Assembly: GCA_963710995.1 (NCBI GenBank)
Contig: CAVQCU010000212.1
Span: forward strand, 32,084-96,083
Direction of reading: 5' to 3'
DNA from: an uncultured delta proteobacterium
Lineage (GTDB): Bacteria; Desulfobacterota; Syntrophia; Syntrophales; Smithellaceae
Length of the DNA stretch: 64,000 bases
Shown: one piece after another, positions 1 to 64,000 of the stretch
How the letters are laid out: each line of letters begins with the position of its first letter
Numbering within the stretch: position 1 is the first letter of the stretch
The notes under the pieces: generated by a model
Told to the model about the DNA's origin: nothing
The model's database searches: none
Seen by the model: the letters and a program-made list of their open reading frames with translations, nothing else
Position numbers and translations under genes: made by a program

Positions 1-1
1 T

Positions 2-502
2 ACTTCTTTTTTGGATTTTACTTTTATGAAAATTTTCCTGGGCATTGCGGGAAGCTTTATTTTGATTTATTTAGGAGTGATGAGCGCAAAAGATTTCTTT
101 CGTAAATATGCCGTCGGTGAAAATCAGCAAAGACGAATATTTAAAAGCCCGTTTATCACCGGCTATGTCCTGGCTATTTCCAGCCCGATGACAATTGTCT
201 GGTGGACAGGCGTCTTCGGTGCTCTGTTGGCTTCGCAAACCAATACGCAAACAAGTCTATCAGCATTCTTATCCTGTCTTTCCATCTTACTGGGATGTTT
301 TATATGGGTGTTTTTTCTGGCCGCCGCTCTGCACTGGGGCAAGAAAATAATCAACGAAAAAATAGTGGGATTTGTTTCTCTGGTCGCCGGAATTTTTCTT
401 ATTGCATTCGGAATTTATTTTTTATACCGGACAGTATTTTTGATTATAAGTCAACTACCACCACCAGAGGTTGTGGCTTGTTGCGGCTGGCTACTCTTAT
501 AA
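2..502 (+). CDS. LysE/RhtB-family exporter, 5' end cut by window edge
   Basis: The frame is open from the window start. Multi-TM profile with LysE-like segments (SPMTIVWWTGVFG). The last ~15 codons (from ~458) lie in hairpin repeat DNA and may not be native. Confidence 0.55.
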   Translation, partial: TSFLDFTFMKIFLGIAGSFILIYLGVMSAKDFFRKYAVGENQQRRIFKSPFITGYVLAISSPMTIVWWTGVFGALLASQTNTQTSLSAFLSCLSILLGCFIWVFFLAAALHWGKKIINEKIVGFVSLVAGIFLIAFGIYFLYRTVFLIISQLPPPEVVACCGWLLL

Positions 503-642
503 AGGGGACAACCGCCCGCCTTTAAAGAAATGATTCAGTTGATTACAACTGGTAGAACCGTTTTTATTACTCTTATGTTACCACCACCAAAGGTGGTGGT
601 TTCAACCGATGAATTAATAGCCCGGGACTTTGCCCGGGCTAT
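458..642. repeat. Cluster of three hairpin modules (CCACCACC-AGA-GGTTGTGG 458-476; CCACCACC-AAA-GGTGGTGG 581-599; ATAGCCCGGG-N6-CCCGGGCTAT 617-642)
   Basis: Inverted repeats read directly; 8-10 bp stems. Confidence 0.8.
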
Positions 643-652
643 CCGGATTAAA

Positions 653-2059
653 TTATTTTTTAGAAAGGTATTCGTGTATCGCATTGGCCGCCTTACGTCC
701 CGCGCCCATTGCCAGAATAACCGTTGCCGCACCAGTAACAATATCGCCTCCGGCATAAATGCCTTCACGACTGGTCAGGCCGGATTCATCTTTTGCCACA
801 ATATAACCCCACTTGTTGGTTTCCAGTCCCGTGGTCGTTGCGGGAACAATGGGATTGGCTACTGTGCCTACGGCCACGACAACTGTATCAACATCGATCA
901 CATACTCGGAACCTTTGATGGGCTTCGGACTTCTTCTTCCCGAAGCATCGGGCTCGCCCAATTCCATTTTAATACATTTCATGCCGGTTACCCAGCCGTC
1001 TTTGTTCCCGATATATTCTACAGGAGCAGTCAACATTAAAAACTCGACGCCTTCTTCCTGAGCGTGATGGACTTCTTCTTTTCTTGCCGGCATTTCCACT
1101 TCGGTACGGCGATAGATAATCATTGCTCTTTCAGCGCCCAGTCTCAAGGCGGTGCGCACCGAATCCATAGCCACGTTGCCGCCGCCGATAACCGCCACTC
1201 TCTTGCCGCGAACGATGGGCGTATCATATTCGGGAAACCGATAAGCTTTCATCAAATTGGAACGGGTCAGATATTCGTTGGCGGAATAAATACCGATCAA
1301 GTTTTCTCCGGGAATATTCATGAATACAGGAGCTCCGGCGCCCACACCGATGAAAACAGCCTTAAAGCCTTCTTCAAAAAGCTCGTCAATTGTTTTCGTC
1401 CGGCCAATGACATAATTGGTCTCAATCTTTACCCCTAAATTTCTCAGACCGTCCACTTCCGCTTCCACGATAGCTTTAGGCAGACGAAATTCCGGAATGC
1501 CGTAAACAAGCACGCCACCGGATTTATGCAACGCTTCAAAAATGGTCACATCATATCCCAGCTTGACGAGGTCTCCGGCAATGGTGAGTCCAGATGGTCC
1601 GGCGCCCACAATGGCTACTTTCTTACCGTTGGATTTAGCAACTGCAGGGACGGAAACTTTACCGCTATTGCGTTCATAATCTGCAGCGAATCGCTCCAGC
1701 CGGCCAATGGCAACGGGTTCGCCTTTTTTACCTAAAATACATGTTTTTTCACATTGATCTTCCTGGGGACAAACGCGGCCGCAAACCGCAGGAAGACTGT
1801 TGGTTTCTTTCAGAACTTTTGCCGACTCGATAAAATTGCCTTCGGCAATCTCTTTGATGAATTCCGGGATTTTGACGTCAACCGGACAGCCAGCGATACA
1901 AGCAGGCTTTTTGCATTGAATGCAACGCTTTGCTTCAATGATCGCTGTTTCCTCGGTATAACCGAATGGAACTTCCTCAAAGTTCTGAATCCTTTTCTTA
2001 GGATCTTGCTCCGGCATCTTCTGCCGCGGTACTTTTTCTTTTTTTTCTTTAGTTTCCAT
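653..2059 (-). CDS. nfnB: NfnB/GltD-like NADPH-dependent oxidoreductase (glutamate synthase small-subunit family)
   Basis: Two Cys clusters (CIQCKKPACIAGCP; CGRVCPQEDQCEKTC) and two Rossmann motifs (VAIVGAGPSGL; VAVIGGGNVAMD). Start taken at METKEKK (2059), overlapping the upstream gene end. The ORF is open to 2104. Confidence 0.85.
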   Translation of the reverse strand: METKEKKEKVPRQKMPEQDPKKRIQNFEEVPFGYTEETAIIEAKRCIQCKKPACIAGCPVDVKIPEFIKEIAEGNFIESAKVLKETNSLPAVCGRVCPQEDQCEKTCILGKKGEPVAIGRLERFAADYERNSGKVSVPAVAKSNGKKVAIVGAGPSGLTIAGDLVKLGYDVTIFEALHKSGGVLVYGIPEFRLPKAIVEAEVDGLRNLGVKIETNYVIGRTKTIDELFEEGFKAVFIGVGAGAPVFMNIPGENLIGIYSANEYLTRSNLMKAYRFPEYDTPIVRGKRVAVIGGGNVAMDSVRTALRLGAERAMIIYRRTEVEMPARKEEVHHAQEEGVEFLMLTAPVEYIGNKDGWVTGMKCIKMELGEPDASGRRSPKPIKGSEYVIDVDTVVVAVGTVANPIVPATTTGLETNKWGYIVAKDESGLTSREGIYAGGDIVTGAATVILAMGAGRKAANAIHEYLSKK

Positions 2060-2885
2060 CACATCCACACCTATGTTTTTCATAAGCCTCGCGCTCTGAT
2101 TCACAATACGTCTTCAGGCGGTCGGACAGTAATTTAAAGTCAACTTCATGTCCGTCAAATTCAGGACCATCCACGCAGGTAAACTTTGTTTTTCCGCCCA
2201 CAAATACACGGCATGCGCCGCACATCCCGGTTGCATCCACCATGATTGAATTTAAGCTGACAATGGTTTTTATACCGTGCGGCTTGGTAACGTCACAAAG
2301 AACCCTCATCATAGGGACAGGACCAATGGCGAAGACATGGTTGATCTTTTTACCTTCATCAATAACCTGCTGCAATGCGACGCTGACAAAACCATGGAAG
2401 CCGTAACTTCCGTCATCGGTACATACGATTAGGCGGTCGGACGTTTTCTTCATCTCTTCTTCCAAAATGAGCAGTTCTTTTGTCCGCGAACCAATGATGG
2501 TAATCACTTCATTGCCCGCTTTTTTCAGAGCCACGGCAAGAGGATAAACAACACCGACGCCAACACCGCCGCCGACGCAGACCACGCGTCCGAAGTTTTC
2601 AATTTCCGTGGGATTGCCCAGTGGTCCCTGGACATCTTGAAGCGAATCACCCGTCTTCATCTGTGATAATTTAGCCGTCGTTTTTCCAACAACTTGATAG
2701 ATAATGGTCAGGGTGCCTTTTTGCGCGTCGGAGTCCACGATGGTCAGGGGAATGCGTTCGCCCGTCTCATCTATTTTCAAAATGATAAACTGACCGGCTT
2801 TTCTCTTTTGCGCGATAACCGGAGCCTCAAATACCATTTTGACTACGTTCTCGGATAATTTCTTGTTCTCAACAATCTTGTTCAA
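2049..2885 (-). CDS. nfnA: NfnA/PyrK-like FAD/NAD-binding electron-transfer subunit
   Basis: Ferredoxin-NADP-reductase-like fold with C-terminal Cys motif (GMCGACRV..CVDGPEF). Immediately upstream of and overlapping the GltD-like gene. Confidence 0.8.
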   Translation of the reverse strand: MNKIVENKKLSENVVKMVFEAPVIAQKRKAGQFIILKIDETGERIPLTIVDSDAQKGTLTIIYQVVGKTTAKLSQMKTGDSLQDVQGPLGNPTEIENFGRVVCVGGGVGVGVVYPLAVALKKAGNEVITIIGSRTKELLILEEEMKKTSDRLIVCTDDGSYGFHGFVSVALQQVIDEGKKINHVFAIGPVPMMRVLCDVTKPHGIKTIVSLNSIMVDATGMCGACRVFVGGKTKFTCVDGPEFDGHEVDFKLLSDRLKTYCESEREAYEKHRCGCDGN

Positions 2886-2959
2886 CTTTCATTTCTCCTC
2901 TATTATAAAGAGTATACTTAATTATGATTTACCAAAACCAGGCAAACCTTTAATTATCG

Positions 2960-3820
2960 TTAAAAATCGCGGGGCAGTTGATCCAGTTGGGCCAGTGAAA
3001 ACACGGGGCCGTCCTTACAAACATACTGACTGCCGACATTGCAACGACCGCATTTGCCGATACCGCACTTCATGCGCATTTCCAAAGAAGTCAAAATATT
3101 CTCCTTGGAAAAACCCAAATCAAAAAATACCGGCAGCGTAAACTTGATCATAATGGGCGGACCACAGATTACGGCTACTGCATTCTTTGGTGATGGCGCG
3201 GTATCCTTGCAGACAGCAGGAACAAAACCTTCCCTGCCCTTCCAGGTTTCATTGCCCTTATCCACGGTGATGATTGTCTTGATATCATCTCTTTTTTCCC
3301 ATTCGGCAAGTTCATCCTTATAAAGGAGCAGACCGGGAGTCCTTGCGCCGTAGACAACGGTGATTTCACCAAATCGTTTACGGTTGTCCTTGTGCAGTAT
3401 GTAATTGATCAGCGAACGAAGGGTTGTAAATGCAAAACCGCCGCCAACCACAACGATATTCTTATTCTCCAGAAATTCAATCGGCCAGGAGTTGCCCAGA
3501 GGACCACGCAAACCGATTTGAGCGCCTTCATCCATGTCATGCAGAGCGGCAGTCACCAGACCCGGCACAATCGTTCCCGCTCTTTGAACGGTAAATTCAA
3601 CATAGCCCGGTTGGGTCGGTGAAGAGGCAATACCGATGGGCGATTCACCTTTGCCATAAATAGACAGTTCACCAAATTGTCCGGGCGTGTATTTAAATTT
3701 TTCTTCGTCTTCTTTGTTCAGAAATGAAAACCGAAATGTTTTGATATCGTTGGTATCAACTTCGTTGATGATTTTGGCAATCTGAACCGGCATAGGTATG
3801 TAAGGGTTGTTATTTGACAT
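2960..3820 (-). CDS. FlxA-like FAD/NAD(P)-binding oxidoreductase with C-terminal 2Fe-2S motif (HydG/AsrB-like)
   Basis: VVGGGFAFT nucleotide-binding motif and CGIGKCGRCNVG..CKDGPVF cluster motif. Confidence 0.75.
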   Translation of the reverse strand: MSNNNPYIPMPVQIAKIINEVDTNDIKTFRFSFLNKEDEEKFKYTPGQFGELSIYGKGESPIGIASSPTQPGYVEFTVQRAGTIVPGLVTAALHDMDEGAQIGLRGPLGNSWPIEFLENKNIVVVGGGFAFTTLRSLINYILHKDNRKRFGEITVVYGARTPGLLLYKDELAEWEKRDDIKTIITVDKGNETWKGREGFVPAVCKDTAPSPKNAVAVICGPPIMIKFTLPVFFDLGFSKENILTSLEMRMKCGIGKCGRCNVGSQYVCKDGPVFSLAQLDQLPRDF

Positions 3821-3857
3821 CTTTTTTCCTCAACAATGTTTTTTCAATACACGCAAC

Positions 3858-4895
3858 TTATACTTTTAGCGCTTCTTCGACAATCGAATATATATCGATG
3901 TTGACCGGACAAGAACGCGTGCAGCGTCCACAGCCAACACAAGAAATTACGCCGTATTTTTTCACATGATATGAATATTTGTGATTTATCTTCTGCCTTA
4001 ACCTCTGATAAACCTGTGTTCTGGGATTATGGCCGCTTGCTTCCAGTGTGAAATCGGTAAACATACAGGCATCCCACACTCTGCGTCTCGTTCCTTTGCC
4101 AAACATCGTATCATCACAAATGTCAAAGCAATAGCAGTTCGGACAGACAAACGTGCAAGTGCCACAGCTCAGGCACGCTGATGAAACTTTTGTCCAGAAA
4201 TCGTTGTTATTAAAAATGGCTTCCAGTTTCTTGGCAATGACATCCTGATCGATGCACAGGAAACGAGTTTTATATTCTTTACCCTTCTTAAGAGTTTCTT
4301 CATAATACTTCTCATCATCCGCTCCCGCATCAACAAGAGTACTCAGCTGGGCAAGAAGTTTCTCTCCCTTGGGGGTAATGCTTTTGAGCAGTAAATCTTT
4401 ATCTTTCTTCACCATAAAGATATCGCTGCCTTCCGGATCGGCGGCGTAAATTCCCAGCGAATTATAAAAATCGGCTGAATCAACAGGCTGATTCAAATCG
4501 TAGGCATAACCGAAAATGGTTGTTGCTTTTCTTCTTTGACTCCAATAGGGATCAACAATTCCCGCACCATTAAAGTGAATATCCATGATAGAGAAACTCT
4601 TGACATCGCAGGGACGTACGCCAAACAGAAACACGGGTTTGGAATCCACCTTTATCTGTTCGGCTTCCGACACTGGCTTGCCTACCTTATATTTAATATA
4701 ATCTTCCTTATGGGGAAAAAATGCTCCCTTCGGACTTATGATGGTATTGTAGAAATTCAGATCAACTTTTTGCGGATCTTTAATCTCTGCAAAGTTATGA
4801 CCGGGAACTTCTTTGACGGGGGCAAGAAGTGATCCCTTTCCCATCAACACCGCAGCCAGTTCGGATATTTTTTCTATTGCTGTTTTCTTCAACAC
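3858..4895 (-). CDS. FlxB-like 4Fe-4S dicluster protein (HydB/AsrA-like)
   Basis: CLSCGTCTFVCPNC and CVGCGRCTRSCP ferredoxin motifs. Confidence 0.75.
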   Translation of the reverse strand: MLKKTAIEKISELAAVLMGKGSLLAPVKEVPGHNFAEIKDPQKVDLNFYNTIISPKGAFFPHKEDYIKYKVGKPVSEAEQIKVDSKPVFLFGVRPCDVKSFSIMDIHFNGAGIVDPYWSQRRKATTIFGYAYDLNQPVDSADFYNSLGIYAADPEGSDIFMVKKDKDLLLKSITPKGEKLLAQLSTLVDAGADDEKYYEETLKKGKEYKTRFLCIDQDVIAKKLEAIFNNNDFWTKVSSACLSCGTCTFVCPNCYCFDICDDTMFGKGTRRRVWDACMFTDFTLEASGHNPRTQVYQRLRQKINHKYSYHVKKYGVISCVGCGRCTRSCPVNIDIYSIVEEALKV

Positions 4896-4905
4896 AAACC
4901 GCTCC

Positions 4906-5781
4906 TTACTCCAAAATTTTATCTGAATCTTCGACTCGGAAATTTACCAGCACGGGCTTGTCTTCTATGCTCATGCCGGACACCTGGTTAAACATTTCCT
5001 CGCACTCCTTGGCCACCTTTTTATGGAAAAGATACAAAGGAATATCCACCGGGCAAGCGCGTGAACACTCGCCGCAGTCGATACAGCGTCCTGCCAGATG
5101 ATGAAAACGTGTCAGATGATACATTATATTACCTGGAGACTGCGGCGCCTTGTCCGCCCATTTGGGCTTGTTCTGGTCAATAAAACAGGGATCACAATAA
5201 CACATCGGACAGGCTTTACGACACGCATAACAACGAATACATTTATCAAATTGATCCTTCCAGAATTGCCAGCGAGCGTCTTTGTCCATTGCTTCATACT
5301 CGGCCAGGACATCGTAGGGCGAAACAATCTTCTGTCCATGTACCTCTTCACCCAGTAAAACATCGTACAAAACAGGATTATGCATGCCGCATGTGGTCTT
5401 GCTGTCAATCACTTCGTCTGTTTTGGGATTTTTCATCCCGATGACGGGAATTCCCAGCAGCACCAGATTTTCTTTCTTGACTTTTTCTTCCTGAATTAAC
5501 TGAATGACCGCACGGCTGTCGGCTGCCTTAACGGCGATAGCAATTTTTGTCCCCTGCGGGTAACGAACAAGGTAGCGGGCCATGTTATAATTGCAGTATT
5601 TATTGAATACAATATTATCGACATCCGCAACGCTTTTCGCGGCATAGGGCATCGGATGCTTTTCATCGAAGCCTTTTCCATAAGCCAGTACCACGGTCAC
5701 TTCGCCGGACTCCAACAACCTTTTTGCTTCCTTCTTTAAATTTTCTTCGATTTTTTTAAAATCAGTCATATTTTCTCCCAA
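4906..5781 (-). CDS. FlxC-like 4Fe-4S dicluster protein
   Basis: CIRCYACRKACPMC and CIDCGECSRACP motifs. Sits between the MvhD-like and FlxB-like genes. Confidence 0.7.
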   Translation of the reverse strand: MGENMTDFKKIEENLKKEAKRLLESGEVTVVLAYGKGFDEKHPMPYAAKSVADVDNIVFNKYCNYNMARYLVRYPQGTKIAIAVKAADSRAVIQLIQEEKVKKENLVLLGIPVIGMKNPKTDEVIDSKTTCGMHNPVLYDVLLGEEVHGQKIVSPYDVLAEYEAMDKDARWQFWKDQFDKCIRCYACRKACPMCYCDPCFIDQNKPKWADKAPQSPGNIMYHLTRFHHLAGRCIDCGECSRACPVDIPLYLFHKKVAKECEEMFNQVSGMSIEDKPVLVNFRVEDSDKILE

Positions 5782-5783
5782 CC

Positions 5784-6200
5784 CTACTCTTGGATCTTCA
5801 ACTTCGTCTGGGGGCCAAGATTCTTAACTTGAGTTGTAAACTCCTCAACTACTTCGGCAAATCTATTGCCTTCGGAAGCGGAGATCCATTCCACGCGGAA
5901 TCTTCCCGGTTCAATTCCTGCAAATTCCAGAATCTTTTTAGTCGTGGCAAGCCTTCTTCTAGCATAGAGATTTCCGGTATTATAATGGCAATCGCCGGGA
6001 TGGCAACCGCCAACCAAAACTCCATCCGCACCCAACTGAAGAGCTCTAAATATAAAGGAAGGATTGATGCGGCTTGAGCACATAACCCGGACAACCCGGA
6101 CATTCTGCGGATACTGCAATCTGGTGGTGCCGGCAAGATCCGCCCCTGTATATGTACACCAGTTGCAGGCTATACCCAATATTTTTGGTTCAAATGACAT
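5784..6200 (-). CDS. MvhD/FlxD-like protein (methyl-viologen-reducing hydrogenase delta subunit family)
   Basis: CNWCTY..CSSR..GCHPGDCHY pattern typical of MvhD. Directly downstream of hdrA. Confidence 0.85.
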   Translation of the reverse strand: MSFEPKILGIACNWCTYTGADLAGTTRLQYPQNVRVVRVMCSSRINPSFIFRALQLGADGVLVGGCHPGDCHYNTGNLYARRRLATTKKILEFAGIEPGRFRVEWISASEGNRFAEVVEEFTTQVKNLGPQTKLKIQE

Positions 6201-6240
6201 AAATATTTCCTTTCCCTATAGAAAAACATACCTTTAAATA

Positions 6241-6367
6241 TATGCGGTTAAAAAATGTCCCATATGCGCGGCGCGCAAGGCCTTCGGAGTGAAGCATATA
6301 TTCTAATACGCCGCAGCGACGAAAGGCCGAAGCACAACAAAGCAGATGGGCGTTTTTCAACGGCATA
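6241..6367 (+). repeat. PAL-1 palindromic MITE-like element, copy 1
   Basis: Ends TATGCGGTTAAAAAA / TTTTTCAACGGCATA are mutually complementary. The interior aligns with the copy at 12121-12246. It ends 1-2 nt from the hdrA stop. Confidence 0.8.
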
Positions 6368-6368
6368 C

Positions 6369-8318
6369 CTAAAATTCCATTAAGCCTTCAATTTCCGCCA
6401 GTACCTGCTCGTTGGTAAAATGACGGGCAATAATCGCCGATGTCGGGCATACTGATGCACAAAGACCGCAGCCTTTACACAAAGCCTCATTAATTTCCGA
6501 AACTCGTTTATCAGCATTAAATGAAGGCGCGCTGTAAGGACATACACGCACACAATTCTGACAACCGCAGCACGACGCGGGATTAACCATCGCCGTGGTC
6601 GCATCAAGCTCCATTTTATCCTTGACGACAATCGTCAAAGCTTCCGCCGCCGCGCCGTTCGCTTGCGCTACGGTATCGGGAATATCTTTCGGACTTTGAC
6701 ATACGCCGGCAATGAAAACACCTTCTGTCATCGTAGCCAACGGCGCCAGTTTAGGATGACGCTCCATGAAAAAGCCCTGTTTGTCGGTGCTCAGATTAAA
6801 GAGTCTGGCGATGTCTTTGTAATCTTCACGAGGCACGATGGCTGGAGAAAGCACAACCATATCCACCGGCACTCTCATAAACTTACTGGTAATAGTATCT
6901 TCCGCCTCCAGAATCAGTCGCCCGGGCTCCTCTTCGCTTTCTGCAACACGAGCCGCCTTACCACGGATAAATTTTACATTTTCTTCTATCAAGCGGTTGT
7001 AAAATTCTTCATAACCCTTACCTGCCGCTCTCATATCAATATAAAACTGGTAGACTTCCGCGGATGTTTTTTCTTTGAAGAGATGCGCAAATTTAAGCGA
7101 ATACATACAGCACACGCGGCTGCAATGCTCACTATGATTCTTATCACGGCTGCCAATGCAATGCAGGATAGCGATAGATTTCGGTTCCGACCCATCTCTG
7201 AGCGTGACCTTGCCGCCGGTAGGACCCGCGGAATTGAACAGTCTTTCCACTTCCAGAGAACTGTAAACGCCCGGATATTTACCATAGCCGTATTGAACCA
7301 GCGGTTTCGTATCCATTAAATTATAGCCGGTCGCTATAATTACCGCTCCAACTTTCACAGTGGAGAAGGTATCCTGCTGCTCGTAATCAATAGCCTTTTG
7401 TTCGCAGACTTTCTGACAAAGTTTGCACTTGCCTTTGATAAAATAAGTACAAGACTCTCTGTCGATAATCGGTTTTTGCGGCACAGCCTGCGGGAAGGGA
7501 ATGTAAATGGCTTTTCTCTTCACCAAACCTTCATCCCACTCGGAAACACCTTTGCCGGGACATTTCTCCGTACAGGCAAGACAGGCATTACACTTGCTAT
7601 GATCGACATAACGCGCCTTCTGTTTAATGGTGATATCAAAGTTGCCCACATAACCTTTGACTTCTGTAACTTCACAGTAGGTGAGCATTTGAATGTTCTT
7701 GTGTTGCAAAACGGCGTCCATTTTAGGGGTCAGAATACAGGCGGAACAATCCAGCGTGGGGAATGTTTTGTCAAACTGGGCCATATGGCCGCCGATCGTA
7801 GAATTTTTTTCCACGAGATAAACTTTTTTGCCGGTATTGGCAAGTTCCAAAGCTGCCTGAATTCCGGCGATACCGCCGCCGACAACCATCACATCGGGAT
7901 TGACGTCGATGATACGCGCGGTCAGCGGCGCCAAAAGCCGTGCGCGATAGACCGCACCATTTAAGAGCGCTTTGGCTTTTGATGTTCCTTCTTCGATATC
8001 ATGGGTTACCCAGGAAAGCTGCTCACGGATGTTAACGATAGTCAGCAGGTATTGATTCAAACCTGCGTTTTCAATAACTTTGCGGAAGGTTTTCTCATGC
8101 ATAAGAGGCGAACAGGCCGTTACAATTACGCGATCCAGTCTGTATTGTTTGATATCGTTGGCAATCATTTCCTGCCCGGGCGTAGAACACATGAACTTGT
8201 AGTCTCTTGCTATAACAACATCCGAAAGTGTGGCTGCAAATTCCGCCAGTTCACTTACACGAATCGTCTTGGCTATATTCAAACCGCAGTGGCAAACAAA
8301 AACACCAATTCTGCTCAT
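6369..8318 (-). CDS. hdrA: Heterodisulfide reductase subunit A-like flavoprotein
   Basis: FAD motif VVGGGIAGIQAAL plus several 4Fe-4S motifs (CNACLACTEKCP; CCGCQNCVRVCP; CKGCGLCASVCP). Confidence 0.9.
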   Translation of the reverse strand: MSRIGVFVCHCGLNIAKTIRVSELAEFAATLSDVVIARDYKFMCSTPGQEMIANDIKQYRLDRVIVTACSPLMHEKTFRKVIENAGLNQYLLTIVNIREQLSWVTHDIEEGTSKAKALLNGAVYRARLLAPLTARIIDVNPDVMVVGGGIAGIQAALELANTGKKVYLVEKNSTIGGHMAQFDKTFPTLDCSACILTPKMDAVLQHKNIQMLTYCEVTEVKGYVGNFDITIKQKARYVDHSKCNACLACTEKCPGKGVSEWDEGLVKRKAIYIPFPQAVPQKPIIDRESCTYFIKGKCKLCQKVCEQKAIDYEQQDTFSTVKVGAVIIATGYNLMDTKPLVQYGYGKYPGVYSSLEVERLFNSAGPTGGKVTLRDGSEPKSIAILHCIGSRDKNHSEHCSRVCCMYSLKFAHLFKEKTSAEVYQFYIDMRAAGKGYEEFYNRLIEENVKFIRGKAARVAESEEEPGRLILEAEDTITSKFMRVPVDMVVLSPAIVPREDYKDIARLFNLSTDKQGFFMERHPKLAPLATMTEGVFIAGVCQSPKDIPDTVAQANGAAAEALTIVVKDKMELDATTAMVNPASCCGCQNCVRVCPYSAPSFNADKRVSEINEALCKGCGLCASVCPTSAIIARHFTNEQVLAEIEGLMEF

Positions 8319-8379
8319 AATTTCTCCCTACTTTTTTTCCTTCAGAATCATCATTCTATCTTTTTTATTCTCAACTGCA

Positions 8380-9555
8380 TTACACGCTGCAGACATCCAT
8401 AACCGACTCGTCAATATTAATTTCCAGGCTTTCCAGAACAAGTTCTGTGACATCCTTCACTGAAATTTTATCATCAGCATTGAGTGTCCGGATACTGTCT
8501 TCAAACATGGTAATGCAATAAGGACACGATGTAGCCAAAATAGATGCTCCCGTTGATAACGCCTCTTCTATCCTCAGATCGCTTAAACGTTCTCCCTTGA
8601 GTTTCTCCATCCACAATCCGCCGCCGCCGCCGCCGCAGCACATGCTTTGTTCACGGCTGCGCTTCATCTCGACAAAATCAAGACCAGGTATGGATTTCAG
8701 AACATCGCGCGGTGCGTCATAAACACCGCTGTGCCGTCCCAAATAGCAAGGATCATGATAAGTGACCTTGACGCCGCCAAAATCTTTCTTGGGGGTCAGC
8801 TTGCCTTCTTTTATCATTTTGTCTATCAATTGGCTGAGATGGATGACTTCATAATCCTCTCCGTAATCTTTTTTGAATGACGCCAGGCAGTGGGGTGATA
8901 CGGTAATTATTTTGCTGACGCCGGAAGACTTGAAGAAGTTCAAATTATTGCTTTTCAGCCTTTCGAACAACTCCAGATCACCGACCTTTTTTAAGCTCTC
9001 GCCACAGCAGTTGACATCTACTGACGGCAACCCCCAGTTCAAACCGGACTGATTCAAGACCTCAGCGGCGGCCTTGGCCAGTTTAACATTGCGGGGATCA
9101 TAACAAACGGTGCAACAACTAAAGAATAAATACTCCGTATCTTTGGTGTAAAGAGGATATTTCCCCTTAGTCCAGTCGTTTCGATTGGCCTGATCGCCGG
9201 ACCAGGGATTTCCTCTAGCCGACATGGAACCGACAAAAGCGCGCAGACTCTGCGGCAGCATACCACCACCGCTGTAAACATTACGGATGGCCATAACCAC
9301 ATCAATAAGTTCTACACCACGAGGGCATCTATCCACACAGAATTTGCATGTGGAACAGCCCCACATAAAATCTTCAATTCCGTCCAAACCCAACTGGCCG
9401 TAGCGGACAAGCTTGCGAATATTGAAATGGGTAATTGGCGTCCATGGACAAGTGCCGCTGCAAGTTCCGCACTGATAACATTTTTTCAGTGCCTCACCAC
9501 CGGCATCCATTATCGCCTGGGACATTTCCAGGTAAGGCGTAACTGCTTGTGACAT
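8380..9555 (-). CDS. HdrD-like (HdrC+HdrB fusion type) Fe-S/CCG-domain protein
   Basis: CYQCGTCSGTCP and CSTCKFCVDRCP motifs followed by two CCG motifs (NCCGESL; MCCGGGGG). Confidence 0.8.
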   Translation of the reverse strand: MSQAVTPYLEMSQAIMDAGGEALKKCYQCGTCSGTCPWTPITHFNIRKLVRYGQLGLDGIEDFMWGCSTCKFCVDRCPRGVELIDVVMAIRNVYSGGGMLPQSLRAFVGSMSARGNPWSGDQANRNDWTKGKYPLYTKDTEYLFFSCCTVCYDPRNVKLAKAAAEVLNQSGLNWGLPSVDVNCCGESLKKVGDLELFERLKSNNLNFFKSSGVSKIITVSPHCLASFKKDYGEDYEVIHLSQLIDKMIKEGKLTPKKDFGGVKVTYHDPCYLGRHSGVYDAPRDVLKSIPGLDFVEMKRSREQSMCCGGGGGGLWMEKLKGERLSDLRIEEALSTGASILATSCPYCITMFEDSIRTLNADDKISVKDVTELVLESLEINIDESVMDVCSV

Positions 9556-9983
9556 TCAACATCTCCTGTTATTTAGAAGCGTAATTTAAAATACTACCGA
9601 ATTTATAATCTGAAAGAGAAAAATTTTTTAGTGGAAGTCTGTCTGGAAAAGCCGGCTTTGATTGTAAAGTTATTTATCCAAATTTGCTTTTCTTCATTTT
9701 ACCGCACTAAATTTTTAGGTACCTCTCAGCTCTTGATTACAACTCGTTTTTCTATGTAAAGAGCTTGTCTCAGCTACCGAATTAGACGAGGTCCAATCGG
9801 CACGGGTCTGCTAACATAATTTGATTAACCTGTCAAGAGCATAAGCTTATTTTTTTTAATTTTTTCCGCTAAATTATTGATATAAAATCACTAAAAAATG
9901 ACCGCCGTTCAGTGACCGGCGTCCATTCACAAGGTAATCATTTTTACAGATATCCATGCTTTTCACAAAATGCTTGTTTGACT

Positions 9984-10595
9984 TTAATAAATTGATAATG
10001 TTTCTGGAAGCGAGCTTAAATGATCTTCCATGAATTGCCAGATATCATCCCTGCCCTTTTGCGTTATTGTTGAAAAAAGGATGGGTTTTTTATCAGCCGA
10101 TACGCGCAGAATTCGTTCAATTGCGCGCTGGCGGGCGATAGCCTGATTATTGGATAATTTGTCGGTCTTGGTCAAAATATATAAATAAGGTATGCGGTAA
10201 TTTTCCAACCAGTCACGTAAAGACAAATCATCTTCACTGGGATCGCGCCGGATATCCAAAATTAAAACTACCAAAGCAAGGCTCAGCCTCTCCCGCAGAT
10301 AAGCTTCAATCATATCTCCCCAGTCTTTTTTCACCGACTGAGCAACCTTGGCAAAACCATAGCCGGGAAGATCAACAAACGACATCTTTTCGTTAATCGT
10401 GAAAAAATTGATCAACTGCGTACGCCCCGGAATATTGCTCGTCTTGGCTAATTTTTTGCGCCCGACAAGCGTGTTGATCAAAGATGATTTGCCGACGTTG
10501 GAACGTCCGACAAAAGCGATCTCCGGCAGTGTCGCCGGTGGATATTGAGGCGGCCAAACCGCGCTCTTTATAAATTCTGCACTGGTAATTTTCAT
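9984..10595 (-). CDS. engB: Ribosome-biogenesis GTPase YihA/EngB
   Basis: G1 GRSNVGKSS, G3 DLPGYG, G4 TKTD. Confidence 0.9.
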   Translation of the reverse strand: MKITSAEFIKSAVWPPQYPPATLPEIAFVGRSNVGKSSLINTLVGRKKLAKTSNIPGRTQLINFFTINEKMSFVDLPGYGFAKVAQSVKKDWGDMIEAYLRERLSLALVVLILDIRRDPSEDDLSLRDWLENYRIPYLYILTKTDKLSNNQAIARQRAIERILRVSADKKPILFSTITQKGRDDIWQFMEDHLSSLPETLSIY

Positions 10596-10612
10596 GTTCT
10601 AATACAACCGTC

Positions 10613-10632
10613 ATACCGGCGAAGGCCGGTAT
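10613..10632. repeat. Isolated perfect hairpin ATACCGGC-GAAG-GCCGGTAT
   Basis: 8-bp perfect stem read directly. The apex resembles the GCGAAGC-type apices of the arrays. Confidence 0.75.
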
Positions 10633-10647
10633 CCAATCCTTTCTTTC

Positions 10648-11208
10648 CTAATATGAGCCAAGAGGAGTCTTGACCTCTTCACGACCTTTAATTTCTGTAT
10701 TTTCTATTTTAGGTGGTTCTTCTTTAGCCGGTGTTACAACAGCAAATATTGGGAAAAGTTTATTATTTTTAAAAATATCAACAAGACCTTTTCTTACAAT
10801 CATTGCATCTTCTTCAATATCATTAAAAGCTTTTGACCGATAAAAGTCTCTTTTAATATCCGCTTTATTGAATTTATAGCCCAATGTATTTGCCATTTCG
10901 TATAATAAATCGCATAAAAACTCACTCTTCTTATCTTGCCATATCTTGTCATCATATTCAGTTTTTTGCCCTGGAGTATTGTAACTATAAAGATGGTTCA
11001 AATATGTTTTCCAACTACCTATTACTTTTTCATCACCATAAAATTCAATATCAATTTTATTGAGTGCCTCGACATGTAGCCTGGATAAGCCCTCTGCTCT
11101 TGTCGTCATTAATGTTCTAAAGATTTCTATCTTACGTTTTTTTACTTCCTGTTTATTGTTCCACCAGATATTTAATGAGAAGGCTAAAACTGAAATTAGA
11201 ATATTCAT
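10648..11208 (-). CDS. Hypothetical protein, N-terminal TM helix, in an AT-rich islet
   Basis: Long ORF with coherent composition and no recognisable catalytic motif. Visibly more AT-rich than its neighbours. Confidence 0.55.
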   Translation of the reverse strand: MNILISVLAFSLNIWWNNKQEVKKRKIEIFRTLMTTRAEGLSRLHVEALNKIDIEFYGDEKVIGSWKTYLNHLYSYNTPGQKTEYDDKIWQDKKSEFLCDLLYEMANTLGYKFNKADIKRDFYRSKAFNDIEEDAMIVRKGLVDIFKNNKLFPIFAVVTPAKEEPPKIENTEIKGREEVKTPLGSY

Positions 11209-11476
11209 CTTAGCCTCCTTGATTGGGATGCTAAAATCAGTATCATTAAACGTAGGAAAAATTAAGATAATTTTTATTTCTCGCTACGATTTCGCTACGG
11301 AAAAATATTAAAAGTATGGTTTTTTAGTGCCAAACATTCCTAAGGAGGATCATGGGGTCAAGTCTCTTCTTCGCTCATGTTTAAAACTACTCTGCTGGAA
11401 GAAATGGTGTCAGGTCTTGAAATAACAGTTTTCTTTCTTTTTCCATTGGCTATTTTCTCTCGTGGTAAATTTTCAC

Positions 11477-12013
11477 CTAAAAAAACAGAAGAAAACCATT
11501 GACAAAATAAACCACTCCTACCACTCCTGCGCCCATCCCGATTACCCAGACAATTTTCTTTTTCATTAAAGCGGCAATTGATGAAAGCAGGATAGCTATC
11601 TGCAAAAAGATAACAGCAAGGCCGAATACTCCGGAGTGCTTCTGGGCGTCATCTCTGAGCCCCTCCAACCTTTTCGCTTCTTTTGATATTTCCGCTTTTT
11701 CTCCATCATATTTTTTAATCTTTTGTGCGTACAGATCAATTTTCTTTTCGTATTCTTCTTGAAGAGTCTTGGCGCCTCTTATTTTATCCTTCTTAAATTC
11801 CAATTCCAAAGCTTCTTTTTGGATTTCATATAAGTAACCTTTTATACCCTTTGCCTGATAATAAGCCCATTGGTTCGTTGCCTGAGACTGAGAAAGCACG
11901 GCGCGTGTGGAATAGCCGGCCCCTTTAAAAGTTGAAAGTGTCGCGCAGACGGCAAGGATAACTGTTGTTAAGGCGAGATAATTTAGCCATTTTTCCTTTG
12001 GTTCTTCTGACAT
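11477..12013 (-). CDS. DUF4337-like membrane protein
   Basis: N-terminal TM, central coiled-coil-like K/E-rich region and C-terminal TMs. The pattern resembles DUF4337 as I remember it. Confidence 0.6.
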   Translation of the reverse strand: MSEEPKEKWLNYLALTTVILAVCATLSTFKGAGYSTRAVLSQSQATNQWAYYQAKGIKGYLYEIQKEALELEFKKDKIRGAKTLQEEYEKKIDLYAQKIKKYDGEKAEISKEAKRLEGLRDDAQKHSGVFGLAVIFLQIAILLSSIAALMKKKIVWVIGMGAGVVGVVYFVNGFLLFF

Positions 12014-12120
12014 AAAAAAATTTTACCTCCTTTTTTATTTGTTTCAATTGTTTCCTGGATTCCCTTGTCTCGCCCATGCTCGCATAACCTAAAGATCACA
12101 AGCGGGAATTACAACTTTTA

Positions 12121-12246
12121 GGGGCTTTTCAAAAATGCTTAGATGCGAGGCGCGCAAGCCTTGAGGAATGAGGCGTATTTATTCATACGCCGCAATGACG
12201 AAAGGCGTAGCGCAACGCAGCAGATGAGCGTTTTTCAAAAGCCCCC
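12121..12246 (+). repeat. PAL-1 element, copy 2
   Basis: GGGGCTTTTCAAAAA ... TTTTTCAAAAGCCCC ends. It abuts the regulator stop codon at 12247. The outer inverted pair AGCGGGAAT (12101-12109) / ATTCCCGCT (12249-12257) extends the palindrome into the CDS. Confidence 0.85.
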
Positions 12247-13647
12247 CTATTCCCGCTCAAAGGTAATCCCATACTTCTCCAACTTCCGTTCGAAGGTGGG
12301 CCGGGAAATCCCCAATACTTCGCAAATTTCCCCTTTATTTTTATCCGTCTCTTTGATGACTTTTCTTATGTAGCGGTCTTCCACTTCGTCCAGAGTTAAA
12401 AATTTGCCCGGCTCCACCTGTTTAAATAAATCCGCAGATGCCTCGCCCGGCAATTTAGAATTATCTTCTTTGCCCAATTCCGGAAAATCACTAACTCCCA
12501 AAACCTGCCCTTTGGCCACAACACAGGCGCGCACAAGCAGATTTTCCAGTTCCCGGATATTGCCCGGCCAATTATAATTCATGAAAATTTCCATCATTTC
12601 GTCGGAAATGCCGATGACCTTTTTGTGCAGATCCAAATTAATTTTTGCCAGTAAGTAGTCGATCAACGAAGGAATATCCTGGATGCGCGCGCGCAGCGGC
12701 GGTAAGTTAATGGCTACGATATTCAGACGATAATACAAATCATCGCGAAATTTTCCTTCATTAACCAAAGTCTTTAAATCTTTGTTGGTCGCGGCCATAA
12801 TCCGGGCGTTAACCTTGACCTTATCTTTCCCCCCCACTCTGTCGAATTCCATTTCCTGCAAAACTCGCAAAAGTTTCGCCTGCAGGTTGACGGACATTTC
12901 GCTGATTTCATCCAGAAAGACTGTGCCGAAACGAGCCAGTTCAAACTTGCCCAGTTTTCGGGCGATAGCGCCGGTGAAGGATCCCTTTTCATGACCGAAT
13001 AATTCCGATTCCAGCAGGGTTTCGACAATGGCCGAACAGTTGACCGCGATAAAGGGTTCGTCGGGTGACGTATTATGATGAATGACTTTGGCGATCAACT
13101 CCTTGCCTGTGCCGCTCTCACCCTGAATCAGCACAGTGGTGCGGCTCTGAGAAACAGTGCCGATAGTTTTAAATATATCCCGCATTTCGTTGCCGGTGCC
13201 GATTATATCTCCAACCCGGAAACTCCGTGACGGCTCCATTAAAAGTCCATCAATCTTTTTTTCCATTTCCAGAGATTTCAAGGCTTTTTTAATCGCCAGG
13301 TCCAGCTCATCGACATTTATAGGTTTATGAATATAATCAAACGCACCGCTCTTCATCGCGTTAATGGTTGTCTCCATATCGTGAAAAGCGGTGATCATGA
13401 TGACCTTGATGTTTTCATTTTCTTCTTTGAGATCTTCCAGAACAGTGAATCCGTCAACATCCGGCAGACGGATATCCAGAATGACAACATCAGAGGGGTC
13501 CTGTATATAATTATTCAAGCCTTCCGTGCCGGTCAGCGCGGTGCTAACTTTGTAACCTTCTTCAGTGAGATATAAATCAAGCGTTTCCACAATCGAAGCA
13601 TCATCATCAATAACAAGAATACTCGGCATAACCTTAACCTTCGCCAT
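12247..13647 (-). CDS. Sigma-54-dependent response regulator (NtrC family)
   Basis: REC domain, AAA+ Walker A GESGTGKE, GSFTGA sigma-54 contact loop, C-terminal Fis-type HTH. Confidence 0.9.
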   Translation of the reverse strand: MAKVKVMPSILVIDDDASIVETLDLYLTEEGYKVSTALTGTEGLNNYIQDPSDVVILDIRLPDVDGFTVLEDLKEENENIKVIMITAFHDMETTINAMKSGAFDYIHKPINVDELDLAIKKALKSLEMEKKIDGLLMEPSRSFRVGDIIGTGNEMRDIFKTIGTVSQSRTTVLIQGESGTGKELIAKVIHHNTSPDEPFIAVNCSAIVETLLESELFGHEKGSFTGAIARKLGKFELARFGTVFLDEISEMSVNLQAKLLRVLQEMEFDRVGGKDKVKVNARIMAATNKDLKTLVNEGKFRDDLYYRLNIVAINLPPLRARIQDIPSLIDYLLAKINLDLHKKVIGISDEMMEIFMNYNWPGNIRELENLLVRACVVAKGQVLGVSDFPELGKEDNSKLPGEASADLFKQVEPGKFLTLDEVEDRYIRKVIKETDKNKGEICEVLGISRPTFERKLEKYGITFERE

Positions 13648-13724
13648 TCAACGGATTTCTCAAACTTCGTGATCCGTTTTTATAATTTTAGTGGAGCCCC
13701 CTCTGGTAGGAGCCGGAGGCTCCC

Positions 13725-13802
13725 TATAATAACGCGACCTCCCGCGGGTTGCGGCTCATTCCTCTCCCGACTGGAGCCAATGGATTCCAAGTCGCGGGAT
13801 TA
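13725..13802 (+). repeat. R4 repeat, copy 1 (TATAATAACGCGACCTCC...GGATTCCAAGTCGCGGGATT)
   Basis: Aligns with 50092-50170 over its full length and with 23824-23873 over the 3' half. Confidence 0.8.
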
Positions 13803-16403
13803 ATCTCTTGGAATATGACGCCTTTCATTACTAGGCAATGTAACACAAACTTTCGTTCCTTTGTCCTTTTCACTGATAATTTCTATTTTACCTTGATGGA
13901 GGTCAACTATTTTTTTTACCAGGGAAAGGCCTAAACCAGTACCATAATTTTTCCGCGTAAAGAAAGGATTAAATATATGCGGCATGTCTGCCTCATCGAT
14001 GCCGCTGCCATTGTCTTTAATCTCCACGACCGCTGCCTGATGAGTTTCATCAAAATAACGCAACGAAACTAGAACTTTTCCATGTTCCTCTACTGCTTCT
14101 ACGGCATTACGGATAACATTTAAAAAAGCTCCAGCCATCATTGCCGCGTCAACTACTATGGGAGGAATATTGCCAAAATTTGTTTGCATCTCAATTTGTT
14201 TATCGGCAATTCCTTTTTCGGCCATAGCTATAGCCTGTTCCAACACTTTGGACAAATCCACAGGAATTTTTTTTGGTTCCACCGGTTTGGCAAAAGCTAA
14301 AACATTATTGACCAGCACCTCCAAATGGTCTACTTCTTTTTCAGCAATCTTAAATCTCTTCAAATCGTTTCCTTCAGGATTCATGCGTTTTGCCAATATT
14401 TGCAAACTCATTTTAATCGACGAAAGAGGATTGCGTACTTCATGAGCTATACCCGCCGAAAGCTGCCCCAAAGCCGACAACTTTTGACTTTCGTAAAGCT
14501 TTTTTTCCAGATTCTTGAATTCCGTAATATCGCGTTGAACCAGTATGTAATGATTGGTTCCGGTAACAGGAGAGGTGGTAATCAGAAGATTATGTTTGCG
14601 GCCGTCCTTGCTCGTTGCTTCAATTTCATAAGGGTCATAAACACCTTTTTTCGCAGCTTCCCATTTGGACAAAACGAAATCTTCGTATCCGGGCGCAACA
14701 AAATCCAAAAAGTATTTCCCTTTGAACTCACGGTTATGAATTATCCCTCCCTTTCTTAAACCAAGGCTCATATAGTTGATGATGCCGTTTTCATCCATCT
14801 CATAAATTTTATCCGGCAAACTATTTATTATCGACTGTAAATAGCTGTAAAGGTCTTCAATCTGTCGCCGCAGTTCAATATTCTCAACCAATTCATTATG
14901 CAATGTCTCGGCGTACTCGCTTAAACTTTTAGTCATTTCTCTTTCGCGCGAAACATCCTGCAGTGTTTCGATTGCCGCTATAATTTCCCTTTTTTCATCA
15001 TAAATAGGCGCCGCCAAAAAATACAAAATCCGGTTGCGGCCACCAAGATTTTCAAAATAATCTGTTGCTTCATAGGCGCCTAATACTTTGTCCGTTTTTT
15101 TTACTTTCTTTGTACCATAATATTTATTCAAATCTTCTATCTCGCTGTCGATAATTAAATCCGCAATAAGCGGCCTTTTGACTGAATAAAAAGGAACGTA
15201 ATGTTTATCAGTGCCAACCATATCTTCAGTCGAATAACCGGTAAGCTCCATGCAAGCGTGGTTCCATAAGATAACTTTGTGTTCCTTGTTGATAACAAAA
15301 GTGGGAATTGGCGAACCTTCAATAATGCCGTCTATAGTTTTCTTTTCCAGGAGCAGTTTTTCCTGCCAGTCCTCCCGCTCTTTTAATCTTTTCTTCTCTT
15401 CCTTGATGCGCAGTCTTTTACCCTCTTTATAGGCAAAAGACATACTGGCAATTATAACTACCCCTATGAGCAATAATGAAATAAAAAGCGTATAAACAAA
15501 AGTTTTACGAACGGGTGAAATTACCAGATTGTACGGAGCAACAACGAAAAGAACCCATTTTTTATCTCCCGCCTGCAACGGATAAAAAGCAACTACACTG
15601 CGCTGCTGTTTTTTATCACTCAGGCGCACCACTGCTTCAAAGTAATTACCATTAGCTGATGAAAAATCAATTTGCGCTCCTTTACCGTTGATCAATAGAT
15701 CTTTTATGTTTTTTCCGACAAATGCTGAATCGGGATGAATAATTATCTGTTGTTTTTCATCCATTAACCAGAGGTCTCCCAATTCATTATTTCTGGTTTG
15801 TTTTTCATATTTATCCACAACTGCCGATAGAGAAAAGGAGACTATCCATGCTCCGGCGAATTTGCCGTCCTGACGCCTCAGAGGGCAGCCGACCACCAGA
15901 TACCGATCCATTTTTTGTTTTAAACTGACTGCACGTGATCGTTCCGGTAAAGCCAAACCTAAATATTGTTTTTGTTCTTTCTGGAGAATCTTAAAGTGAT
16001 CAGACAAATTTATTGCCGGATAGATATTCTGCGGGTAAACGCTCCTTATCTTGCCTGCGGCATCAAACAGGACAATTGTATTAAAAGTGCTTTCCCAGCC
16101 GGAAGACAATATTTTGTAATAACTATCAATTTCTTCGGAAGATATTTTTAGCTGAGGATCAAAATGAGAAAATAAAGCAATATTTTTCCCGACCTGTGAA
16201 AAAATATCGGCCATTCTTGTTGCAGTATTTTGTACATTGGCAAGCTGCTGCCGACTGAACAGATCAACCATATCCTTTTCTCTGGCGCTGTTCACTGTCA
16301 AAGATAAAAGTAGAATCAGGATGATCACCGCTACACTGGCTAACCAGATGCGTACTTTTATAGCCTTATAGAAGAGTTTATTAATTTTACTGAATAAGGT
16401 CAC
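13800..16403 (-). CDS. Sensor histidine kinase with periplasmic Cache-like and cytoplasmic PAS domains
   Basis: H-box HEVRNPL, N-box NVIRNAVEA, DNGSGI, GTGLGLS. Two TM segments flank a ~290-aa extracytoplasmic region. GTG start. Confidence 0.9.
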   Translation of the reverse strand: MTLFSKINKLFYKAIKVRIWLASVAVIILILLLSLTVNSAREKDMVDLFSRQQLANVQNTATRMADIFSQVGKNIALFSHFDPQLKISSEEIDSYYKILSSGWESTFNTIVLFDAAGKIRSVYPQNIYPAINLSDHFKILQKEQKQYLGLALPERSRAVSLKQKMDRYLVVGCPLRRQDGKFAGAWIVSFSLSAVVDKYEKQTRNNELGDLWLMDEKQQIIIHPDSAFVGKNIKDLLINGKGAQIDFSSANGNYFEAVVRLSDKKQQRSVVAFYPLQAGDKKWVLFVVAPYNLVISPVRKTFVYTLFISLLLIGVVIIASMSFAYKEGKRLRIKEEKKRLKEREDWQEKLLLEKKTIDGIIEGSPIPTFVINKEHKVILWNHACMELTGYSTEDMVGTDKHYVPFYSVKRPLIADLIIDSEIEDLNKYYGTKKVKKTDKVLGAYEATDYFENLGGRNRILYFLAAPIYDEKREIIAAIETLQDVSREREMTKSLSEYAETLHNELVENIELRRQIEDLYSYLQSIINSLPDKIYEMDENGIINYMSLGLRKGGIIHNREFKGKYFLDFVAPGYEDFVLSKWEAAKKGVYDPYEIEATSKDGRKHNLLITTSPVTGTNHYILVQRDITEFKNLEKKLYESQKLSALGQLSAGIAHEVRNPLSSIKMSLQILAKRMNPEGNDLKRFKIAEKEVDHLEVLVNNVLAFAKPVEPKKIPVDLSKVLEQAIAMAEKGIADKQIEMQTNFGNIPPIVVDAAMMAGAFLNVIRNAVEAVEEHGKVLVSLRYFDETHQAAVVEIKDNGSGIDEADMPHIFNPFFTRKNYGTGLGLSLVKKIVDLHQGKIEIISEKDKGTKVCVTLPSNERRHIPRD

Positions 16404-16589
16404 CTAATCCTCTTTGTCCTTTTTATTTTCTTTTTGGGAGAGCTTAATCCCGATTAAGACATAAACCAGGATTGCTGCTGTCAGTGAAATAAGAAGTTTG
16501 GCCAAACCACTTTCAATTTTTAAAATATAAGAACAAATAAGCCATACGATGGGGTAAGTAACTGCCGTCAAAAGCTCCTGCATGATCAT
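16404..16589 (-). CDS. Small two-TM membrane protein (hypothetical)
   Basis: Its stop abuts the kinase start and there is an SD-like AAGGA before the second ATG. No homology recognised. Confidence 0.35.
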   Translation of the reverse strand: MIMQELLTAVTYPIVWLICSYILKIESGLAKLLISLTAAILVYVLIGIKLSQKENKKDKED

Positions 16590-16679
16590 CCTTTAATTAA
16601 AGCTACTCATAGTGTTTTATTTTAACAAAACCGATTTTTATGATACTAACGATCTTAGCGGAAAATTTCAATAAAAATA

Positions 16680-17131
16680 TAATGAGACTCGCTGAAAATG
16701 AGTCCCTAGTTTCGGAAGTATAACGCGCTGAAACTAGTTGGACGTAATGAGACTCAAATATTACAAATGCAGTGCAGTGATATTTGTAAGTCGAATTATC
16801 CAATAGCCAAAGGCTATTGGGAATTATACCAGGCGCTTAGCGCCGTGGTAAAACGAACGAAGTGAATAACCTAAAGGTCACTATAGATTTGAAGCGTTAG
16901 TCGTAATGAGGCTAAAACTTCAAAAACAAATCGCATTGAAGTTTTTAAGCCGAATTTTCCAATAGCCAAAGGCTATTGGAAATTAATGAAACTAAAATAT
17001 TACAGGCGTAGCGCAGTAATATTTGTTAGTTAAATTATCCCGCCGCAGGCGGAGGATATCGAAGATATCTGTGGTATCCCCGAAGCGAAGCGGGATTTAC
17101 GCCCCAAATTGTTTTGAAGCTCCTACACGTG
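16680..17131 (+). repeat. Hairpin-module array A
   Basis: Tandem TAATGAGNCT..AGNCG-framed hairpins, CCAATAGCC-AAA-GGCTATTGG twice (16800-16820, 16959-16979), and CCCGCC-GCA-GGCGGA. Modules are shared with arrays B-E. Confidence 0.85.
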
Positions 17132-17356
17132 ATTTGAATGTTTTATAGTAACCCATTTAACAAAACATTAAATCCGGTTTCAAATTGTCAGGGTTTTCCG
17201 TTTGTTAAATAACTTGCAGATATTTTCACATATGAAATTTTTTTATTTTTATTTTATTGTGAAGTGAAATAATCTCAATAAATTAGATCGACATTTTTTT
17301 CATAGCCGCGCTATTCAAATGAAATATTTAGAAATAATTTTTTCATACTAAAGTCA

Positions 17357-17372
17357 TGGCATAAGTCATGCA
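17357..17372 (+). promoter_or_regulatory. Sigma-54 (-24/-12) promoter TGGCATaagtcATGCA
   Basis: GG and GC are spaced exactly as in consensus TGGCAC-N5-TTGCW. It lies 112 nt upstream of the atpE ATG, with an NtrC-type activator gene adjacent and an AT-rich tract and palindrome (17132-17186) upstream. Confidence 0.65.
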
Positions 17373-17483
17373 ATAAGCCCAAGCAGACTAAAGTTTAAAT
17401 TATTTCTCTTTCCTTCGACTGCTCATTTATGTTATGGAAACAGGAAGTAATAATAAATAATTTATTAGGAAAGGAGACAAACA

Positions 17484-17858
17484 ATGTCACACAAATTTGG
17501 TAAAAGAATTTTAACAGCATTAACATCCGTTGCAGTTCTGCTAGTAGCGAGCCCGGTTGTTTTTGCCGCGGAAGCTATCCCGACAGGTGATCTTTACTCC
17601 AAAGCTATTTTTGCTGTGGGAGCAATGATTGCCGCAGGTATTGCTATTGGCGTGGGCGCCGTCGGCGCAGGTTTGGGTATTGGAACAGCAGCCAGTGGAG
17701 CATGCTCCGCAGTGGGAAGAAATCCAGGTGTTCAGGGAAAAATCATGATGACCATGCTGGTCGGTATGGCCATGGCTGAATCCATCGCGATTTATGCGCT
17801 GGTCGTTTCTCTGGTTCTTCTCTATGCCAACCCTTACATGCGTTATTTTTTGGGTTAA
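17484..17858 (+). CDS. atpE: F-type ATP synthase c subunit with signal-peptide-like N-terminal extension
   Basis: GRNPG loop, ion-binding helix MAESIAIYALVV, C-terminal LLYANPY. N-terminal KR-rich/hydrophobic/VFA-AE segment. Confidence 0.85.
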   Translation: MSHKFGKRILTALTSVAVLLVASPVVFAAEAIPTGDLYSKAIFAVGAMIAAGIAIGVGAVGAGLGIGTAASGACSAVGRNPGVQGKIMMTMLVGMAMAESIAIYALVVSLVLLYANPYMRYFLG

Positions 17859-17909
17859 TATTTAAAACAAGTTAACTACAAAATTAACAAAGGTTAGGGG
17901 GAAATAGTA

Positions 17910-19223
17910 ATGTCAAAAACTAAAAAAGGTAAGCAGTTTTTTAATATAGGAGGCGTGTTCTTCCTGCTTATCGTAATCCCCTTATCATTAATGGCTTTCT
18001 TAATTGCCAACGGCATGTTTAAGCTGGGGGTTACCATAAAGCAGAGTACAATATCTGCTATAGACCAAAAATCTCAGGAAGATATAAGAGCTAGAGCCGT
18101 CAATACAGCAAACGAAGTTGCCAGTTTCCTCATGGAAAGCAATAAAGATTTACAAGTCGCAACAATCATTCCCTCAACAGAAGCTGTATACAAACAGTTT
18201 ATTTCTGAAAATAAAAAACCGGTCTGGGTCAAACATGACGGTAAAATACAGCAGGTATTGATCCCGCTGTACAAAGAAATGGCTCTGATTGATAAAAACG
18301 GCAACGAACAAATTAAAGTCGTTGACGGTCAGGCGATGCCGGCGAAAAAACTGGTTAATGTCAGCAATCCGGCCAATACAACATATAAAACTGAAGATTA
18401 TTTTGCTAAGACAAAAAATCTGAATAAAGGCGAAGTTTATGTTTCCCCGGTAACAGGGTTCTATGTCGATAAGGCAGCGTTTGAAAAGGGACAAAGATTT
18501 TCCGGAATCGTCCGTTTTGCGACACCGGTATTCAATAAAGATGGCTTCGCGGGTATAATTACACTGGCCTTGGATTATCGTCATCTGGCCGAGTTTACCC
18601 ATCACCTTGTTCCTACGCAGGCGGAAAAGGTATTTGAAACACAGAGTTCTGGCGGTAATTACGCTTATATGGTCGACCATCGCGGTTTTGTCATTTCCCA
18701 TCCTAGTGATTTTCATATTGTTGGACTCAACCCTAACGGAACAATTGTTCCAACTGTTACGGCTCAGAACGCAACAGAACTGGCAAAGAAAGGCGCAGAA
18801 GCGTTGAACCTCTTCCAGTTGGGTTTTATGGATCCCAATTTATTTACTATCGCGAAAGAAGCTGTACAAGGAAAATCAGGAGTTTTAATGTACAAATTTG
18901 GTGGATACAACAAGTTCGTCGCCTATGCGCCGATCAAGTTTTATGCGTCAAACCTTCCTGCACCTACCGGTTTTGGCTGGATCGGCCTGGGACTGGAAAT
19001 TGAGAAATATAACGAAGCGGCACTAAAGGTATCGCAAAATATTGAAAAGGAATCAAAAGCATGGACTGCGACAATCATCTTTATTCTTATCGCTTCCATG
19101 ATTATTCTGTTCTTCATTATGCTGCTTTTGGTTCGTGGAGTCAGCCGTTCATTAGAGGCGGAAATCCCAAAAGGTTCAGAAGGTCAATCATCATTTGATG
19201 ATGATGATGATGATGATAAATAA
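17910..19223 (+). CDS. Cache-like extracytoplasmic sensor domain protein without output domain
   Basis: TM1 - ~330 aa extracytoplasmic region with a Cache-like pattern - TM2 - ~35-aa tail ending DDDDDDDK. No kinase, MCP or GGDEF module. Confidence 0.7.
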   Translation: MSKTKKGKQFFNIGGVFFLLIVIPLSLMAFLIANGMFKLGVTIKQSTISAIDQKSQEDIRARAVNTANEVASFLMESNKDLQVATIIPSTEAVYKQFISENKKPVWVKHDGKIQQVLIPLYKEMALIDKNGNEQIKVVDGQAMPAKKLVNVSNPANTTYKTEDYFAKTKNLNKGEVYVSPVTGFYVDKAAFEKGQRFSGIVRFATPVFNKDGFAGIITLALDYRHLAEFTHHLVPTQAEKVFETQSSGGNYAYMVDHRGFVISHPSDFHIVGLNPNGTIVPTVTAQNATELAKKGAEALNLFQLGFMDPNLFTIAKEAVQGKSGVLMYKFGGYNKFVAYAPIKFYASNLPAPTGFGWIGLGLEIEKYNEAALKVSQNIEKESKAWTATIIFILIASMIILFFIMLLLVRGVSRSLEAEIPKGSEGQSSFDDDDDDDK

Positions 19224-19253
19224 GTAAACTTAATTTAATCAATTAATCAAAAG

Positions 19254-19280
19254 GCCGAATTTCGATTCGGCTTTTTTTTT
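19254..19280 (+). terminator. Rho-independent terminator GCCGAAT-TTCG-ATTCGGC + T9
   Basis: 7-bp GC-containing stem followed by nine T, 30 nt after the Cache gene stop. Confidence 0.8.
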
Positions 19281-19525
19281 AATGAGACTCGCTGAAAACG
19301 AACGAAGTGAAGTTTGAAGCGTTAATCGAATTATTTATTCCGCAAGTGAAGCACAGCGGAATTGGCAAGTTGAACAATCCCGCACAGCGGCGGTTATGAG
19401 ACTCCAACATGACAAGCGAAGCGTAGTCAGATTGGCTAGTCGAATTATCCCGCAAAGCGGAGGGTATGATACCCGGAAGCTTGCTGCGAAACGTTCCCAA
19501 AGCTTGATTTGGGATTCATACCCAC
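19281..19525 (+). repeat. Hairpin-module array B
   Basis: Starts (T)AATGAGACTCGCTGAAAACGAA. Contains ATTCCGC-N12-GCGGAAT, GGCAAGTTGAAC and AATCCCGC-ACA-GCGGCGG, and ends TTCATACCCAC. Confidence 0.85.
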
Positions 19526-19669
19526 AATTTCCGTTATTATTATTTTTAAAAATAGCATGGACTTTAATCAAATACAATATACATAATACTTTTTATACTT
19601 ATTTAAATGTAAACTACAAAAACTTGTATTATATTAATTGTATTTTGCTACAAAGAAAAGGAGATCAAA

Positions 19670-19861
19670 ATGAACTATTTTCCGCATCTGATCGCGTTGG
19701 TCTTAGGTGGCATTATTCTTTGGATAATAAAAAGAAAATATAAGAAAATGCGCAACCGCGAATTGATCATAATATTCATTCTCTTTGTTATATTAGTTGC
19801 CCTCTTTACAGCTCCCGGAATGGACTTGATAAAAAGATTTATAAATTTTATCCAAGTATAG
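19670..19861 (+). CDS. Small two-TM membrane protein (hypothetical)
   Basis: Good SD (AAGGAG, 7 nt spacing) and two hydrophobic helices. Confidence 0.45.
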   Translation: MNYFPHLIALVLGGIILWIIKRKYKKMRNRELIIIFILFVILVALFTAPGMDLIKRFINFIQV

Positions 19862-20282
19862 TAAGATTATCAAGTTCTATCAATAAGCGGCAGCAATTTT
19901 TAAAACACGCTTTAAGGTTCATACCAGCGATCGCGTTTTGCTCAAGATTGGTGAACTAACTGATTTTAAGCAGTTGATTATCATCTGCATAAAAACATTC
20001 TTCTTTTTTTCTCTATCTTTAACTAAAAGTTCTTTTATCCTTTTGACCACATCTCAAACAGAATCTTTTTTCACTTTTCGTTCACTATGTTTAATATTTC
20101 ATTTAAAAGAACAGGTAAAAGGCAGAGTCTTGATAAAGGAATATAAAGGGAAGATTATTGTATTATGTTGTTATTTCTTGTGTTACAATAATAAGCAATT
20201 CTAATCTTAAATTTGGCATGATAATTCCATTAATATAAGTAAAACAAAATTATCAAAGCAGAAGGGAAAACTAAAACAGACC

Positions 20283-20525
20283 ATGCCGTCAGAAAAACCC
20301 AATTTAAACCTTAAGCAATTCAACTCGATTGGCGGTATACTGATGTTATCGGCATGGGGACTGGCTATGGTAGTATCTTCTTTCCTGTTCCTATATATAG
20401 GTTATCTCGTGGATGAAATCCTCGGAACTACACCAAACTTTATGCTGTGTTCCTTCTTTCTGGCAATAGGTCTCTGCGTCTGGAGGCTTTATCAGGAGGC
20501 ACGGGACAAAGGAAAAAATTTATAA
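20283..20525 (+). CDS. AtpZ/AtpI-like small membrane protein (ATP synthase gene-1 family)
   Basis: Two TM helices around GYLVDEILGTTPNFML, matching the lD..lgT.P.f signature I associate with this family. Confidence 0.5.
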   Translation: MPSEKPNLNLKQFNSIGGILMLSAWGLAMVVSSFLFLYIGYLVDEILGTTPNFMLCSFFLAIGLCVWRLYQEARDKGKNL

Positions 20526-20598
20526 CAAACCTATTCTCTAAACAAACACGATCTATCTTATTAAAGGCGTTAAAGCGAAAGAAGTTCTTTAATTTATA

Positions 20599-20800
20599 AT
20601 CACGGGTATGAACCCCAAAGCAAGCTTTGGAAACAGATTCCGCAGTAAGCTGCGGGGTTTTAAACCCTCCACTGCGCGGGATAATTCGACCAGCAAGCTT
20701 CAGTGCACTTTGTTTCTGAAGCTTGGGTTTCATTACAACTTACCAATTCCGCTACGCCTACAGTGACCTTTAGGTTATTCGCTTTCGGAATTGGAGTTTC
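20599..20800 (-). repeat. Hairpin-module array C (reverse orientation)
   Basis: The reverse complement starts GAAACTCCAATTCCG and ends TTCATACCCGTGAT. It shares its module order with arrays E and B. Confidence 0.85.
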
Positions 20801-20816
20801 AACAATAACAGGCACT

Positions 20817-21189
20817 GGAGAAGATCATAAGCCGAGTCTTGTCCCGCGTTTCGGTTACCCTACATGTGGTGATGATCATTCATCTGGGACAGCAGTTACC
20901 TGCAGCCTCTAGCGACACTACCCGAGAACATCAGGCGGGCCACCTTTAAACGTTCTCCTATTTGGTCTTGCTCCGGATGGGGTTTACCATGCCTTTCCTG
21001 TCGCCAGGAAAGCGGTGAGCTCTTACCTCGCCTTTTCACCCTTACTCAAGGCTTTCGCCCTGGGCGGTATGTTTTCTGTGGCACTTTCCTTAGGGTCGCC
21101 CCCAGTCGCCGTTAGCGACCATCCTGCCCTGTGGAGCTCGGACTTTCCTCCGGCAGATAAATTCTGCCGACGATCATCTGATCTTCTCC
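20817..21189 (-). ncRNA. rnpB: RNase P RNA, bacterial type A
   Basis: The reverse strand has GGAGGAAAGTCCGAGCTCCACAGGGCAGG, AGGGTGAAAAGGCGAGGTAAGAGCTCACC, ACAAGACTCGGCTTATGATC and a P1 pairing GGAGAAGATCA/TGATCTTCTCC. Confidence 0.93.
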
Positions 21190-21347
21190 GGCCTGGGTTT
21201 TGAGTGTACACTTGATTGATTTTTCTTTCAAGATATCTTCATTATAAATAGGCGAACATTTAAAATTCCCCTGTTCATCAATTTCATCTTGACAAATAAA
21301 TGCTACTATGATTTATAAATTACTTTATTACTTTTAGAGGATTAACT

Positions 21348-21485
21348 ATGAAAAAGACTTTGACCAATAAAACAAATACCAAAAGAAAAAGGACCCACGG
21401 TTTTCTCGTCCGGATGGCTTCAAAATCCGGAAGGCAGGTTTTAAGCCGCCGAAGAGCTAAAGGCAGAAAACGTTTAGCCGTATAA
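21348..21485 (+). CDS. rpmH: 50S ribosomal protein L34
   Basis: [45 protein letters not shown]. Not in the ORF track because it is under 60 aa. Confidence 0.95.
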
Positions 21486-21526
21486 ATTCTGTACTTTAGT
21501 AACTTAAGGATGGTCGGTCGACATGC

Positions 21527-21874
21527 ATGAAAGAACAATCTTACAGGAAATCGGAAAGGATAACTAATCACAGCAGATATAGAACCATTTACAGCCAGGG
21601 GGTGTGGAGGAGTTCTCAACACTTTACAACTATAACATGCGGTAATGCCCAAGGGACTAAAAGACTGGGAATTACCGTAACCAAGAAAACGGGAAACGCC
21701 GTAAGAAGAAACAGAATCAAACGGTTGATCAGAGAATTTTTCCGCCTCAATAAAACTTTGTTTCCCGCTGAGCATGATGTTGTTGTCATGGCTAAAAGAA
21801 TTATGCCACCCCTTACTTATCAAGAAGCATGTAAGGAATTGACGGAACTCTTCACGCGGAAAGCTAATATATAA
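21527..21874 (+). CDS. rnpA: RNase P protein component
   Basis: [24 protein letters not shown] motif; follows rpmH. Confidence 0.9.
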
Positions 21875-21877
21875 TTT

Positions 21878-22105
21878 ATGCTCAGGACAATTTTGGTAAA
21901 AATTTTTGTTTCCATAATTCGTTCATATCAAATTTGTGTATCACCTTTCTTTTTTGCTCCATGTTGCCGCTTCTATCCCTCATGCTCCGAATATGCAATT
22001 GAGGCGATCAAGCTGTATGGTCCGGCAAAAGGTTCATTCATGGGCATAAAAAGGATTCTGCTCTGCCATCCTTTGCATCCCGGCGGTTACGATCCCGTCA
22101 AGTAA
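21878..22105 (+). CDS. yidD: Membrane protein insertion efficiency factor YidD
   Basis: YQ..SP....CRF.PSCSEY..EA....G pattern. Confidence 0.9.
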
Positions 22106-22124
22106 AAAATAGGGAGGTTTTTTA

Positions 22125-23823
22125 ATGGATAAAAGGACAATTCTAGCTTTCGTCCTGTCACTTGCCGTATTGCTGATATATCAGATGTTTTTTGCCAAAT
22201 CGCCGGTGTCAAGACAAGCCGCGCCAGTTCAGGTATCAATTCAGGCAAGTAAAAAAGAGGAGGCAAAACCATACGCAGCTACGGCAAAGGCGGCAACGCC
22301 AAAGTTAGCAGCTAAACAAACCTCCTCTAAAAAAGAATCTGCGCCGAAAAATATCAAGGTAGAAACTGAAAATTACACGGCGATATTTTCCACCAGAGGC
22401 GCCGCCTTGAAATCATTTCAGCTCAAAAGATATCAAAAAGAATGTACTAAATGTGCCGCTGATATTTATCCTGTAATTAAGAATTCCATAACCGGCACGA
22501 AGCAACCGGCCAAAGCAAAAAGCAAGGAACTCATAGAGATTGTCGCGGTTAATGAGAACCATGCCTTATCCGTTGGCGATTACCTTTCCCGAATCATCCC
22601 CTGAGATTGCCGCCGATTCAGTTTATGATGCCGATGTAACCAAATTGGACTTGATCAGCGCTAAAGAAAAACAGCGTTTAGTATTTTCCCGGACGTTTAA
22701 TGGAATTAAAATAGAAAAGATTTTTACTTTCAATCCCAATAATTATTCAATCGCGCTGGATGTAAAAGTATCTAACCTTACAGACACATCTCTGACCCAG
22801 ATACCGCATCTTAACTGGTATGAGTATATGGATTCGAAACAGGAAGTAGATAGGTACAGCAAGGAAGGTCCTGTCGCCTATGTGTCCAAGTCCATCAAGC
22901 GTAAGAAAGTATCGGATATATCGACTGATACTAGTCTTGGTCCTGATGTTTCCTGGGGTGGATTTGAAAAGAAATATTTCATGGCCGTAATAATACCGCA
23001 AGATCCGTCTCTGACCAGCATCAACATGTCCAAAGACAGCAATAACATGGTCTCTGTAGAGATTAAAGGAACTAAAAGTATAATCCCGCCAAACCAGTCT
23101 GATTCATTGAACTACGAACTGTTTATCGGCCCAAAGGATTATACTCTCCTCAAGAAACAGGGTATATCGCTGGAAGAGGCTATTGAGTTTGACTCATTTA
23201 TACCGGGATTAAAATGGCTTTCCATTGCCTTGCTTATTTTCATCAAATTTTTGTATCAATATATTAGCAATTACGGAGTTGCCATTATTATACTGACAAT
23301 CCTGATCAAACTTATCTTCTGGCCGCTGGGTAATATAAGCTATAGATCCATGAAGGAAATGCAAAAACTTCAGCCTAAATTAGCCGAGTTAAAAGAGAAA
23401 TACAAAAATGATCAGGCCAAAATCGGTCAGGAAACCATGGCTCTTTACCGTGCCCATAAAGTTAACCCCCTTAGTGGCTGCCTGCCGATATTAATTCAGA
23501 TTCCTGTGTTTATCGGCCTGTACAATACACTTCTTTATGCCATTGAACTGCGCCACTCGCCATTTTTCTGGTGGATTCAGGATTTATCGGCAAAAGACCC
23601 TTATTACATTACGCCGGTCATCATGGGTGCAACGCAATTTATTCAACAGAAAATGACCCCCTCTACAGGTGATCCAAATATGGCAAAGATGATGTTGATT
23701 ATGCCCATTGTGTTTACCTTTATCTTTTTAAATTTTCCGGCAGGGCTGGTCATTTACTGGTTATTAAATAATATTTTAAGCATCGGTCAGCAAATTTACA
23801 TTAATAACAAATTATCTGATTGA
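22125..23823 (+). CDS. yidC: Membrane insertase YidC, reading frame changes near 22557-22561
   Basis: The N-terminal TM and periplasmic start are in the frame of 22125-22604. The rest (PYPLAITF... to the conserved C-terminal TMs) is in the frame of 22540-23823. One extra base at AACC-ATG would explain it. Confidence 0.8.
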
Positions 23824-23873
23824 TATAGTGGGGTCCCGGCTGGAGTTGGGGGATTCCAAGTCACGGGATTGAC
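23824..23873 (+). repeat. R4 repeat, copy 2 (3' half only)
   Basis: CCCGGCTGGAGTTGGGGGATTCCAAGTCACGGGATTGA aligns with the 3' parts of copies 1 and 3. It starts right after the yidC stop. Confidence 0.75.
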
Positions 23874-23885
23874 ATGAGGTTAAAA

Positions 23886-24851
23886 ATGAGTTCAAGAATT
23901 TTAGAGATAGAAGAAAAATCGATTGACGAAGCCATTGAAAAGGCTTGCCTCGAATTTGGCGTACCACGGGAGAAATTAAATATCGAAATTATCTCTGGAG
24001 AATCTGGAGGTTTTTTGGGATTATTTTCCAAAAAAGCAAAAATAAAAGCATCTCTGGTTTCTCTGGACATGGATTTTAGCTTCACGGATCATCCAAAAGC
24101 TAAAAGCGAATCAAAAACAGAACATCGAGAAAAGCCGGCAAAAAATGTTATACCTGAAAAAAAAATTTTAACGGAAAAACCGGGAAAGAAGACAGAGCCT
24201 GTAGTTTCCAGCTCCAACACTATACCAGTGTCAAAGGCAAGTGAATCAAAAATAAAAATAGAACCACGGGTAAAGCCGGCAAAAAATGTTATACCTGAAA
24301 AAAAAATTATAACAGAAAAACATGGAAAGCAGACAGAGCCCGTAGTTTCCATCTCCAGCGCTGTGCTGGCGTCAAACGCAAAGGATCTGCTGGAAGGCAT
24401 TTTGCAGAGGATATCATTGGAATGTAAGGTGACTGTTAATGAAACGCCGGAAAAAATAATTCTCGACATTGAAGGCGATAACAGCGGTTTGCTTATCGGC
24501 AAACGCGGACAGAATATAGATGCTCTTCAGTATATATTGAACAAAGCAATCAATAAATTTGATAATGGACACAAAATGATCCTGATCGATTCGGGAGAGT
24601 ACAGAAAAAGAAGAGAAGAATTCCTGCTTGGTTTAGCGGAAAAAATAAGGGAAAGAGTAAAAAAGACCATGAAACCAGTATCGCTTGCCCACATGAATGC
24701 CCATGACCGGCGTATTATCCATATGGTGCTGCAAGAAGATGAATCGCTAATCACGCAAAGCCGCGGCGAAGGTAAATACAGAAAGATCGTCATTCTTCCC
24801 GCGAAAGCAGGCAATACCAAGCATGTCAGAGAAAAAAAATCACGGGTATAA
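23886..24851 (+). CDS. jag: Jag-like KH/R3H RNA-binding protein
   Basis: N-terminal Jag_N-like segment, C-terminal KH (GKRGQNIDALQYI) and R3H (HDRRIIH) motifs. Contains an internal 141-nt tandem duplication. Start chosen at the ATG with a GAGG SD. Confidence 0.85.
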   Translation: MSSRILEIEEKSIDEAIEKACLEFGVPREKLNIEIISGESGGFLGLFSKKAKIKASLVSLDMDFSFTDHPKAKSESKTEHREKPAKNVIPEKKILTEKPGKKTEPVVSSSNTIPVSKASESKIKIEPRVKPAKNVIPEKKIITEKHGKQTEPVVSISSAVLASNAKDLLEGILQRISLECKVTVNETPEKIILDIEGDNSGLLIGKRGQNIDALQYILNKAINKFDNGHKMILIDSGEYRKRREEFLLGLAEKIRERVKKTMKPVSLAHMNAHDRRIIHMVLQEDESLITQSRGEGKYRKIVILPAKAGNTKHVREKKSRV

Positions 24852-25063
24852 ACCCAAAGCAAGTGGTTGCGTATCATGTATAGTCCCACTTAGCTTCGCA
24901 TGTGGGATAATTTCCAATAGCGTTTAGCTATTGGATAATTCGTCTAAAAAACTTCAACGCGCTTTGCTTTTGAAGTTTAAGACTCATTACGACTAACGCT
25001 TCAAACTTCATCCCGACGAGTCTGGATTCGTTTTCAGCGAGTCTCATTAAATTGGAGTTTCAC
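24841..25063 (-). repeat. Hairpin-module array D (reverse orientation)
   Basis: The reverse complement starts GTGAAACTCCAATT and ends TTTATACCCGTG. It overlaps the last 3 codons and the stop of jag. Confidence 0.85.
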
Positions 25064-25118
25064 GAACAAGAATAGTTTTTAGTCAATTTAACTATATATA
25101 AAGGGGAAGTGTCCAACT

Positions 25119-26498
25119 GTGCTTCACCAAGATACTATAGCCGCTATAGCAACTCCTTTCGGTATGGCCGGAGTCGGGATCATTCGGATCAGCGGTCTCG
25201 AAGCTCTCAAAATTGCGCGACGTATTTTTCAACCTGCCCATGCAAATTGCCCATGGGAAACCCACCATTTATATCATGGCGATATTACCTCAGCCGACGG
25301 AAATACAATCCTCGATGAAGTTTTAATATCTTTCATGCGCAAACCTCACTCTTTCACGGGAGAGGATATTATAGAAATCAACTGCCATGGCAACCCGCTC
25401 ATCATCGGGTCTATTCTGACACAATTACTGGAATTGGGTTGCCGTCTTGCCCGGCCCGGCGAATTCTCCCAACGCGCTTTTTTCAATAACCGGATTGATT
25501 TATCGCAAGCGGAAGCGCTTGCCGCAATGGTTGCCGCCAAATCGGCAAAAGCTTACGCCATCGGTCTTGCTCAGTTAAAGGGATCTCTAAGCAACGAAAT
25601 AGAAAATCTGCGCTCTCTGGTGATTGATGCGCTGGCTGGACTTGAGGCGGCCATTGATTTTACCGAAGATACATTCACAGAAGAAATTCCTCTATTGCCG
25701 CCGCAAATTGATCCGGCATTAGAACATATCCAATCGCTTCTGTCATCATATCGCACGGCAAAAGCATACACAGAAGGTATCAATGTCGTCATCACGGGCA
25801 AACCCAATGTGGGGAAATCAAGCTTAATCAATACCCTTACGGGCAAGAAAAAAGCGATTGTTACCGATATCCCTGGTACAACACGCGATTTAATCACGGA
25901 TACGATTAACATCAGCGGCATTCCTGTAAATCTGACGGATACCGCCGGGATTAGAGAACCGCAAAACGTCATCGAAAAAAAAGGAATCGATCTGGTTTGG
26001 GAAAGTCTGACCAATGCTGATGTTGTGATTATAATTTTGGACGGCAGCAAACCGTTAACGAATGAAGATAAAGTTATTATTGATAAGAATAGAGATGGCA
26101 ATATTATTGCCGCGATCAATAAAATTGATCTGCCGCCTGCCTGGGAGATAAACACAATCGAACACTTATTTTCTCGAGATAAAAAAATTCTTAAAATCTC
26201 GGCCAAATTCGGCGCCGGACTGGAAGAATTAAAAAACACCATCATGGATTTATCCGGCGGCAACGATGACAAAGATATCGGCGGCGCGATAATCATTAAT
26301 ATGCGCCATAAACTGGCCATGGAAAAAACTCTTAAAAATATTCAGGCAGCAAAGGAAAGTATCGTAGGTGGCATGTCTTCGGAATTCGCCGCTTTCGACC
26401 TGCGCGAAGCCTTGGATAATCTGGATGAAATAACCGGTAAAAAAATCAATGATGAAATATTGGATAAGATTTTTTCCAGTTTTTGCATCGGCAAGTGA
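25119..26498 (+). CDS. mnmE: tRNA modification GTPase MnmE
   Basis: GKPNVGKSSL G1 motif, DTAG, C-terminal FCIGK. GTG start. Confidence 0.93.
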   Translation: MLHQDTIAAIATPFGMAGVGIIRISGLEALKIARRIFQPAHANCPWETHHLYHGDITSADGNTILDEVLISFMRKPHSFTGEDIIEINCHGNPLIIGSILTQLLELGCRLARPGEFSQRAFFNNRIDLSQAEALAAMVAAKSAKAYAIGLAQLKGSLSNEIENLRSLVIDALAGLEAAIDFTEDTFTEEIPLLPPQIDPALEHIQSLLSSYRTAKAYTEGINVVITGKPNVGKSSLINTLTGKKKAIVTDIPGTTRDLITDTINISGIPVNLTDTAGIREPQNVIEKKGIDLVWESLTNADVVIIILDGSKPLTNEDKVIIDKNRDGNIIAAINKIDLPPAWEINTIEHLFSRDKKILKISAKFGAGLEELKNTIMDLSGGNDDKDIGGAIIINMRHKLAMEKTLKNIQAAKESIVGGMSSEFAAFDLREALDNLDEITGKKINDEILDKIFSSFCIGK

Positions 26499-26633
26499 TA
26501 CCAATCCGCTTTCATCGGCTAACTTTGTTGGTAGCGTTGTCGGCTTCCTCAACGTATAACCTGAAGGTCACGCGTGTTTAAAATACGTCTCGTCGCCTCC
26601 TCCTCGCCGCCGCATTATCCTTTGACCGGGAGC
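26498..26633 (-). repeat. PAL-2 element copy (reverse orientation, with ~21-nt insert)
   Basis: ATACCAAT...TTTGTTGGTAGCGTTGTCGGCTTCCTCAACG matches the right arm of 62492-62616. It begins at the last base of the mnmE stop. Confidence 0.75.
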
Positions 26634-26798
26634 GCAATATAAAAATATTTTTTCTTACTATACAGGGAAATGACGCCGAACAGGCAGCAACTTCCAATCG
26701 AAATGGTATAAATTTGAATATCCCATAACTTTGTGCTAGCATTGCATCATATTTTTAGTATGGTTTTTATCGTTGGTGACATAAAATCAGGTAATATT

Positions 26799-27929
26799 AT
26801 GAAGAAATTTTATTTTTTACTTTGTCTGACGGTGATTTTTTGCTGGGAAATAAACGACGCCCTTAGCCAGGAAAAATGCGTTAATGCGGAGGCGGAATCA
26901 GCCATTGTTAATGACGATATTCCCTCCGCCAAACTCGCAGCCATCGCCAGCGCCAAATGGTCGGCAATTGAAGAAGTTGTCGATACCGAAATCAAACTAC
27001 GGAGCTTTGTGCAAAATTTCACGCTGCTGGAAGATATTATTAAAACAAAAGCGGGCGGTGCAGTTAAAAGTTATAAAGTAATCAATCAGAAAAACGACAA
27101 AGATAGTGTCAATGTCAAGATTAACGTTTGCGTGGAACCTGTCAGTGCCAGAGAAGCCGTTTATCAGTTAGGATTAAATAATTCTATTGCTGTTTTTATT
27201 CCCGTGCGCAAACCCGGCCACAGCGGCGATGAATTCGAGGAAACAAATATTCTTTCCGAAACCCTCATTGACATTCTCACCGAACAAAACTATACCGTTG
27301 TCGATGTCGCTCCGACACAAGCCATTGACGCCGCGGAAATAGAAAAAGCTATCCGCAGCGGCAACACTTTAAATCTGCGTACTATGATGTATAAATTTTT
27401 ATCCAGCTTGATTATCATCGGCAAAGTTGATTACACGATTTCCACGAAAAAAGGAGAAAACACCGGCCACGGTATTTCCATGCCTTTCAATAATGTGACA
27501 GTGCGCCTGACTTATCGGATCATTGCCAAAAACAATAAGACTGGCAATATGGAAATTTTGACCATGGGTACTGAAGAAGCTAAAGGAGTGGCAAATGACA
27601 TGGAAACTGCGGCCGGGGAAGCAATGAAAGAATTGGCTCAAAATCTGGCACCCGCCATTCTGGATAAGGTCAGCCAATACATCATTGGCAATACGAAGAA
27701 AGTTGCCATTAAGGTTAATGACGTAAATGATATAGATACCGTCAGGGAAATTAAAGAAATACTGCAAAGTATCACCTGGGTTTCTGATGTTGAAGAAAAA
27801 CAGATGGGTGATTTTGTTGTCAGCTATCCGGAAAACACATTTTACCTGGCCAACAGTATTGAACAAAAAAGTGATTTAAAAGTTCTAAATTTTTCGCCTT
27901 CTTCTATTGTTCTGGAGTATCAAGAATAA
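26799..27929 (+). CDS. Secreted/lipoprotein-like hypothetical protein
   Basis: The MKKFYFLLCLTVIFC signal-like N-terminus at the internal ATG 26799 was preferred over the upstream alternative start. No family recognised with confidence. Confidence 0.6.
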   Translation: MKKFYFLLCLTVIFCWEINDALSQEKCVNAEAESAIVNDDIPSAKLAAIASAKWSAIEEVVDTEIKLRSFVQNFTLLEDIIKTKAGGAVKSYKVINQKNDKDSVNVKINVCVEPVSAREAVYQLGLNNSIAVFIPVRKPGHSGDEFEETNILSETLIDILTEQNYTVVDVAPTQAIDAAEIEKAIRSGNTLNLRTMMYKFLSSLIIIGKVDYTISTKKGENTGHGISMPFNNVTVRLTYRIIAKNNKTGNMEILTMGTEEAKGVANDMETAAGEAMKELAQNLAPAILDKVSQYIIGNTKKVAIKVNDVNDIDTVREIKEILQSITWVSDVEEKQMGDFVVSYPENTFYLANSIEQKSDLKVLNFSPSSIVLEYQE

Positions 27930-28175
27930 GGCGATACAATTTTATATTAAAATTTCTGCTAACATGCCCAAACACAGGTAGATGAAATGTATGAACGACT
28001 CTGGCTGGAGCACACTCTTCCGAACCATGACGCGCCCTGCACAGTCTTGCCCTGAAGATAACCGGTGGACGCGCCGTGCTTCTCTTTTAACGAGTATACC
28101 TACTACTGTTCAGTTCTGGACATCTGTCAAAATCAAGGATTACTATTTGTAATCTTCAATATGATAGTATTTTAT

Positions 28176-28949
28176 TTAAGTATGTTTTACTACAAAATTC
28201 TCAATTGCCGATGCTATAAAAACAGGGGTATCATCGGTTATGTTATGGGTTGTATTTTTACACATTATGATCTCACAGTTAGGATACCATTTCTCCCAGA
28301 AAGGTTTCACTTTCTGGTTAAATATGGGGTCATCTTCAGCCAAAACCACCAACATTGGCGTATTAAGACCTTTTGACTCCTGAGAAAAGTCTTTGTTGTT
28401 CCACATTTTAATATAAGTCTTTTTTACATCAGAGGTAGCGCTTTCCCAAGCCCTGTTCGTTCTGAATTCGGAATACATTTTCGAATACATTGGCAAGGAC
28501 ATTCTGAAATAATCGAACATGGTTTTTCGATCGGAAACTACACTGGCAAAATAACCACAGGTTGGTTCGTCAAATTGCAGCCCCATTGCAGACACAGGGG
28601 TGAGTGCGATGATAGACTTTATTCGTTCCTTTGCATCAACTGCCACCCGCTGAACAATCATGCCAGACATGGAATGACCAACAAGATGAAACTGTTTCCA
28701 TTCCAGATAATCCGCCAAGTTAATGACATCTTCAGCAGCTTCTTTTGCAGTGAATTCTTCTTTTATGTCCTTTGATTGGCCATATCCTCTAACATCCGCT
28801 AATACATAGGTAAAAGCATCCGTATCCAGATATGCCTTAATTGGATCGTATTGCTTCTTGTTATCCCAAAAATTATGGATAGCAATAATTTTTTCAGGAC
28901 CATTCCCCAGTTTTGAATATTTCAGAATTTCTTTATTAGATGCTGACAT
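28176..28949 (-). CDS. Alpha/beta-fold hydrolase
   Basis: Nucleophile elbow GHSMSG; length and pattern typical of the fold. Confidence 0.8.
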   Translation of the reverse strand: MSASNKEILKYSKLGNGPEKIIAIHNFWDNKKQYDPIKAYLDTDAFTYVLADVRGYGQSKDIKEEFTAKEAAEDVINLADYLEWKQFHLVGHSMSGMIVQRVAVDAKERIKSIIALTPVSAMGLQFDEPTCGYFASVVSDRKTMFDYFRMSLPMYSKMYSEFRTNRAWESATSDVKKTYIKMWNNKDFSQESKGLNTPMLVVLAEDDPIFNQKVKPFWEKWYPNCEIIMCKNTTHNITDDTPVFIASAIENFVVKHT

Positions 28950-29212
28950 AGTTATGGTCTCCTTTTATATTTTAACAATTAATATGTGAGATTAGCTTTT
29001 CCTATGATTTGAATATCAATATAGCACAATTTTCTTTTTTTAAAAAAGAAATTACACGATCTTATTGATAACGGATTGAAATCTTGCATATTCGTTACGT
29101 TTGATGATTTGTTTCTTACAGCTTACTATAAGGAAGATAGTAGCGGACATGGTATTTTCGATCTGTTAAAGTTGAATAGCCAAAACAACGAAAGGAGAAA
29201 GGAGAAAAGACC

Positions 29213-30498
29213 ATGTCCAAGAATGATTATAACAAGCAGGCGTTACGTCGTCAAAGGATTAAGAAAACAACTTTCATCGTTGGGGTTGACATCGGCAATG
29301 CTTTCAATGCGTTGGGATTTATGGACAAGGAAGGCAACGTTTTAGGAAGCTGTACGAAGCTCTATAACAGTCGCGAAGGATTTGAGCAATTTGTAGATAT
29401 GATTGAAGGGCTAAAAGCGAAGCATCATTTGAGGGATGTTCTCATCGGGATGGAACCAACGGGACATTACTGGAGGAAGCTGGCCTATTTTGCAAAAGAG
29501 CATGGCTATGAAGTTCGTTTTGTGAGGACTACAGCACTGAAGCATCACCGGGAGTTGGATGAGAGTTCATCAGCTAAGAGTGACCAAAGAGATGCGTTAA
29601 CCATAGCGAATATAACCCGAGAAGGTAAATATATTGACACCGTCATCAAGGATGGAGTGCTGCGGCAGTTGCGGACGCTATCGAAAGCCAGGGAGAGACT
29701 TTTCCGATACAGCGTGAGTGCAAAAAACTCATTACATGCCGCCCTGGACGATTATTTTCCCGAATTGCATGAGATATTCTGGTCAAGGGGATCACGGAGT
29801 CTGTGGATTATTCTTGAGCAATGTCCTTTCCCCAGGACGTTGTGTTGATGAAGGTATCGACTCTCCGAGACTTGATTGTACAAAGTTCAAGAAAGAAAGC
29901 GGGCTTTGCCGTTAAGGCAGAAAAACTTATTGAATCTGCTCAAAAAAGTATTGGAATAAAACAGATTGGCAACGCTGACCGATACCGGGTTCAAATGTGC
30001 CTGGAAGAAGTGAAACGGACAGTCCTGTTGCTCAATAATCTGGATAAACAGTTGAAGCTCCTACTTAAGGAGACAACCGCAGCATCCTATCTGATGAGCA
30101 TACCGGGCGTAGGCCCTCTTTCTGCCGCTGTGTTTTTGGGAGAACTGGGAGATCCTACCCATTTTCATAATGCCCGTCAGATCGTGAAGTACGCCGGATA
30201 TGATCCCCAGGAGAGTGATTCAGGTTCGCGTATTGGTCGGAAGTTCATATCCAAGAAGGGAAGATGGCTCTTACGAAAATATCTTTTCTTTATGAGTATG
30301 AGAGTGGTGTTTCTGAGTAACTATTTTCAGGAATACTACCTTCGGAAATTGGAAACAAAGAACAGGGTTGGTCAACAGCCCAGGCGCAAAGAGATGCTCT
30401 GTGCAGTGGCTATTAAGCTGATCAAAGTAATCTTTGCCTTACTGCGGGATAAGCGGGAATTTGAAGATTTAGCGCCTGCTGCTGCGGCATGTGCATAA
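29213..30498 (+). pseudogene. IS110-family transposase, split by a -1 frame change at a C4 run (29830-29833)
   Basis: ORFs 29213-29848 and 29821-30498 join as ..ILEQCPFP|QDVVLMKV.. if one C is added. Confidence 0.75.
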
Positions 30499-30516
30499 AC
30501 ACATAAAAAATAAAGC

Positions 30517-30694
30517 ATGGTTGTGGCGGAAGGAAGGACCGTGTTACTTCGTAGGCTAAAAGGCTTGCGCGATTCAGCTTGGTCAACTTCCACCACCCTT
30601 TTCGTCCTGTATAAGGTAAGTTGGGCACAGAAGGCCCGCAGAATAAAAGAGGTTAGGTGAAAAGGAAAAAAGGTCGAAGTACCACCACAACCAT
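30517..30694 (+). ncRNA. Candidate IS110/IS1111-type guide (bridge/seek) RNA region
   Basis: ATGGTTGTGGCGG (30517-30529) pairs with CCACCACAACCAT (30682-30694), enclosing ~150 nt with several sub-hairpins immediately 3' of the transposase. Assignment is by analogy only. Confidence 0.3.
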
Positions 30695-30802
30695 TTTCAA
30701 CTTTAAAGATCTTTACAAGGAAAATACTTGACATCTTCCTTAGAAGAGGAAGTAAGATTTACAGTCCGTATCATCTGCTAATTCACCACAGCTCCATCTA
30801 TA

Positions 30803-31549
30803 TTATTTTTCTTCCAGCCCTTCAATAAACGCCAGGACATTTTTACCCAGAACGCTGTGGTTGTAGCCCCCTTCTAAAATGCCGAAGCAGCCGCCTTTGT
30901 TGCGCCAGGCTGCATCTCGCACCAGCTTGCCCATATATTTGTAGTCTTCGGTTTTCAAAAGGCCGCCCCAATCGGCTTCATGATTATCAAATCCGGCCGA
31001 TACGGCGATCATATCAGCCTTTGTTTGCGCTAAATCATTCTGCACATTTTTCAAATATTCATTACGATTAGATGATGTAGGATTAAGTATGGTCACATAT
31101 CCCTTGCCGCCCAGGATATTCACATTGCCGTCACCGAAATGCAGATCGAAATCCAGAATGAATGCTTTTTTAATTTTATCCTCACACTTTAGTTTTTCCA
31201 ACGCTATCGCCATATTGTTAAAATAGCAAAACCCCCACGCGCTTCCCGCTGAAGCATGGTGGCCGGGCGGACGAATTACAGCAAAGCAAGGATCTGTCAA
31301 TCCGATTTGTATCGCTTTAATCGCGCCGCCGGCGGCGAGCGCCGCAATGTCGTATACGCCTTCACGTTCGACCGACTTTACATGCTCGGCAGTGTGTACT
31401 CGGAGAATATCTTCTTGGGAAGCCGGAAGAGGTGTGACAAAATTTACCTTGCCGCGCAGTGCCATTTCAATGGCTTGAATTCTTCCGGCAGCGGAAGCGG
31501 GATCAGACGAATAAATTTCGTTATAATCTTCATGATAAACAACCTTCAT
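30803..31549 (-). CDS. Histone-deacetylase-family (HDAC/AcuC-like) deacetylase, short form
   Basis: RPPGHHA, DFDLHFGDG, SAGFD, LEGGY motifs. Confidence 0.85.
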   Translation of the reverse strand: MKVVYHEDYNEIYSSDPASAAGRIQAIEMALRGKVNFVTPLPASQEDILRVHTAEHVKSVEREGVYDIAALAAGGAIKAIQIGLTDPCFAVIRPPGHHASAGSAWGFCYFNNMAIALEKLKCEDKIKKAFILDFDLHFGDGNVNILGGKGYVTILNPTSSNRNEYLKNVQNDLAQTKADMIAVSAGFDNHEADWGGLLKTEDYKYMGKLVRDAAWRNKGGCFGILEGGYNHSVLGKNVLAFIEGLEEK

Positions 31550-32324
31550 TTAATCCTCCTTTTCCCAGTTTAAAGGAAAATCGGCTGGTAACCCACGGTT
31601 CAGGGTTTCCATCAAAAACTTTTTCCACGAATTTTACGCGATTATTTTTTCCTATAAGCAAAATTGTCGAAGAACGGGTGCCGTAAACAGGGCTAGTAAT
31701 AAATATAGACGACAATACCCGCTCCCATTCCAAGCCTATGCCTGTTGCGGGCAGTTTACTGTCCGGCGGAATGTGACGATCAGCCAGCAGGGCAAACAAC
31801 GCTTCTTCAAGATCGGCGCCTTTTTTATCCAACGCGGCCTTCAAGAGCCTCTTACCCCTTGATACTTTTGGCCAAGGCGTATTCAGGAAATGATTGCTTA
31901 AGCCATAGATTCCGGATTTTAGTTTTTGTTTTTCTCCGCGATTGGAAAAAACAAAAAGTTCACTGCCCTCCCCCAGGATCAAATTAAAGCCATTGTATTT
32001 ATCTGCCTGCGGGGAAATCTCTTCCAGATAATGACTTGGGTTTTGTTTTCCGGAAATGTAACGGCTGACAAGCCCTCCGCGCGAAAGAGCATTACTTTTT
32101 AAAGCGGAAGGATCGCGATAATTAGTGATGGCGGCAAATTTCCCCTCTCTGGTAAAGCCCAGCCACGTACCGCCTTCTTTTAAGTCTCGTCCGGCAAGCA
32201 CTTGTGGTTGATCCTCCCAAAAGTCCGCCGGGGCCGATGGCCGCTCATAAAATTCATCGCGGTTAGCCGCGAGAATTAACCGGCATGATGGATGAACATC
32301 ATAAGCGAATACTATCAGGCACAT
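31530..32324 (-). CDS. NRDE-family (TANGO2-like) protein
   Basis: N-terminal MCLIVFAY..., NRDE motif (LAANRDEFYERPS). Confidence 0.8.
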   Translation of the reverse strand: MCLIVFAYDVHPSCRLILAANRDEFYERPSAPADFWEDQPQVLAGRDLKEGGTWLGFTREGKFAAITNYRDPSALKSNALSRGGLVSRYISGKQNPSHYLEEISPQADKYNGFNLILGEGSELFVFSNRGEKQKLKSGIYGLSNHFLNTPWPKVSRGKRLLKAALDKKGADLEEALFALLADRHIPPDSKLPATGIGLEWERVLSSIFITSPVYGTRSSTILLIGKNNRVKFVEKVFDGNPEPWVTSRFSFKLGKGGLNEGCLS

Positions 32325-32364
32325 TATCTTTTATCCAATAAACCGAAATCATTCAGAAGGTTTT

Positions 32365-33132
32365 TTATTTAATAATTTCCTTCAATCTGGTCATAATTCT
32401 CGTCATTGTTTCTCCCGCCGGAGCGTTTATAAATACATCGGCTATATCATCATGCCCTGTATCTCCCATGTTAATGATAACAATCTTCGCGCCGGAGCGC
32501 TTAGCGTAGAGAGGCATATAAGCGGCGGGATAAACAACCAGTGAAGAACCTATCACAATAAGCAAATCGCATTCTTCGGATTCCCGCTCCGCCGACATCA
32601 AAGTTTCTGGCGGAAGCATTTCACCAAAAAATACAACATCAGGTTTCAGAATACCTTGGCATTTTTCACATACCGGAAAATGATCAGGTGATGGATGTTT
32701 TTGCCTCATCAGTTCTAAATCATAACGCTCACCGCAATCGAGGCAAACCAGCCATTCCATATTGCCGTGCAGTTCATGAACTTTTTTCGGATTATTACCG
32801 GCTCTTTGATGCAGGTTATCAATGTTCTGCGTAATGACCGAACTTAATTTGTTCATTTTTTCCAGTTCGGCTATCGCCAAATGAGCCTGATTGGGATTGG
32901 CCTTAGTCATCAATCCGCCTTCCACAAGGTAATACCAAACTTTTGTGCGTGTCTCGCCGGAACGCAGAAATCTGTCAATCGTGAAATCTTCGGGATCAAC
33001 TTTGGTCCAGAGCCCGGCCGGCCCACGGAAATCAGGAATGCCGGATTCCGTGCTGATGCCGGCTCCGGTAAAAATAACTAGTTTTTTCGAAGCCGCTATC
33101 ATTTCCGCAGTCTTATTTATTTTTGATTCCAT
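32365..33132 (-). CDS. cobB: NAD-dependent protein deacylase (sirtuin)
   Basis: GAGISTESGIPDFRG, HG..., zinc ribbon CLDCG..CEKCQG. Confidence 0.9.
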   Translation of the reverse strand: MESKINKTAEMIAASKKLVIFTGAGISTESGIPDFRGPAGLWTKVDPEDFTIDRFLRSGETRTKVWYYLVEGGLMTKANPNQAHLAIAELEKMNKLSSVITQNIDNLHQRAGNNPKKVHELHGNMEWLVCLDCGERYDLELMRQKHPSPDHFPVCEKCQGILKPDVVFFGEMLPPETLMSAERESEECDLLIVIGSSLVVYPAAYMPLYAKRSGAKIVIINMGDTGHDDIADVFINAPAGETMTRIMTRLKEIIK

Positions 33133-33901
33133 ATAATTTCTTTGCAGTCTTCGTTACAGTTTCTTTAAATTTAGCCTTTTCGCCGGATTTAATTTTACCG
33201 CGAACATCTTTTAGCGCTTTTTCATATATATCCAGCATTTTTCCTGTCTTAAGGTTTCCCGTGATTATATCAATATACATGTCAGGAGTTTCCGTAAACA
33301 CTTTTTTTATTATATCAAGTTTTGCACGTAAGATCGGCGTGGAAAATTTGTTTATTTCCGTAAGCTCAATATTTGTTTGAGCGAGCGCCATTCCTAGAGT
33401 AATTGTATTGAAGTGATTGAGCGCCTGAACAATCGCCATCATTTTATCGTGCTTTTCGGAAGTTGCTTCCAGGACATTCATTTTATTTTTTATAAAGACG
33501 CCTTTGAGCCAGCCCATCCACTTTTTCCCGCGCGCCGGACATAAAATAATATTCTGTCCGGAGGCATCTTTTAACTGTGGTCCGAAAAGCGGATGACAGC
33601 CGATGACTTCAGCCTTGGAATTAGCCAGCATCAGTTTAACCGGTTCATATTTGAGCGAAGTCAAATCCATCAAAAGAACCTCTTTGGACAGAAGAGGGCC
33701 AACCTGTTTGATAATTTCAGCGGTAGCAGAAATGGGCACAGCAACGACAACCACGTTACAGAGCCTGTCCAAATCGTTTATTTGCAGCTTTGTTTTTCTG
33801 CCGCAGACATGAACGGTGCAGCCTTCTTTTCTCAGCAAACCGGCAAACCAGCGCCCCATGCCTTTTGTGCCGCCAATTATGCCTACATTAATATGTTCCA
33901 T
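33113..33901 (-). CDS. tyrA: Prephenate dehydrogenase
   Basis: GIIGGTKGMGRWFA Rossmann motif. Start chosen at MEHINVG, whose ATG overlaps the aroC stop (TGATG). The ORF is open to 33964. Confidence 0.8.
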   Translation of the reverse strand: MEHINVGIIGGTKGMGRWFAGLLRKEGCTVHVCGRKTKLQINDLDRLCNVVVVAVPISATAEIIKQVGPLLSKEVLLMDLTSLKYEPVKLMLANSKAEVIGCHPLFGPQLKDASGQNIILCPARGKKWMGWLKGVFIKNKMNVLEATSEKHDKMMAIVQALNHFNTITLGMALAQTNIELTEINKFSTPILRAKLDIIKKVFTETPDMYIDIITGNLKTGKMLDIYEKALKDVRGKIKSGEKAKFKETVTKTAKKLYGIKNK

Positions 33902-34974
33902 CAACTGATCGCCTTTTGTCTCAATAAGTGATCTGCTAAAACAATCATGACCATTGCTTCGCAAACCGGCACGACCCTAGGCAACACACAAATATCATGT
34001 CTTCCCTGAATTTTAATTATCTGCTCTTTCCCCTTGAAATCTACAGTCTGCTGCGGTTTCGCTATTGATGGAACAGGTTTGCAATAAACCCGCAGAACAA
34101 TTTTTTCCCCGCTTGTTATGCCCGCGAGCATTCCTCCGGCGTGATTTGTTCTAAATCCTTTTTTATTCATTTGATCATTGACTTCCGAGCCCATTCTTCG
34201 AGCGGCTTCAATGCCATCGCCGATTTCCACCGCTTTTACCGAACCGATGCTCATTAAAGCCTTGGCCAAGTCAGCGTCCATTTTGTCAAAAACGGGCTCG
34301 CCTAACCCGGCGGGACAACCGTGCACAATAATTTCCACAACCCCGCCCAGCGAATCTCCCTTTTTGCGGACTGCCATAATCTTTTTTTCCATAGCTGTAG
34401 CGGCCTGCTGGTCGGGACAGAAAAGAGCACTATTGCGCACAATTCTTTTCAAATTTTTGTCTGATGGCATTTTATCGCGGTCGATTGCAATTGTTCCGAT
34501 GGCCTGCGTGTAAGCGATCACATCCATACCCGCCTGAACAATCACTTTTTCGGCAATAGCTCCAGCGGCAACGCGCGATGCAGTCTCTCTGCCGGATGAG
34601 CGTCCTCCGCCGCGCCAATCACGGATACCATATTTTTGCAGATAAGAAAAATCTCCCTGACCGGGACGGAATATATTTTTTAATTCATCGTAGGAGGAAG
34701 ATTTCGCATCAGCGTTTTTGATGATCAGCGAAACAGGAGTGCCCGTGGTCTTTCCCTCAAAAACACCGGAGAGAATCTCGACTTTGTCACTCTCCTGCCT
34801 TGTCGTTGAAGAAACCGACATCGATGGTCTTCTTCTGTCCAGAGCTTGCTGAATATCAGATTCATCCAAGTCAAGCCCCGGTGGACAACCATCGACAACC
34901 GCTCCTAAAACCTTACCGTGTGACTCTCCCCAGGTTGTAACGCGAAAAACGCTGCCAATTGTATTTCCGGACAT
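33901..34974 (-). CDS. aroC: Chorismate synthase
   Basis: GESHG..., RPGHAD-like region, GGRSSGRETA motif. Confidence 0.93.
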   Translation of the reverse strand: MSGNTIGSVFRVTTWGESHGKVLGAVVDGCPPGLDLDESDIQQALDRRRPSMSVSSTTRQESDKVEILSGVFEGKTTGTPVSLIIKNADAKSSSYDELKNIFRPGQGDFSYLQKYGIRDWRGGGRSSGRETASRVAAGAIAEKVIVQAGMDVIAYTQAIGTIAIDRDKMPSDKNLKRIVRNSALFCPDQQAATAMEKKIMAVRKKGDSLGGVVEIIVHGCPAGLGEPVFDKMDADLAKALMSIGSVKAVEIGDGIEAARRMGSEVNDQMNKKGFRTNHAGGMLAGITSGEKIVLRVYCKPVPSIAKPQQTVDFKGKEQIIKIQGRHDICVLPRVVPVCEAMVMIVLADHLLRQKAIS

Positions 34975-34986
34975 AGATATTACCTT

Positions 34987-35538
34987 TTAATTTTTGCTTT
35001 CTTTAATCTTATCCAAATTTCCTGATTTACGCAAATACTGATAAATTTCTTCCGCGACCTGCGTGGCGCTTTTACCCACCGTATCCACGGTATAATCCGC
35101 GGCGCTTTCATATAAAGGAAGCCTCAGTCTCATCATATCTGCAGTTTCCTGATCAATATTCCCGGATGTAAACTGTGGCCGTATATCCTTGTTACAGGCA
35201 TCTCTCTTGAGCCGGTCAATAATATCATGCCCCGGAGCATTGAGCCATATAATCAAGCCTGTCTGTTTCAACAAATCGACGTTTTCTCTGTCCAGAACAA
35301 CTCCACCGCCGGTGGCAATAACACACGCTCCTTTTTGTAGCAGAAATTTAATTCTATCTTTTTCCTTCTCGCGAAAAATCTCCCATCCATGCAACGCCAC
35401 AATTTCTTTGATCGGCATCGCCATGCTTTTTTCTACCATCACGTCGGAATCCCAAAAAGCAATTTTCAGCTTAGCGGAAAGAATTCTGCCCACTGTGGAT
35501 TTTCCTGTCGCCCGATAACCGATTAAGACAACATTCAT
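34987..35538 (-). CDS. aroK: Shikimate kinase
   Basis: Walker A GYRATGKST. The start ATG overlaps the aroA stop (ATGA). Confidence 0.9.
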   Translation of the reverse strand: MNVVLIGYRATGKSTVGRILSAKLKIAFWDSDVMVEKSMAMPIKEIVALHGWEIFREKEKDRIKFLLQKGACVIATGGGVVLDRENVDLLKQTGLIIWLNAPGHDIIDRLKRDACNKDIRPQFTSGNIDQETADMMRLRLPLYESAADYTVDTVGKSATQVAEEIYQYLRKSGNLDKIKESKN

Positions 35539-36791
35539 ATCTTCTTTAATTCCTTCCAAAACTGAGGAAATGATTTATCAACACATTTTTTGTCGCTGAT
35601 TTCTATACCGCGGACAACCAGACCGGCAATGGCAAAGCTCATGGCCATGCGGTGGTCGTTATAAGTCTCAATTTTTGCCGGCCGCATTTTCCCTCCTTGA
35701 ATAACAAGACCTTCCGGCATCTCCCGGGCTTCAATGCCAGCCCGATTAAGTTCAGCAACCACGGCCTCAAGCCGGTTGCTTTCCTTTATTCTTAAATGAG
35801 CCACATTGCTGATAACCGTTTGGCCATTGCGGAAGGCCGCCATCACCGCTAAAGTCGGCACCATATCCGGCATATCGTTGAGGTCGAAAGTAAAATCACC
35901 TTCCGCCAGATTATTTCCGGAAACTTCCACCCAATTTTCTCCTGAGCTTACTTTACATCCCAGTTCTTCCAGAACACTCAGCAATCGGATATCTCCCTGT
36001 TTGCTTTGCCGGTTAATTCCGGTAACTCTAACTGTTTTTTTTAAAAGCGCCGCGGCCAGAAAAAAATAGGAAGCGCTGGAAGCATCTCCTTCTACGCGGT
36101 ATTCACGCCCTTGATAAATTTCACCGGCGACAACATGATATTCATATTTTCCTGTTCGGGTAATTTTCGCGCCGAAATCGCTCATTACGGCAATCGTTAA
36201 ATCAATATAAGGAGTGGAAACAACTCCGCCCTGCAAAGTTAAATCCATGTCTTTTTGCATGTAAGGCGCGCAAAGAAGCAGCGCTGACACATACTGCGAA
36301 CTTTCGATATCCTGCAGAGTTATTTTTCCTCCGGTTAAACCATTGGCGTTTATTTCCACCGGAGGACAATTATTATGAGTAATAATATCAGCTCTCATTT
36401 CCCTCAGCGCATCCACTAAAGCACCCACCGGCCTTTCACAAAGTCGCCTTTCTCCGGTTAAAACATATTTACCTTTGCCTAAACACACCAGTGCCGTAAG
36501 AAATCGCAGCGCGGTGCCGTTATTTCCCAAAAATAATTTTCCCCCGCTGTTTATTATTTTACCCGCTGTGCCGGAAATAAAAAAACCGTCTTCCACGGAA
36601 ACAATTTGCGTGCCCAATGATCGCAAGCCGTCAATCAAATACAGTGCATCCTGAGCAATCAGGGCGTTGCTGATGAAAGAGTTATTCTGCGCCAAAGCGG
36701 CAACCACCAAGGCCCGCTGGGTCAGGCTCTTGGAACCGGGAACACGAACAGTCGCGGGCACTTCCTTAAAGTGATCATCATCGTTATTCAA
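35535..36791 (-). CDS. aroA: 3-phosphoshikimate 1-carboxyvinyltransferase (EPSP synthase)
   Basis: PGSKSLTQRAL, LGNNGTALRFL, and DHRMAMSFA near the C-terminus. Confidence 0.93.
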   Translation of the reverse strand: MNNDDDHFKEVPATVRVPGSKSLTQRALVVAALAQNNSFISNALIAQDALYLIDGLRSLGTQIVSVEDGFFISGTAGKIINSGGKLFLGNNGTALRFLTALVCLGKGKYVLTGERRLCERPVGALVDALREMRADIITHNNCPPVEINANGLTGGKITLQDIESSQYVSALLLCAPYMQKDMDLTLQGGVVSTPYIDLTIAVMSDFGAKITRTGKYEYHVVAGEIYQGREYRVEGDASSASYFFLAAALLKKTVRVTGINRQSKQGDIRLLSVLEELGCKVSSGENWVEVSGNNLAEGDFTFDLNDMPDMVPTLAVMAAFRNGQTVISNVAHLRIKESNRLEAVVAELNRAGIEAREMPEGLVIQGGKMRPAKIETYNDHRMAMSFAIAGLVVRGIEISDKKCVDKSFPQFWKELKKI

Positions 36792-38361
36792 TCTTAGTTA
36801 ACCTCTCTAATATTACTTTTTTCATCAGCGCGCGGGGCGGTTCGACGCCCATCCACAGTCTGATTTGCTCAGCTCCCTGATGAACAAACATGTCCAATCC
36901 CAAAAAAATATGACAGCCCTGCTTTTCGGCATCCTTAAGCAATTTTGTCTTCAGCGGATTGTAGATAACATCCATCACATATTTATAACCGCCCAGCGCC
37001 AACGCTTTCACCGGCGATTTATCTTTATGGGGATACATGCCCACAGGCGTTGTATTGATCAGACAGTCAGCCTTGATCTTGCCGATTTCGGCAATAGAAT
37101 AAAATGGGCAGTTTAGTGTGCCAGAAAGAATCTTTCCTTTTTCCGGCGTGCGATTAGCAATAATCGGAAATCCGCCCTCCTTCATTATTCCATATGCCGC
37201 CGCTCGCGCTGTTCCGCCCGCGCCAATAATTACAATAGTTTTACCTTTAATCGGCATTGCTTCCTGGAGCGTAAGAATCAGTCCCAGCCAATCGGTATTG
37301 TAACCTGTTAGGCTGCCTTTGCTGTTGATAATTGTATTTACCGCTCCGATTATCAGCGCATCGTCGTCAATGTCATCCAGATACTCCATAACCTCGACTT
37401 TAAAGGGTATGGTTACACTGGCGCCGCGGATATTCATTGCCCTCATGCCCTGTATTGCGCCGACCAAATCATGAACGCAAAACGCACTGTAGTTTCCTTC
37501 AATTCCCATTTCTTTCAAAGCCGCGTTGTGCATCAATGGAGAGAGACTTTGTCTCACCGGATCGCCCAGCAAAATATAATTCTGCGGAGGTGTCCGTATA
37601 GATAAAACCGGAGCTGAAGGCGAAGTCCGTTCCCCTTTAAACAATTCATTAATTTGTTTCATCTCGTAAACGGTGAACTGTCCCGGCGCTGATTTTCCTT
37701 CTGGCTCCATCGTGACAAAGCTCAAATAATTTCCCAAAAGAGGCGCTATGGCACGACTGACGCGGCCTTTATCTCCCATGCATAAGGAAATGATTTCTGG
37801 AGAATGCTTCCGCGCATAGGGAATCAAGCTGAGAGTCACTAGATTATCTTCGGCAGTGTTAGCAAGAGTAACTATTTTCACAACGGCTGGTTTGACTTTC
37901 GCGCATTGATGAAATATTTCTTTTAATTTTGTCAGCACGGGAGTCTTTTTGAGATTATGGTAAGAAACAATAATTTTTGTTTTCCCCCCGTGTTTTGCGC
38001 AAAAAGCCTGAAGTTCTTTAATTGCCGCGCGTCCTTCCGTAAGTTCGATATCAACAAAATCAGCACCCAGTTCGATTGCCTCTTTGAGCAAAGCTATTTT
38101 CCGGTCTATTGTTTTTTCCCCGGCGCCTTTTATACCCATACCCGCTGACTCTCTGGCAGGAGTCGCCTCCTCTTTTTTACGGCACGTAACAATTATTTTA
38201 ATTAAACTGGAACTGTTGCGAGCGGTAGAAATCAATTCCGTAAGCCTTCCACCCCCGATCAAATCCATTCTCAGTTCGATAAAATCAGCAATCTGACAAC
38301 TTCTTTCTATGGCATGCAAAGCTTCTTTTTTTTTACCGGCCGTAATGGGAACACAAATCAT
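36784..38361 (-). CDS. aroDE: Bifunctional 3-dehydroquinate dehydratase (type I) / shikimate dehydrogenase
   Basis: The N-terminal half is AroD-like (ICVPI..ELRMD). The C-terminal half is AroE-like (SLSPLMHNAA, GAGGTARAA, NTTPVGM). Confidence 0.88.
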   Translation of the reverse strand: MICVPITAGKKKEALHAIERSCQIADFIELRMDLIGGGRLTELISTARNSSSLIKIIVTCRKKEEATPARESAGMGIKGAGEKTIDRKIALLKEAIELGADFVDIELTEGRAAIKELQAFCAKHGGKTKIIVSYHNLKKTPVLTKLKEIFHQCAKVKPAVVKIVTLANTAEDNLVTLSLIPYARKHSPEIISLCMGDKGRVSRAIAPLLGNYLSFVTMEPEGKSAPGQFTVYEMKQINELFKGERTSPSAPVLSIRTPPQNYILLGDPVRQSLSPLMHNAALKEMGIEGNYSAFCVHDLVGAIQGMRAMNIRGASVTIPFKVEVMEYLDDIDDDALIIGAVNTIINSKGSLTGYNTDWLGLILTLQEAMPIKGKTIVIIGAGGTARAAAYGIMKEGGFPIIANRTPEKGKILSGTLNCPFYSIAEIGKIKADCLINTTPVGMYPHKDKSPVKALALGGYKYVMDVIYNPLKTKLLKDAEKQGCHIFLGLDMFVHQGAEQIRLWMGVEPPRALMKKVILERLTKIE

Positions 38362-39440
38362 AATCTGCCTTCATTTTTCGGGTATGAACCCAATATTTTC
38401 AGAAAAGTTGTTTTTCCCTTCAATTCCTGCAAACAGCTCTTTACCTGTTCGTCTTCTATATGACCTATTATATCCACGAAAAAGCTGTATTCCCATAATT
38501 TCTCTTTTACAGGATGCGATTCTATTTTTGCCAGATTAATTTTTCGCCGCGCAAAAGAAGACAGAGATCTGTGAAGTGAACCGGGGGAATGAGGCGTAGC
38601 AAAAATCAGGGAAGTCTTATCATTACCCGTAGCTATATTTTCTCCCCTGCCGATAACCAAAAAACGCGTCATATTGGAAGAATTATCTTCAATGCCTTCA
38701 GCCAACAGATTCAGCCCGTACATTTGGCCGGCAAGAGAACTGCCTATCGCCGCTTCATTCTTTTTCCCCCGCACCATTTGAACCGCCGCGGCTGTGCTTT
38801 CCGCTTCGCTCAGTATGCAATTGGGCAGATTGGTTTTTAACCATATTTGACACTGAGCCAAGGCTTGCGGGTGAGAATAAATTTTCTTAATATCCTTCAT
38901 ACTCTTGGTCGAAGAAATAAGGCACTGGCTGATCCGCAGAAAAATCTCCGCCCTGATTTTCAGCGAAGTCGTAATCAGCCGGTCGAGCGTAATGTTCACC
39001 GATCCTTCCAACGAATTTTCTATGGGAACAACACCCCAATTTACGGAACCTTTTTCCACTTCATCAAATACACGATCAATCCTCGGCTGAGGAAAAAAAC
39101 GGCTGGAATCACCAAAGTGCAAACGCGCCGCTAAATGCGTAAAAGATCCTTCCGCACCAAAAAAGGCAATGGTCATTGGTTTTTGCAATTCACGCGAAGC
39201 GGAAATAATTTCCCGGAAAATCGATGTTACCGCTTCACGCGGCAAAGGACCGGAATTTAGTTCCTGCAGATAGCCGTGAACCCTTGCTTCCTGAGAGGGA
39301 TCGTATACGTCAATTCCGCCTTCGCCTTTAACCTTGCCGATCTGGACGGATATTTGCGCCCTTTCATTCAACAAATGGATAATCCCCCGGTCTTTCTCCT
39401 TCATGTTTTCCCTTAAGTCTTCCAACTTTCGCGGTTTCAT
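38358..39440 (-). CDS. pheA: Chorismate mutase / prephenate dehydratase (P-protein)
   Basis: N-terminal CM helix bundle (LRENMKEKDRGIIHLLNERA), PDT domain, and C-terminal ACT with ESHP. Confidence 0.9.
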   Translation of the reverse strand: MKPRKLEDLRENMKEKDRGIIHLLNERAQISVQIGKVKGEGGIDVYDPSQEARVHGYLQELNSGPLPREAVTSIFREIISASRELQKPMTIAFFGAEGSFTHLAARLHFGDSSRFFPQPRIDRVFDEVEKGSVNWGVVPIENSLEGSVNITLDRLITTSLKIRAEIFLRISQCLISSTKSMKDIKKIYSHPQALAQCQIWLKTNLPNCILSEAESTAAAVQMVRGKKNEAAIGSSLAGQMYGLNLLAEGIEDNSSNMTRFLVIGRGENIATGNDKTSLIFATPHSPGSLHRSLSSFARRKINLAKIESHPVKEKLWEYSFFVDIIGHIEDEQVKSCLQELKGKTTFLKILGSYPKNEGRL

Positions 39441-40531
39441 TTTTTCATCTCCTCAAGCACTGCCGTGATCAGTTTCGGTTCAATGTTTCCATTGATAAAA
39501 GGCATTCCTATTTTCTTTAACAAAACAAAATGGATTATGTCACCTTTTTTCTTCTTATCCATCTGTAACAGGGGGATAATACTATCGCAGGCAAAAGACT
39601 CCGGTATTTTCCCGGGCAGGCCCGCACTGCGGATAAGCACTTCGATGCGTTTGGTTTCATTGCCTTCGAGGTAACCCATTTTTTCGGAAAGACGCGCCGC
39701 AGCGATCATCCCCAGAGCTACGCCTTCGCCATGCGTTATTGTATATTGGGAAATTGTTTCCAACGCATGCCCCAGCGTGTGGCCGAAATTAAGAATACGC
39801 CGCAAGCCCTGCTCTCTTTCATCAATTTCAACAATTGATTTTTTGATGCGGCAACAGGTTTCCACAAGATTCAGCAAGAGTTTCGAATCTTTTAATTTTA
39901 CCGCTTCCATATGACTTTCCAGAGTATGAAACATTTTTTCATCGTCAATAATACTGTATTTAATAATTTCCGCCAGCCCATTGTTAAATTCTTTTTCCGC
40001 CAACGTTTCTAAAAATATCAAATCAGCAAATACTGCGCACGGCTGGTAAAATGTTCCCAGCAGATTTTTTCCGTAGGGAAGATCAACGGCTGTTTTTCCG
40101 CCGATGCTGCTGTCCACTTGCGCAATGAGCGTGGTTGGAATCTGAATATAAGGTACAGAACGCATAAATATAGAAGCAATAAAACCGGCAATGTCGCCGA
40201 CAACTCCGCCGCCTAAGGCAATCAGACAAGTCTCGCGGTCAGCCCCTAATTTAAGTAATTTCCCCGCAATATCCAGCACGGTGTTGATATTTTTGGAAGC
40301 CTCGCCGGCAGGAAATTCGATCAAGTGTACACTTAACCCGACATCTTTTAAACTGGAGAGAAACTTTTGCCCGTAAAGACTGCCGACATAGTTATCAGTA
40401 ATCACCGCATAATGCCCCGCTTTATGGTTTTTGGCAATGATTAGCGCAACCCTGTCGATTATGTCTTTACCAATACGAATTTCATAAGATGATAGAGACT
40501 TTTTATCGAGATTAACTTTTATCGATCGCAT
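39437..40531 (-). CDS. aroB: 3-dehydroquinate synthase
   Basis: GGGVVGDIAGF, and metal ligands in the NFGHTLGHALE context. Confidence 0.92.
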   Translation of the reverse strand: MRSIKVNLDKKSLSSYEIRIGKDIIDRVALIIAKNHKAGHYAVITDNYVGSLYGQKFLSSLKDVGLSVHLIEFPAGEASKNINTVLDIAGKLLKLGADRETCLIALGGGVVGDIAGFIASIFMRSVPYIQIPTTLIAQVDSSIGGKTAVDLPYGKNLLGTFYQPCAVFADLIFLETLAEKEFNNGLAEIIKYSIIDDEKMFHTLESHMEAVKLKDSKLLLNLVETCCRIKKSIVEIDEREQGLRRILNFGHTLGHALETISQYTITHGEGVALGMIAAARLSEKMGYLEGNETKRIEVLIRSAGLPGKIPESFACDSIIPLLQMDKKKKGDIIHFVLLKKIGMPFINGNIEPKLITAVLEEMKK

Positions 40532-40556
40532 ATATTCACTCCGCTAATTTATTGTT

Positions 40557-40663
40557 GAAACTCCAATTCCGAAAGCGCAGCGCAACGGAATTGGTAAGTT
40601 GAACAATCCCGCAAAGCGGAGGGTATAATACCCCGCAGCTTGCTTTGGGGTATTATACCCGTG
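40557..40663 (+). repeat. Hairpin-module array E (minimal 107-nt version)
   Basis: GAAACTCCAATTCCG-N14-CGGAATTGGTAAGTTGAACAATCCCGC-AAA-GCGGAGGGTATAATACCCC-N12-GGGGTATTATACCCGTG. It overlaps the last 3 codons and the stop of aroF. Confidence 0.88.
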
Positions 40664-41672
40664 AATGTCTCATCGCCGCGGCGATTGCCTTTAATTCGTC
40701 CATCAATTGATAAAACTTCTCCGGTTTCAGAGACTGCGCTCCATCGGAGACGGCTTTTTCCGGTTCCGGATGAACTTCCACGATAAGACCATCAGCGCCA
40801 ACAGCAACCGCGGCACGGGACAGCGGAATTACATATTTCCAATGACCGGCAGCATGACTGGGATCGACAATAACCGGCAGATGCGTCAAACCCTTCAACA
40901 CCGGAACAGCGCTTAAATCCAGAGTGTTTCTTGTGGCCGTTTCAAACGTCCTGATGCCGCGTTCGCATAGAATAACATTAGGGTTACCTGAAGAAAGAAT
41001 ATATTCCGCCGACATGAGTAACTCTTCGATGGTGGTCATCATCCCTCTTTTTAAAAGCACCGGCTTTTTCGAACGACCGACTTCTTTGAGCAGGGCAAAA
41101 TTCTGGGTATTGCGCGCGCCGATTTGCAGCATGTCGGCATAAGATTCCACAAGATCAACATCAGCGGGATTGACCACTTCAGTGACCGTCGGCAGACCCG
41201 TTCTCACACTAACCTGATTTAATACTTTCAAGCCTTCTTCTTCCATACCCTGGAAGCTGTATGGCGAAGTGCGCGGTTTGTAGGCGCCGCCTCTAAGAAT
41301 CTGGGCACCGCCCTTTTTGGCGACATAGGCGGACTCTAGTAATTGCTCTTCGCTTTCAATCGCACAGGGACCGGCTATTACCACGAATTCCGGGCCGCCG
41401 ATTTTAATCAGACCTACGGAAACCACGGTATTACCTTCGTGCGATTCACGACTTGCCAACTTGTATGGTTTTAAAATCGGCATGGTTTTTTCTACCCCCG
41501 GCAAGGATTCCGCGTATTTAAGGATCCCCTTGTCGCGATTGTCACCGACTGCCCCGATAATTGTCCGTTCAACACCGATTGAAGGATGCGCTTTGTATCC
41601 GACAGATTCAATCCAGTGAATCACATCTTCAATTTGCTTTTCTGTAGCTTGATTCTTCATTACAATGATCAT
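40653..41672 (-). CDS. aroF: 3-deoxy-7-phosphoheptulonate (DAHP) synthase, class I-beta with N-terminal regulatory domain
   Basis: KDO8PS-like core ([25 protein letters not shown]) after a ~70-aa ferredoxin-like N-terminal domain. Confidence 0.9.
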
Positions 41673-41692
41673 GATTTTCCCCTCCTGAAATT

Positions 41693-41768
41693 AAAAAAGG
41701 CCATGACTTTTGCCGCCATGGCCTTAAAAAAGAAAAGCCATGGGAGCTCTTTCGATCTACCCATGGCT
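41693..41768 (-). terminator. Two tandem intrinsic-terminator-like hairpins in the aro leader (attenuator candidate)
   Basis: Minus strand: AGCCATGGG-N14-TCCCATGGCT+TTTCTTTTTT, then AAGGCCATG-N11-CATGGCCTT+TTTT. All four arms share a CCATGG core, which allows alternative pairings. Confidence 0.6.
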
Positions 41769-41786
41769 GTTTTGGTTTATTCAACC

Positions 41787-41885
41787 TTAACAAGTCCTCC
41801 TCAGCGACGGGCAGACCAATGCAAAATAGGTATAAAACCAATAACCATAAATATTGTTGTTTGCAGTCAGTTTTCTGTCCATCAT
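41787..41885 (-). CDS. Candidate aro-operon leader peptide MMDRKLTANNNIYGYWFYTYFALVCPSLRRTC
   Basis: 7 aromatic residues in a 9-residue run (Y,Y,W,F,Y,Y,F). It lies between a consensus-like promoter and the tandem terminators, with a GAGGA SD ~10 nt upstream. Confidence 0.55.
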   Translation of the reverse strand: MMDRKLTANNNIYGYWFYTYFALVCPSLRRTC

Positions 41886-41911
41886 GAAAAACCTGTCCTC
41901 TATTGGAATGT

Positions 41912-41940
41912 TATATAATCAAACTAAAAATATTTGTCAA
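41912..41940 (-). promoter_or_regulatory. Sigma-70-type promoter of the aro operon (TTGACA-17-TATATA)
   Basis: Minus strand TTGACA (41940-41935), 17-nt spacer, TATATA (41917-41912). Confidence 0.6.
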
Positions 41941-41958
41941 GAGAAAATTTAAAGAGCG

Positions 41959-42318
41959 TTAATTTAAAAGAATGCGCTTTTTCTTAAAAATATTCTTCAG
42001 CGATGGACGACCCGAAAATGTGCGCACCAAGTTGCGTATGACGAGCGCGCCGGTCGAATGTACGATCACGTTGAACCCGCTTATCAGAATCTGCTGGTGG
42101 TCTCTTTTTAACGCGCGATCCAGGGCGTGCGAAATATCGTCGATCGTAAGCCCGTCTTCCAACGAAATGTAACGCGAGACATCAATCTCAATGACATTCG
42201 CGGAACCGTAGTTTTCTCGTAGAGCATCCGGAAATGTTCCGTAAATATTTCGCACCGCTTCCGGAGTGGTTTCACTGCTCTCGGCGCTATATCCGTGGAT
42301 GAGAACAATCGGTTCCAT
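41959..42318 (-). pseudogene. Truncated lipase/esterase-like alpha/beta hydrolase remnant
   Basis: N-terminal IVLIHGY and nucleophile elbow HSTGA are present. The ORF stops ~15 aa later, with no continuation in other frames. Confidence 0.4.
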
Positions 42319-42591
42319 ATGACCATCCCGCGTGAGTAGTTTGCTTAACGCAAACTAATTTTTATTTGACTGCGTATCGGTTTGTCAACGACCCGAACGA
42401 CCAATGACAGGCGAATAATTTCTCACCAATCCGTCGTGGATTGAATTTTTTTTTGATAAGAACTTGCTTTTATGGGAAAGGAGTATAGGAAAAATATTCC
42501 TGTATGTCAAAGGAATATTGCAGGCTTCAAAGCATGGGATGCGATCGCAATGTTTATCAGCAGCCATTCACCCCTTGACAATGAATATCTC

Positions 42592-42653
42592 ATACCATTT
42601 CTAAATCAAAGATGGCATTGAGGTGGTTAAGCGAAAGCAACGAGGCGTACATG
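42592..42653 (+). repeat. PAL-2 element, left half only
   Basis: ATACCATTTCTAAATCAAAGATGGCATTGAGGTGG...CAACGAGGCGTA aligns with 62492-62550. Confidence 0.8.
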
Positions 42654-42815
42654 AAAAAAATAGCTGAACTATATCTTAATATGTGTTAGAATTATCATAG
42701 ACAGGCAATCTTGGTTAATAAGCGATCGGGTATTATGGTGGGCAATTTTTGACTTCAATAAGACTTGACGAAAGGTAATCGTAAATCGGTATCTTAAACA
42801 GTTACTAAGGAGAGT

Positions 42816-43724
42816 ATGGCACATAGATATGTTTTAGGAATGGTAATCTTTTTGAGTGGTGCGATAATGACGGTTCCGGGGGTTGTAGGATTTTCAGATG
42901 CGTCGAGAATCCCGGCTAACCATGTAAACTATTCGCAAACCAAGGCCGTCCGGGCTCCCCGAAATCTCGTTCTGCGCTCAGCCTCCGCATTGGTGGAGGA
43001 TCAAATGACAGGAGAATGTTTGGTTCAGAAACAGGCAGAAGCAATAATGCCCATTGCCTCCATCACCAAACTCATGACCGCCATGGTAGTGCTGGATGCC
43101 AAAATGGACCTCGAAGAATCGATCATCATCGCATCTGAAGACGTGGACACTATTCGCCACAGCCACTCTCGCCTTCCTGTTAATACCAGCCTTACACGCG
43201 GAAATACCCTGCTGCTGGCTTTAATGGCTTCCGAGAACCGCGCCGCTCATGCTTTGGGACGGACGTATCCCGGCGGTCTCGGCTCTTTCGTTGCTGCCAT
43301 GAATGCCAAGGCCAGGTCACTGGGACTCGTCGAGACACACTTCATAGATCCCGCCGGTATTCACTGCGGCAACGTCTCCTCTGCCAGAGACTTGGCGCGT
43401 ATGGTGGACGCCGCCTACCAATATAGTATTATCCGGGAATACACCACATGCAAAAAAGCCACAATCCGTTCAAGTAGTCGAACAATGCAATTTCATAACA
43501 CCAATCACCTGATCGGAAATCCTCGATGGCAGATCGGACTCTCTAAGACTGGCTTCATCGATGAGGCCGGCCGGTGCCTGGTAATGCAGTCACAGTTGGC
43601 CAAACGCCCTGTTCTGATCGTGCTGCTCGATTCTCAAGGCAAACTGACCCGTTACGGAGATGCCAATCGCATCAAACAATGGATGGAGGGTTCACAGACG
43701 GTGCGGCAAAAACATAGAGGCTGA
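42816..43724 (+). CDS. D-alanyl-D-alanine endopeptidase/carboxypeptidase (peptidase S11, PBP7-like)
   Basis: SITKLMTA (SxxK), SEN, KTG motifs and a signal-like N-terminus. Confidence 0.85.
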   Translation: MAHRYVLGMVIFLSGAIMTVPGVVGFSDASRIPANHVNYSQTKAVRAPRNLVLRSASALVEDQMTGECLVQKQAEAIMPIASITKLMTAMVVLDAKMDLEESIIIASEDVDTIRHSHSRLPVNTSLTRGNTLLLALMASENRAAHALGRTYPGGLGSFVAAMNAKARSLGLVETHFIDPAGIHCGNVSSARDLARMVDAAYQYSIIREYTTCKKATIRSSSRTMQFHNTNHLIGNPRWQIGLSKTGFIDEAGRCLVMQSQLAKRPVLIVLLDSQGKLTRYGDANRIKQWMEGSQTVRQKHRG

Positions 43725-43849
43725 GGGACTATTGAAAAACTCTCATCTGCTGCCTTGCGCTGCAATCCGCGCCGCTCAATGTATATCCATATACGCCTCG
43801 CGGTTCGGTTTTTTGCGCGCCTTGCATCTGAACATTTTTGAACAGCCCC
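43725..43849 (-). repeat. PAL-1 element, copy 3 (reverse orientation)
   Basis: The reverse complement GGGGCTGTTCAAAAATGTTCAGATGCAAGGCGCGCAA... aligns with copy 2. It starts on the base after the stop codon. Confidence 0.85.
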
Positions 43850-43853
43850 GCAT

Positions 43854-43880
43854 ATACCATTTCTAAGTCAAGCTACGGGA
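43854..43880 (+). repeat. PAL-2 left-end fragment
   Basis: ATACCATTTCTAAGTCAAGC matches the PAL-2 terminus. Confidence 0.6.
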
Positions 43881-43899
43881 AATGTGATCGCTGCCGAAT

Positions 43900-44745
43900 T
43901 CAAATTATGTCTTCATTTTTGAAACGCCAAAATAGCAACGCGCCGAGGATAAGGCCGTAGATAAGGATGTTGATGAGCGGATATATAGATCCGAATCCGT
44001 GTAACCCTTCACTGCCGCCGATAAACGAAGACGCAAAATGTTGTGTGCCGGAAAGTTTCGGCCATAAATAGTAGACAACCCTCCACCCTGTCCAGTCCGA
44101 CGGCGAACCCGGTTGCTGTACCATCGCCTGCGCCATTTGACTATGGCTTATAGCGAATATCACGTCGGCCACAAAATTAATGATACCAATACCCAGAACA
44201 CAAAGAAAAGCGACTATGTCGGGCATCATCAGCGATAAAAGGAGCACGGCAACAACCACAAAGAACAGGTTGAAAGAGCATAGTAGTGATGCAGCAAGGT
44301 ATCCGGGCATGACAACATTCAAATTTATGGAGACAGTCAAGAATATAATGACGTGGAGAATGAACATAAAGAAAGTCGACAAAGCCCACAATCCGAGCAC
44401 TTTGCCCATAACATACTGCCGTCTGGTTATCGGTTTGGAAAGAATAGCCGATTGCATCCCCTCATCCCGGTCGCGCTTGAACACGCGCATGGAAAGCAAT
44501 GCCGCTATGAGCATTACGACCACAGCAATGAAATGAAAGGTCATTTTTGACACTGTCCCCACAACGGTTCCGGCATCGAGCTCCTGCCCGTTCATCATGT
44601 AATTACCATGATAACAACCGCGCATAAGAAAGACGAATATGACACACATAACAAACATAACAACAAAGCTCCTCTGACGAACCTCATCAGTAAGGGTATA
44701 TTTCGCAATTTTAATGATGGGAAAAAGCGCTTTCTGCATTTTCAT
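43900..44745 (-). CDS. ABC-2-type transporter permease
   Basis: Six predicted TM segments; immediately downstream of the ATPase gene. Confidence 0.7.
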   Translation of the reverse strand: MKMQKALFPIIKIAKYTLTDEVRQRSFVVMFVMCVIFVFLMRGCYHGNYMMNGQELDAGTVVGTVSKMTFHFIAVVVMLIAALLSMRVFKRDRDEGMQSAILSKPITRRQYVMGKVLGLWALSTFFMFILHVIIFLTVSINLNVVMPGYLAASLLCSFNLFFVVVAVLLLSLMMPDIVAFLCVLGIGIINFVADVIFAISHSQMAQAMVQQPGSPSDWTGWRVVYYLWPKLSGTQHFASSFIGGSEGLHGFGSIYPLINILIYGLILGALLFWRFKNEDII

Positions 44746-44746
44746 T

Positions 44747-45451
44747 TCAACCTTTCACAAACCTGACAAACACATCTTCTAGAGTATCACCGTCTTTGAC
44801 CAGGGTGGAAATTTTATCTTTCACCAAAAGCCTGCCGCGATTGATGATTGCAGCGTTATCGCATATTTTTTCAACTTCCGACAGCAGATGGGAATTAAGG
44901 AAGATAGTCATACCTTGCTTTTTAAGCGATTCCAAAAGCTGGCGTATTTCCCTAATCCCGATGGGATCAAGGCCGGAGGTGGGCTCATCGAGAATTAACA
45001 GTTTCGGATTTCCTATGAGCGCAGCGCCGATTCCGAACCGTTGAATCATGCCCTTGGAATAAGTGCCCGTTTTTGTATGTTCTCTTCCCTGCATGCCGAC
45101 AAGCTCGACGATGCGCCCGCATTGATTAGTCGCATCGGATCGACTCATATCCAATAGTTCCGCACAGCGTTGCAGATACTGCCATCCGGAAAGATATGGA
45201 GGAATATGATAGTTCTCGGCCAAATAACCGACCGCCATGCGGCTTGCCGCATGTTTGCTGGGAAGACCGTTTACCGACAAGCTTCCCGATGTCGGCTGTG
45301 TAAAGTCTAGCAGCATCTTAACAATTGTCGTCTTTCCCGCGCCGTTGGGTCCAAGAAGTGCAAAATACTCACCTGCCTTGACGGAAAAGGAGACATTGTC
45401 AACGGCGGCAAGAGAACCATATCTTTTGGTTACGGCGTTCAATTCAATCAT
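44747..45451 (-). CDS. ABC transporter ATP-binding protein
   Basis: Walker A GPNGAGKTT, signature YSKGMIQR, Walker B LLILDEP. Confidence 0.9.
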   Translation of the reverse strand: MIELNAVTKRYGSLAAVDNVSFSVKAGEYFALLGPNGAGKTTIVKMLLDFTQPTSGSLSVNGLPSKHAASRMAVGYLAENYHIPPYLSGWQYLQRCAELLDMSRSDATNQCGRIVELVGMQGREHTKTGTYSKGMIQRFGIGAALIGNPKLLILDEPTSGLDPIGIREIRQLLESLKKQGMTIFLNSHLLSEVEKICDNAAIINRGRLLVKDKISTLVKDGDTLEDVFVRFVKG

Positions 45452-45570
45452 AAAAGAAGTATATGTATCCCGATCAGGTATGTCAATTAAATATTAAACA
45501 CAAAATGCGATGTGTGGTGTCTATCTTGGTCATAGGACTTAAATTGTATTTATCGTGAAAACCTGAACTT

Positions 45571-45665
45571 CAGCAATCACTTCTTCCTGAACTGTTGTTT
45601 TTCTTATTTTCCAATTCACTCAACATTTTAATCAGAAATAATTAAAAATGGCTGAACTCTAGATT
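45571..45665 (+). repeat. Left inverted repeat flanking cstA
   Basis: Its reverse complement aligns with 47629-47780 apart from a ~55-nt insert there. Confidence 0.85.
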
Positions 45666-45721
45666 AACATATGGTAAAATTAAAAAACACATGCTTTTTC
45701 TGAGAAAGGGAGAAATGTTTC

Positions 45722-47563
45722 ATGAGTGCATTATATTTGATGATTGGTGCTTTATGTTGTTTTGTTTTGGCATATCGCTATTACGCTGCGTTCATCGCAG
45801 CAAAGGTTCTTATGCTAGACGACAGGAATATCTCACCGTCCATTTCCTGCAATGACGGCCAGAATTATGTCCCCACAAATAAGTGGATCGTTTTCGGCCA
45901 TCATTTTGCCGCCATCGCCGGTGCGGGGCCACTAATCGGACCGGTTCTGGCCGCCCAGTATGGCTGGGGACCAGGCTTTTTCTGGATTCTGCTGGGCAGC
46001 GTCTTTGCCGGTTGCGTCCATGACATGATCATTCTTTTCGCATCCTATCGCCACCAGGGGCAATCTCTGTCTGTCATCGCTGAAAAGGACGTCGGTAAGA
46101 TCACTGGCGGCGTTACGGCGGTCGTGATCCTCTTCATCATCATCGTCGCCCTGGCTGGTCTAGGTGTAGCCGTGGTCAACGCCCTGTTCAACAATCCCTG
46201 GGGCGTCTTCTCCATTGCTATGACGATTCCCATCGCAATGTGCATCGGTGTTTATATGTTCAAGATCAAACCGGGAGCGATTCTTTCCGGATCTATCGCC
46301 GGATTCATTCTGGTCTGTGCCGCTGTACTTGTTGGCCCCTATGTTGCCGACTCCGGCCTTGCCTCCTTTTTTACCTTCAGTAAAAAGGAGGTGTCAATCC
46401 TCCTGCCTCTCTATGGCTTCTGTGCAGCAGCCATTCCCGTCTGGCTCCTCCTCGCCCCGCGGGACTATCTCAGCACCTTTATGAAGATCGGCGTCATCGC
46501 CGCCCTGGCGGTTGGCCTTCTCTTCGTGAACCCGACGATAAAGATGCCCTTCACCACACAGTTCCTATCTGGCGGCGGTCCGATCATCTCCGGCCCCTGG
46601 TGGCCCTATGTGTTCATTACCATCGCCTGCGGTGCTATTTCGGGATTCCACTCCCTCATCGGCTCGGGAACGACGCCGAAGATGATCGAACATGAAACGG
46701 AGATCACTTTTATTGGCTACGGCGCCATGTTGACAGAGGCTTTCGTAAGCATCATGGCCCTGCTCTCCGCCATCACCCTCAATCCGAGCGACTATTACGC
46801 CATCAATACCTCTGCCGACGTCTATGCGAAACTGAAGATGAGTGTCGTCGATTTGCCGGTCCTCAGTCAGTTGGTCGGATTAAACATTGCTCATCGCCCG
46901 GGTGGCGGTATCTCCCTTGCCGTTGGCATGGCCCATATCTTTGCCAATATCGGCGAGGGGCTCCGGCATACGATGAAGTACTGGTTCCAGTTCATAATCA
47001 TGTTCGAGGCGTTGTTCATCCTGACGACCATCGACGCCGGAACGCGTGTGGCCCGCTATATCCTCCAGGATATTCTCGGCTATGCCTTCAAGCCCCTCAG
47101 CCGGAAAGACTGGATTCCCGGCACGGTGTTGTGCAGCGCCCTTGTTTCCTTAGCCTGGGGTTATTTGCTATACACAGGTGACATTTCTTCCATATGGCCG
47201 ATGTTTGGCGCCACGAATCAGACCTTGTCCGCCCTGGCGCTGGCCATCGGCACGACCATCATTTTAAGGATCGGGCAGAAAAAGATCTATGCGCTGATCA
47301 CCTTTATTCCCTGTGCCTTTGTGACAGTCACCACGTTTGCAGCTGGGATCATGAACATCCAGATGTACCTTGCCAAGAATCAAATGCTGAACGCTTGGCT
47401 GAGCATCGGCATTATCGTACTCGTGGTCATCATCATTGTAGACAACGTCCATGTCTGGATGAAGCTGCTCAAGACCGACACGCCCATAGGCATGAATATT
47501 GAGCGTGAAACTGTTTACTGTCCGACAATTTCCTCTGATATGCCGCCCGACGCGAGGCCATGA
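45722..47563 (+). CDS. cstA: Carbon starvation protein A (peptide/pyruvate transporter family)
   Basis: Typical CstA N-terminus (FGHHFAAIAGAGPLIGPVLAAQ), ~16 TM segments, ~610 aa. Confidence 0.92.
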   Translation: MSALYLMIGALCCFVLAYRYYAAFIAAKVLMLDDRNISPSISCNDGQNYVPTNKWIVFGHHFAAIAGAGPLIGPVLAAQYGWGPGFFWILLGSVFAGCVHDMIILFASYRHQGQSLSVIAEKDVGKITGGVTAVVILFIIIVALAGLGVAVVNALFNNPWGVFSIAMTIPIAMCIGVYMFKIKPGAILSGSIAGFILVCAAVLVGPYVADSGLASFFTFSKKEVSILLPLYGFCAAAIPVWLLLAPRDYLSTFMKIGVIAALAVGLLFVNPTIKMPFTTQFLSGGGPIISGPWWPYVFITIACGAISGFHSLIGSGTTPKMIEHETEITFIGYGAMLTEAFVSIMALLSAITLNPSDYYAINTSADVYAKLKMSVVDLPVLSQLVGLNIAHRPGGGISLAVGMAHIFANIGEGLRHTMKYWFQFIIMFEALFILTTIDAGTRVARYILQDILGYAFKPLSRKDWIPGTVLCSALVSLAWGYLLYTGDISSIWPMFGATNQTLSALALAIGTTIILRIGQKKIYALITFIPCAFVTVTTFAAGIMNIQMYLAKNQMLNAWLSIGIIVLVVIIIVDNVHVWMKLLKTDTPIGMNIERETVYCPTISSDMPPDARP

Positions 47564-47628
47564 TTTCATAACTTAATCGCTTTTTTTAATCGAAGAGAGG
47601 ACTATTGATCCTCCCTTAAACATTTAAA

Positions 47629-47780
47629 AATTAGATTCAGCCATTTTTTGATTATTTCTGATTGAAACTCCTATGCCGACCTGTCGGCACAAATTCGAAT
47701 GTAAATAGATTTATTTATAGGGGAAATGTTGTGTGAATTAAGAAAATAAGAAAAACAACATTTGGAAGAAGTGATTGCTG
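47629..47780 (-). repeat. Right inverted repeat flanking cstA (with ~55-nt insert at 47668-47722)
   Basis: TCAGCCATTTTTTGATTATTTCTGATTGAAA ... AAATGTTGTGTGAATTAAGAAAATAAGAAAAACAACATTTGGAAGAAGTGATTGCTG is the reverse complement of the left repeat. Confidence 0.85.
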
Positions 47781-47877
47781 AAAACATCTTGTGTTCAGGG
47801 TGGCTGATTGTGATAAATCATTTAATGCGGGTTGAAATGTGCGTGCTCTTAGCTGCTTATCATCCGGGGTCATGCGA

Positions 47878-50019
47878 TCAACGTCCGGGCATACCCGCCT
47901 CGGCGTACAGAGCCGGCGGCGCAGGCAGGGCTGACCCCAGCGTCACCATATCGAGGAGAACATTGACGCTCTCATTCACGAACGGAACATACTGGTCTCG
48001 GGCTTTCTTCTTAAGCTCTGTCGGCGTTTCCTTCTTCTTGACGCGGCCTTCCTTCTCCATCTCCTTGCGTAAGTCGGCAAGCCGGATGACGCCCTTCTTG
48101 CCGGCGGCCTCTTTGTTGTTCTTGATAATCTCGGCAAACTTTGCGTCTTTGGCGACCCGGGCCTGGGACCTTACCGCCAGCTTCGAGAGCAGGGGCTGCT
48201 CCACAGGTTTCCAGAGTGGCGCGGCGTCTCCCGGCATGCCGCGGAAGGGTGTGATCGCCTGGACCGGAAGCGGGTAATCCAACGCCGTTTCACCAACATC
48301 TTCAAGAATGAACCAAATAGGCAGACGCACATTCGCTTCCACGCCAATTTTCTGCGTAGACTTACCGCCGGGCAAAAAGTACAGACTCGTGGTGACTTTC
48401 ATGGCGCCCAGTTCCCAGGGCAGAGGCGTCAGTTCCTGCACGGACCCCTTGCCGAAGGTATGATCCGATCCGACGATCACAGCGCGATGGTAGTCTTTGA
48501 GAGCACCCGCCACGATCTCGCTGGCTGATGCGCTCAAGCGGCTAGTCAACACGACGAGGGGGCCCGTGTAGACCGCGCGGGGATCTTCCGCGGGAAGCGT
48601 AATCACTTTGCGCTTGTCGCCTCCCGTCCCTGAAGCGGCTGAACCATTGGCAAGAATCGTCACCTGCTCGCTGTTGTCCTTGGTCGCCACGACTCCGCCC
48701 TTACCAAGAAAAAGGCCGGCAAGGCGCACCGCCTCCGTGAGCAGGCCTCCCCCATTGCGCGACAGGTCCAGCACGATCCCATCGACATGCTGACGTTTAG
48801 CCTCAGCAAGAAGGCGTTTCACGTCTTCATAGCAGGACTTATTTTCCTTCTCGTCGCCATAGAAGGAAGGAAGATCGATCACGCCGAAATGATACTGTCT
48901 GCCGTCCACCGTCCGTATCTCGTAGGCGATCTTAGCCTCCTGCTCCTTGATGTCGATCTTGTCGCGCGTGATCGTGGCGGTAAAGCGGTTCGTGTGTTCC
49001 GCCTGCCGCAGGATTGTCAGGGTTACCTTCGTGCCTTTCTTGCCGCGGATCATCTTGATAATGTCGCGCAGGTCCATGTCGATGACGTTAACGGGCTTTT
49101 CCCCTTCCTGGGCCACGGCGATAATCTTGTCCTTCGGCTTCAGCAGGCCCGAGCGTTCGGCGCCTCCCCCGGGAATCAACTCCTCAATGACAGTAAAGCC
49201 ATTGTCACTGCTGAGGACTGCCCCGACCCCCTCCAAGGAAAGCTGCATCTGAATCCGGAAGTCCTCAAAGTCTTCGGGAAACAGATAGCCCGTGTGCGGA
49301 TCCAGAGCCAGGGCAAAGGCCTCGGCGAAGCTCGTAATGAGCTTTTCAGGATTGCGCTCGACCACCCGCATCGTCTGCAGCTCATAGCGGTGAATCTGCT
49401 GCTTCCTGGCCTCCGCCAAGTCGACGCCTGCCAATAGGGTATTTTCAATCTGGAATTGCACGACCTTTTTCAGGAGTTCACGCTTTTCTGCTGTCGTCTT
49501 CACATAGGGGCGCTTCTTCACGTTGATGTTCAGCTCCACCGCACTGTCGAGACGGTAGTCCGGCCCCAGAATCTTTTTGACAATGGCCTCGGTCTCCCGC
49601 GCCCGTGCGACGAGCACATCGTATACCTGAATAAGCAAAGCACAATCGCCGGCTTGTACGCTTGCAAACACGCCTTGCAGAACCGGCTTTAGCCTTTCCA
49701 AATCGGATTCGTACAGCAGCGTTTTAGAGGGGTCCAGACTTTTGATCATCTGGTCGACGGCGTGAGTCTCGATCTCCCCGGTCATATTCTTCATCGCGTA
49801 GTGGTTGTCCAGGAAGCTTTCCATCAGCATGGGCAGGCGACGGCACGTAAGGTTTTCAGCCACTGAGGAAATAGGCAACAGCAAGATCAGCAGCAGAATC
49901 AGCAGCAGCCTCCGAAAACATAACCCGCGCTTGCTACCAAAGGCCGCTCTGCGGCTACAGTGATTGTCCCGGAGAGTGTTTCCGGAGATGTTTTCGACGC
50001 TTCTATCGCACATGCTCAT
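47878..50019 (-). CDS. prc: Carboxy-terminal processing (tail-specific) protease, peptidase S41
   Basis: PDZ region, S41 catalytic region (TSRLSASASEI... K) and a long C-terminal extension. The exact start is uncertain. Confidence 0.85.
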   Translation of the reverse strand: MSMCDRSVENISGNTLRDNHCSRRAAFGSKRGLCFRRLLLILLLILLLPISSVAENLTCRRLPMLMESFLDNHYAMKNMTGEIETHAVDQMIKSLDPSKTLLYESDLERLKPVLQGVFASVQAGDCALLIQVYDVLVARARETEAIVKKILGPDYRLDSAVELNINVKKRPYVKTTAEKRELLKKVVQFQIENTLLAGVDLAEARKQQIHRYELQTMRVVERNPEKLITSFAEAFALALDPHTGYLFPEDFEDFRIQMQLSLEGVGAVLSSDNGFTVIEELIPGGGAERSGLLKPKDKIIAVAQEGEKPVNVIDMDLRDIIKMIRGKKGTKVTLTILRQAEHTNRFTATITRDKIDIKEQEAKIAYEIRTVDGRQYHFGVIDLPSFYGDEKENKSCYEDVKRLLAEAKRQHVDGIVLDLSRNGGGLLTEAVRLAGLFLGKGGVVATKDNSEQVTILANGSAASGTGGDKRKVITLPAEDPRAVYTGPLVVLTSRLSASASEIVAGALKDYHRAVIVGSDHTFGKGSVQELTPLPWELGAMKVTTSLYFLPGGKSTQKIGVEANVRLPIWFILEDVGETALDYPLPVQAITPFRGMPGDAAPLWKPVEQPLLSKLAVRSQARVAKDAKFAEIIKNNKEAAGKKGVIRLADLRKEMEKEGRVKKKETPTELKKKARDQYVPFVNESVNVLLDMVTLGSALPAPPALYAEAGMPGR

Positions 50020-50091
50020 GCTCTCTGTTCTTCCCGCCGTACCGGGGCACGGCTGTCCATTCTTTTTTGCTCTGTATGAGAAATCATACGA

Positions 50092-50170
50092 TATAATAAC
50101 GCGACCTCCGCGATTTATGGCGCATTCATCCGCCGGCTGGAGACGGGGGATTCCAAGTCGCAGGATTGAT
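50092..50170 (+). repeat. R4 repeat, copy 3
   Basis: TATAATAACGCGACCTCCGCG...GGGGATTCCAAGTCGCAGGATTGA aligns with copy 1. Confidence 0.8.
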
Positions 50171-50226
50171 AAGGAAGAAAGATACAGAATTTCACTCCGT
50201 TATCATTCAACTGGACGGAAAAGGAA

Positions 50227-50652
50227 TTACAATCGGGAAGTCTCTTCGTCCTGAGATTCTTTCTCCTTACCGATTATATAGGCATCTATGACAGCAAATA
50301 TCCAAAAGCAAACAATAAGGTAGAAAACAGCGTTATGATAGGGGTCTGTGGTTAATATTTTTGAGCCGGCAAGGTTTGATAACTCTTGCAGGTTATCGGT
50401 GCCATTCTGTAACATAACCACAGCGTCGTCAACAACACTGAATGCGGATATCGCGACTGGCCAGATGATATAGCCTAATCCGGCAAAGAAAAAAAGCATG
50501 ATTAACAGACCCCTCCAATGTCTTTTCAAATAGAACTGGCCAACGCCGGGAAAAACGAATGCGGATAGAAGTGCGGCTTTACAGGATACTTTCATTTCGA
50601 TGCTCGCTACCGTTTTGTTTGCATCCCCGATTAGGTCGAGGATAAGATTCAC
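50227..50652 (-). CDS. Hypothetical membrane protein
   Basis: Three or four TM segments and a GVGQFYLKRHWRG motif. Family not recognised. Confidence 0.55.
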   Translation of the reverse strand: MNLILDLIGDANKTVASIEMKVSCKAALLSAFVFPGVGQFYLKRHWRGLLIMLFFFAGLGYIIWPVAISAFSVVDDAVVMLQNGTDNLQELSNLAGSKILTTDPYHNAVFYLIVCFWIFAVIDAYIIGKEKESQDEETSRL

Positions 50653-50672
50653 ACGGGAAAACCTTCCCCCTT

Positions 50673-50912
50673 CTACTTCTGCGTATCTTCACTTACTTTT
50701 TTAGCCGCTTCTTCAGTAACTTTATTGGCTCGGCTCACCGCGTCACTGGCCTGTTTGGCTTTTTCTATAGCCGGCTGGGCCTGCTCCGCACCGCCCATCA
50801 TAACTGTGGCCATCGGTTTGGCGAAATACCTGGCCCAATAAATAGCAGCAACTATGATTAGCGCGATTATCACAACCAAAACTAATTTCGAAATGCCTTT
50901 TTCTTTTTCCAT
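50673..50912 (-). CDS. Small membrane-anchored hypothetical protein
   Basis: Single N-terminal TM, A/K/E-rich tail. Confidence 0.45.
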   Translation of the reverse strand: MEKEKGISKLVLVVIIALIIVAAIYWARYFAKPMATVMMGGAEQAQPAIEKAKQASDAVSRANKVTEEAAKKVSEDTQK

Positions 50913-51058
50913 TTTTTGGTCCTCCGTTAGAACAAGTATATCCCTTTGCAGTATTTTTTAGTTAAAATTTGCTTTCGTTAAGGTGAAGCATAGGAAAAAA
51001 TATATTGTCTGTCAATGAAATTCGGTGTTTCATTCCCTATTTTATATCCAAGATTTTC

Positions 51059-51087
51059 TTGACATACAGGATCGATTTTCTTATAGT
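51059..51087 (+). promoter_or_regulatory. P5 promoter cassette copy 1 (TTGACA-17-TATAGT)
   Basis: The -35, spacer length, -10 and ~30-nt downstream leader are conserved with copies at 59221 and 62626. Confidence 0.7.
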
Positions 51088-51135
51088 TCGAGCATAAAGA
51101 AGTAATATCTTATCAAAATAAGGAGGGTGCTTGAG

Positions 51136-51627
51136 ATGGCGAATTTAAGCAAAGACCGACTGATTTTTGGAGTGTTCTTGATTATTGTAGTGGCACTGGG
51201 AGAGATCATTTTAGGGCAATTAAAATATCCAGCCTGGCCGGCCTTTATGGTCATGATATTTTTCTTTGAAGCGCATATGGACATCAAGAAGGCCCCCCAC
51301 ATTCTGGTGGGAGGTTTGTTCGGCATCGCAAATATAATCCTTATCAAGATATTTCTGGGAGCTGCGGCTGCCTCTATGGGACTGGAACTAGCGATGTTGG
51401 TGTATGTTGTCGTTTTTGTGTACCTGATTGTAGCTCTCGGGGAAGTAGTGCCCGTAATTTTTAATAACTACGCATTCATGTACTTTTTGGTAGCGGGCGT
51501 GGCCGCCAAAGGCCCGGCACCCAATGTATTCGTCTGGATGGGGGTGGAAGTCGTAGGTGGAGCAATATTCATTGCCGCCATATTGGGTATTATGAAAATA
51601 ATGGGCTTCCTGGCAACAAAAAAATAA
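51136..51627 (+). CDS. Hypothetical integral membrane protein
   Basis: Five TM segments. ATG at 51136 has an AAGGAGG SD at 9 nt. The track start at 51127 is a GTG inside the SD. Confidence 0.6.
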   Translation: MANLSKDRLIFGVFLIIVVALGEIILGQLKYPAWPAFMVMIFFFEAHMDIKKAPHILVGGLFGIANIILIKIFLGAAAASMGLELAMLVYVVVFVYLIVALGEVVPVIFNNYAFMYFLVAGVAAKGPAPNVFVWMGVEVVGGAIFIAAILGIMKIMGFLATKK

Positions 51628-51710
51628 TCTTAAAACAGATCGAGGCGGCCTCGCTTTATGGCCGCCGCCGATTATTGCCTGATTTAAGTTCTACAGATTT
51701 GTCCGAATAT

Positions 51711-52928
51711 TTAATCTACGCGGATGACAATGGCGTTACCCTGGGCCAGACCGCCGCAGATGCCGCATACCCCGTAACCGCCGCCCCGGCGTTTAAGCTC
51801 GTACATCATGGTCATCAAAATGCGTCCGCCGCTGGCGCCTACCGGGTGGCCGATAGCGATGGCCCCGCCGTTGGGGTTGGTCTTTTTTAACATCTCGCGC
51901 CACTTGGTTTCATCGCCGCCGGCCAGAATCTTGGTGGATACAAGGGTTACTGCAGCAAAGGCTTCGTTGATTTCAATTATTTTCATATCATCTATCGTAA
52001 GCGAAGCGCACTCCAGCGCCCTGCCGATTACTTTTGCCGGCAATTCGGCCATCCTTCTAGGTTCACCCGCTCCGCTGGCCACCGCAACAATCGTGGCAAA
52101 TGGTTTGATACCCAAGGATTCGGCTTTGGAGCGGCGCATGACAATTACGGCCGTCGCTCCGGCATCCAGACCGGGAGCGTTCCCTGCTTTCACGGTGGAA
52201 CTGCCGTAAATGGTTTTCAATTTGGCCAAAGCGTCCATTGTGGTATCCGGTCTGGGAAGTTCATCTTTGCCGAATATGACATGCACACCTTTCTTGGACG
52301 GACGTTCGACGCTCACCAATTCATCCGTGAACTTTCCGGCCTTGTCGGCTGCAGCCCATTTCTGATGTGAACTCAACGCCCATGCGTCCTGCTCCTCGCG
52401 CGAGATGCCGTGTTCAATGGCGATTTCGCCAGCATCGCGTCCCAATGGTGTATATTCCCGGTAGGTGATAGGATTGAGATAATTCTGTACCACAAGCGGC
52501 TTCATACCAGTGCCCCGGCGATGTCCATTGATTAATAGCGGGGTATTGCTCATGTTCTCGGCTCCCACGGCCATGCAGGTATCGGCTTCGGAAAGCAAAA
52601 TAGCCCGGCGGCCCAATTGCACCGCGCACAGCGATGAACAGCAGGCTCTGTCCAGAGTAAGCGATACCAGAGTATTCGGAAGACCGGCGCGCAGAATAGC
52701 CTGACGCGCGTTAACGTTGTCGTAAAGGGCGGCCTCGGCCTGATCGCACATACCGTAATAAACCTCATCCAGTTCTTCGCCTTTGAGACCTGCTCGTTTC
52801 AAGCTCTCTTTGATGACAATCACGCCCAGATCCGTGCTGTGGATTTCTTTCAGCGCGCCGCCGAATTTACTGAAAGGGGTGCGTACTCCGCTAACAATGA
52901 CCACATCGTCTTTGTGTTTTGTATTCAT
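51711..52928 (-). CDS. Thiolase-family acetyl-CoA acetyltransferase
   Basis: Active-site region LDRACCSSL and C-terminal GICGGLAQGNA. Confidence 0.88.
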   Translation of the reverse strand: MNTKHKDDVVIVSGVRTPFSKFGGALKEIHSTDLGVIVIKESLKRAGLKGEELDEVYYGMCDQAEAALYDNVNARQAILRAGLPNTLVSLTLDRACCSSLCAVQLGRRAILLSEADTCMAVGAENMSNTPLLINGHRRGTGMKPLVVQNYLNPITYREYTPLGRDAGEIAIEHGISREEQDAWALSSHQKWAAADKAGKFTDELVSVERPSKKGVHVIFGKDELPRPDTTMDALAKLKTIYGSSTVKAGNAPGLDAGATAVIVMRRSKAESLGIKPFATIVAVASGAGEPRRMAELPAKVIGRALECASLTIDDMKIIEINEAFAAVTLVSTKILAGGDETKWREMLKKTNPNGGAIAIGHPVGASGGRILMTMMYELKRRGGGYGVCGICGGLAQGNAIVIRVD

Positions 52929-52931
52929 AGA

Positions 52932-53072
52932 CTACTCCTTATCGACTCCGCAGAGAAATTTGGCGGACTTCTGTATTTGTTTCATGTCGGCCAGTCTGCC
53001 TTTTTCCGAGCGATGAATGGTGACGGTGGCAACCTTGTCTTCGATTTTCTTTAACAGATACTGCCATGCCAT
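52932..53072 (-). CDS. 46-aa ORF resembling a crotonase N-terminus (possible remnant)
   Basis: MAWQYLLKKIEDKVATVTIHRSEKG.. resembles the start of enoyl-CoA hydratases. It ends 4 nt before the thiolase start. Confidence 0.2.
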   Translation of the reverse strand: MAWQYLLKKIEDKVATVTIHRSEKGRLADMKQIQKSAKFLCGVDKE

Positions 53073-53110
53073 TTTTCGATTCTCCTTATGTTAATGGTCG
53101 CAAACTGTAA

Positions 53111-54273
53111 TCAGCGATTCCTGCCCATCTTCTCATGACTAGACACCAAATCACGCGCCAGGATGGCGCTCAATAATGAAAGCTCGCCGCACAACACGGT
53201 GGCGGCCACAATCTCGGCTAGTTTGCGCACCTTGCCAACGCCATAGCAATCCATGATTTCCAGACATTCTCATTGTGTGGCCAGCGCCGTGCCCCCGCCA
53301 TAGGTCCCTACAATCAGGGATGGGATGGTAATCGAAAAGTAATAACTGTTGTCGGGTTGTTGATCGGCAAAAACAATCGCCGGCGAAGACTCGGCTACAT
53401 TGGCCGCATCCTGACCCGTGGCGATAAAGATGGCTGTGATCCCGTTGGCCGAGTGCATGCCGTTATTGCTTGATCCGGCCAGCATGGCGCCAGTATTGGT
53501 TATATTGCGCAGTCGTAAGAGTTCGCCAGGCGGAAACTTGGCGATATTGGTGATGAGATCACCGGGAATGGCTGCCTCGGCAATGACCCGCTTGCCGCGC
53601 GCGTGTAGGCTGTTGAGGGAAGAACTTTTCTTGTCCATATCCATATTGCCGGAGAGAGTATAGTGCCGGATGGCGGGGTGATTGGCCCGCAGCCATTCGC
53701 AGGCGGCAAAAGTGGTCTTGCCGACCATATTCTGTCCAGCGGCATCGCCAGTAGTAAAATTGAAGCGCAAAAATAAAAGCTTGCCTGCCGTGTAGTGTTC
53801 GATATTCCTAAGCCTGCCGATGAAAGTGGTCTTGTAGGTCACCTCCTTGATCTCGGCGAAATGCTGAGTAACCCAGTGCGAAAAATTCCTGGCCTCTCTC
53901 GCGTTGTCGAAAACAAATACCGGGGCGCGCTGCATGGCGTCATCCACGATTGTGGTCGTTACTCCGCCGCATTCATACACGAGTTTCATGCCGCGGTTAT
54001 AGCTGGCCACGAGGGTACCTTCAGTGGTGGCCATGGGCATGTAAAATTCTCCCTGGGCATGTTCGCCATTCATCAGCAAAGGCCCGGCTATTCCGATAGG
54101 CACTTGGGCCACACCGATAAAGCTTTCGATATTGCCTTGAGCATGGACGGGTCGAAGGAATGGCGGCCGACATGATTCACAGCCACGCCGGTTTTTTTCT
54201 TGATAAAGTCGTGGCGGGCAACGATAGAATCCGGTGTGTAGTCATCTTTCGAGCGAGGAATCTTGTCTTCCAT
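53111..54273 (-). pseudogene. HMG-CoA reductase (class I-like), with one frame change and one in-frame TGA
   Basis: GNIESFIGVAQVPIGIAGPL, TTEGTLVAS, GDAAGQNM, GGGTALATQ-TGA-ECLEIM..LCGELSLLSA. Frame change at the GG run 54135-54136; TGA at 53270-53272. Confidence 0.75.
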
Positions 54274-54514
54274 ATTCTTACTCCTTTAACTTTTATTCAT
54301 TATAGAGCGCGTTTAGTTTTTCGCCATATTATAAGAATCCAGGTTCGTTGCCGAAACGACTCTTCTTTCATTTGCTATTGGTGTATCTCCTTTTTTTGTC
54401 TGAAATTACAAATCAATAATGATCATCATTGCAAAATATTTTCATTTATTATAGGCATGAAAATATAAATAGTGTCAATTAATTATTCGTATGAAATAAG
54501 GAGCAAAAGGCGAC

Positions 54515-54970
54515 ATGTCACAAATCTATCGATATGAATTAACGGTGCCTAAAGATGCTTTAGATGTGAACGGCCACGTAAACAATATTGAGTATTTACG
54601 CTGGATGCAAGAAGCCGCCATTCTTCATTCTGATAGTCAAGGCTGCACTAAGGTAACGACGGCAGCCGGCGCGACATGGGTTGTCCGGATGCATCGTGTC
54701 GAATACTTACGCCCAGCGTTCACCGGTGAACAAATTATCGTTTTGACGTGGGTATCCACCTTTCGCCGGGTACAATCTCTCCGCAAATACAGGATCATTC
54801 GTGCCAAAGACAATGCCGTTCTTGTCGAAGGCGAAACCGACTGGGTTTTCGTCGATGCCCAAACCGGCCGGCTGCGCTCAATACCAAAAAATGTTATAGC
54901 CGCTTTTGAAGTACTGCCCAAAGAGAAGGAATCAGAAATTCTCAATCACGTAAAACCAATAGTTAGATAA
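54515..54970 (+). CDS. Hotdog-fold acyl-CoA thioesterase (4HBT/YbgC-like)
   Basis: DVNGHVNN motif at the N-terminus, ~150 aa. Confidence 0.8.
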   Translation: MSQIYRYELTVPKDALDVNGHVNNIEYLRWMQEAAILHSDSQGCTKVTTAAGATWVVRMHRVEYLRPAFTGEQIIVLTWVSTFRRVQSLRKYRIIRAKDNAVLVEGETDWVFVDAQTGRLRSIPKNVIAAFEVLPKEKESEILNHVKPIVR

Positions 54971-55123
54971 GTCATTCAACGACAACCATTATATTTTGCT
55001 GGTAATTTCCCTTGACACGCAACTCAGTAAAAAGTTAAATTATACGCGGTCCCGGGCAATTCCGGAATAAAGGCAGAAAGACAAAGAACGCCTACAATTT
55101 TTATCGAAAGAAAATGATGGCAG

Positions 55124-57349
55124 ATGATAGATATAAGACTGAAAGCCTTGGATGCACTTGTCATTATGAACACGGCCATAAAAAATGTGCGTCTCTATCC
55201 TCCTACCAGCGCCACGATTACGAATACCATCAAAAAGCTTCATCTGATCTTTCTGGACATCCTTGAACAGGAGGCACCTATAATCTTTGCAGAATCAGAA
55301 AAAAACATCCTGATCTGCGGGAAACCTTTAGAACAGAAAGATCAAGAAAGAACCCCGGTTGCGGCATTACTGAACATCATTCTCAATTTCGGCATCAGGA
55401 GCATTTCTTTCAATAAGGGTCTGGAAAAGGAAGAGCTCTTTGCTTTCATGGAACTGCTTTCGAAAAAGTCTGAGGGTGTAAGAAATGAGGGTGGCCTGCC
55501 CAAGATCATGGCAGAAAAAAATATACTGCATATTTATCTGGATGAAAAAGTTTATGTGCCCCTGGATAAAGATCAAAAAATCATTTCCAGTCTTGATATT
55601 ACCGATGATCAGGTCACTCAATTTCTTATGAGTGCTCATCCGGAATTGGCGTCTGATTCTCAAAAACTTCAAGAAATGTTTAAGGATAAGGATCCGAAAT
55701 GGTTATTAGAAACATTCCAGGCTGGTTTGTCGCAGCTGGCGGCACAAAAAGAAACATCGTCAAGTGCTCAACTTTCTGAAAAGTTGCAAAACATGCTCGT
55801 TCTTTTGGATAAGGTTACCGCCTCCCTCAATCAGAATGATCGGAACAATATATCACAGCACATCGGGGAAACAATCGTTACTAGTAATATTACCCAGGAG
55901 TTGACAGCTCAGACTATAGAACAACTTTTCGGCGGCGTGCTTCTGCAATTTCTTATCGGCAAACTCACAGATATTAAATATGCCGAAGCACAAAAAACAG
56001 GAGAAGGAGGAACCGCAGATGGTCGGAGCAAAGCAGGTACAGGTGGTACCGGCCGCGGTCAGAGTGACGGAGGCATTGGTATAAGCGGCAGAGGGGGAAC
56101 TCAAAGCGATGCTGATAGACAGGAAAAGACCGACTTTAAAACCAACTTAATTCAGGTTTCCGAAAAACTAAGCTTAAGCCTGAAGAATAATGAAAATACT
56201 TTGCTCGATGAATCGTTAATATCGGTCCTGCCCAAGATTATTGAACAGCTCATTGCCCAAAAAGAACAAGAAGCTATGGAAAAGGTCATCGACAATCTGC
56301 TTGATAATCTATTCAGCTTGAATACCGATGTGCGTGCTCACGCTGCCAAAGCATTGACCGATATAATTGACAACCTTCCACCTGAGCGTAAAATAGAAAT
56401 GATCGAAAGCGTGTCCGGACTATTGATCGAATGGATCAAAATTGAAACATTGGTAACGCCAGCCTACAAGATTATTTGTAACTACTTACAGAATAGCGTA
56501 CAGGATTCTATTAAAAAACTTCGCTTTGCCGAAACAGTTCCGATCCTGGATGTTTTCAATGACATTAATTCCCACATTCTGAAGAAAAATGATGAAATAT
56601 GTGATGTATCTTCGGAGATCATCCAAAATCTGACATCAGAAGAGTATCTCTCCATACTCTTTAAAGAACTCCATACCAATGAAAGAAATAAACGGGATGA
56701 GGCCGGCCAAATATTGATTAGATTTGGCGACGTTGTATTGAGCCGATTGCTCGATATTGTCCAGGAAGCCAGCGATAGCAACGAACGTATAAATGTTATC
56801 TATCTTATTATCGCCATGGGACAGAAGGCAATACCGGCCATCAAGGATCGGATTAATAATAAAAATGTGGTATGGCATTATTTGCGTAATCTGGCCTACC
56901 TGCTCGGCCATATTGGCAATGAAACGAATGTCCATCTGCTTCAGCCTCTTTTGCTCCATGAAAACAACCGGGTTCGGCTGGAGGCCTTAAGAAGTATTTT
57001 TCAAATCGGGGGAAATCTTAGAGGAACATTACTCCTGTCTGTTCTGCCTAAAGCAGATGATAAATTCAAACTTAACATCATTGAAACTCTCGGTAATTTG
57101 AAATGTGCCGACGCAGTGCCAATTTTTTTGGATGCGCTCAAAAAACGGTCATTACTGGTCTCGCAGTCGCAGATTGATCTGCAAGAAAAAATCTGTATAG
57201 CTTTAGGATTAATCGGATCTCCCGAGGCAATGTCTGCCCTTTCAGAAATTGCTGAATCAAAATCATTTTTGGTCATCCGCGCTTATCCGGAAAAAGTTAA
57301 ACATGCCGCCACAAGGGCATTGGAATCAATTAAAAGAAGGCAGCAATAG
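55124..57349 (+). CDS. HEAT-repeat protein with Gly-rich low-complexity insert
   Basis: C-terminal PBS-lyase/HEAT-like repeats (RVRLEALRSI, AVPIFLDALK) and a G/T/S-rich stretch near residues 295-340. Confidence 0.65.
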   Translation: MIDIRLKALDALVIMNTAIKNVRLYPPTSATITNTIKKLHLIFLDILEQEAPIIFAESEKNILICGKPLEQKDQERTPVAALLNIILNFGIRSISFNKGLEKEELFAFMELLSKKSEGVRNEGGLPKIMAEKNILHIYLDEKVYVPLDKDQKIISSLDITDDQVTQFLMSAHPELASDSQKLQEMFKDKDPKWLLETFQAGLSQLAAQKETSSSAQLSEKLQNMLVLLDKVTASLNQNDRNNISQHIGETIVTSNITQELTAQTIEQLFGGVLLQFLIGKLTDIKYAEAQKTGEGGTADGRSKAGTGGTGRGQSDGGIGISGRGGTQSDADRQEKTDFKTNLIQVSEKLSLSLKNNENTLLDESLISVLPKIIEQLIAQKEQEAMEKVIDNLLDNLFSLNTDVRAHAAKALTDIIDNLPPERKIEMIESVSGLLIEWIKIETLVTPAYKIICNYLQNSVQDSIKKLRFAETVPILDVFNDINSHILKKNDEICDVSSEIIQNLTSEEYLSILFKELHTNERNKRDEAGQILIRFGDVVLSRLLDIVQEASDSNERINVIYLIIAMGQKAIPAIKDRINNKNVVWHYLRNLAYLLGHIGNETNVHLLQPLLLHENNRVRLEALRSIFQIGGNLRGTLLLSVLPKADDKFKLNIIETLGNLKCADAVPIFLDALKKRSLLVSQSQIDLQEKICIALGLIGSPEAMSALSEIAESKSFLVIRAYPEKVKHAATRALESIKRRQQ

Positions 57350-57399
57350 GCGGGTGATGCCGAATGATGCGCTCAAATCTCTACGCTCGATCTAGTTGA

Positions 57400-58035
57400 T
57401 CAAATATTCTGAACTGTTAAAGCTGAATAGATTATATCATTGATTCTGCGGGCGGCGGCTTCGGGATCGTGAGCCACGCAAATTGCCGATACAACGGCAA
57501 TGCAATCAGTGCCTGCCATTACAACTTCTCTGACATTAGATTCATTAATCCCGCCGATTGCAACTAAAGGATGACGGCTAAAGGCTTTGATTTTCACGAG
57601 GCCGTCTAAACCCCAGACGTTTTTTGTATCCGTTTTGGTTGGCGTGGAAAAAACCGGACTGACACCGATATAATTTACATCCACTTTTTGGCTTACCTCG
57701 ACATCTTCCCATGTTTCCACCGATAGACCGATTATTGCTTTTTGCCCCATAAGTTTGCGAACAATTTCATAAGGCATATCTTCCTGACCGATATGCACGC
57801 CTTCGGCGCCACAGGCCAAAGCCACATCAACGCGGTCATTTATTATCAGCGGCACTTTATACGGTTCCAAAAGTTTTTTAATCCTCACGGCTTCTTCCAC
57901 AAAAAAACGGGTAGACACATCTTTCTCGCGCAATTGCACATAAGATGCGCCACCTTTAACTGCCTGAATAACGACTTCTTCCAGAGGCTTCCCTCCGCAC
58001 AAACCGCGATCAGTCACGAAATATAATCCGCGCAT
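57400..58035 (-). CDS. thiE: Thiamine-phosphate synthase
   Basis: YVQLREKD, GVHIGQED, GVSPVFST, AIGGI motifs. Confidence 0.92.
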   Translation of the reverse strand: MRGLYFVTDRGLCGGKPLEEVVIQAVKGGASYVQLREKDVSTRFFVEEAVRIKKLLEPYKVPLIINDRVDVALACGAEGVHIGQEDMPYEIVRKLMGQKAIIGLSVETWEDVEVSQKVDVNYIGVSPVFSTPTKTDTKNVWGLDGLVKIKAFSRHPLVAIGGINESNVREVVMAGTDCIAVVSAICVAHDPEAAARRINDIIYSALTVQNI

Positions 58036-58052
58036 AACTAATCCTCAACTTT

Positions 58053-58285
58053 GGCGGCTTCGCAAAAAGTCCCTATGCTGAGTTACACTGCATCCTTCCC
58101 CGGCCTTCGCCGGGGCAGGCTACCTACGGCCTACGCAAAAGCAGGCCTTATTCCTCAGGCTCCGGGAGTGCTTCCCTGAGCATGAGGCGAAGGGGTACTA
58201 TGTAATAAATGCAGCACCTTGCCGGTATGCGCCGTCAGGCAAATACTTTGTTTGCCTTGCCTCTGTCGCATTTTACGAAGCCGCC
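58053..58285. repeat. PAL-1-like palindromic element, copy 4 (233 bp)
   Basis: Ends GGCGGCTTCGCAAAA / TTTTACGAAGCCGCC are complementary in 14 of 15 positions. It fills the thiM-thiE spacer and abuts the thiM stop. Confidence 0.75.
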
Positions 58286-59098
58286 CTAAATTTTGCATTT
58301 CTCAATTTTTAAATGTTGCTTAATATCATCCTCTGTCAGACGATAAAGTATATCCAGAAAATTGGTTTGGAGACTTCCTGGTCCTGCGGCAACTGAAGCG
58401 GCCATTTCTCCGGCAATTCCCATTACCGCCATAGCATTGACCGTTGCAACAAAAGGTAGTTTTTCCACTGCGGCAAAAGCGCCGCATAAAGCCGATGCCG
58501 TGCAACCTAATCCTGTAACTCTAGACATCAACTGATGACCATTTTTAATCTTTACAATTTTTTCTTTACCGACAATATAATCAGTTGCCCCGCTAATGCA
58601 GATGACGCATTTGTGAGTTTCACTTAATTTTTGCGCTACATCAATTGCCGCATCTGAAGACGCGGCGCTGTCCACACCCTTAGTTTTGGACTTATCATCG
58701 TAAAGAGTCATAATCTCCGAAGCATTACCCCGAATGATAGCCGGTGCTTCATTGTTAATCAGTTCTCTCGCTGTTTTCGTCCGGTAAACCGTAGCTCCGG
58801 CACCGACGGGATCCAAAATAACGGGAATGCCCTTTTTTCGGGCATGATGGGCAGCCTTAAACATTGAGGATATCCAGTGTTCGCTCAATGTGCCGATGTT
58901 GATCACTAAGGCCGAAGCGATATTCACCATTTCTTCGACTTCTTCTTCCGCATGTGCCATTACCGGAGAAGCTCCGATCGCCAGCAGCGCGTTAGCGGTG
59001 CTATTCATGACCACGTAATTGGTAATGTTATGCACAACCGGCGCTTGGTGACGAATTGCTTCTATTGATTTGTAAATTTCCTCTGCTGTTATCTTCAC
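58286..59098 (-). CDS. thiM: Hydroxyethylthiazole kinase
   Basis: PVVHNITNYVVMN, and ASPVMA near the N-terminus. GTG start at 59098 has an AAGGAG SD at 9 nt. The ORF is open to 59149. Confidence 0.9.
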   Translation of the reverse strand: MKITAEEIYKSIEAIRHQAPVVHNITNYVVMNSTANALLAIGASPVMAHAEEEVEEMVNIASALVINIGTLSEHWISSMFKAAHHARKKGIPVILDPVGAGATVYRTKTARELINNEAPAIIRGNASEIMTLYDDKSKTKGVDSAASSDAAIDVAQKLSETHKCVICISGATDYIVGKEKIVKIKNGHQLMSRVTGLGCTASALCGAFAAVEKLPFVATVNAMAVMGIAGEMAASVAAGPGSLQTNFLDILYRLTEDDIKQHLKIEKCKI

Positions 59099-59220
59099 GA
59101 TTTCCCACTCCTTGTTTTTTATTGTATGTAAATTGAATAAAACAATCAATTAATATTCTGAATAATAATTAAATGCCAACTCCTTTTGGCAAATAAACAG
59201 ACCATGTGGGCAAGATTTTC

Positions 59221-59249
59221 TTGACATACAAGACTGAGTTTCCTATAGT
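59221..59249 (+). promoter_or_regulatory. P5 promoter cassette copy 2 (TTGACA-17-TATAGT, leader module duplicated)
   Basis: Same -35/-10 as the other copies. The downstream TTCAACCATAAAAGAGCAATACCTTACCAA is repeated in tandem. Confidence 0.7.
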
Positions 59250-59485
59250 TCAACCATAAAAGAGCAATACCTTACCAATGTTCAACCATGAAAAAGTAAT
59301 ACCTTATCAATTATTAGTTTTCTGACAAGCATGGTAGACTCTGGCTGTCCTTGAAAAAGGATTATTACTTATAGTATTATAGATTTTTCTCGAAAAGTAT
59401 AATTAAATCGATTGATGAAATTGATAAAAATGGAACAGGAATTTCAACTATAATTATTTGTCAAAACCAATTGGGAAGGGAACCT

Positions 59486-61069
59486 ATGAAAAATAGAAAT
59501 TTACCGTATCTCTGCCTATGGTCTTTTAAGTACCGGTTTCTCTTGCGGTGGTATGCCGTGGTACTGATCTTTCTGTTTTGCATCTTTATCGGTAATGCCG
59601 GTGCCGCCAATGATTCTCCCGGAAAACAGAGTGGCAGCGACAGTATCCAGAACTCGGTGGTGAAGGTGTTCTCAACGGTCCGCATGCCCGATACTTTTCG
59701 GCCATGGGCAAAACAGGCGCCTCAGGAAATTTCGGGCAGCGGTGTTATCATCGAAGGGCATCGGATCCTGACCAACGCCCATGTGGTGCTTTATGCAAAC
59801 CAAATCCAGATTCAGGCAAACCAGAGCGGCGACAAGGTTTTCGCTACCATTGAGGCTATTGCGCCAGGCATTGACCTTGCGCTCCTAAAACTTGATGATG
59901 AATCTTTATTTTCCACGCACCCGCCACTTGCCCGCGCCAGCACGCTTCCGGACGTGAAGGACGCCGTGATGACCTACGGATTTCCCACCGGAGGCATGAA
60001 TTTGTCAATAACCAAAGGAATTGTTTCCCGGATCGAATTCGCGCATTATAATTACCCGGTTTCCGGTCTTCGAATCCAGATTGATGCGGCGATCAATCCC
60101 GGCAATAGCGGTGGACCTGCGGTTGTTGGCGACAAGATGATCGGGGTGGCGTTCAGCCGTCTTGGCGGAAACGCGGAAAACATTGGCTACATCATTCCAT
60201 GTGAAGAGGTCGAGTTGTTCCTTAAGGACATTGCCGACGGACATTATGACGGCAAACCATCAATGACCGATGAGTTGCAGACGTTTGAGAATCCCGCGCT
60301 CCGGCCTTATCTGAAGCTTGATAATTCGGTAACCGGCATTATTGTGCACCAACCCGCATCCACCGGAGCTTCATATCCGCTGAAGACGTGGGATATAATC
60401 ACGAAGATCGGCGACACAACCATCGATGATGAAGGCATGGTAAACATCGGAAATAATCTGCACATTGACTTCCGATATATTATCCAGAAAATTACCGCTA
60501 AGGGAAAGGTCCCCTTATCCATTGTCCGGAGCGGGAAGGCGTTGAAAATCGAACTCCCGGTTTCATCCGATCATCCGATGCTAATACCCGATTTACAGGG
60601 TTCGTACCCTGACTATTTTATCTACGGGCCGCTTGTTTTTTCGGTCGCGACGTCTCAGTTTATTTCCAATCTGAATAGAGGCAACCTACTTGGCGTTTAT
60701 GCATTTATGGGAAGTCCGCTTGCTGCTCGCATGGGCGACAATCCTGCATTCCCAGGTGAAGAGCTTGTTGTCGTTTCTTCTCCATTTTTTCCTCACGCAC
60801 TAGCAAAGGGGTACGGTAATCCTATCGCGCGAGTAGTGAAAACGGTCAATGGAATTTCCATCCGCAACCTGAACCATCTTGTGCAGGTGCTGCGGGACTC
60901 CCGTGACGAGTTCGACGTGATCACCTATTGGGGCAAGAGCGTCGAGACCATGGTCTTCCCTAGAAAAAAAATGCGGGACGTGACAGATGAAATTCTCACC
61001 GACAACGACATTCGTTCCCAGGGATCTCAGCAGGTGCTGGACGTATGGAGCGCCAAGAAAGGACGGTAG
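59486..61069 (+). CDS. Trypsin-like serine protease (S1C/Deg-like) with C-terminal PDZ-like region
   Basis: Catalytic H (TNAHVV), D (DLALLKL), S (GNSGGP) and an N-terminal TM/signal. Confidence 0.85.
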   Translation: MKNRNLPYLCLWSFKYRFLLRWYAVVLIFLFCIFIGNAGAANDSPGKQSGSDSIQNSVVKVFSTVRMPDTFRPWAKQAPQEISGSGVIIEGHRILTNAHVVLYANQIQIQANQSGDKVFATIEAIAPGIDLALLKLDDESLFSTHPPLARASTLPDVKDAVMTYGFPTGGMNLSITKGIVSRIEFAHYNYPVSGLRIQIDAAINPGNSGGPAVVGDKMIGVAFSRLGGNAENIGYIIPCEEVELFLKDIADGHYDGKPSMTDELQTFENPALRPYLKLDNSVTGIIVHQPASTGASYPLKTWDIITKIGDTTIDDEGMVNIGNNLHIDFRYIIQKITAKGKVPLSIVRSGKALKIELPVSSDHPMLIPDLQGSYPDYFIYGPLVFSVATSQFISNLNRGNLLGVYAFMGSPLAARMGDNPAFPGEELVVVSSPFFPHALAKGYGNPIARVVKTVNGISIRNLNHLVQVLRDSRDEFDVITYWGKSVETMVFPRKKMRDVTDEILTDNDIRSQGSQQVLDVWSAKKGR

Positions 61070-61244
61070 GGGTAGTACGCATTCTTTTTTATCAGCCAAT
61101 AGCCCTATGGTAATTTCACAATACCTTACAAGAGAAACTCGGAATGGCTTTGATATCGCTGTGATTAGAGTGGTCAGAACGGGGATGCTTAATTGCTTTT
61201 TACTTTTATCTTTTCAATCTTTCTAACCGCAGGATGTTGAACTT

Positions 61245-62426
61245 ATGAAAATAAAAATATCTACAGCTTTATTTCTTGTCCTTTGCTTACTCTTTCTAAT
61301 CTCCGTTATAGAAAAGGAGGTAGGAGCGACTGAACCGCAACCGAAACAATTTCATTCTTATCTCCGACAGGGAATTGACAAAGCTTTTAATCTGGACACA
61401 GCCAGCGCTAATGTCTATCTAAAAAAGGCTGTGGAACTTGATCCCGAAAATCCCACCGGATATGCTTACATGGCGGTGCTTAGTTTGTTTTCCTACGAGA
61501 TAAGCTTTGAATCGAAGGATAGAGACACGAATCAAGAGGCCTTGCTAAGTTACGTCAAAGAAACCATCACCAAGGGAGAAAAAAGAATTGAGTATAATCC
61601 TCACGATAGTCAGGCTTACTTTGCCATGGCATTGGCGAAAATCTCCAAAATTCAATGGGCGATTCATCAAAAGCATTATTTAATTATCGCGCAGGAAACA
61701 TCGAATATATGGGATTATCTGGAAAAAGCTAAGGCGGGGGATCCACAAAATCATGATGTATATTTTCTCATGGGTCTGCTGCATTATCACCTCGATCATC
61801 TCTCCGGCATTACCCGCTTCTTGTCTTCGGCTTTTGTTACTTCCGGAAACAGTCAAAAAGGTATTCAGGAACTGGATTTGGCGGCGCAAAAAGGCGACCT
61901 GCTCAAGGAACTTGCTCAGGTCGAACTTTCTTCGAATTATTTGAATTTTGAAAAACAATCGGCAAGGGCTTTGCCCCTTGTCTGGGAATTAAATAAAAGA
62001 TTTCCCAATAATTATAATTTTTTATTTGCGATGGGAAACGCTTTTTCCGACCTTCATCGATTCGAGGAAGCTTTTGATATAGCCAGGAAGATTGAAAATA
62101 ATATTCAGGCAGGCATTCCTCCCTTTGTTCCCCAACTCCAACCTCGTTATAATCAATTAATGGGGAGAATCCTTTTCAGCCAAGGAGAATATGACCTATC
62201 CATGGAATATTTCCAAAATGCTTTAAAGGATACATCATTTTATAATGCCCGGGTTCGAGTCCGGGCATTTGTGCGTCTGGGGATGATTAACGACATTCGC
62301 AAAAAAAGGAAGCAGGCTGAAGAGTATTACTCCAAGGCATTGGAAGTAGAAGGTGGAGAAGGCGCCGCTCAGATAGAAGCCAGAAATTATCTTAATAATC
62401 CCTACGTGCCCCCGGCTAAATTTTAA
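61245..62426 (+). CDS. TPR-repeat protein with signal peptide
   Basis: Signal-like N-terminus and repeated A..Y...A/L TPR-type patterns. Confidence 0.7.
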   Translation: MKIKISTALFLVLCLLFLISVIEKEVGATEPQPKQFHSYLRQGIDKAFNLDTASANVYLKKAVELDPENPTGYAYMAVLSLFSYEISFESKDRDTNQEALLSYVKETITKGEKRIEYNPHDSQAYFAMALAKISKIQWAIHQKHYLIIAQETSNIWDYLEKAKAGDPQNHDVYFLMGLLHYHLDHLSGITRFLSSAFVTSGNSQKGIQELDLAAQKGDLLKELAQVELSSNYLNFEKQSARALPLVWELNKRFPNNYNFLFAMGNAFSDLHRFEEAFDIARKIENNIQAGIPPFVPQLQPRYNQLMGRILFSQGEYDLSMEYFQNALKDTSFYNARVRVRAFVRLGMINDIRKKRKQAEEYYSKALEVEGGEGAAQIEARNYLNNPYVPPAKF

Positions 62427-62491
62427 ATCTCCGTGATTAGACATATAACTTCTGATGGGTAATCGGTGCCGCACCCTTCATTTTGAAATTA

Positions 62492-62616
62492 ATACCAATT
62501 CTAAATCAAAGATGATATTGAGGCGGCTAGGCGGAGGCAACGAGGCGTATTATACATGCGTTGAGGAAGCCGACAACGACGCCAACAAAAATAGCGCTTT
62601 GATTTAGAATTGGTAT
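62492..62616. repeat. PAL-2 element, full-length copy with perfect 20-bp terminal inverted repeats
   Basis: ATACCAATTCTAAATCAAAG (62492-62511) and CTTTGATTTAGAATTGGTAT (62597-62616). Confidence 0.9.
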
Positions 62617-62625
62617 AAGATTTCT

Positions 62626-62654
62626 TTGACATACAAGATTGAATTTCCTATAGT
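62626..62654 (+). promoter_or_regulatory. P5 promoter cassette copy 3 (TTGACA-17-TATAGT)
   Basis: Identical hexamers and spacing; leader TTCAACCTTGAAAAAGCAATACATTATCAA. Confidence 0.7.
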
Positions 62655-62704
62655 TCAACCTTGAAAAAGCAATACATTATCAAGAATATTGTAGACTGAA
62701 GATC

Positions 62705-63568
62705 ATGATGAGATGGATTATACACGCCTTTATCTTGAACCGGCTTCACATTATAGTAAGCGCACCGGCGGTCATGTGGTGCTGGTCCGAGTTTTTAAAA
62801 ATACGTTTTCGCAGCATCGATTATCTGATCATCACCCTGGCGGTGGCTTGCATCTGTCAGTGGAACCGGCTTACCGACGTGGAAGAGGATGCGCTGAACT
62901 GCCCGGCCGATCTGAAGGACGCGCAAGCCAAAAGCCGCGCCATCAAGGGTTTCTGCTATGCGGGCGGAACAATCTCCGTCGTGCTGGCGATTTTCACTGA
63001 ACGCACATGGGGACTTGCGGGGCTGGTCGCCTTCGGTGCTGCTGTCGGGTACTTCTATAACAGTCCTCTGCTGCCCTCTCAATCGCATCTGCGACTTAAA
63101 AACATGTTCATAATTAAAAACGTAAGTTCGGGCGCGGGGTGGTCTGCGGGTCTGCTGGTTTTTCCGATGCTGCGTGCGCATACACAACCGGATGGGCACT
63201 TCTTCACGGCGTTTATCTATATGTTCGCCATGGTTATGACCTATGAAATCATGTGGGACATGCGCGATGCAGTAGGCGATGCCCAGGCCGGCATCCGGAC
63301 ATTGCCGGTTGTGCTCGGAATAAACAGCGCCAGGGTTTATACAGCTTTACTCCAATTCGTCTGCCTTGGCATTATCATCAGCGGCCTTGCGAACGCCCGC
63401 TTGACGCCCGTATGGTCATTTTATCTTCTTCCAAGCATAATGCTTTTGACGTTGATCATCTTTTTCCCGCGAATGATCAGATACAACCGCGGCCTTTCGC
63501 ATATGCTGGTCATGGCGCTGACCGGTTTTGCATGTCTGGGAGGTTTTCTGGCGGCCCAATTCGGGTGA
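62705..63568 (+). CDS. UbiA-family prenyltransferase
   Basis: NRLTDVEEDALN (first Asp-rich motif), WDMRDAVGD (second), ~8 TM segments. Confidence 0.85.
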   Translation: MMRWIIHAFILNRLHIIVSAPAVMWCWSEFLKIRFRSIDYLIITLAVACICQWNRLTDVEEDALNCPADLKDAQAKSRAIKGFCYAGGTISVVLAIFTERTWGLAGLVAFGAAVGYFYNSPLLPSQSHLRLKNMFIIKNVSSGAGWSAGLLVFPMLRAHTQPDGHFFTAFIYMFAMVMTYEIMWDMRDAVGDAQAGIRTLPVVLGINSARVYTALLQFVCLGIIISGLANARLTPVWSFYLLPSIMLLTLIIFFPRMIRYNRGLSHMLVMALTGFACLGGFLAAQFG

Positions 63569-63608
63569 GAATTTAAATACTTTATTATATATCGCCAAGT
63601 ACAATCTT

Positions 63609-63645
63609 ATACCATTTCTAAATCAAAGATGATATTTAGGCGACC
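63609..63645 (+). repeat. PAL-2 left-end fragment abutting a start codon
   Basis: ATACCATTTCTAAATCAAAGATGATATTTAGG matches the PAL-2 left end. Confidence 0.75.
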
Positions 63646-64000
63646 ATGAAAAAATATGTCATTTTGATAGTCGCTGTTTTAATTCAAATCTGTATAGGCG
63701 TTGGTTATTCCTGGAGCACCTTTGTCCCCGCTTTAAAACAGACCTTTGGTCTTTCTATTACCCAGACACAGACAATTTTTGGCATCGGTTCACTTATATA
63801 ATTACGTTGTTTATTTTTGTCGGAGGCCGCATTCAGGATCGTCTGGGGCCGCGAATTCCTGTTGTAGTCGGCGGTATTATCCTGGGCAGCAGTTATATGT
63901 TGGCTGGATGTTCCAACGGATCATATCTCACCCTGCTTTTACTTATCGGCGTCTGCGCCGCCATTGGTGTGGGGCTCTGCTATATCTGCCCCATCGCCTG
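63646..64000 (+). CDS. MFS transporter (oxalate/formate-antiporter-like), frame change near 63794-63800, 3' end beyond window
   Basis: MKKYVILIVAVLIQICIGVGYSWSTF... stops at 63799. The -1 frame continues YIITLFIFVGGRIQDRLGPR..., and restoring one T in the TT run joins them. Confidence 0.7.

Follow-up and report, generated by a model that had tools for sequence, protein, structure and literature searches.

The spread of very short repeats, among them REP-like hairpins, cyanobacterial small dispersed repeats (SDR) and organellar hairpin clusters, is still a largely unsolved problem. The BOX elements of Streptococcus pneumoniae have the form boxA-boxB(n)-boxC and are bounded and non-coding, with conserved ends, variable internal modules and predicted stable structures. 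The SDR of the Nostocaceae are reportedly dispersed units of about 20-27 nt that insert precisely, also into other repeats. Mobile G+C-cluster and double-hairpin elements of organelles (yeast, Allomyces, Volvox) insert into each other and into intergenic DNA, and we know of no enzyme for them. The miniature elements of IS200/IS605 and the IS91/Helitron-like HUH elements lack terminal inverted repeats and target duplication, carry subterminal hairpins and insert beside a short target. RAYT-associated REP sequences are imperfect palindromes of 20-40 nt with a GTAG (or CGTC) tag at one end (PMC3733652).

Here, we analyze five arrays of hairpin modules, A to E, in a 64-kb stretch of DNA that we refer to as the window. 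The arrays are copies of an undescribed family of small, gene-less DNA elements of the Smithella lineage, built from 55-nt hairpin modules. We consider it probable, with moderate confidence, that they are lineage-specific, non-coding, non-autonomous mobile DNA elements that are moved in trans. The family is a lineage-specific, hierarchically nested hairpin-repeat system, which resembles REP/BIME, BOX and cyanobacterial SDR in how it works and does not appear to belong to any of them. We found no description of repeats in Smithella in the literature searched. The family offers an unusually readable record: a fixed 55-nt covarying design, sites that are cleanly empty or occupied, defined insertion points where pairing is not Watson-Crick, and a 20-nt unit, here called S1, that sits inside unrelated hosts and inside itself. 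Such a record makes the question of how short repeats spread testable.

Comparison with described repeat systems

Like REP/BIME and the REPINs of Pseudomonas, which RAYT Y1 transposases move, the Smithella elements are high-copy extragenic hairpin mosaics that often lie just after genes and vary among relatives. They also share with them the lack of terminal inverted repeats and target duplications, and both are probably handled as folded single strands. In contrast to REP/BIME, the Smithella modules have a fixed geometry of 55 nt without a GTAG/CGTC tag, and their units are mostly co-oriented, in tandem or nested, whereas REP/BIME units alternate in orientation with set linkers; inverted units occur in Smithella elements only as occasional nested insertions. 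Membership in REP/BIME was rejected on length, tag and alternating mosaic, and the resemblance proposed in the initial annotation holds for the logic of the arrays.

BOX shares the bounded modular design with a variable number of internal modules, but its sequences are unrelated, its modules are not nested in loops, and it lacks fixed-length covarying hairpins. S1 is tiny and appears as precise insertions, including in other repeats, and thereby resembles the Nostocaceae SDR, a comparison of behavior only. Unlike the SDR, which are hosted by cyanobacteria, S1 belongs to a deltaproteobacterial syntroph, is one layer of a larger system of 55-nt modules and bounded elements, and prefers G-N-A^ (^ marks an insertion point) in loops. 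The organellar hairpin elements likewise consist of short hairpins inserted into each other and into intergenic DNA, but they are organellar, unrelated in sequence and size, and without a conserved 55-nt design.

The IS200/IS605 and HUH elements share with the Smithella elements a short conserved target (TTTA^, with a host A^T junction) and a right-end hairpin about 12 nt from the end. As in IS200/IS605, inverted repeats and duplication are absent, and insertion is 3' of a short target (TTTA in most copies). Unlike these systems, the Smithella elements grow modularly from within, their left and right hairpins are dissimilar, and no TnpA/Rep gene or parent element was found for them. IS608-type ends, which require similar subterminal hairpins recognized by one TnpA, were rejected: in element E, the left hairpin CCAATTCCG..CGGAATTGG is unrelated to the right hairpin ATACCCC..GGGGTAT. 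A classical MITE was ruled out by the absence of terminal inverted repeats and target duplication.

Each array is a single bounded element

The window is part of a 120.7-kb metagenome contig. Its genes are ordinary and encode redox enzymes, a sensor kinase, atpE and a Cache protein, RNase P RNA, yidC, jag, mnmE and the shikimate pathway. We read all five regions and confirmed arrays A to E at the positions initially annotated. Their parts are listed below, with bit scores from the covariance model of the module.

Element A, 454 nt, 16680..17133, plus strand: canonical 55-nt module interrupted by a nested block, followed by additional modules, short hairpins and the degenerate right end ..CTACACGTGAT
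16680..16698, plus: TAATGAGACTCGCTGAAAA, the 5' half of the host canonical module, which breaks off after the second tandem G.A
16699..16849, plus: nested block of a truncated module, an intact module and two hairpins; repeat family D13
16699-16744, plus: 5'-truncated module of the nested block (match 16702-16744, 33.4 bits)
16745-16799, plus: intact module of the nested block (73.8 bits)
16800-16827, plus: CCAATAGCC hairpin and GAATTAT, nested block
16828-16849, plus: hairpin ACCAGGCGCTTAGCGCCGTGGT, nested block
16850..16903, plus: 3' half of the host canonical module, carrying the 20-nt S1 TAACCTAAAGGTCACTATAG at 16867-16886
16904-16958, 16959-16979 and 16984-17038, plus: module, second CCAATAGCC hairpin and module (56.6 and 65.8 bits)
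17039..17133, plus: short G+C hairpins CCCGCCGCAGGCGGAGG, ATATCGAAGATATCTGTGGTAT and CCCCGAAGCGAAGCGGGAT, and right-end remnant
Element B, 248 nt, 19280..19527, plus strand (71.1, 58.8 and 16.2 bits)
19280-19334, plus: canonical module
19335-19378, plus: 5'-truncated module of the left-end type
19379-19393 and 19449-19464, plus: CCCGC hairpins
19394-19448, plus: module between the CCCGC hairpins
19465-19527, plus: right-end hairpin with variant end ATACCCACAAT
Element C, 207 nt, 20599..20805, minus strand (69.1 and 24.4 bits)
20736-20805, minus: left-end module with S1 at 20758-20777
20681-20735, minus: module
20665-20680, minus: CCCGC hairpin
20599-20664, minus: right-end hairpin
Element D, 227 nt, 24840..25066, minus strand: within the last codons of jag
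25050-25066, minus: left-end stub TTCGTGAAACTCCAATT
24990-25049, minus: canonical module with TCCAGACTCGTCGGGA apex
24935-24989, minus: module
24914-24934 (hairpin), minus: CCAATAGCT hairpin and AAATTAT
24885-24906, minus: CCCACATGCGAAGCTAAGTGGG
24840-24884, minus: right end
Element E, 113 nt, 40552..40664, plus strand: minimal form, folds as three hairpins
40552-40607, plus: left-end 55-nt module
40608-40623, plus: CCCGCAAAGCGGAGGG
40624-40664, plus: right-end hairpin

The basic element runs from one or more 55-nt modules through an optional CCAATAGCC hairpin and a short G+C hairpin of the CCCGC type to a right-end hairpin that ends in ATACCCGTGA. This order of parts is constant across the elements in related loci from other assemblies (designated by L numbers), where 37 pairs of left and right ends are spaced 39-565 nt apart and fall into size classes of about 100-110 nt (E-like), 129-134 nt and 150-306 nt. 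Elements of 100-110 nt occur in 12 further loci, several of them with the plan of element E. The hairpin CCAATAGCC-AAA-GGCTATTGG was found where the initial annotation had placed it, at 16800-16820 and 16959-16979, with a variant at 24914-24934 (repeat family D13). The framed unit TAATGAGNCT-N33-37-NCGAATTAT has three exact matches in the window versus 0.00 expected.

The shared ends first reported for C, D and E are borne out by exact counts: GAAACTCCAATT occurs three times in the window (0.67 expected at up to one mismatch), at one end of each of these elements, and ATACCCGTGA occurs three times, at the opposite ends. The arrays had been taken to start at GAAAC, and here the common ends stand while the left boundary moves. 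Comparison with empty sites places it at TT(G/C)(T/G)T-GAAAC, about 5 nt further left, and the right boundary at GTGA followed by TT. A and B are complete elements too, with a TAATGAG-type module at the left and the degenerate right ends CACGTGAT and ATACCCACAAT. In turn, the 5' half of a variant of the 55-nt module makes up the left end GAAACTCCAATT... (40555-40607 in E, 49.9 bits). There are no terminal inverted repeats, as the left TT(G/C)(T/G)TGAAACTCC and the right ATACCCGTGA are non-complementary. Each “array” is better seen as a single bounded element grown from inside.

As single-stranded DNA, all five fold better than dinucleotide shuffles (z-scores: A, -8.8; B, -3.2; C, -4.8; D, -4.7; E, -8.3), an outcome on which their interpretation as hairpin modules had been made to depend. 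In the fold of element A, the outer canonical stem encloses the inner hairpins. We agree with the initial annotation that the arrays are not CRISPR, which was ruled out by the lack of repeat/spacer periodicity, by the assignment of every segment to a repeated module family and by the lack of cas genes. None were found in the Pfam/NCBIfam assignments of the window (ORFs of at least 150 aa in its first 13.6 kb) and of 10 kb past its right end.

A 55-nt module with covarying stems

A loose pattern on both frames, TAATGAG...CGAATTAT, was applied to the window and the loci and recovered 130 units, 122 of which are exactly 55 nt long. Because parts of the frames were written into the pattern, some of their invariance comes from the search itself; no constraint was placed on the variable stem, the apex or pair 3-52. 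All modules share one register. A closing helix of 4 bp (TAAT/ATTA or TAGT/ACTA) is followed by a 2x2 internal loop of G.A/A.G and a further 4 bp; next come a bulge of 2 nt on the 3' side, a variable stem of 10 bp, and an apex of 12 nt with a mini-hairpin R-C-GNA-G-Y. The canonical module, which is the commonest, has a second G.A/A.G loop inside the variable stem.

Across 72 distinct modules, 92.9% of the cells assigned to pairs are paired, versus 72.3% in column shuffles and 26-39% with slid partners, and the covariation score is 0.577 versus 0.199. The initial annotation held that inner stems change while complementarity is preserved, and indeed 17 of 20 stem pairs have changed on both sides. 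It also described distinct hairpin modules on a shared scaffold; consistent with this, a covariance model built from the 72 modules has 12 matches in the window, every one inside A to E. The same model has 250 matches in 743 kb of loci from about 20 Smithella/Smithellaceae metagenome-assembled genomes (MAGs).

Very strong covariation and a fixed 55-nt geometry would also be expected if the modules were functional RNA structures (3'-UTR stabilizers, terminators or insulators, small RNAs, or protein scaffolds) that spread because the RNA is useful, with covariation reflecting selection on RNA folding. Many copies lie at gene 3' ends, with about one-fourth of the canonical modules directly after the T-run of an intrinsic terminator. 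Canonical modules differ little between species (35 of 55 deviate from the consensus by no more than 2 mismatches), and RNA commonly contains tandem G.A internal loops and GNA/GNRA-like apices. We still regard this explanation as unlikely. Both orientations relative to the flanking genes occur, with 38 canonical modules sense versus 18 antisense and 6 elements with left and right ends sense versus 15 antisense. Stem mismatches (42 G.T and 47 A.C) show no wobble asymmetry of the RNA type, that is, no excess of G.U over A.C. The mixed orientation and the lack of a G.U excess argue against selection at the RNA level, though not decisively, and the mixed orientation together with the lack of an Rfam match at E<=1 argues against a dedicated RNA gene. 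At that threshold nothing lies over the arrays except weak matches driven by a terminator (19222-19337), and no convincing promoter was seen inside the arrays. Modules also sit inside other repeats, sometimes inverted, and in close relatives the matching sites are vacant without any trace of a substitute. As for known RNA families (Rfam 15), RNase P RNA alone reaches the gathering threshold.

The family is widespread in the Smithella lineage

To follow the family beyond the window, we used the 19-mer TAATGAGACTCGCTGAAAA, which is common to A, B and D. In a collection of species-representative genomes, where about 4 matches to one 19-mer are expected by chance, it occurs in more than 104 stretches among the matches listed. 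Nearly all of these listed matches are in Smithella, Syntrophaceae or Smithellaceae MAGs from bogs, fens, lakes and digesters. Three loci (L013; L018, Peribacillus; L037) carry the 19-mer only, have zero matches to the covariance model and are chance matches. Real arrays are present in a “Mariniphaga” bin and a “Dehalococcoidia” bin, whose contigs are probably mis-binned. An assembly artefact is ruled out by the presence of the family in many independent assemblies.

The initial annotation expected the modules to recur elsewhere, and the census supports this, with more than 100 loci among the matches listed and 250 model matches. Since the loci were picked by one exact 19-mer and the modules by a frame-fixing pattern, the counts and the frame invariance are biased. 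Beyond the matches by which loci were selected, 85 additional clusters of family motifs were found, some of them false, or about 1 per 10 kb. The density of elements is about 1 per 10-13 kb, which would amount to a few hundred per genome. Viral contigs yielded a single match, one module situated between genes, and array D has no match in plasmid and phage collections.

Whole elements are present or absent at matching sites

We compared orthologous loci, obtained via Jag homologs and from the 19-mer set, plus L008 and L035. At a matching site, one relative may carry a whole element and another lack it. The D site, between jag and mnmE, is empty in L109, L110 and L113, which read GAAAAAAAA^CAAGAATAG. 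The window, L108 and L112 are occupied there, with TCACGGG...CACGAA inserted and the A8 run intact. The unchanged A8 run implies no target duplication beyond a 2-nt ambiguity. The C site, after the RNase P RNA, is empty in L008, L110, L112 and L113 and occupied in the window and L035; in the window, element C lies 8 nt downstream of the RNase P RNA on the same strand. Further empty and occupied pairs are L006/L062 (ATATTTA^ATTTTGG), L042/L048 and L011/L086, from genomes that are 83-93% identical around the sites, with less exact junctions. Whole elements insert with a target duplication of 0 to at most 2 nt.

The insertion consensus is TTTA^TT. Target sites are T/A-rich and often lie in a terminator's T-run or among the final codons of a gene; element B, for instance, begins directly after the T-run of the Cache gene terminator (19249-19276). 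Among 60 left ends, T-T-T-A precedes TTNGT-GAAAC, with T in 49, T in 52 and A in 32 at positions -8 to -6, and among 59 right ends, GTGA is followed by TT (T in 51 and 48).

Resident elements are remodeled from within

Presence and absence at some sites is accompanied by varying module content at occupied ones, the polymorphism among relatives on which the initial annotation had staked its reading. Resident elements vary by addition of sub-units, by tandem duplication of a module plus hairpin, and by exchange of modules at conserved frames. At the A site, both boundaries are the same in the window, L008, L112 and L113, and the interiors differ: nesting is heavy in the window copy, a single composite in reverse orientation is inserted in L008 at GTTTG^AAGCG, module and hairpin are perfectly duplicated in tandem in L112, and L113 contains decayed units. 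The right part of element A is common to L008, L112 and L113, and the break point of its host module (CGCTGA^) and the type of block inserted there are the same in L048 and L112. The B site is occupied in all relatives examined (L008, L110, L112 and L113), with different module content. A and B do flank the atpE-Cache operon, as had been pointed out, but the arrangement looks incidental, because L110, a close relative, has unrelated sequence at the A site and the B site is occupied in all relatives.

At the C site, flanking identity between the window and L035 is 97-98% and the right halves of their elements match exactly; the left halves hold different modules, with breakpoints in conserved frames. 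The window and L108, whose Jag proteins are 96% identical, are distinguished at the D site by a long versus a short canonical module. In the short form, found in at least 5 loci, CTATAG replaces the stretch between the halves of the second G.A motif. Such swaps, whose breakpoints fall in conserved frames, might all have arisen by ectopic gene conversion instead of transposition.

The pairs L027/L072 and L019/L051 show clean nested insertions. The sub-units added are whole modules, 21-nt CCAATAGCC hairpins and the 20-nt S1, and their insertion points share no single sequence motif: G15A16^A17, G37^A38 and G49^A50 in the G.A loops, GAATTAT^CC, and apical loops. They are found at unpaired positions of the host hairpin (tandem G.A internal loops, apical loops and junctions), and the host helices survive the insertion, so that the structures become nested.

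S1 consists of TAACCTRAAGGTCAY plus about 5 nt and is represented by 56 distinct copies. It has at least 5 host contexts, including unrelated repeats and S1 itself: copies occupy apices in several module subfamilies, the left-end module of array C, isolated G+C hairpins, other S1 copies, and an unrelated repeat (window positions 26556 and 12085). It is preceded by GAA, GCA or GTA in 40 of the 56 copies, versus a background of 4.8%. The L019/L051 comparison shows S1 as an exact gain of 20 nt, and its insertion point in element A is the same as in this S1-free orthologue comparison. S1 is the part of the system hardest to account for by recombination alone.

These observations bear on the possibility of an old repeat family without dedicated mobility, evolving by slippage, tandem duplication and ectopic gene conversion at the frames, with apparent insertions being conversions from paralogs. 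The perfect tandem module-plus-hairpin duplications in L112 and L110 fit this account, as do the C/L035 swap and the window/L108 long/short exchange, which break exactly at conserved frames or G.A motifs, and the recurrence of a D-like composite as a unit elsewhere (87% identity, L036). But conversion cannot seed sites that were free of copies, such as the D and C sites, L006/L062, L042/L048 and the viral contig, and S1 lies in hairpins of unrelated repeat families and in isolated hairpins without common homology arms. We judge a family lacking its own mobility to be improbable.

The arrays might instead be clusters of binding sites for a host DNA-binding protein (a nucleoid protein, gyrase or a replication factor, as proposed for BIMEs), kept for chromosome organization. 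Their regular density of about 1 per 10-13 kb, their extragenic position and their conserved frames TAATGAG/CGAATTAT would agree with such a role, which appears very unlikely to us: both presence and content vary at matching sites, a poor fit to a required architectural role, and the covarying stems would be left unexplained.

A proposed model for movement of folded single strands

Our preferred reading, mobile elements moved in trans, suggests that the unit recognized and moved would be a folded single strand, most likely single-stranded DNA. The fixed 55-nt geometry, the covarying stems, the G.A/A.G loops and the R-C-GNA-G-Y apices point to a folded strand as the recognized unit. One particular strand would fold, because on the other the G.A/A.G loops and GNA apices would be C.T/T.C and unremarkable. 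The enzyme acting on the strand would do so in trans and would not be linked to the elements. The leading candidate is an HUH-type nuclease/transposase, either Y1 TnpA/RAYT-like or rolling-circle-like, because the elements lack inverted repeats and duplication, have a short target and a right hairpin about 12 nt from the end, and receive insertions at unpaired positions. HUH enzymes that act on single-stranded DNA (IS200/IS605, RAYT, IS91 and Helitrons) yield such a combination of features. New stop codons, 3' structures and other effects on the host would be by-products.

A RAYT or IS200/IS605-type enzyme, which the initial annotation had raised as a possible partner, was not found: tblastn with approximate query sequences (IS608 TnpA and E. 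coli RAYT), a weak test, returned nothing significant in 0.86 Mb, comprising the window and 104 loci. Genes of the window and its flanks include no Pfam family of the RAYT type, and the 1,300 ORFs around the 104 loci contain no enriched transposase. The ORF families that are enriched near elements are ordinary (a TPR membrane protein, a PAS-GGDEF-EAL protein, an ABC-F protein and acyl-CoA enzymes). The 0.86 Mb sampled yielded no autonomous copy bearing these ends, and pairs of left and right ends 1.2-2.9 kb apart enclose ordinary genes. A link to the IS110-type gene, the sole transposase in the window, was rejected; its flanks are unrelated to the element ends.

We raise tentatively, as a possibility we do not favor, that the hairpin units of 20-55 nt are each independently mobile and aimed at unpaired nucleotides of other DNA hairpins, and hence nest within one another and within themselves. 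If true, they would constitute a self-nesting mobile system about as small as transposable DNA can be, and the enzymes moving them would come from a class so far not tied to such tiny cargo.

Elements alter the ends of genes

The elements will confuse assembly and annotation of uncultivated syntrophs of the Smithella lineage, and they alter gene ends. Genes entering the right end show no preference for a reading frame across 72 right ends (long ORFs: 7, 4 and 8 per frame). Two proteins of the window, Jag and DAHP synthase, end in an element-encoded SRV. The right end of E gives SRV and a stop to DAHP synthase, which is encoded on the opposite strand, and the insertion of D alters the Jag C terminus from ..KKQE-stop to ..KKSRV-stop.

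Element ends in coding sequences

Both Jag and DAHP synthase carry SRV and a stop codon at the C-terminus, supplied in each case by an element right end:
24840-24851, right end coding SRV and stop, Jag
40653-40664, right end coding SRV and stop, DAHP synthase
The uninterrupted Jag of comparison locus L110 has KKQE as its C-terminus. The jag coding region also contains a 141-nt tandem duplication (window 24113-24381; 84% identity over 128 nt).

Contexts of the canonical module and S1

The canonical module, the commonest 55-nt hairpin module, follows a conserved stretch, ATTTTTGAAAGCTTACTTGGTATTATGCCCGGTAAATCAACC, at eleven loci from several MAGs (L009, L010, L015, L025, L028, L052, L054, L064, L070, L076, and L080). 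This arrangement represents either a single old orthologous site or a further repeat. A short form of the module, TAATGAGACTCGCTGA-CTATAG-GAAGCG.., recurs in L047, L095, L103, L105, L112, and L108 (1730-2060). Its palindromic filler is CTATAG, in which many units of S1, the 20-nt hairpin-loop sequence, also end (..GGTCACTATAG). The 27-kb viral contig IMGVR_UViG_3300037067_008050 (L116) contains one 55-nt module and a partial G+C hairpin between two genes (1540-1640).

In tRNA-Met(CAT), the anticodon-arm and variable-loop segment (TAACCCAAAGGTCAG) matches the S1 core TAACCTAAAGGTCAC at 13 of 15 positions (S1, for example, at window 16867-16886 and 20758-20777; L057 2015-2091). Approximately 1.6 random matches are expected at this stringency, and the likeness may be due to chance. 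S1-like units additionally occupy hairpin loops of repeats unrelated to elements A to E, at window 26556-26571 and 12085-12099; copies of the former repeat in L045 and L105 hold the same unit at the same position.

Other repeats and a transposase gene

Further features of the window are as follows:
6280-6371 and 12120-12250, long hairpin repeat (AGGGGCTTTTCAAAAATGCT ... AGCGTTTTTCAAAAGCCCC), two copies, each after a gene
13742-13804, 23836-23872, and 50108-50170, third repeat family (CCGGCTGGAG..GGGGGATTCCAAGTCGCGGGATTGA), directly past gene ends
51050-51116, 59212-59310, and 62617-62683, promoter-like 67-nt repeat (TTGACA ... TATAGT), one copy ahead of each of three genes
42591-42700, 43853-43871, 62491-62640, and 63608-63666, MITE-like family
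29213-30498, IS110-family (DEDD) transposase gene

No similarity was found between the flanks of this transposase gene and the element ends. Copies related to the third family occur in L006 and L072. The MITE-like family is distinct from elements A to E in having true terminal inverted repeats (ATACCATTTCTAAATCAAAG...CTTTGATTTAGAATTGGAAT), and is also present in L103, L109, and L112. In the latter two, a copy containing S1 units adjoins the D site, the insertion point of element D in the last codons of jag; the L109 copy also contains a 55-nt module.

Follow-up and report, generated by a model that had tools for sequence, protein, structure and literature searches.

GCGNAGC mini-hairpins as conserved tips and insertion sites of genus-specific, nested mobile hairpin modules in a Smithellaceae genome

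BOX elements of Streptococcus pneumoniae are intergenic mosaics of a few module types, strongly folded and mobile; we know of no enzyme for them and of no description of nesting at their hairpin tips. SDR elements of Nostocaceae, credited to Elhai et al. in 2008 (Genome Res 18:1484), reportedly consist of units of ~20 nt nested in hairpin-forming repeats, are said to be lineage-specific and present or absent at orthologous or paralogous sites, and reportedly have no terminal inverted repeats, no target duplication and no known enzyme. The hairpin modules described here were analyzed in a 64,000-nt stretch of DNA (the window) from an uncultured member of the Smithellaceae, and were followed through the rest of this genome (G000) and other genomes of the genus. 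They are like BOX elements in forming intergenic modular mosaics, although the modules differ. They behave most like the Nostocaceae elements, with nested units of ~20 nt and polymorphism at orthologous sites, and this likeness is one of behavior. From the Nostocaceae elements they differ in lineage (Smithellaceae, with sigma-54-dependent regulators), presumably in sequence, in a landing site that can be defined (Y-G-N-A^ at a triloop tip, where ^ marks the point of insertion), and in host hairpins built on one fixed frame, with a mini-hairpin apex, a bulge of 2 nt and tandem G.A pairs.

The apex motif is identical by sequence to the d(GCGNAGC) / d(GCGNNAGC) mini-hairpin of Hirao and colleagues, with which it shares the C-G closing pair, the G-N-A loop and a G-C or A-T second pair; as DNA this mini-hairpin is extraordinarily stable, and its RNA counterpart is much less so (PMC13037366). 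Natural settings of the GCGNAGC type are single-stranded origins, priming signals and hairpin promoters, known from single phage or plasmid sites (PMC13037366), whereas the motif recurs here at the tips of hundreds of mobile hairpins and also serves as an insertion site, and 30% of the loops are A-N-A. REP, BIME and REPIN sequences are also short, extragenic, high-copy palindromes (PMC3116915, PMC3733652). Like the modules, REP and BIME elements have subfamilies with complementary stem changes and G.T pairs, and they form clusters and mosaics and insert beside or into one another; the processing of REP elements as single-stranded DNA is a proposal (PMC3116915, PMC3733652). REP elements are marked by an unpaired GTAG or CGTC tetranucleotide at one stem foot (PMC3733652). 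Module feet were TAATGAGACT/AGTCGAATTA or TATCCC/GGGAT, and GTAG was found only within the loop, when N = T. The modules are unlike REP elements in having no such tag, no inverted doublets and no RAYT association; they share an apex, whereas REP elements share a foot. With IS200/IS605 elements and PATEs they have in common the absence of terminal inverted repeats and of target duplication, hairpins near the ends, and orientation-specific insertion directly 3' of a 4-5-nt motif. By analogy with those elements, the polarity with which the smallest module inserts would be explicable by a single-stranded mechanism. The modules depart from IS200/IS605 in unit size, which goes down to 18-21 nt with one hairpin per unit, in having no relation to the ends of the resident IS200, in not co-occurring with Y1 transposases, and in a replication bias that is weak. 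No attC R''/R' cores (RYYYAAC / GTTRRRY) were visible in the module consensus. A first-pass annotation of the window had likened its hairpins to REP, IS200/IS605 ends and attC sites; given the missing tag, doublets and RAYT link and the unrelated IS200 ends, the likeness does not amount to membership in either of the first two groups.

Array A (16684-17131, + strand) was resolved as a 448-nt mosaic of hairpin modules, each of which is present in tens of copies elsewhere in the genome. It contains a class A module, TAATGAGACT...AGTCGAATTA, at 16743-16802 (C212:48826-48885; + strand), with the T.G wobble variant ATGCAGT as its apex; a 20-nt mini-insert, TAACCTAAAGGTCACTATAG, at 16867-16886 (+), directly after GTGAA^; a class A module at 16982-17041 (+) with the apex GCGTAGC at 17006-17012; and a class B hairpin, ATCCC-CGAAGCGAAGC-GGGAT, at 17076-17096 (+) with the tip GCGAAGC at 17085-17091. 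Array B (19278-19525, +) lies directly 3' of a terminator-like hairpin and T-run (ggccgaatttcgattcggcttttttttt, window 19250-19281); its class A modules lie at 19278-19337 (+) and at 19392-19451 (+; apex GCGAAGC at 19416-19422). Array C (20599-20800, - strand) is downstream of the RNase P RNA gene, and the loop of its first hairpin, GCGAA^GCGTAGC, is split by a 20-nt mini-insert (insert at 20758-20777, GCGTAGC at 20751-20757; -). Array D (24839-25066, -; ~227 nt) interrupts a run of A/T at the jag 3' end and includes a class B hairpin with the apex GCGAAGC at 24893-24899 (-). Array E (40553-40664, +) is a minimal three-hairpin scaffold element in which hairpin 1 carries GCGCAGC at its apex (40575-40581); its DNA fold has an energy of -32.9 kcal/mol (z = -7.0). 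Hairpins share one orientation in 51 of 60 multi-hairpin arrays. RNase P RNA was the sole match in an Rfam search of the window.

The seven GCGNAGC copies cited in the first-pass annotation were all correct in coordinates and strand. They had been placed at hairpin apices, and five of them (17006, 17085, 19416, 24893 on the - strand, and 40575) are indeed the true apex of a longer stem. The copy at 20751 (-) lies inside the apex loop interrupted by the 20-nt insert, and GCGTAGC at 12205-12211 (+) is a non-apex copy outside any module, overlapping the 3' arm of a weak 5-bp inverted repeat. Loops that had been named as relatives of the heptamer proved to be the same apex in a shifted register or with a wobble pair: ATGCAGT and GTGAAGC are the apex with a C-to-T change at position 26 (C26 to T), which gives a T.G pair. 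The isolated hairpin at 10613-10632 (+), also put forward as a relative, has a perfect 8-bp stem and a GAAG loop and belongs to none of the repeat families.

The class A module (50 nt) has the consensus TAATGAGACT-C-[10-nt arm]-N-A-[R-C-(R-N-A)-G-Y]-G-M-A-[arm']-TW-AGTCGAATTA. Across 71 distinct copies, 93.9% of stem cells were paired, compared with 25.9-38.3% when partners were slid by 1-3 columns, and changes on both sides were found at 14 of 20 pairs. A tandem G.A/A.G mismatch is conserved in the outer stem, and one abundant subfamily has a second tandem G.A mismatch in the inner stem. At the tip, the apex pair (positions 25-31) was A-T in 33 copies, G-C in 26 and G.T in 10, and the closing pair (26-30) was C-G in 60 and T.G in 7. 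The mini-stem therefore covaries such that GCGNAGC and ACGNAGT are two states of one structure. Triloops were counted in 235 copies from this genome (GAA 77, AAA 51, GCA 35, GTA 28); R-N-A accounted for 92%, with G-N-A in ~62% of copies and A-N-A in ~30%. A triloop census requiring a closing stem of at least 5 bp was uninformative, since the mini-stem is just 2 bp long. Among the forms of the apex R-C-(R-N-A)-G-Y, a 2-bp mini-stem closing a G/A-N-A triloop, GCGNAGC is the richest in G+C, and the recurrence of this apex at hairpin tips is real in that generalized form. The AAA apices (22%) count against a single-stranded-DNA reading of the hairpins; AAA is not, to our knowledge, a known hyper-stable DNA triloop.

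Class A copies from relatives (71 distinct copies, mostly from G006) gave the triloops GAA 23, GTA 15, GCA 10, AAA 7 and GGA 4, with R-N-A in 59 of the 64 uninterrupted copies; their apex pair was G-C in 31, A-T in 28, G.T in 3 and A.C in 0. The same apex tops other hairpin families of the form TATCC(C)-x-GCGAAGC-x'-GGGAT, in which the inner stem differs per family, and is also found in TACCAGGC-GCGTAGC-GCCGTGGTA. Stems turn over through compensatory changes, and the apex and the two tandem G.A motifs are retained. At matching positions of array A in G000 (16684-17131) and of locus L041 in G019, class A modules have the inner stems CAAATATTAC and AAAAATTTCAC, respectively; the changes are all compensated and exceed the prediction from the 82-86% identity of the flanks, a pattern that suggests either replacement by conversion or fast paired evolution. 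Template switching at quasi-palindromes could be an alternative source of paired stem changes, without selection. The tandem G.A pairs of ATGAGACT...AGTCGAAT recall the hammerhead core beside stem II; a hammerhead or kink-turn reading of this sequence was rejected on inspection, as the essential C3 and G5 and the third stem are missing.

The mini-insert (TAACCTRAAGGTCAC...; 18-21 nt) consists of TAACCT(A/G)AAGGTCAC followed by a short variable tail. It was found in 120 exact-core copies in this genome and in 0-143 copies per genome in other members of the genus, where reversed-pattern controls gave 0-1. Among 41 distinct contexts, Y-G-N-A^ was the left context in 23 (tetramer-class background 2.8%) and position -1 was A in 36. 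Within class A loops the mini-insert separates the A of the triloop from the closing G (GCGAA^GC, GCAAA^GC) or, alternatively, follows A34 (GTGCA^, GTGAA^, GCGTA^); the conserved loop A-R-[C-G-N-A]-G-[Y-G-M-A] in effect contains two tandem copies of the target. Its orientation is constant relative to the GNA strand, and it also enters its own T-RAA loop, up to three deep. The array A copy at 16867-16886 is the filled member of a filled/empty pair, the orthologous site being empty in G019 (GTGAA^GTTTG, within GAAGTGAA^GTTTGAAGC). Junctions in G006 agree (GGA^, in a GGA^G triloop, and GAA^), and the apex carries an insert in 7 of 71 class A copies of relatives. Comparison of the left flank with the variable tail, by inspection, revealed no consistent complementarity or target duplication. 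The GCGNAGC tip is both the conserved structural tip and an insertion site of nested mobile hairpins specific to this genus; because even smaller units land on it, the tip has a working role in a form of selfish DNA that is poorly understood. In the initiator tRNA-Met, the anticodon arm together with the variable loop (CTCATAACCCAAAGGTCA, G000:C70:4746-4822) agrees with the core TAACCTAAAGGTCA at 13 of 14 positions. An origin of the mini-insert core in tRNA-fMet was rejected, as a match of 13/14 is close to chance (about one per genome, by our own estimate), and the likeness is probably a coincidence.

A class A covariance model (R1) was run on this genome and on genomes within and outside the genus. 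At least 158 copies were found in this genome and, also as minimum counts, 2 to over 140 copies per genome in 24 other genomes of the genus; beyond the genus, class A was almost absent in the covariance-model search. That the elements are mobilized, as the first-pass annotation had supposed, was borne out at orthologous sites, where array A, array D and the 20-nt insert are each present in some genomes and absent in others. In the closest relative (G043), flanks 96% identical to those of array A enclose 80 nt of unrelated unique sequence; in other relatives the site is occupied by a unique stretch of ~100 nt or by other arrays that share a scaffold. Array D is precisely absent in G019 and G043, where the site reads gagaaaaaaaA^caagaatag, and at the exact same site G046 carries a minimal three-hairpin scaffold of ~112 nt. 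The array D junction is ambiguous by only 1-2 nt and is without target duplication. The scaffold runs in the order TTCGTGAAACTCC, first hairpin (GCGNAGC apex), CCGCAAAGCGG, third hairpin, ATACCCGTGAT; its ends read TTCGTGAAAC... and ...CCCGTGAT, and CGTGA occurs in direct orientation at each. Terminal inverted repeats are lacking, and a classical MITE was rejected on this count together with the lack of a target-site duplication. These comparisons show that the modules multiply within genomes and are gained or lost from one related genome to another. With the insertion of array D, the final codons of jag (window 24839-24851) were replaced: the gene ends ...AAA AAA CAA GAA TAG in G019 and ...AAA AAA TCA CGG GTA TAA in G000 and G046, and the element provides the stop codon. 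Array D landed in a run of eight T/A and array B begins after a T-run; T-runs seem to be favored targets of scaffold elements. At window ~23832-23838, ~93 extra nt are present in G019 (C108:28223-28317) between collinear blocks that are 94% identical, which is probably another small insertion polymorphism.

Heptamer counts were compared with shuffled and Markov expectations. The window contains 27 GCGNAGC against 28.2 +/- 4.8 in dinucleotide-preserving shuffles, and coding DNA of the 3.53-Mb draft genome contains 1087, equal to the Markov expectation. Within the non-coding set (~0.70 Mb, as defined by the crude ORF calls of this analysis), GCGAAGC was observed 206 times (order-3 expectation 52, order-5 expectation 140), GCGTAGC 88 times (26 and 61), GCGCAGC 73 times (48 and 71) and GCGGAGC 55 times (47 and 54), such that GCGAAGC and GCGTAGC are 3.5-4 times over-represented. 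The comparison with a Markov model, proposed in the first-pass annotation, thus yielded an excess for non-coding copies with N = A or T and none for the window or for coding DNA. The heptamers were also scored against flanking inverted repeats, as proposed alongside it: 142 of 420 non-coding copies (34%) lie between complementary flanks (at least 6 of 7 flanking bases complementary, within 4 nt), compared with 215 of 5000 random non-coding positions (4.3%). Both the excess and the apex placement are due to descent within a few repeat families, of which the GCGNAGC recurrences are copies and not independent events. The claim that module apices are non-random and of the DNA mini-hairpin type is supported by the non-coding excess, the apex placement and the published properties of the motif (PMC13037366).

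Stem mismatches were tallied by type. G.T outnumbered A.C (113 vs 73; p = 0.004), most strongly in the apex pair (21 vs 2), and purine mismatches G.A/A.G outnumbered T.C/C.T (153 vs 31). This asymmetry argues for a fold of the GNA-carrying strand and against a symmetric double-stranded palindrome or cruciform; as far as base pairs can tell, it points to a hairpin fold specific to one strand, the GNA strand. Tolerated G.T pairs and tandem G.A pairs are just as typical of RNA, which counts against the single-stranded-DNA reading. Top and bottom strands scored alike in nearest-neighbor folding, which does not model mini-hairpin stability. Strand bias relative to replication, another check named at the outset, was in the expected direction and reached only about 57-60:40, with p about 0.04-0.15 per test. 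On contig 7 of G006, with one replichore taken as 0.22-2.09 Mb from sampled GC skew, the GNA strand was on the G-rich strand (lagging-strand template) in 58 of 98 copies (58:40). Ratios in G000 were 65:53 for arrays, 25:15 for the mini-insert, 25:25 for class A, and 33:18 and 52:34 for the two scaffold ends.

Other explanations were weighed against these data. Were the heptamer a common word, explained by chance or base composition and found in hairpins by coincidence, its counts in the window and in coding DNA would look as they do; this reading is refuted by the non-coding excess for N = A or T, by the apex placement and by covariation of the mini-stem, the apex is conserved across the genus as well, and its probability is close to nil. 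An action of the hairpins as RNA (terminators, 3'-end stabilizers, processing sites or small RNAs, the apex serving as an RNA loop motif or as a loop bound by protein) is unlikely. It would accommodate the G.U-type wobbles and tandem G.A pairs tolerated on one strand, the strongly negative structure z-score, and the positions of array B, just after a terminator-like hairpin and T-run, and of array C, behind the RNase P RNA gene and in the same orientation. However, orientation relative to flanking genes was random (both co-oriented 88, both antisense 79, divergent 72, convergent 40), and arrays D and E overlap the 3' ends of genes to which they run antisense, which argues against a cis-acting RNA role. 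The tips are moreover triloops, not GNRA or UNCG tetraloops, the RNA mini-hairpin is not notably stable (PMC13037366), the two strands fold equally under nearest-neighbor parameters, and the tips are DNA insertion sites. Very improbable is a function as single-strand initiation or priming signals or as hairpin promoters, with the apex read by a primase or polymerase. The known settings of the motif, namely the phage G4 origin, RSF1010 ssiA and the phage N4 early promoters (PMC13037366), are of this kind, and the slight surplus of GNA strands on the lagging-strand template would fit; but the bias is no more than about 60:40, related genomes do without the arrays at orthologous sites, and a spread of 2 to over 140 copies across one genus fits selfish spread better than a housekeeping role.

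Extragenic, high-copy hairpins without terminal inverted repeats or target duplication, inserted in a specific orientation directly 3' of a short motif, would also be expected of REP/REPIN-type or IS200/IS605-derived (PATE) elements processed by a Y1 HUH transposase (RAYT or TnpA), and this genome has both a 553-bp IS200-like element in nine copies and one longer Y1-domain ORF. This origin is nonetheless quite unlikely. No GTAG or CGTC tag is present at the hairpin foot (criteria of PMC3733652), and the hairpins of most multi-hairpin arrays run in the same direction (51/60) and are not inverted doublets. The hairpins at the left end (ATAGCCAC...GTGGCTAT) and at the right end (CCCCCAGC-TCCT-GCTGGGGG) of the IS200 element resemble none of the modules, and the resident IS200 was rejected as parent element. 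The longer Y1 ORF, on contig C9, adjoins a different repeat (GTAGCT...AGCTAC). Furthermore, in a search of 36 genus genomes, Y1_Tnp was present in the low-copy genomes G020 and G010 and was not found in G016 (98% complete, 117 class A copies), G024, G051 or G041. Y1 transposases were rejected as the mobilizing enzyme, their presence being without phyletic correlation to copy number. The associated single-stranded-DNA enzyme anticipated by the first-pass annotation was not found, Y1/HUH transposases being missing from several genomes with about 100 or more copies, and the 45 genes flanked by modules on both sides included no recurrent family.

The reading preferred here, held with a probability of about 0.6, is that GCGNAGC tops the hairpins of small, non-autonomous, nested mobile DNA modules specific to the genus, which would act and move as folded single-stranded DNA. 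Action of the hairpins as single-stranded DNA is plausible, and is the best available explanation that we infer from the apex type, the mobility, the one-strand fold and the insertion at the tip; the weak replication bias and the lack of an associated enzyme stand against it. In the mechanism proposed, extrusion of the hairpin would be nucleated by the very stable C(GNA)G mini-hairpin, which would also expose the site at which a putative structure-reading enzyme cuts and joins. Such processing would resemble that of IS200/IS605 or REP elements in logic, not in sequence or enzyme. Having a T-RAA loop of its own, the mini-insert nests within itself. A more speculative proposal, possible and on balance doubtful, is that the host genus carries an undescribed, structure-reading machinery for single-stranded-DNA insertion, without Y1/HUH, for which the Y-(GNA) tip is the landing and cleavage site and 18-21-nt units are the substrate. 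If so, these units would be among the smallest mobile DNA known, and each insert would add a new triloop; the process would then propagate itself, and the Russian-doll arrays would be accounted for.

The spread of very small palindromic repeats is an old open question, RAYTs covering only some REP families. For the modules, the landing site is defined with single-nucleotide precision (following the A of the C(GNA)G triloop), copy number among close relatives spans 0 to over 140, and both filled and empty sites are available in clean form; an enzyme should therefore be findable by phyletic association, and the single-stranded-DNA hypothesis testable with oligonucleotides. A large-scale natural role is possible for the d(GCGNAGC) mini-hairpin, long familiar from biophysics. 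In practical terms, arrays alter the 3' ends of genes (jag), break up assemblies and may pass for regulatory RNAs.

Two minor observations were made on Y1-domain genes of this genome. The IS200-like copies are ~99% identical and have an in-frame TAG in tnpA in 7 of 9 (G000 contigs C195, C204, C235, C22, C32, C138 and C133); the copy on C81 is without it. The shared TAG indicates either a defective element spreading in trans or read-through of the stop. Contig C9 (G000:C9:60-1500) holds a single 256-aa ORF with a C-terminal Y1_Tnp domain, after which comes a group of inverted repeats, GTAGCT...AGCTAC; these look like a distinct REP family, tagged with GTAG and accompanied by a RAYT-like gene of its own.

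Follow-up and report, generated by a model that had tools for sequence, protein, structure and literature searches.

A gene-less hairpin-array repeat inserting at A-rich TAA sites, and its predicted contribution to the ends of unrelated genes in Smithella

Why should two unrelated genes of one bacterial genome end in the same twelve nucleotides? In the window, the stretch of 64,000 nucleotides analysed here, the jag/khpB gene and a DAHP synthase gene both close with TCACGGGTATAA, which supplies the last three sense codons and the stop codon of each, at positions 24840-24851 on the plus strand and 40653-40664 on the minus strand. The first-pass annotation had pointed to this shared end, had recognised it as the end of hairpin arrays and had listed a third copy, at 20600-20611, which carries TGA and has no open reading frame (ORF) reading into it. 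All of this holds: the twelve-mer is exact at both genes, it forms the terminus of about 98 repeat copies genome-wide, and the nearest co-directional ORF to the TGA-form copy stops 74 nt upstream. The genes and arrays concerned are as follows.

23874..24851, plus strand: jag/khpB ORF, 325 aa, with the Pfam domains Jag_N, KH_KhpA-B and R3H; 24840-24851 is element DNA
24840..25066, plus strand: jag hairpin array, 227 nt, left end TCACGGGTATAA, right end ...ATTGGAGTTTCACGAA
40653..41672, minus strand: DAHP synthase (aroF-type), 339 aa, with the Pfam domains DAHP_synth_1 and DAHP_snth_FXD (ferredoxin-like domain); 40653-40664 is element DNA
40552..40664, minus strand: aroF hairpin array, 113 nt, three hairpins, left end TCACGGGTATAA, right end ...TTGGAGTTTCAACAA
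20600..20805, plus strand: third array, 206 nt, with a TGA-type left terminus and not fused to a gene
19278..19525, minus strand: fourth array of the same family, its left terminus decayed (TTGTGGGTATGA)

With one mismatch allowed, TCACGGGTATAA is matched four times in the window against 0.17 matches expected from shuffles. A near-match, TCGCGGGTATAA at 18547-18558, lies within an ORF (17910-19223), has no array behind it and is taken as chance. Chance identity of the two gene ends is ruled out by the twelve-mer being the terminus of a repeat. Since this terminus is shared by copies whose upstream flanks are unrelated, the identity of the jag and aroF ends is a matter of common descent of one repeat.

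The host is a Smithella genome of 3.53 Mb in 248 contigs with a G+C content of 43.6%. It contains 64 exact termini, 50 of them TCACGGGTATGA (the TGA form) and 14 TCACGGGTATAA, and almost all of these continue into ACCCCAAAGCAAG... or ACCCCAAAGCAAGC... and then into more hairpin modules. A profile search of the genome gives 98 termini. The left end of the repeat is TCACGGGTATRA and the right module closes with ...TTGGAGTTTCAnnAA; 48 left and right ends could be paired into arrays, which fall into length classes of 111-113, 135-138, 153-164, 181-188 and 206-215 nt. The repeat is thus composed of a left hairpin module, a variable internal set of hairpins and a right module, spans 110-230 nt and contains no gene. 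The aroF array has full-length twins elsewhere in the genome at 84-89% identity, which argues that the arrays are mobile as units. A few other Smithellaceae carry the repeat in large numbers as well.

The two array termini differ, TCACGGGTATGA... standing on the left and ...TTGGAGTTTCAACAA on the right, and TCAC is found as a direct repeat at both extremities of the element. A single-hairpin variant at C81:54388 carries inverted TCACGGGTATGA ends. The donated UAA of the aroF copy is part of a perfect 14-bp stem (-32.7 kcal/mol, z = -4.55), on its 5' arm; that of the jag copy, which is decayed, falls in a 4-nt loop. A search of positions 16000-42000 of the window with the Rfam covariance models (E <= 0.1) returned only RNase P RNA and no match on the arrays.

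The bare observation of shared ends is consistent with both genes natively ending in Ser-Arg-Val with these codons, through coincidence or ancestry, and with the arrays beginning only after the stop. That reading accounts for nothing more, and it is refuted by the orthologues to the point of being practically out of the question. The 17 same-genus AroF orthologues all end in ...AM(R/K)H with TAA or TAG directly behind it and 15-150 nt between this stop and aroB, and neither an SRV tail nor the element was found in these 17 or in 80 wider AroF orthologues from Smithellaceae and Syntrophales (0/97). Element-free Jag relatives end in ...GAA AAA AAA CAA GA(A/G) TAG ttttt (...EKKQE-stop) or in ...EKKRD-stop. 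Moreover, the native ends persist beyond the arrays of both genes.

40549..40551, minus strand: displaced native TAA of aroF, followed by the native spacer ATTAGCGGAGTGAATAT and the aroB ATG; compare CAT TAA aataacggagtaaatatATG in L003, and L006
25067..25075, plus strand: displaced native jag end CAA GAA TAG (Gln-Glu-stop), followed by the spacer TTTTTAGTCAATTT; it matches aaaaaaCAAGAATAGttt.. of the element-free L023, L029, L030 and L031

The aroF locus reads CAT / TCACGGGTATAA...array...TTTCAACAA / TAA ATTAGCGGAGTGAATAT ATG(aroB). With the native stop and spacer intact, the element sits exactly at the junction between the last sense codon and the native stop, and the C-terminus of AroF is predicted to be extended. 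The jag array is followed by CAAGAATAGTTTTTAGTCAATTT from 25067, and the native string CAAGAATAG / CAAGAATAGTTTTT is kept past it. Here the element entered two codons before the stop, and Gln-Glu-stop is predicted to have become Ser-Arg-Val-stop. The earlier suggestion that the last residues and the stop come from the array terminus is therefore borne out by the orthologue alignment, with Jag replaced and AroF extended, and array-free orthologues of the two proteins do not end in SRV. The jag insertion is polymorphic. It is shared by four or five relatives (including G006, G003, G016 and G015) with differing internal modules, and it is decayed in G018 and G008, one of which ends in SRG-stop; the Jag ORF of G008 has lost the element's stop and runs 14 residues further.

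The two genes of the window are not the only ones affected. Within a set of 3322 genes, defined by an ORF and codon-usage proxy and not by curated annotation, 12 run into the element, namely jag, aroF and 10 more. Eleven of these 12 co-directional fused genes stop on the element's own TGA or TAA, the twelfth being the C88 gene, and the tails seen are (K)SRV, KPRV, HSRV and one decayed LRE. There are also four genes whose own stop adjoins the terminus and eight whose stop is found 1-10 nt upstream of it. Comparison with element-free orthologues covered 11 of the 12 fused genes; 20 same-genus genomes were searched with a chimera of nine other C-terminal segments and 80 loci were fetched.

For Pgk, a GT2 glycosyltransferase, Fsa/Tal, an HD/OB protein, a CCG-domain protein, PhoH and CheB, the element-free orthologues stop at the residue preceding the SRV, PRV or LRE tail, and at pgk and phoH one can still make out the native stop, and the spacer downstream of it, beyond the array in this genome. 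The insertion in RimI is one codon upstream, and the relatives retrieved for a TPR gene (C236) all bear the element. The junction falls exactly between sense codon and stop in 8 of the 12 fused genes. SRV tails on about 12 unrelated housekeeping proteins are predicted from these genes.

The C88 gene, which is PpiC/SurA-like by eye, was struck at AAAG^TAAATAAGTAA (AAAG^TAAAT). The insertion splits a codon three codons ahead of the stop and is not in frame, and the product is predicted to have a 29-residue tail read from the element. The same site in G006 reads AAGAAAG-TCACAA-TAAATAAGTAA, a 6-nt in-frame footprint from the element's two extremities. Two other high-copy genera were sampled at 20 termini each; in each genus the terminus closes, in frame 0, an ORF of 150 codons or more in 3/20, and the other frames do so in 1/20 and 0/20.

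The DNA on either side of the copies shows how the element comes to be placed in this way. On the left flank A is present at -2 in 85% and at -1 in 86% of copies, and the right flank begins T (59%), A (79%), A (75%), A (53%). Empty sites show that these flanking motif bases are native DNA and do not belong to the element. The insertion site approximates to WAA^TAAA, or A-rich^TAA(A), and has a fixed orientation, AA^TAA being found in 24 of the 48 pairs and its reverse complement in 0/48. Insertion is also duplication-free: none of nine informative cases has a target-site duplication, and a duplication of AA or of 3 nt is ruled out. The motif is loose, in that only one in two paired arrays shows a perfect AA^TAA, and the two sites in the window match half of the motif each (CAT^TAA in aroF and AAA^CAA in jag).

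Read from its left end, the element stops at codon 4 in the frame TCA-CGG-GTA-TGA/TAA and is open for 20 and for more than 45 codons in the other two frames. Insertion directly 5' of a TAA stop codon brings TCA-CGG-GTA-TGA into frame, which explains the uniform tail.

A pattern of this kind might also be produced by survivorship, with the element inserting at random, without site preference, and only those insertions being tolerated that are intergenic or in last codons and in the early-stop frame. Native 3' spacers are short (about 17-25 nt between aroF and aroB), so that tolerated insertions would often be near stops, and of the fused genes 11 use the stop-bearing frame and one uses another. 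Furthermore, copies deep inside genes number none, despite 11,932 coding AATAA sites. Yet the logo of the flanks is pronounced and asymmetric (A at -2 and -1, TAA at +1 to +3) and is seen far from genes as well, orientation relative to the motif is invariant, and eight junctions are exactly at the sense|stop boundary instead of being spread over the last codons. Selection certainly also acts, and the absence of copies within genes probably reflects removal by selection, but selection cannot create a motif. Random insertion as the main account is accordingly quite improbable.

A further possibility is that the machinery senses gene ends beyond the motif, with transcription termination, local DNA structure or translation among the conceivable cues. 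The first-pass annotation had proposed, as one of two alternatives, that the elements target the very 3' ends of genes and rewrite the last residues and the stop. The rewriting stands, but gene-end targeting as such does not, since the motif is used anywhere (22 of 36 arrays distant from gene ends have ^TAA) and the C88 insertion is out of frame.

Genome-wide statistics of termini relative to stops, which the same annotation had called for, give a similar picture. TAA is the stop of 52% of genes, and 389 genes (12%) end in AA-TAA. Stop codons make up 5.9% of the non-coding AATAA sites and 9% of the AAATAA sites. Insertions at stop codons amount to 11/98 (11%), close to the 6-9% expected from the motif, with a nominal excess over AATAA (p = 0.03) and none to speak of over AAATAA (p = 0.27).

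Sensing of gene ends could draw on the former figure, the expectation being 5.4-5.9% for AAT[AG]A/AATAA (p = 0.02-0.03), as well as on the striking of TGA and TAG stops too (Pgk, Fsa) and on the 23 of 98 termini that are at a co-directional stop or no more than 10 nt from one, against 2% under a uniform intergenic null. This null, however, leaves out both the motif and the array-inflated gaps of the present-day genome; AAATAA, which sets the less favourable expectation, is the commonest actual site; 75 of the 98 termini are elsewhere with the same motif; and the C88 insertion disregards codon phase. Homing to stop codons or 3' ends is on this evidence unlikely. From the near-expected share of stops and the out-of-frame C88 insertion, targeting appears to be driven by sequence and not by stop codons as such, with room left for some extra preference for, or tolerance of, gene ends.

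The gene ends are, with good confidence, explained by a gene-less mobile repeat that inserts at A-rich^TAA(A) in one orientation and without duplication. With TAA as the commonest stop, gene ends of the form AA-TAA would be natural targets. Where the struck TAA (sometimes TGA or TAG) is a stop codon, the element would land between it and the last sense codon, and the ORF would continue into the element in the frame TCA-CGG-GTA-TGA/TAA. The protein would gain Ser-Arg-Val and terminate at the element's stop, in the 5' arm of the first hairpin, whilst the native stop would be moved to the far end of the array. The three-residue tail is presumably nearly neutral, and joining is likely to occur at an AA^T core common to the target and both element junctions.

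A possible addition to mobile-repeat insertion, not exclusive of it, is that the in-frame stop and the left hairpin are kept by selection, either because they make the colonisation of stop codons harmless or because the hairpin serves the host by stabilising mRNA 3' ends or by braking translation. In precisely the frame that an insertion at a ^TAA stop codon creates, the stop comes at codon 4; it is inside a strong stem, and among donated stops TAA has a larger share at gene ends than elsewhere (4/11 vs 9/83, p = 0.04, or 0.043 to three places). This last figure is also the one hint towards the second alternative of the first-pass annotation, by which the stop-bearing end may be under selection for shielding translation from the array. 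Hairpins of the REP type near stop codons in Escherichia coli have reported effects on translation and mRNA stability. On the other hand, the chance that a given frame meets a stop in its first four codons is about 17%, base-pairing in the stem also constrains the triplet, which makes its conservation unspecific, and decayed copies such as that of G008 jag lose the stop without obvious consequence. An adaptive terminus is therefore a rather doubtful addition.

The enzyme that moves the arrays was sought among the known families. The Y1 family PF01797 does not vary with copy number across genomes, being missing from G129 (27 termini) and present in G073 and G103, which have no termini. The same is true of the IS110 family PF01548, for which G088 (28 termini) and G129 (27 termini) are without a match. 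The PF01797 matches in G000 belong to an IS200 with unrelated ends and to one unflanked gene of 230 aa. The resident IS200 (9 copies) is out as the parent, its ends (TTATATAGCCAC... and ...GGGGGAGGTTCAC) and its T-rich target both being unlike those of the array. A 17-mer with one mismatch is common to the IS200 tnpA and the jag array, which may be chance.

Pairs of termini 0.7-5 kb apart, which could have marked an autonomous copy, enclose ordinary genes only and no transposase candidate. Nor is there a replication-strand bias, element orientation against GC skew being 42:42 in a test that is of moderate strength, as the skew is informative (rho 0.81 with gene-strand bias) and the assembly is fragmented. 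This even split does not fit the classical IS200/IS605 mechanism.

A tentative and on balance improbable proposal credits the movement of the arrays to a type of enzyme that has so far had no connection with mobile DNA, neither of the PF01797 Y1/RAYT type nor of the IS110 type and with no lagging-strand tie, which would join hairpin-ended DNA at the AA^T core. Evolution would then have shaped the left end into a 'replacement stop cassette' of three codons and a stop within a hairpin, with stop codons as safe harbours, being the only place within genes with AATAA in frame.

Several known systems resemble the array repeat in part. Elements of the IS200/IS605 group and the gene-less PATEs insert without target duplication and in a fixed orientation and have asymmetric, hairpin-bearing ends. 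The array repeat shares all three properties, and like them inserts 3' of an ..AA^ that resembles its own 3' end. It differs in that no cognate Y1 parent has the array ends and PF01797 does not follow its distribution, in the evenness of its strand orientation (42:42) and in its preference for TAA 3' of the cut, which is unpredicted by that mechanism. IS110/IS1111 elements are similar in their orientation- and site-specific insertion, their lack of inverted-repeat termini and their absent or minimal duplication, but their transposase is missing from two genomes with 27-28 termini, and the arrays are gene-less. A DDE-type MITE is a poor match, as the array ends are dissimilar and target-site duplication is lacking, the single-hairpin variant at C81:54388 with its inverted ends being the exception.

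The BOX elements of Streptococcus pneumoniae have the structure boxA-boxB(n)-boxC, with fixed terminal modules and a variable internal number. The array repeat is equally modular and falls into discrete length classes, with no relation in sequence; no defined insertion motif at stop codons is known for BOX elements.

The closest likeness in behaviour is with REP elements (GTAG- or CGTC-tagged) and BIMEs, where REP termini that donate stop codons are already known (Di Nocera et al. 2013, PMC3733652; for the RAYT association see PMC2817692). Both are high-copy extragenic palindromes, often clustered and near or overlapping the 3' ends of genes, here with about 98 termini and 48 paired arrays. 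The array ends, however, lack a GTAG or CGTC tag, the terminus being TCAC-GGGTATGA..., and the arrays are ordered sets of hairpins that differ from one another, the left end being unlike the right. No gene of the RAYT type has the array repeat on its flanks or follows its distribution. Moreover, a REP stop is supplied by the tag, whereas the stop of the array repeat is three codons inside and the native stop is displaced.

In Coxiella burnetii, the small non-autonomous repeats QMITE1 and QMITE2 reach 1-50 bp into the 3' ends of functional genes, which can receive C-terminal residues and a stop from them, as in EnhC of the Dugway strain (PMC5896051). QMITEs have terminal inverted repeats and direct repeats, unlike the duplication-free array repeat, and their overlap is variable in length, with neither a uniform tail nor a defined sense|stop junction (PMC5896051).

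The phenomenon is hence known in kind. What is new is the defined sense|stop junction, the uniform three-residue tail predicted on about 12 housekeeping proteins and the asymmetric, duplication-free site of a family for which a literature search for Smithella repeats found no description.

For annotation, a recurring ...K-S-R-V at the end of unrelated proteins of Smithella and related syntrophs would denote repeat DNA and not a sorting or degradation signal, and the ancestral stop should be sought 110-230 nt downstream of the repeat-borne one. The fused genes also amount to a natural experiment, in which about 12 housekeeping genes (pgk, aroF, khpB, phoH, cheB, rimI, fsa and others) terminate in the 5' arm of a strong hairpin. 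A stop within a hairpin is reported to impede termination and to trigger ribosome rescue in the case of E. coli REPs, and the arrays may likewise affect termination or mRNA stability. An element so precisely defined, and without a recognisable transposase, offers a tractable lead to the DNA-joining activity behind it.

Whether an orthologous site holds the element, lacks it, or carries a decayed copy or a footprint can serve as a phylogenetic marker within Smithellaceae. As to other repeats in contact with gene ends in the window, PAL-2, at the mnmE stop, and the hairpins of the LysE tail belong to repeat families separate from the array repeat, and the PAL-1 and R4 sequences are likewise distinct from it.

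The terminus of the hairpin element has a patchy, burst-like distribution over the order. An order-wide pattern scan found high copy numbers only in the source genome (55), in G054 of the same genus (75) and in two genomes from other genera of the family, G088 (28) and G129 (27); 117 other genomes of the order, same-genus G007 and G008 among them, carry 0–2 copies.

At the site within the apparently PpiC/SurA-like gene of contig C88, the element is present in the source genome, the site is empty in more distant relatives, and a footprint is found in G006. The orthologue there (L170, contig C1) reads AAGAAAG-TCACAA-TAAATAAGTAA, where the 6-nt in-frame footprint consists of the first four and the last two nucleotides of the element, a composition suggestive of a deletion between the direct repeats of TCAC that both element ends carry.

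Four further orthologues represent decay states of the element–gene fusion, one of them as a candidate. In the jag orthologue of G008 (L028) the donated stop is gone and Jag runs 14 residues into the array, and in that of G018 (L027) the tail is SRG-stop. The CCG-domain protein gene of G006 (L082) still has its SRV-stop tail, with the remainder of the array missing. The candidate is rimI of G032 (L121), in which RimI ends in ..VKPR-TAG, a possible scar.

The left module is reduced to a single hairpin at C81:54388-54434, outside the window, where it lies between the inverted ends TCACGGGTATGA...TCATACCCGTGA, and this single-hairpin version is the sole form with true terminal inverted repeats.

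The genome also holds, outside the window, nine near-identical copies of an IS200-type element of ~620 nt, which encodes a 144-aa Y1 transposase.

Copies of the IS200-type element (contig:position)
C195:756
C204:8731
C235:7036
C22:15955
C32:6093
C138:1897
C133:17461
C81:32487
C60:1

In seven of the nine, a TAG stands in frame around codon 11 of the transposase (..HATYKT*YHLVW..), and the C81 copy has GAG at this position, a pattern that would reflect either the spread of a premature-stop copy or readthrough of the TAG. Within the jag array, TTGCGTATCATGTATAG (~24866-24883) corresponds to TTGCGTATCGTGTATAG of the 3' region of this tnpA as a 17-mer with one mismatch, with TCACGGG before both; the likeness is perhaps due to chance.

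The linker region of jag contains a 128-nt tandem duplication (24113-24240 and 24254-24381; 84% identity, 141-nt spacing) coding for the repeated segment KPAKNVIPEKKI.TEK.GK.TEPVVS, and relatives differ in the length of the Jag linker.

Other features of the window
20813-21189, minus strand, RNase P RNA (RF00010, 326.8 bits)
29279-29761 (C212:61362-61844), match to IS110-family transposase (PF01548)

Array C (20600-20805), which is not fused to a gene, has its right end 8 nt from the RNase P RNA. Two ORFs, 29213-29848 and 29821-30498, follow one another in the region of the IS110-family match, and this transposase gene may therefore be frameshifted.

Follow-up and report, generated by a model that had tools for sequence, protein, structure and literature searches.

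A probable leader-peptide attenuator with tandem terminators ahead of the aroF-to-tyrA operon of a Smithella-like bacterium (Syntrophales)

The window analysed here, a 64-kb stretch of DNA from a Smithella-like bacterium (Syntrophales), carries on its minus strand an operon of eight genes, aroF-aroB-pheA-aroDE-aroA-aroK-aroC-tyrA. This gene order had been proposed in an initial annotation made from the sequence and is borne out by NCBIfam assignments. The operon comprises the following features.

41679-41686, minus strand: aroF Shine-Dalgarno sequence AGGAGGGG, from the sequence and an alignment of relatives (alignment A1)
40653-41672, minus strand: aroF, DAHP (3-deoxy-7-phosphoheptulonate) synthase (NF006421, 513 bits; Pfam DAHP_snth_FXD and DAHP_synth_1)
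40531-39437, minus strand: aroB (NCBIfam above cut-off, as for the six genes that follow)
39440-38358, minus strand: pheA, CM-PDT
38361-36784, minus strand: aroDE
36791-35535, minus strand: aroA
35559-34987, minus strand: aroK
34974-33901, minus strand: aroC
33964-33113, minus strand: tyrA

The DAHP synthase, whose Shine-Dalgarno sequence and start at 41672 had been correctly placed, possesses an N-terminal ferredoxin-like domain. From aroB to tyrA the genes span 33113-40531 on the minus strand, with overlaps between neighbouring ORFs, and no strong terminator-like site beyond chance level was found inside the operon. On the other side of the leader region described below, an ORF of 119 amino acids ends 19 nt before the -35 box of the leader promoter, with no terminator of its own nearby.

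Between this upstream ORF and aroF lies a leader region whose predicted folding is markedly stronger than that of dinucleotide shuffles (z = -4.0). Its promoter and coding features are the following.

41912-41940, minus strand: putative sigma-70-type promoter (TTGACA 41940-41935, 17-nt spacer, TATATA 41917-41912)
41896-41900, minus strand: Shine-Dalgarno-like GAGGA of the leader ORF, 10 nt 5' of the first ATG and 13 nt 5' of the second
41787-41885, minus strand: leader ORF of 31 or 32 codons, product MMDRKLTANNNIYGYWFYTYFALVCPSLRRTC, with the conserved start at the second ATG (41882)
41823-41849, minus strand: putative regulatory codon run TAT GGT TAT TGG TTT TAT ACC TAT TTT, encoding Y G Y W F Y T Y F

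The TTGACA-17-TATATA promoter suggested at 41940-41912 is present in the sequence, and both its -35 box CTTGACAA and a TATA-type -10 box are kept in relatives (alignment A1, n=76). It was missed by a simple consensus scan, as its TATATA -10 box lacks the consensus final T. The A/GAGGA motif of the leader ORF is found in most relatives in the same alignment, at a spacing of 13 nt from the conserved start, which is long. The ORF itself, with its seven F/W/Y in nine residues (YGYWFYTYF), reads on the sequence exactly as first described. As in classical attenuators, this short ORF has its own Shine-Dalgarno sequence and start codon, lies directly 5' of a biosynthetic operon and is predicted to be co-transcribed with it. 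It is absent as a called gene from a collection of 15 billion proteins (exact peptide look-up), and profile scans of the peptide returned no Pfam or NCBIfam match. Two further aromatic-rich small ORFs in the window (near 21423 and 24323, minus strand) overlap larger ORFs, within them or on the opposite strand, and are attributed to chance.

Conservation of the ORF and of its aromatic run 5' of aroF orthologues, on which the initial annotation had staked its reading, holds across the Syntrophales. Among 80 Syntrophales loci (75-95% DAHP-synthase identity), nearly all of those with enough upstream DNA have a homologous aromatic-rich small ORF approximately 110-130 nt 5' of aroF. Metagenomes contain an aromatic leader 5' of aroF in 32 contigs, down to about 67% identity, and one cut or frameshifted copy matches at 38%. 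In all 32 matches with an aromatic run, aroF comes next, followed by aroB and pheA where the contig allows. The remaining 88 of the 120 metagenome matches to the DNA pattern were discarded as chance matches, as they have no aromatic run, and 87 of these 88 have no aroF. A distant aroF (54% identity; locus L191) is preceded by an unrelated, non-aromatic leader.

In every one of the 76 aligned leaders, 6-10 residues per 12 are aromatic; for comparison, of some 14,000 small ORFs from the related loci, the leader being excluded, just about 9 reach at least 7 aromatic residues per 10. A leader holds on average 3.9 Tyr, 2.8 Phe and 1.0 Trp residues. Tyr, Phe and Trp interchange freely at the aromatic positions and both synonymous codons are used (TAT 243, TTT 177, TGG 77, TAC 56 and TTC 33 occurrences over the 76 leaders), a pattern that is the signature of codon-level sensing. 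Hence, what is kept in this run of end-product codons is codon identity and not nucleotide sequence, as in classical attenuators. Since 71 of the 76 leaders combine Phe, Trp and Tyr, the earlier suggestion that all three aromatic tRNAs are sensed is plausible. The frame is open from the ATG through the aromatic run in every relative; past the run it is shifted in three loci (L028, L034 and L035), the nucleotides there remaining unchanged.

The leader RNA can be divided into six segments, the first of them in two parts.

41874-41883, minus strand: segment 1a, GAUGGACAGA, the leader start codon and two codons, which pairs with segment 2
41859-41870, minus strand: segment 1b, CUGACUGCAAAC, which flanks the run and pairs as 5' strand with UUUGCAUUGG (41825-41816) in the inner 1:2 helix
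41803-41817, minus strand: segment 2, GGUCUGCCCGUCGCU, coding for VCPSL, the 5' strand of the antiterminator, with segment 1 as alternative partner
41754-41768, minus strand: segment 3, AGCCAUGGGUAGAUC, the 5' arm of terminator T1 and the 3' strand of the antiterminator
41726-41749, minus strand: segment 4, GAGCUCCCAUGGCU, with the U-run UUUCUUUUUU, the 3' arm of T1
41715-41725, minus strand: segment 5, AAGGCCAUGGC, the 5' arm of terminator T2, with an alternative pairing to segment 4 (CCAUGGCUUU/AAGGCCAUGG)
41693-41706, minus strand: segment 6, UCAUGGCCUU, with its U-run, the 3' arm of T2

Segment 2, which lies within the leader ORF, is complementary to the entire 5' arm of T1. The resulting 2:3 hairpin has a predicted energy of -24 to -26 kcal/mol in the window, and across the 76 sequences 94.6% of its cells are paired, compared to 29-50% in slid controls of the whole 2:3 and 4:5 structure. 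Five of its 16 pairs show compensatory changes and nine vary on one side, for example from G-C to G-U. The median energy of 2:3 is -25.7 kcal/mol versus -19.6 kcal/mol for T1, and 2:3 is the stronger of the two in 65 of 76 loci. Within segment 2, synonymous third positions are 0.97-1.00 conserved, whereas variation is seen at second positions, where it alters the amino acid; this segment is thus kept at the RNA level rather than at the peptide level.

The initial annotation had been troubled by the first terminator arm starting 19 nt past the leader stop codon. This puzzle disappears because the coupling runs through the intra-ORF segment at 41817-41803, which pairs with the 5' arm of T1, and not through the stop codon. 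With RNA 5' of the leading edge of the ribosome taken to be unavailable, as is standard, a stall scan of the window shows that T1 gives way to 2:3 in the minimum-energy fold only if the A-site lies on one of the first six codons of the run. In a co-transcriptional proxy, all 76 loci form 2:3 as long as the A-site has not arrived at the last aromatic codon, and the boundary falls at -1 or 0 codon from that codon in 67 of them. The last aromatic codon is where the ribosome would start to cover segment 2. The arrangement matches that of a classical attenuator, in which the antiterminator shares one strand with the terminator while its other strand is free upon stalling and covered when the ribosome proceeds. 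A minimum-energy scan at equilibrium with T1 included yielded an antitermination window in just 46 of 76 loci; equilibrium being the wrong criterion here, the co-transcriptional proxy and barrier estimates were used instead. When the RNA was allowed to pair across the stalled ribosome in a constrained fold, no switch was obtained and 1:2 together with T1 stayed optimal. The model therefore needs the upstream RNA to be unavailable, which steric exclusion or a queued second ribosome would provide.

Segment 1 pairs with segment 2 in a covarying hairpin that surrounds the aromatic run and would sequester segment 2 when the leader is untranslated or the ribosome gone, as does the anti-antiterminator of classical attenuators. 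The helix of segment 1a (alignment columns 80-90 with 153-163), which belongs to the minimum-energy fold, is paired in 91.3% of cells with 5 of 10 pairs changed on both sides. The helix of segment 1b (columns 97-107 with 143-152) is 73.9% paired with 8 of 10 pairs compensatory. In the untranslated leader, before segment 4 exists, equilibrium favours 2:3 over 1:2 in 64 of 76 loci, which implies that 1:2 must act kinetically, by forming first. The estimated refolding barriers are about 22 kcal/mol from 1:2 to 2:3 and 19 kcal/mol from 2:3 to T1, so that the first-formed helix is expected to be decisive.

Two other explanations of the conserved ORF can be weighed against these data. First, the nascent peptide could cause TnaC-like arrest, with free aromatic amino acids in the exit tunnel being sensed instead of tRNA charging, a view that would account for the nearly invariant W-F-Y core and for the conserved C-terminal VCPSLRR motif. 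However, the F, Y and W positions interchange freely and vary in number, and the conservation of the C-terminus is one of RNA sequence, as its third codon positions do not vary, P/L and S/L replacements occur, and leaders with a shifted frame retain the nucleotides. Moreover, a biosynthetic operon needs induction upon starvation, which matches the logic of tRNA charging, whereas arrest of the TnaC type is described for a catabolic operon induced when the amino acid is abundant (account given in PMC8429421). We consider an arrest peptide very improbable. Second, the small ORF might not be translated at all, the region being instead a leader that binds a protein or a tRNA (a T-box, a TRAP-like leader or a riboswitch of unknown type) or the tandem terminator of the upstream gene. 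The long 13-nt spacing between the Shine-Dalgarno sequence and the conserved ATG would fit this explanation, as would the 119-aa upstream ORF that ends 19 nt before the -35 box without a terminator of its own nearby. Yet the conserved promoter separates the upstream gene from the leader, the position of the last aromatic codon is fixed relative to segment 2, and the maintenance of aromatic codon identity despite nucleotide change, together with the intact frame, is explained by translation only. No Rfam family reaches E = 0.01 in the region, whether T-box, Phe or Trp leader or any other. A search of positions 41600-42000 at E up to 10 recovered no Phe_leader (RF01859), Trp_leader (RF00513), other leader family or riboswitch, and the T-box (RF00230) gave no match in the leader region at the same threshold. 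Over the whole window, the gathering score retained only RNase P, located elsewhere, and no leader family. An untranslated ORF thus appears most unlikely, and the ribosome-mediated attenuator is the reading that we retain.

Where classical attenuators carry an intrinsic terminator, namely after the leader ORF and before the first structural gene, two are found here. The hairpin-plus-T-run structures noticed earlier at 41768-41726 (T1, minus strand, -18.8 kcal/mol) and 41725-41693 (T2, minus strand, -18.1 kcal/mol, also listed by a terminator scan) are both supported by covariation and by the RNAalifold consensus, T1 being 90.8% paired with 5 compensatory pairs and T2 97.0% paired with 6. T2 is kept in 75 of 76 relatives, the exception being locus L061. 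CCATGG, initially reported in all four terminator arms, occurs in three (41761-41766, 41738-41743 and 41716-41721); the fourth reads TCATGG, which gives a G.U pair, and is CCATGG in most relatives. These three sites fall within 51 nt, compared to 19 across the whole 64 kb. The alternative pairing that had been termed 2:3, between the 3' arm of T1 and the 5' arm of T2 (here 4:5), is indeed possible and conserved (-15.0 kcal/mol, 95.7% paired), but it would be a secondary switch rather than the primary one, and it is weaker than T2. Because all arms share the palindromic core, we do not accept the 4:5 complementarity as independent evidence.

These properties leave room for an explanation in which T1 is the attenuator as proposed while T2 lies outside the switch, either as an unregulated, partly leaky dampener that lowers output or under some other control, the shared CCAUGG core being left over from a duplication of T1 in tandem. 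T2 is indeed the minimum-energy structure, and stays folded at equilibrium, in every modelled ribosome state; the 4:5 helix is less stable than T2 at 73 of 76 loci, carries a central mismatch in 13 relatives and shows two-sided covariation in 1 of 10 pairs. With 4:5 in place, the barrier to T2 rises from 2.6 to just 7.8 kcal/mol, which would slow T2 rather than block it. Conversely, T2 looks strong (an 11-bp GC-rich stem followed by 6-7 U) and stands 25 nt before an essential operon. The approximately 25 nt between T2 and the aroF ATG leave no space for a promoter, so that read-through must pass both terminators and some bypass of T2 seems needed. The same core is also held in both terminators across deep divergence, and at 67 of 76 loci 4:5 exceeds an arm-shuffle null in stability. 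In one relative (L069), the 5' arm of T2 has changed along with the arms of T1 (CCGUGG/CCACGG), which preserves a perfect Watson-Crick 4:5. We hold a T2 outside the switch to be a serious possibility, not far short of an even chance.

Taken as a whole, the locus is very probably controlled by a ribosome-mediated (leader-peptide) transcription attenuator governing the operon from aroF to tyrA. The ORF, the aromatic run, T1 and T2, the 2:3 and 1:2 helices and the geometry at the last aromatic codon exist and are conserved by computation, and we infer from them that ribosome stalling controls read-through. In the proposed mechanism, the six RNA segments would form two mutually exclusive sets of helices. 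By default, when aromatic aminoacyl-tRNAs are plentiful or the leader is untranslated, segment 1 would pair with segment 2, or the ribosome would cover segment 2 on its way to the stop codon. Segment 3 would then be free to form T1 with segment 4, segments 5 and 6 would form T2, and transcription would end before aroF. Upon starvation, when charged Tyr-, Phe- or Trp-tRNA is scarce, the ribosome would stall in the Y-G-Y-W-F-Y-T-Y-F run, breaking the 1:2 hairpin while leaving segment 2 uncovered. The latter would capture segment 3 as it is transcribed (2:3, about -25 kcal/mol), thereby preventing T1. The freed segment 4 could pair with segment 5 while segment 6 is still untranscribed, so that T2 would be delayed and the polymerase would enter aroF. 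On kinetic grounds, this 4:5 pairing may let the polymerase pass T2.

The two terminators and their self-complementary CCAUGG core could form a purpose-built, two-stage "domino" attenuator, in which the 2:3 helix set by a stalled ribosome frees segment 4, and segment 4 in turn holds segment 5 and disarms T2. This proposal is tentative, and we regard it as rather more doubtful than probable. If true, a transcript leaking past a formed T1 would leave segment 5 free and be caught by T2. Likewise, a ribosome resuming translation before the polymerase passes T2 would melt 2:3, allowing 3:4 to re-form and T2 to fire. The operon would then open only under sustained starvation for aromatic aminoacyl-tRNAs, which would amount to a kinetic proofreading of the stall. 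We know of no described leader-peptide attenuator with two serially coupled terminators.

The proposed attenuator shares its logic with several known systems. As in pheL-pheA and trpL-trpEDCBA of Escherichia coli, it combines a run of end-product codons with 1:2 and 2:3 helices and a 3:4 terminator, the position of the ribosome deciding which helix forms, although it bears no sequence or structure similarity to them (no Rfam match at E up to 10). Whereas pheL and trpL each respond to one amino acid and serve one terminal branch, the Syntrophales leader contains Tyr, Phe and Trp codons and precedes the common pathway together with the Phe and Tyr branches. Its segment 1 includes the leader start codon, and it carries two terminators instead of one. 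The his leader of Salmonella and E. coli, reportedly described by Johnston et al. in 1980, consists of six segments in which A:B, C:D and E:F alternate with B:C and D:E. This chain similarly passes a 5' shift of register to a 3' terminator by way of alternative pairings. However, in his E:F alone is the terminator, while in the Syntrophales leader 3:4 and 5:6 both carry U-runs and propagation would proceed through 4:5. Multivalent attenuators are also known in E. coli, with Ile, Leu and Val codons in the ilvGMEDA leader and Thr and Ile codons in the thr leader. Like these, the Syntrophales leader combines codons for different end products of one common pathway in a single peptide, but the amino acids, pathways and sequences are unrelated, and the E. 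coli leaders have a single terminator.

The closest precedent found is aroR-aroF of Corynebacterium glutamicum, where the aroR leader peptide is encoded 5' of the aroF operon (Neshat et al., 2014, as reported in PMC11802643 and PMC7356990). By these accounts, stalling at the aromatic codons of aroR raises downstream aro transcription (PMC11802643, PMC7356990), and AroR contains only a Phe-Tyr-Phe motif with a reported response to limitation for Phe and not for Tyr (PMC11802643). Both leaders encode a short aromatic peptide directly 5' of a DAHP-synthase gene. Compared by description, they differ in phylum (Thermodesulfobacteriota versus Actinomycetota), in the 6-10 aromatic codons, almost always including Trp, of the Syntrophales leader, and in its predicted control of an eight-gene operon including pheA and tyrA through tandem terminators. 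Given the distance between the phyla, an independent origin is likely. In the literature found, aroR is the sole published case of leader-peptide control at the entry of the common aromatic pathway. The claim of novelty made at the outset is thus to be narrowed: an aromatic leader at a DAHP-synthase operon is known from C. glutamicum, while no case was found in this lineage, or for an entire aro/phe/tyr supraoperon. No prior description was found for Deltaproteobacteria or Syntrophus, although the 2010 work of Lopatovskaya, Seliverstov and Lyubetsky, reportedly a survey of attenuators across bacteria, might mention delta-proteobacterial cases. The proposed mechanism is classical, in a version that is undescribed and unannotated in the papers found and in Rfam, Pfam and NCBIfam.

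The 100-plus aligned leaders could be the basis of a new family, of RNAs or of leader peptides, and thereby improve the annotation of these MAGs. The tandem terminators with their palindromic core offer a compact system for studying how alternative RNA pairings propagate along a leader, and could be a model for designing tighter synthetic attenuators. To our knowledge, almost nothing is known about gene regulation in the Syntrophales. The leader described here would extend textbook ribosome-mediated attenuation to these slow-growing, syntrophic and mostly uncultured anaerobes, in which a single leader would govern the whole entry of the aromatic pathway, from DAHP synthase to chorismate, along with the Phe and Tyr branches.

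The promoter, leader ORF, two hairpins with T-runs and aroF start proposed in the initial annotation are all present on the minus strand, as judged from the sequence, folding and a terminator scan. The leader RNA is divided here into segments 1 to 6, whose pairings are 1:2 (anti-antiterminator), 2:3 (antiterminator), 3:4 (first terminator, T1), 5:6 (second terminator, T2) and 4:5 (alternative pairing).

41940-41935 and 41917-41912, minus strand: promoter, TTGACA and TATATA 17 nt apart (sequence read)
41900-41896, minus strand: GAGGA, 5' of the leader ORF (sequence read)
41885 (ATG) to 41789-41787 (TAA), minus strand: leader ORF, product MMDRKLTANNNIYGYWFYTYFALVCPSLRRTC
41817-41803, minus strand: segment 2, GGUCUGCCCGUCGCU, conserved, inside the leader ORF
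41768-41754, minus strand: segment 3, AGCCAUGGGUAGAUC, the whole T1 5' arm, complementary to segment 2
Minus strand: T1, hairpin AGCCAUGGG...CCCAUGGCU then UUUCUUUUUU, -18.8 kcal/mol
Minus strand: T2, hairpin AAGGCCAUGGC...UCAUGGCCUU then UUUU, -18.1 kcal/mol
Minus strand, 3' of T2: AGGAGGGG, then the aroF ATG at 41672

CCATGG, said to occur in all four hairpin arms, is found in three, the fourth reading TCATGG. A simple promoter scan of the window did not pick up the leader promoter because its -10 hexamer is non-consensus; despite this, the alignment of relatives keeps both the -35 box and a -10 of the TATA type. A 119-aa ORF 5' of the leader (41959-42318, minus strand) ends 19 nt before this -35 box without a terminator of its own, and gives a weak, sub-threshold match to Palm_thioest (alpha/beta-hydrolase-like).

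NCBIfam bears out the identities of the eight aro/phe/tyr operon genes: DAHP synthase, 3-dehydroquinate synthase, chorismate mutase/prephenate dehydratase, fused dehydroquinase/shikimate dehydrogenase, EPSP synthase, shikimate kinase, chorismate synthase and prephenate dehydrogenase. The 121-nt aroF-aroB spacer (40532-40652, minus strand) contains two strong hairpins, both without U-runs, GGTATAATACCCC...GGGGTATTATACC, which overlaps the stop codon of aroF, and CCAATTCCG...CGGAATTGG; inside the operon they might act in mRNA stabilisation or processing. On the same strand immediately 3' of tyrA (30803-33132), three overlapping or closely spaced genes may be co-transcribed with the operon:

33132-32365, minus strand: Sir2/CobB-type NAD-dependent deacylase
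32324-31530, minus strand: TANGO2-family protein
31549-30803, minus strand: histone-deacetylase-domain protein

The window also holds a full-length RNase P RNA of bacterial class A (20813-21189, minus strand; 326.8 bits).

The DAHP synthase of the window is 95% identical to a Smithella sp. SCADC protein, and its best 80 genome matches (75-95% identity) all come from Smithella, Smithellaceae, Syntrophaceae, Syntrophus, or MAGs unclassified within "Deltaproteobacteria" or Thermodesulfobacteriota. Among these 80, essentially all loci with sufficient upstream DNA have a homologous small ORF of the form M(D/N)R..., 6-10 aromatic residues, ...VC(P/L)SLRR..., ending ~110-130 nt before aroF. By comparison, at least 7 aromatic residues per 10 occur in only ~9 of ~14,000 small ORFs of the related loci, the leader itself excluded. 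Scanning metagenomes for the leader's conserved RNA core recovered 32 additional leaders, each with aroF downstream (identity down to ~67%, except for a copy at 38% that is cut or frameshifted) and, wherever the contig was long enough, aroB and pheA as well. Loss of the small ORF and its aromatic run in relatives had been named as what would count against the leader; the proposal stands because both are kept in relatives and metagenome leaders alike. Another 88 metagenome matches, lacking the aromatic run, are attributed to chance, and 87 of them lack aroF. A match in L191 (reverse strand, first 520 nt), where the organism is of high GC content and its aroF is distant (54% identity), is likewise fortuitous: the leader there is unrelated, comprising a promoter with TTGACA, a small ORF that is non-aromatic and a strong terminator.

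The distance to aroF varies in some loci. In L005 and L060, ~100-150 extra nt separate T2 from aroF, placing the leader stop 218 and 273 nt from aroF, respectively, versus ~115 typically. Three Smithella-type genomes carry an HMGL-like (PF00682) gene of the aldolase family (~320 aa) as an insertion downstream of the leader and its terminators but ahead of aroF, and this gene therefore stands under the same aromatic leader:

L024, ~4780-6000: HMGL-like insertion
L027, 1527-2749: HMGL-like insertion
L047, ~4785-6000: HMGL-like insertion

Within the aromatic run of the 76 aligned leaders, Y, F and W replace one another and synonymous codons are mixed (TAT 243, TAC 56, TTT 177, TTC 33, TGG 77), all three residues being present in 71. 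For GTC TGC CCG TCG, 3' of the run, third-position conservation is 0.97, 0.97, 0.61 and 1.00; at the second position, CCG and TCG are variable (0.67, 0.83), giving P/L and S/L changes through C-to-U transitions. Three relatives (L028, L034 and L035) have identical nucleotides there in another reading frame. In the alignment, conservation 3' of the run is thus of the RNA type, which indicates that translation matters up to and through the run and RNA sequence downstream of it. The SD-like GAGGAGGA (41791-41802, minus strand), inside the ORF just 5' of its stop codon, shows nucleotide-level conservation that extends to the frame-shifted leaders. Its role might be to keep a terminating ribosome positioned on segment 2, or another one at the RNA level; a search for a conserved pairing partner found none.

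The coupling geometry had seemed unclear, T1 beginning 19 nt after the leader stop codon. That spacing is right, and the puzzle is answered because coupling would run not via the stop codon but via segment 2, within the ORF, which can pair with the T1 5' arm. In the window this 2:3 hairpin reaches -24 to -26 kcal/mol, versus -18.8 for T1; median energies are -25.7 and -19.6, with 2:3 the stronger at 65 of 76 loci. Across the 76 sequences 94.6% of 2:3 cells are paired, with two-sided changes at 5 of 16 pairs and one-sided changes at nine, whereas moving the 3' partners by 1-3 columns leaves 29-50% pairing, measured on the whole 2:3 plus 4:5 structure. With a modelled ribosome shielding 13 nt ahead of its A-site and upstream RNA treated as unavailable, the minimum-energy fold computed for the leader of the window contains 2:3 in place of T1 solely for A-site positions on Y-G-Y-W-F-Y. 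The same scan at equilibrium gives an antitermination window in only 46 of 76 relatives, since T1 often exceeds 2:3 in stability. Attenuation would, however, be decided before segment 4 is made: with folding stopped where segment 3 ends, 76/76 loci form 2:3 while segment 2 stays uncovered. In 67/76 the A-site ceases to be permissive after the final aromatic codon or after the codon preceding that, so that the run is predicted to stop exactly where the ribosome begins occluding segment 2, a relation that is conserved under this model.

The untranslated leader folds, at minimum energy, into a long hairpin around the aromatic run. One 1:2 helix pairs GAUGGACAGA (start codon plus two codons) with UCUGCCCGUCG in segment 2 (91.3% paired, 5 compensatory pairs), and a second, AAUGCAAA with UUUGCAUU, flanks the run (73.9%, 8 compensatory pairs); the N-terminal M-D-R is conserved because its codons form a 1:2 strand. 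Direct-path barriers are estimated at ~22 kcal/mol from 1:2 to 2:3 and ~19 kcal/mol from 2:3 to T1, so that, as the classical model has it, the first-formed helix would in effect not be exchanged in the time that transcription takes. At equilibrium without segment 4, 2:3 is favoured over 1:2 in 64/76 loci, and when pairing across the stalled ribosome is permitted the optimum remains 1:2 plus T1. Given both results, the model would seem to require steric exclusion or a second ribosome queued on the start region.

T2 is kept in 75 of 76 relatives (97% paired, six compensatory pairs) and is the stronger of the two terminator hairpins (median -20.5 kcal/mol). The aroF ATG follows only ~25 nt further on, so read-through has to pass T2. 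The proposed pairing of the T1 3' arm with the T2 5' arm is indeed possible (CCAUGGCUUU/AAGGCCAUGG, -15.0 kcal/mol); this 4:5 helix is the only candidate T2 bypass in the RNA, available solely when 2:3 keeps segment 3. Alternatively, T2 could be an unregulated dampener, as suggested by a 4:5 helix weaker than T2 at 73/76 loci and centrally mismatched in 13 relatives, which raises the barrier to T2 from 2.6 to only 7.8 kcal/mol. Yet 4:5 is 95.7% paired and exceeds an arm-shuffle null in stability at 67/76 loci, although its conservation is not independent evidence because the palindromic core is common to all arms. A chained bypass of T2 through 4:5 is plausible but unproven, at best an even bet on these folding estimates. 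The sole relative with a degenerate T2 (L061, ~5940-6000; -6 kcal/mol, no U-run) has leader, segment 2 and T1 intact, a natural single-terminator variant useful for probing the role of T2.

The leader follows the logic of E. coli pheL and trpL; its six-segment chain resembles the his leader, and its mixed codons those of ilv and thr. The Syntrophales element shows all those defining features of a classical leader-peptide attenuator that computation can test. Rfam gave no match in the leader region and no leader-family match in the window, Pfam and NCBIfam none to the peptide, the ORF is uncalled in a 15-billion-protein collection, and our literature search found no such attenuator described for Syntrophales or Deltaproteobacteria. 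The closest precedent, going by passages of PMC11802643 and PMC7356990 that cite Neshat et al. (2014), is the aroR leader (Phe-Tyr-Phe) 5' of aroF in Corynebacterium glutamicum.

The observation is borne out, and its interpretation as a leader-peptide attenuator is supported, with a mechanism now made more precise by segments 1 to 6 and an antiterminator strand inside the leader ORF. The element lies outside all curated leader families and is an order-wide new instance of a textbook kind of regulator. It is noteworthy for tandem terminators sharing a self-complementary core and for the joint Tyr/Phe/Trp sensing that it would bring to a common-pathway plus Phe/Tyr supraoperon. While the principle will not surprise specialists, the value of the Syntrophales leader resides in a new family and a possible two-stage design.
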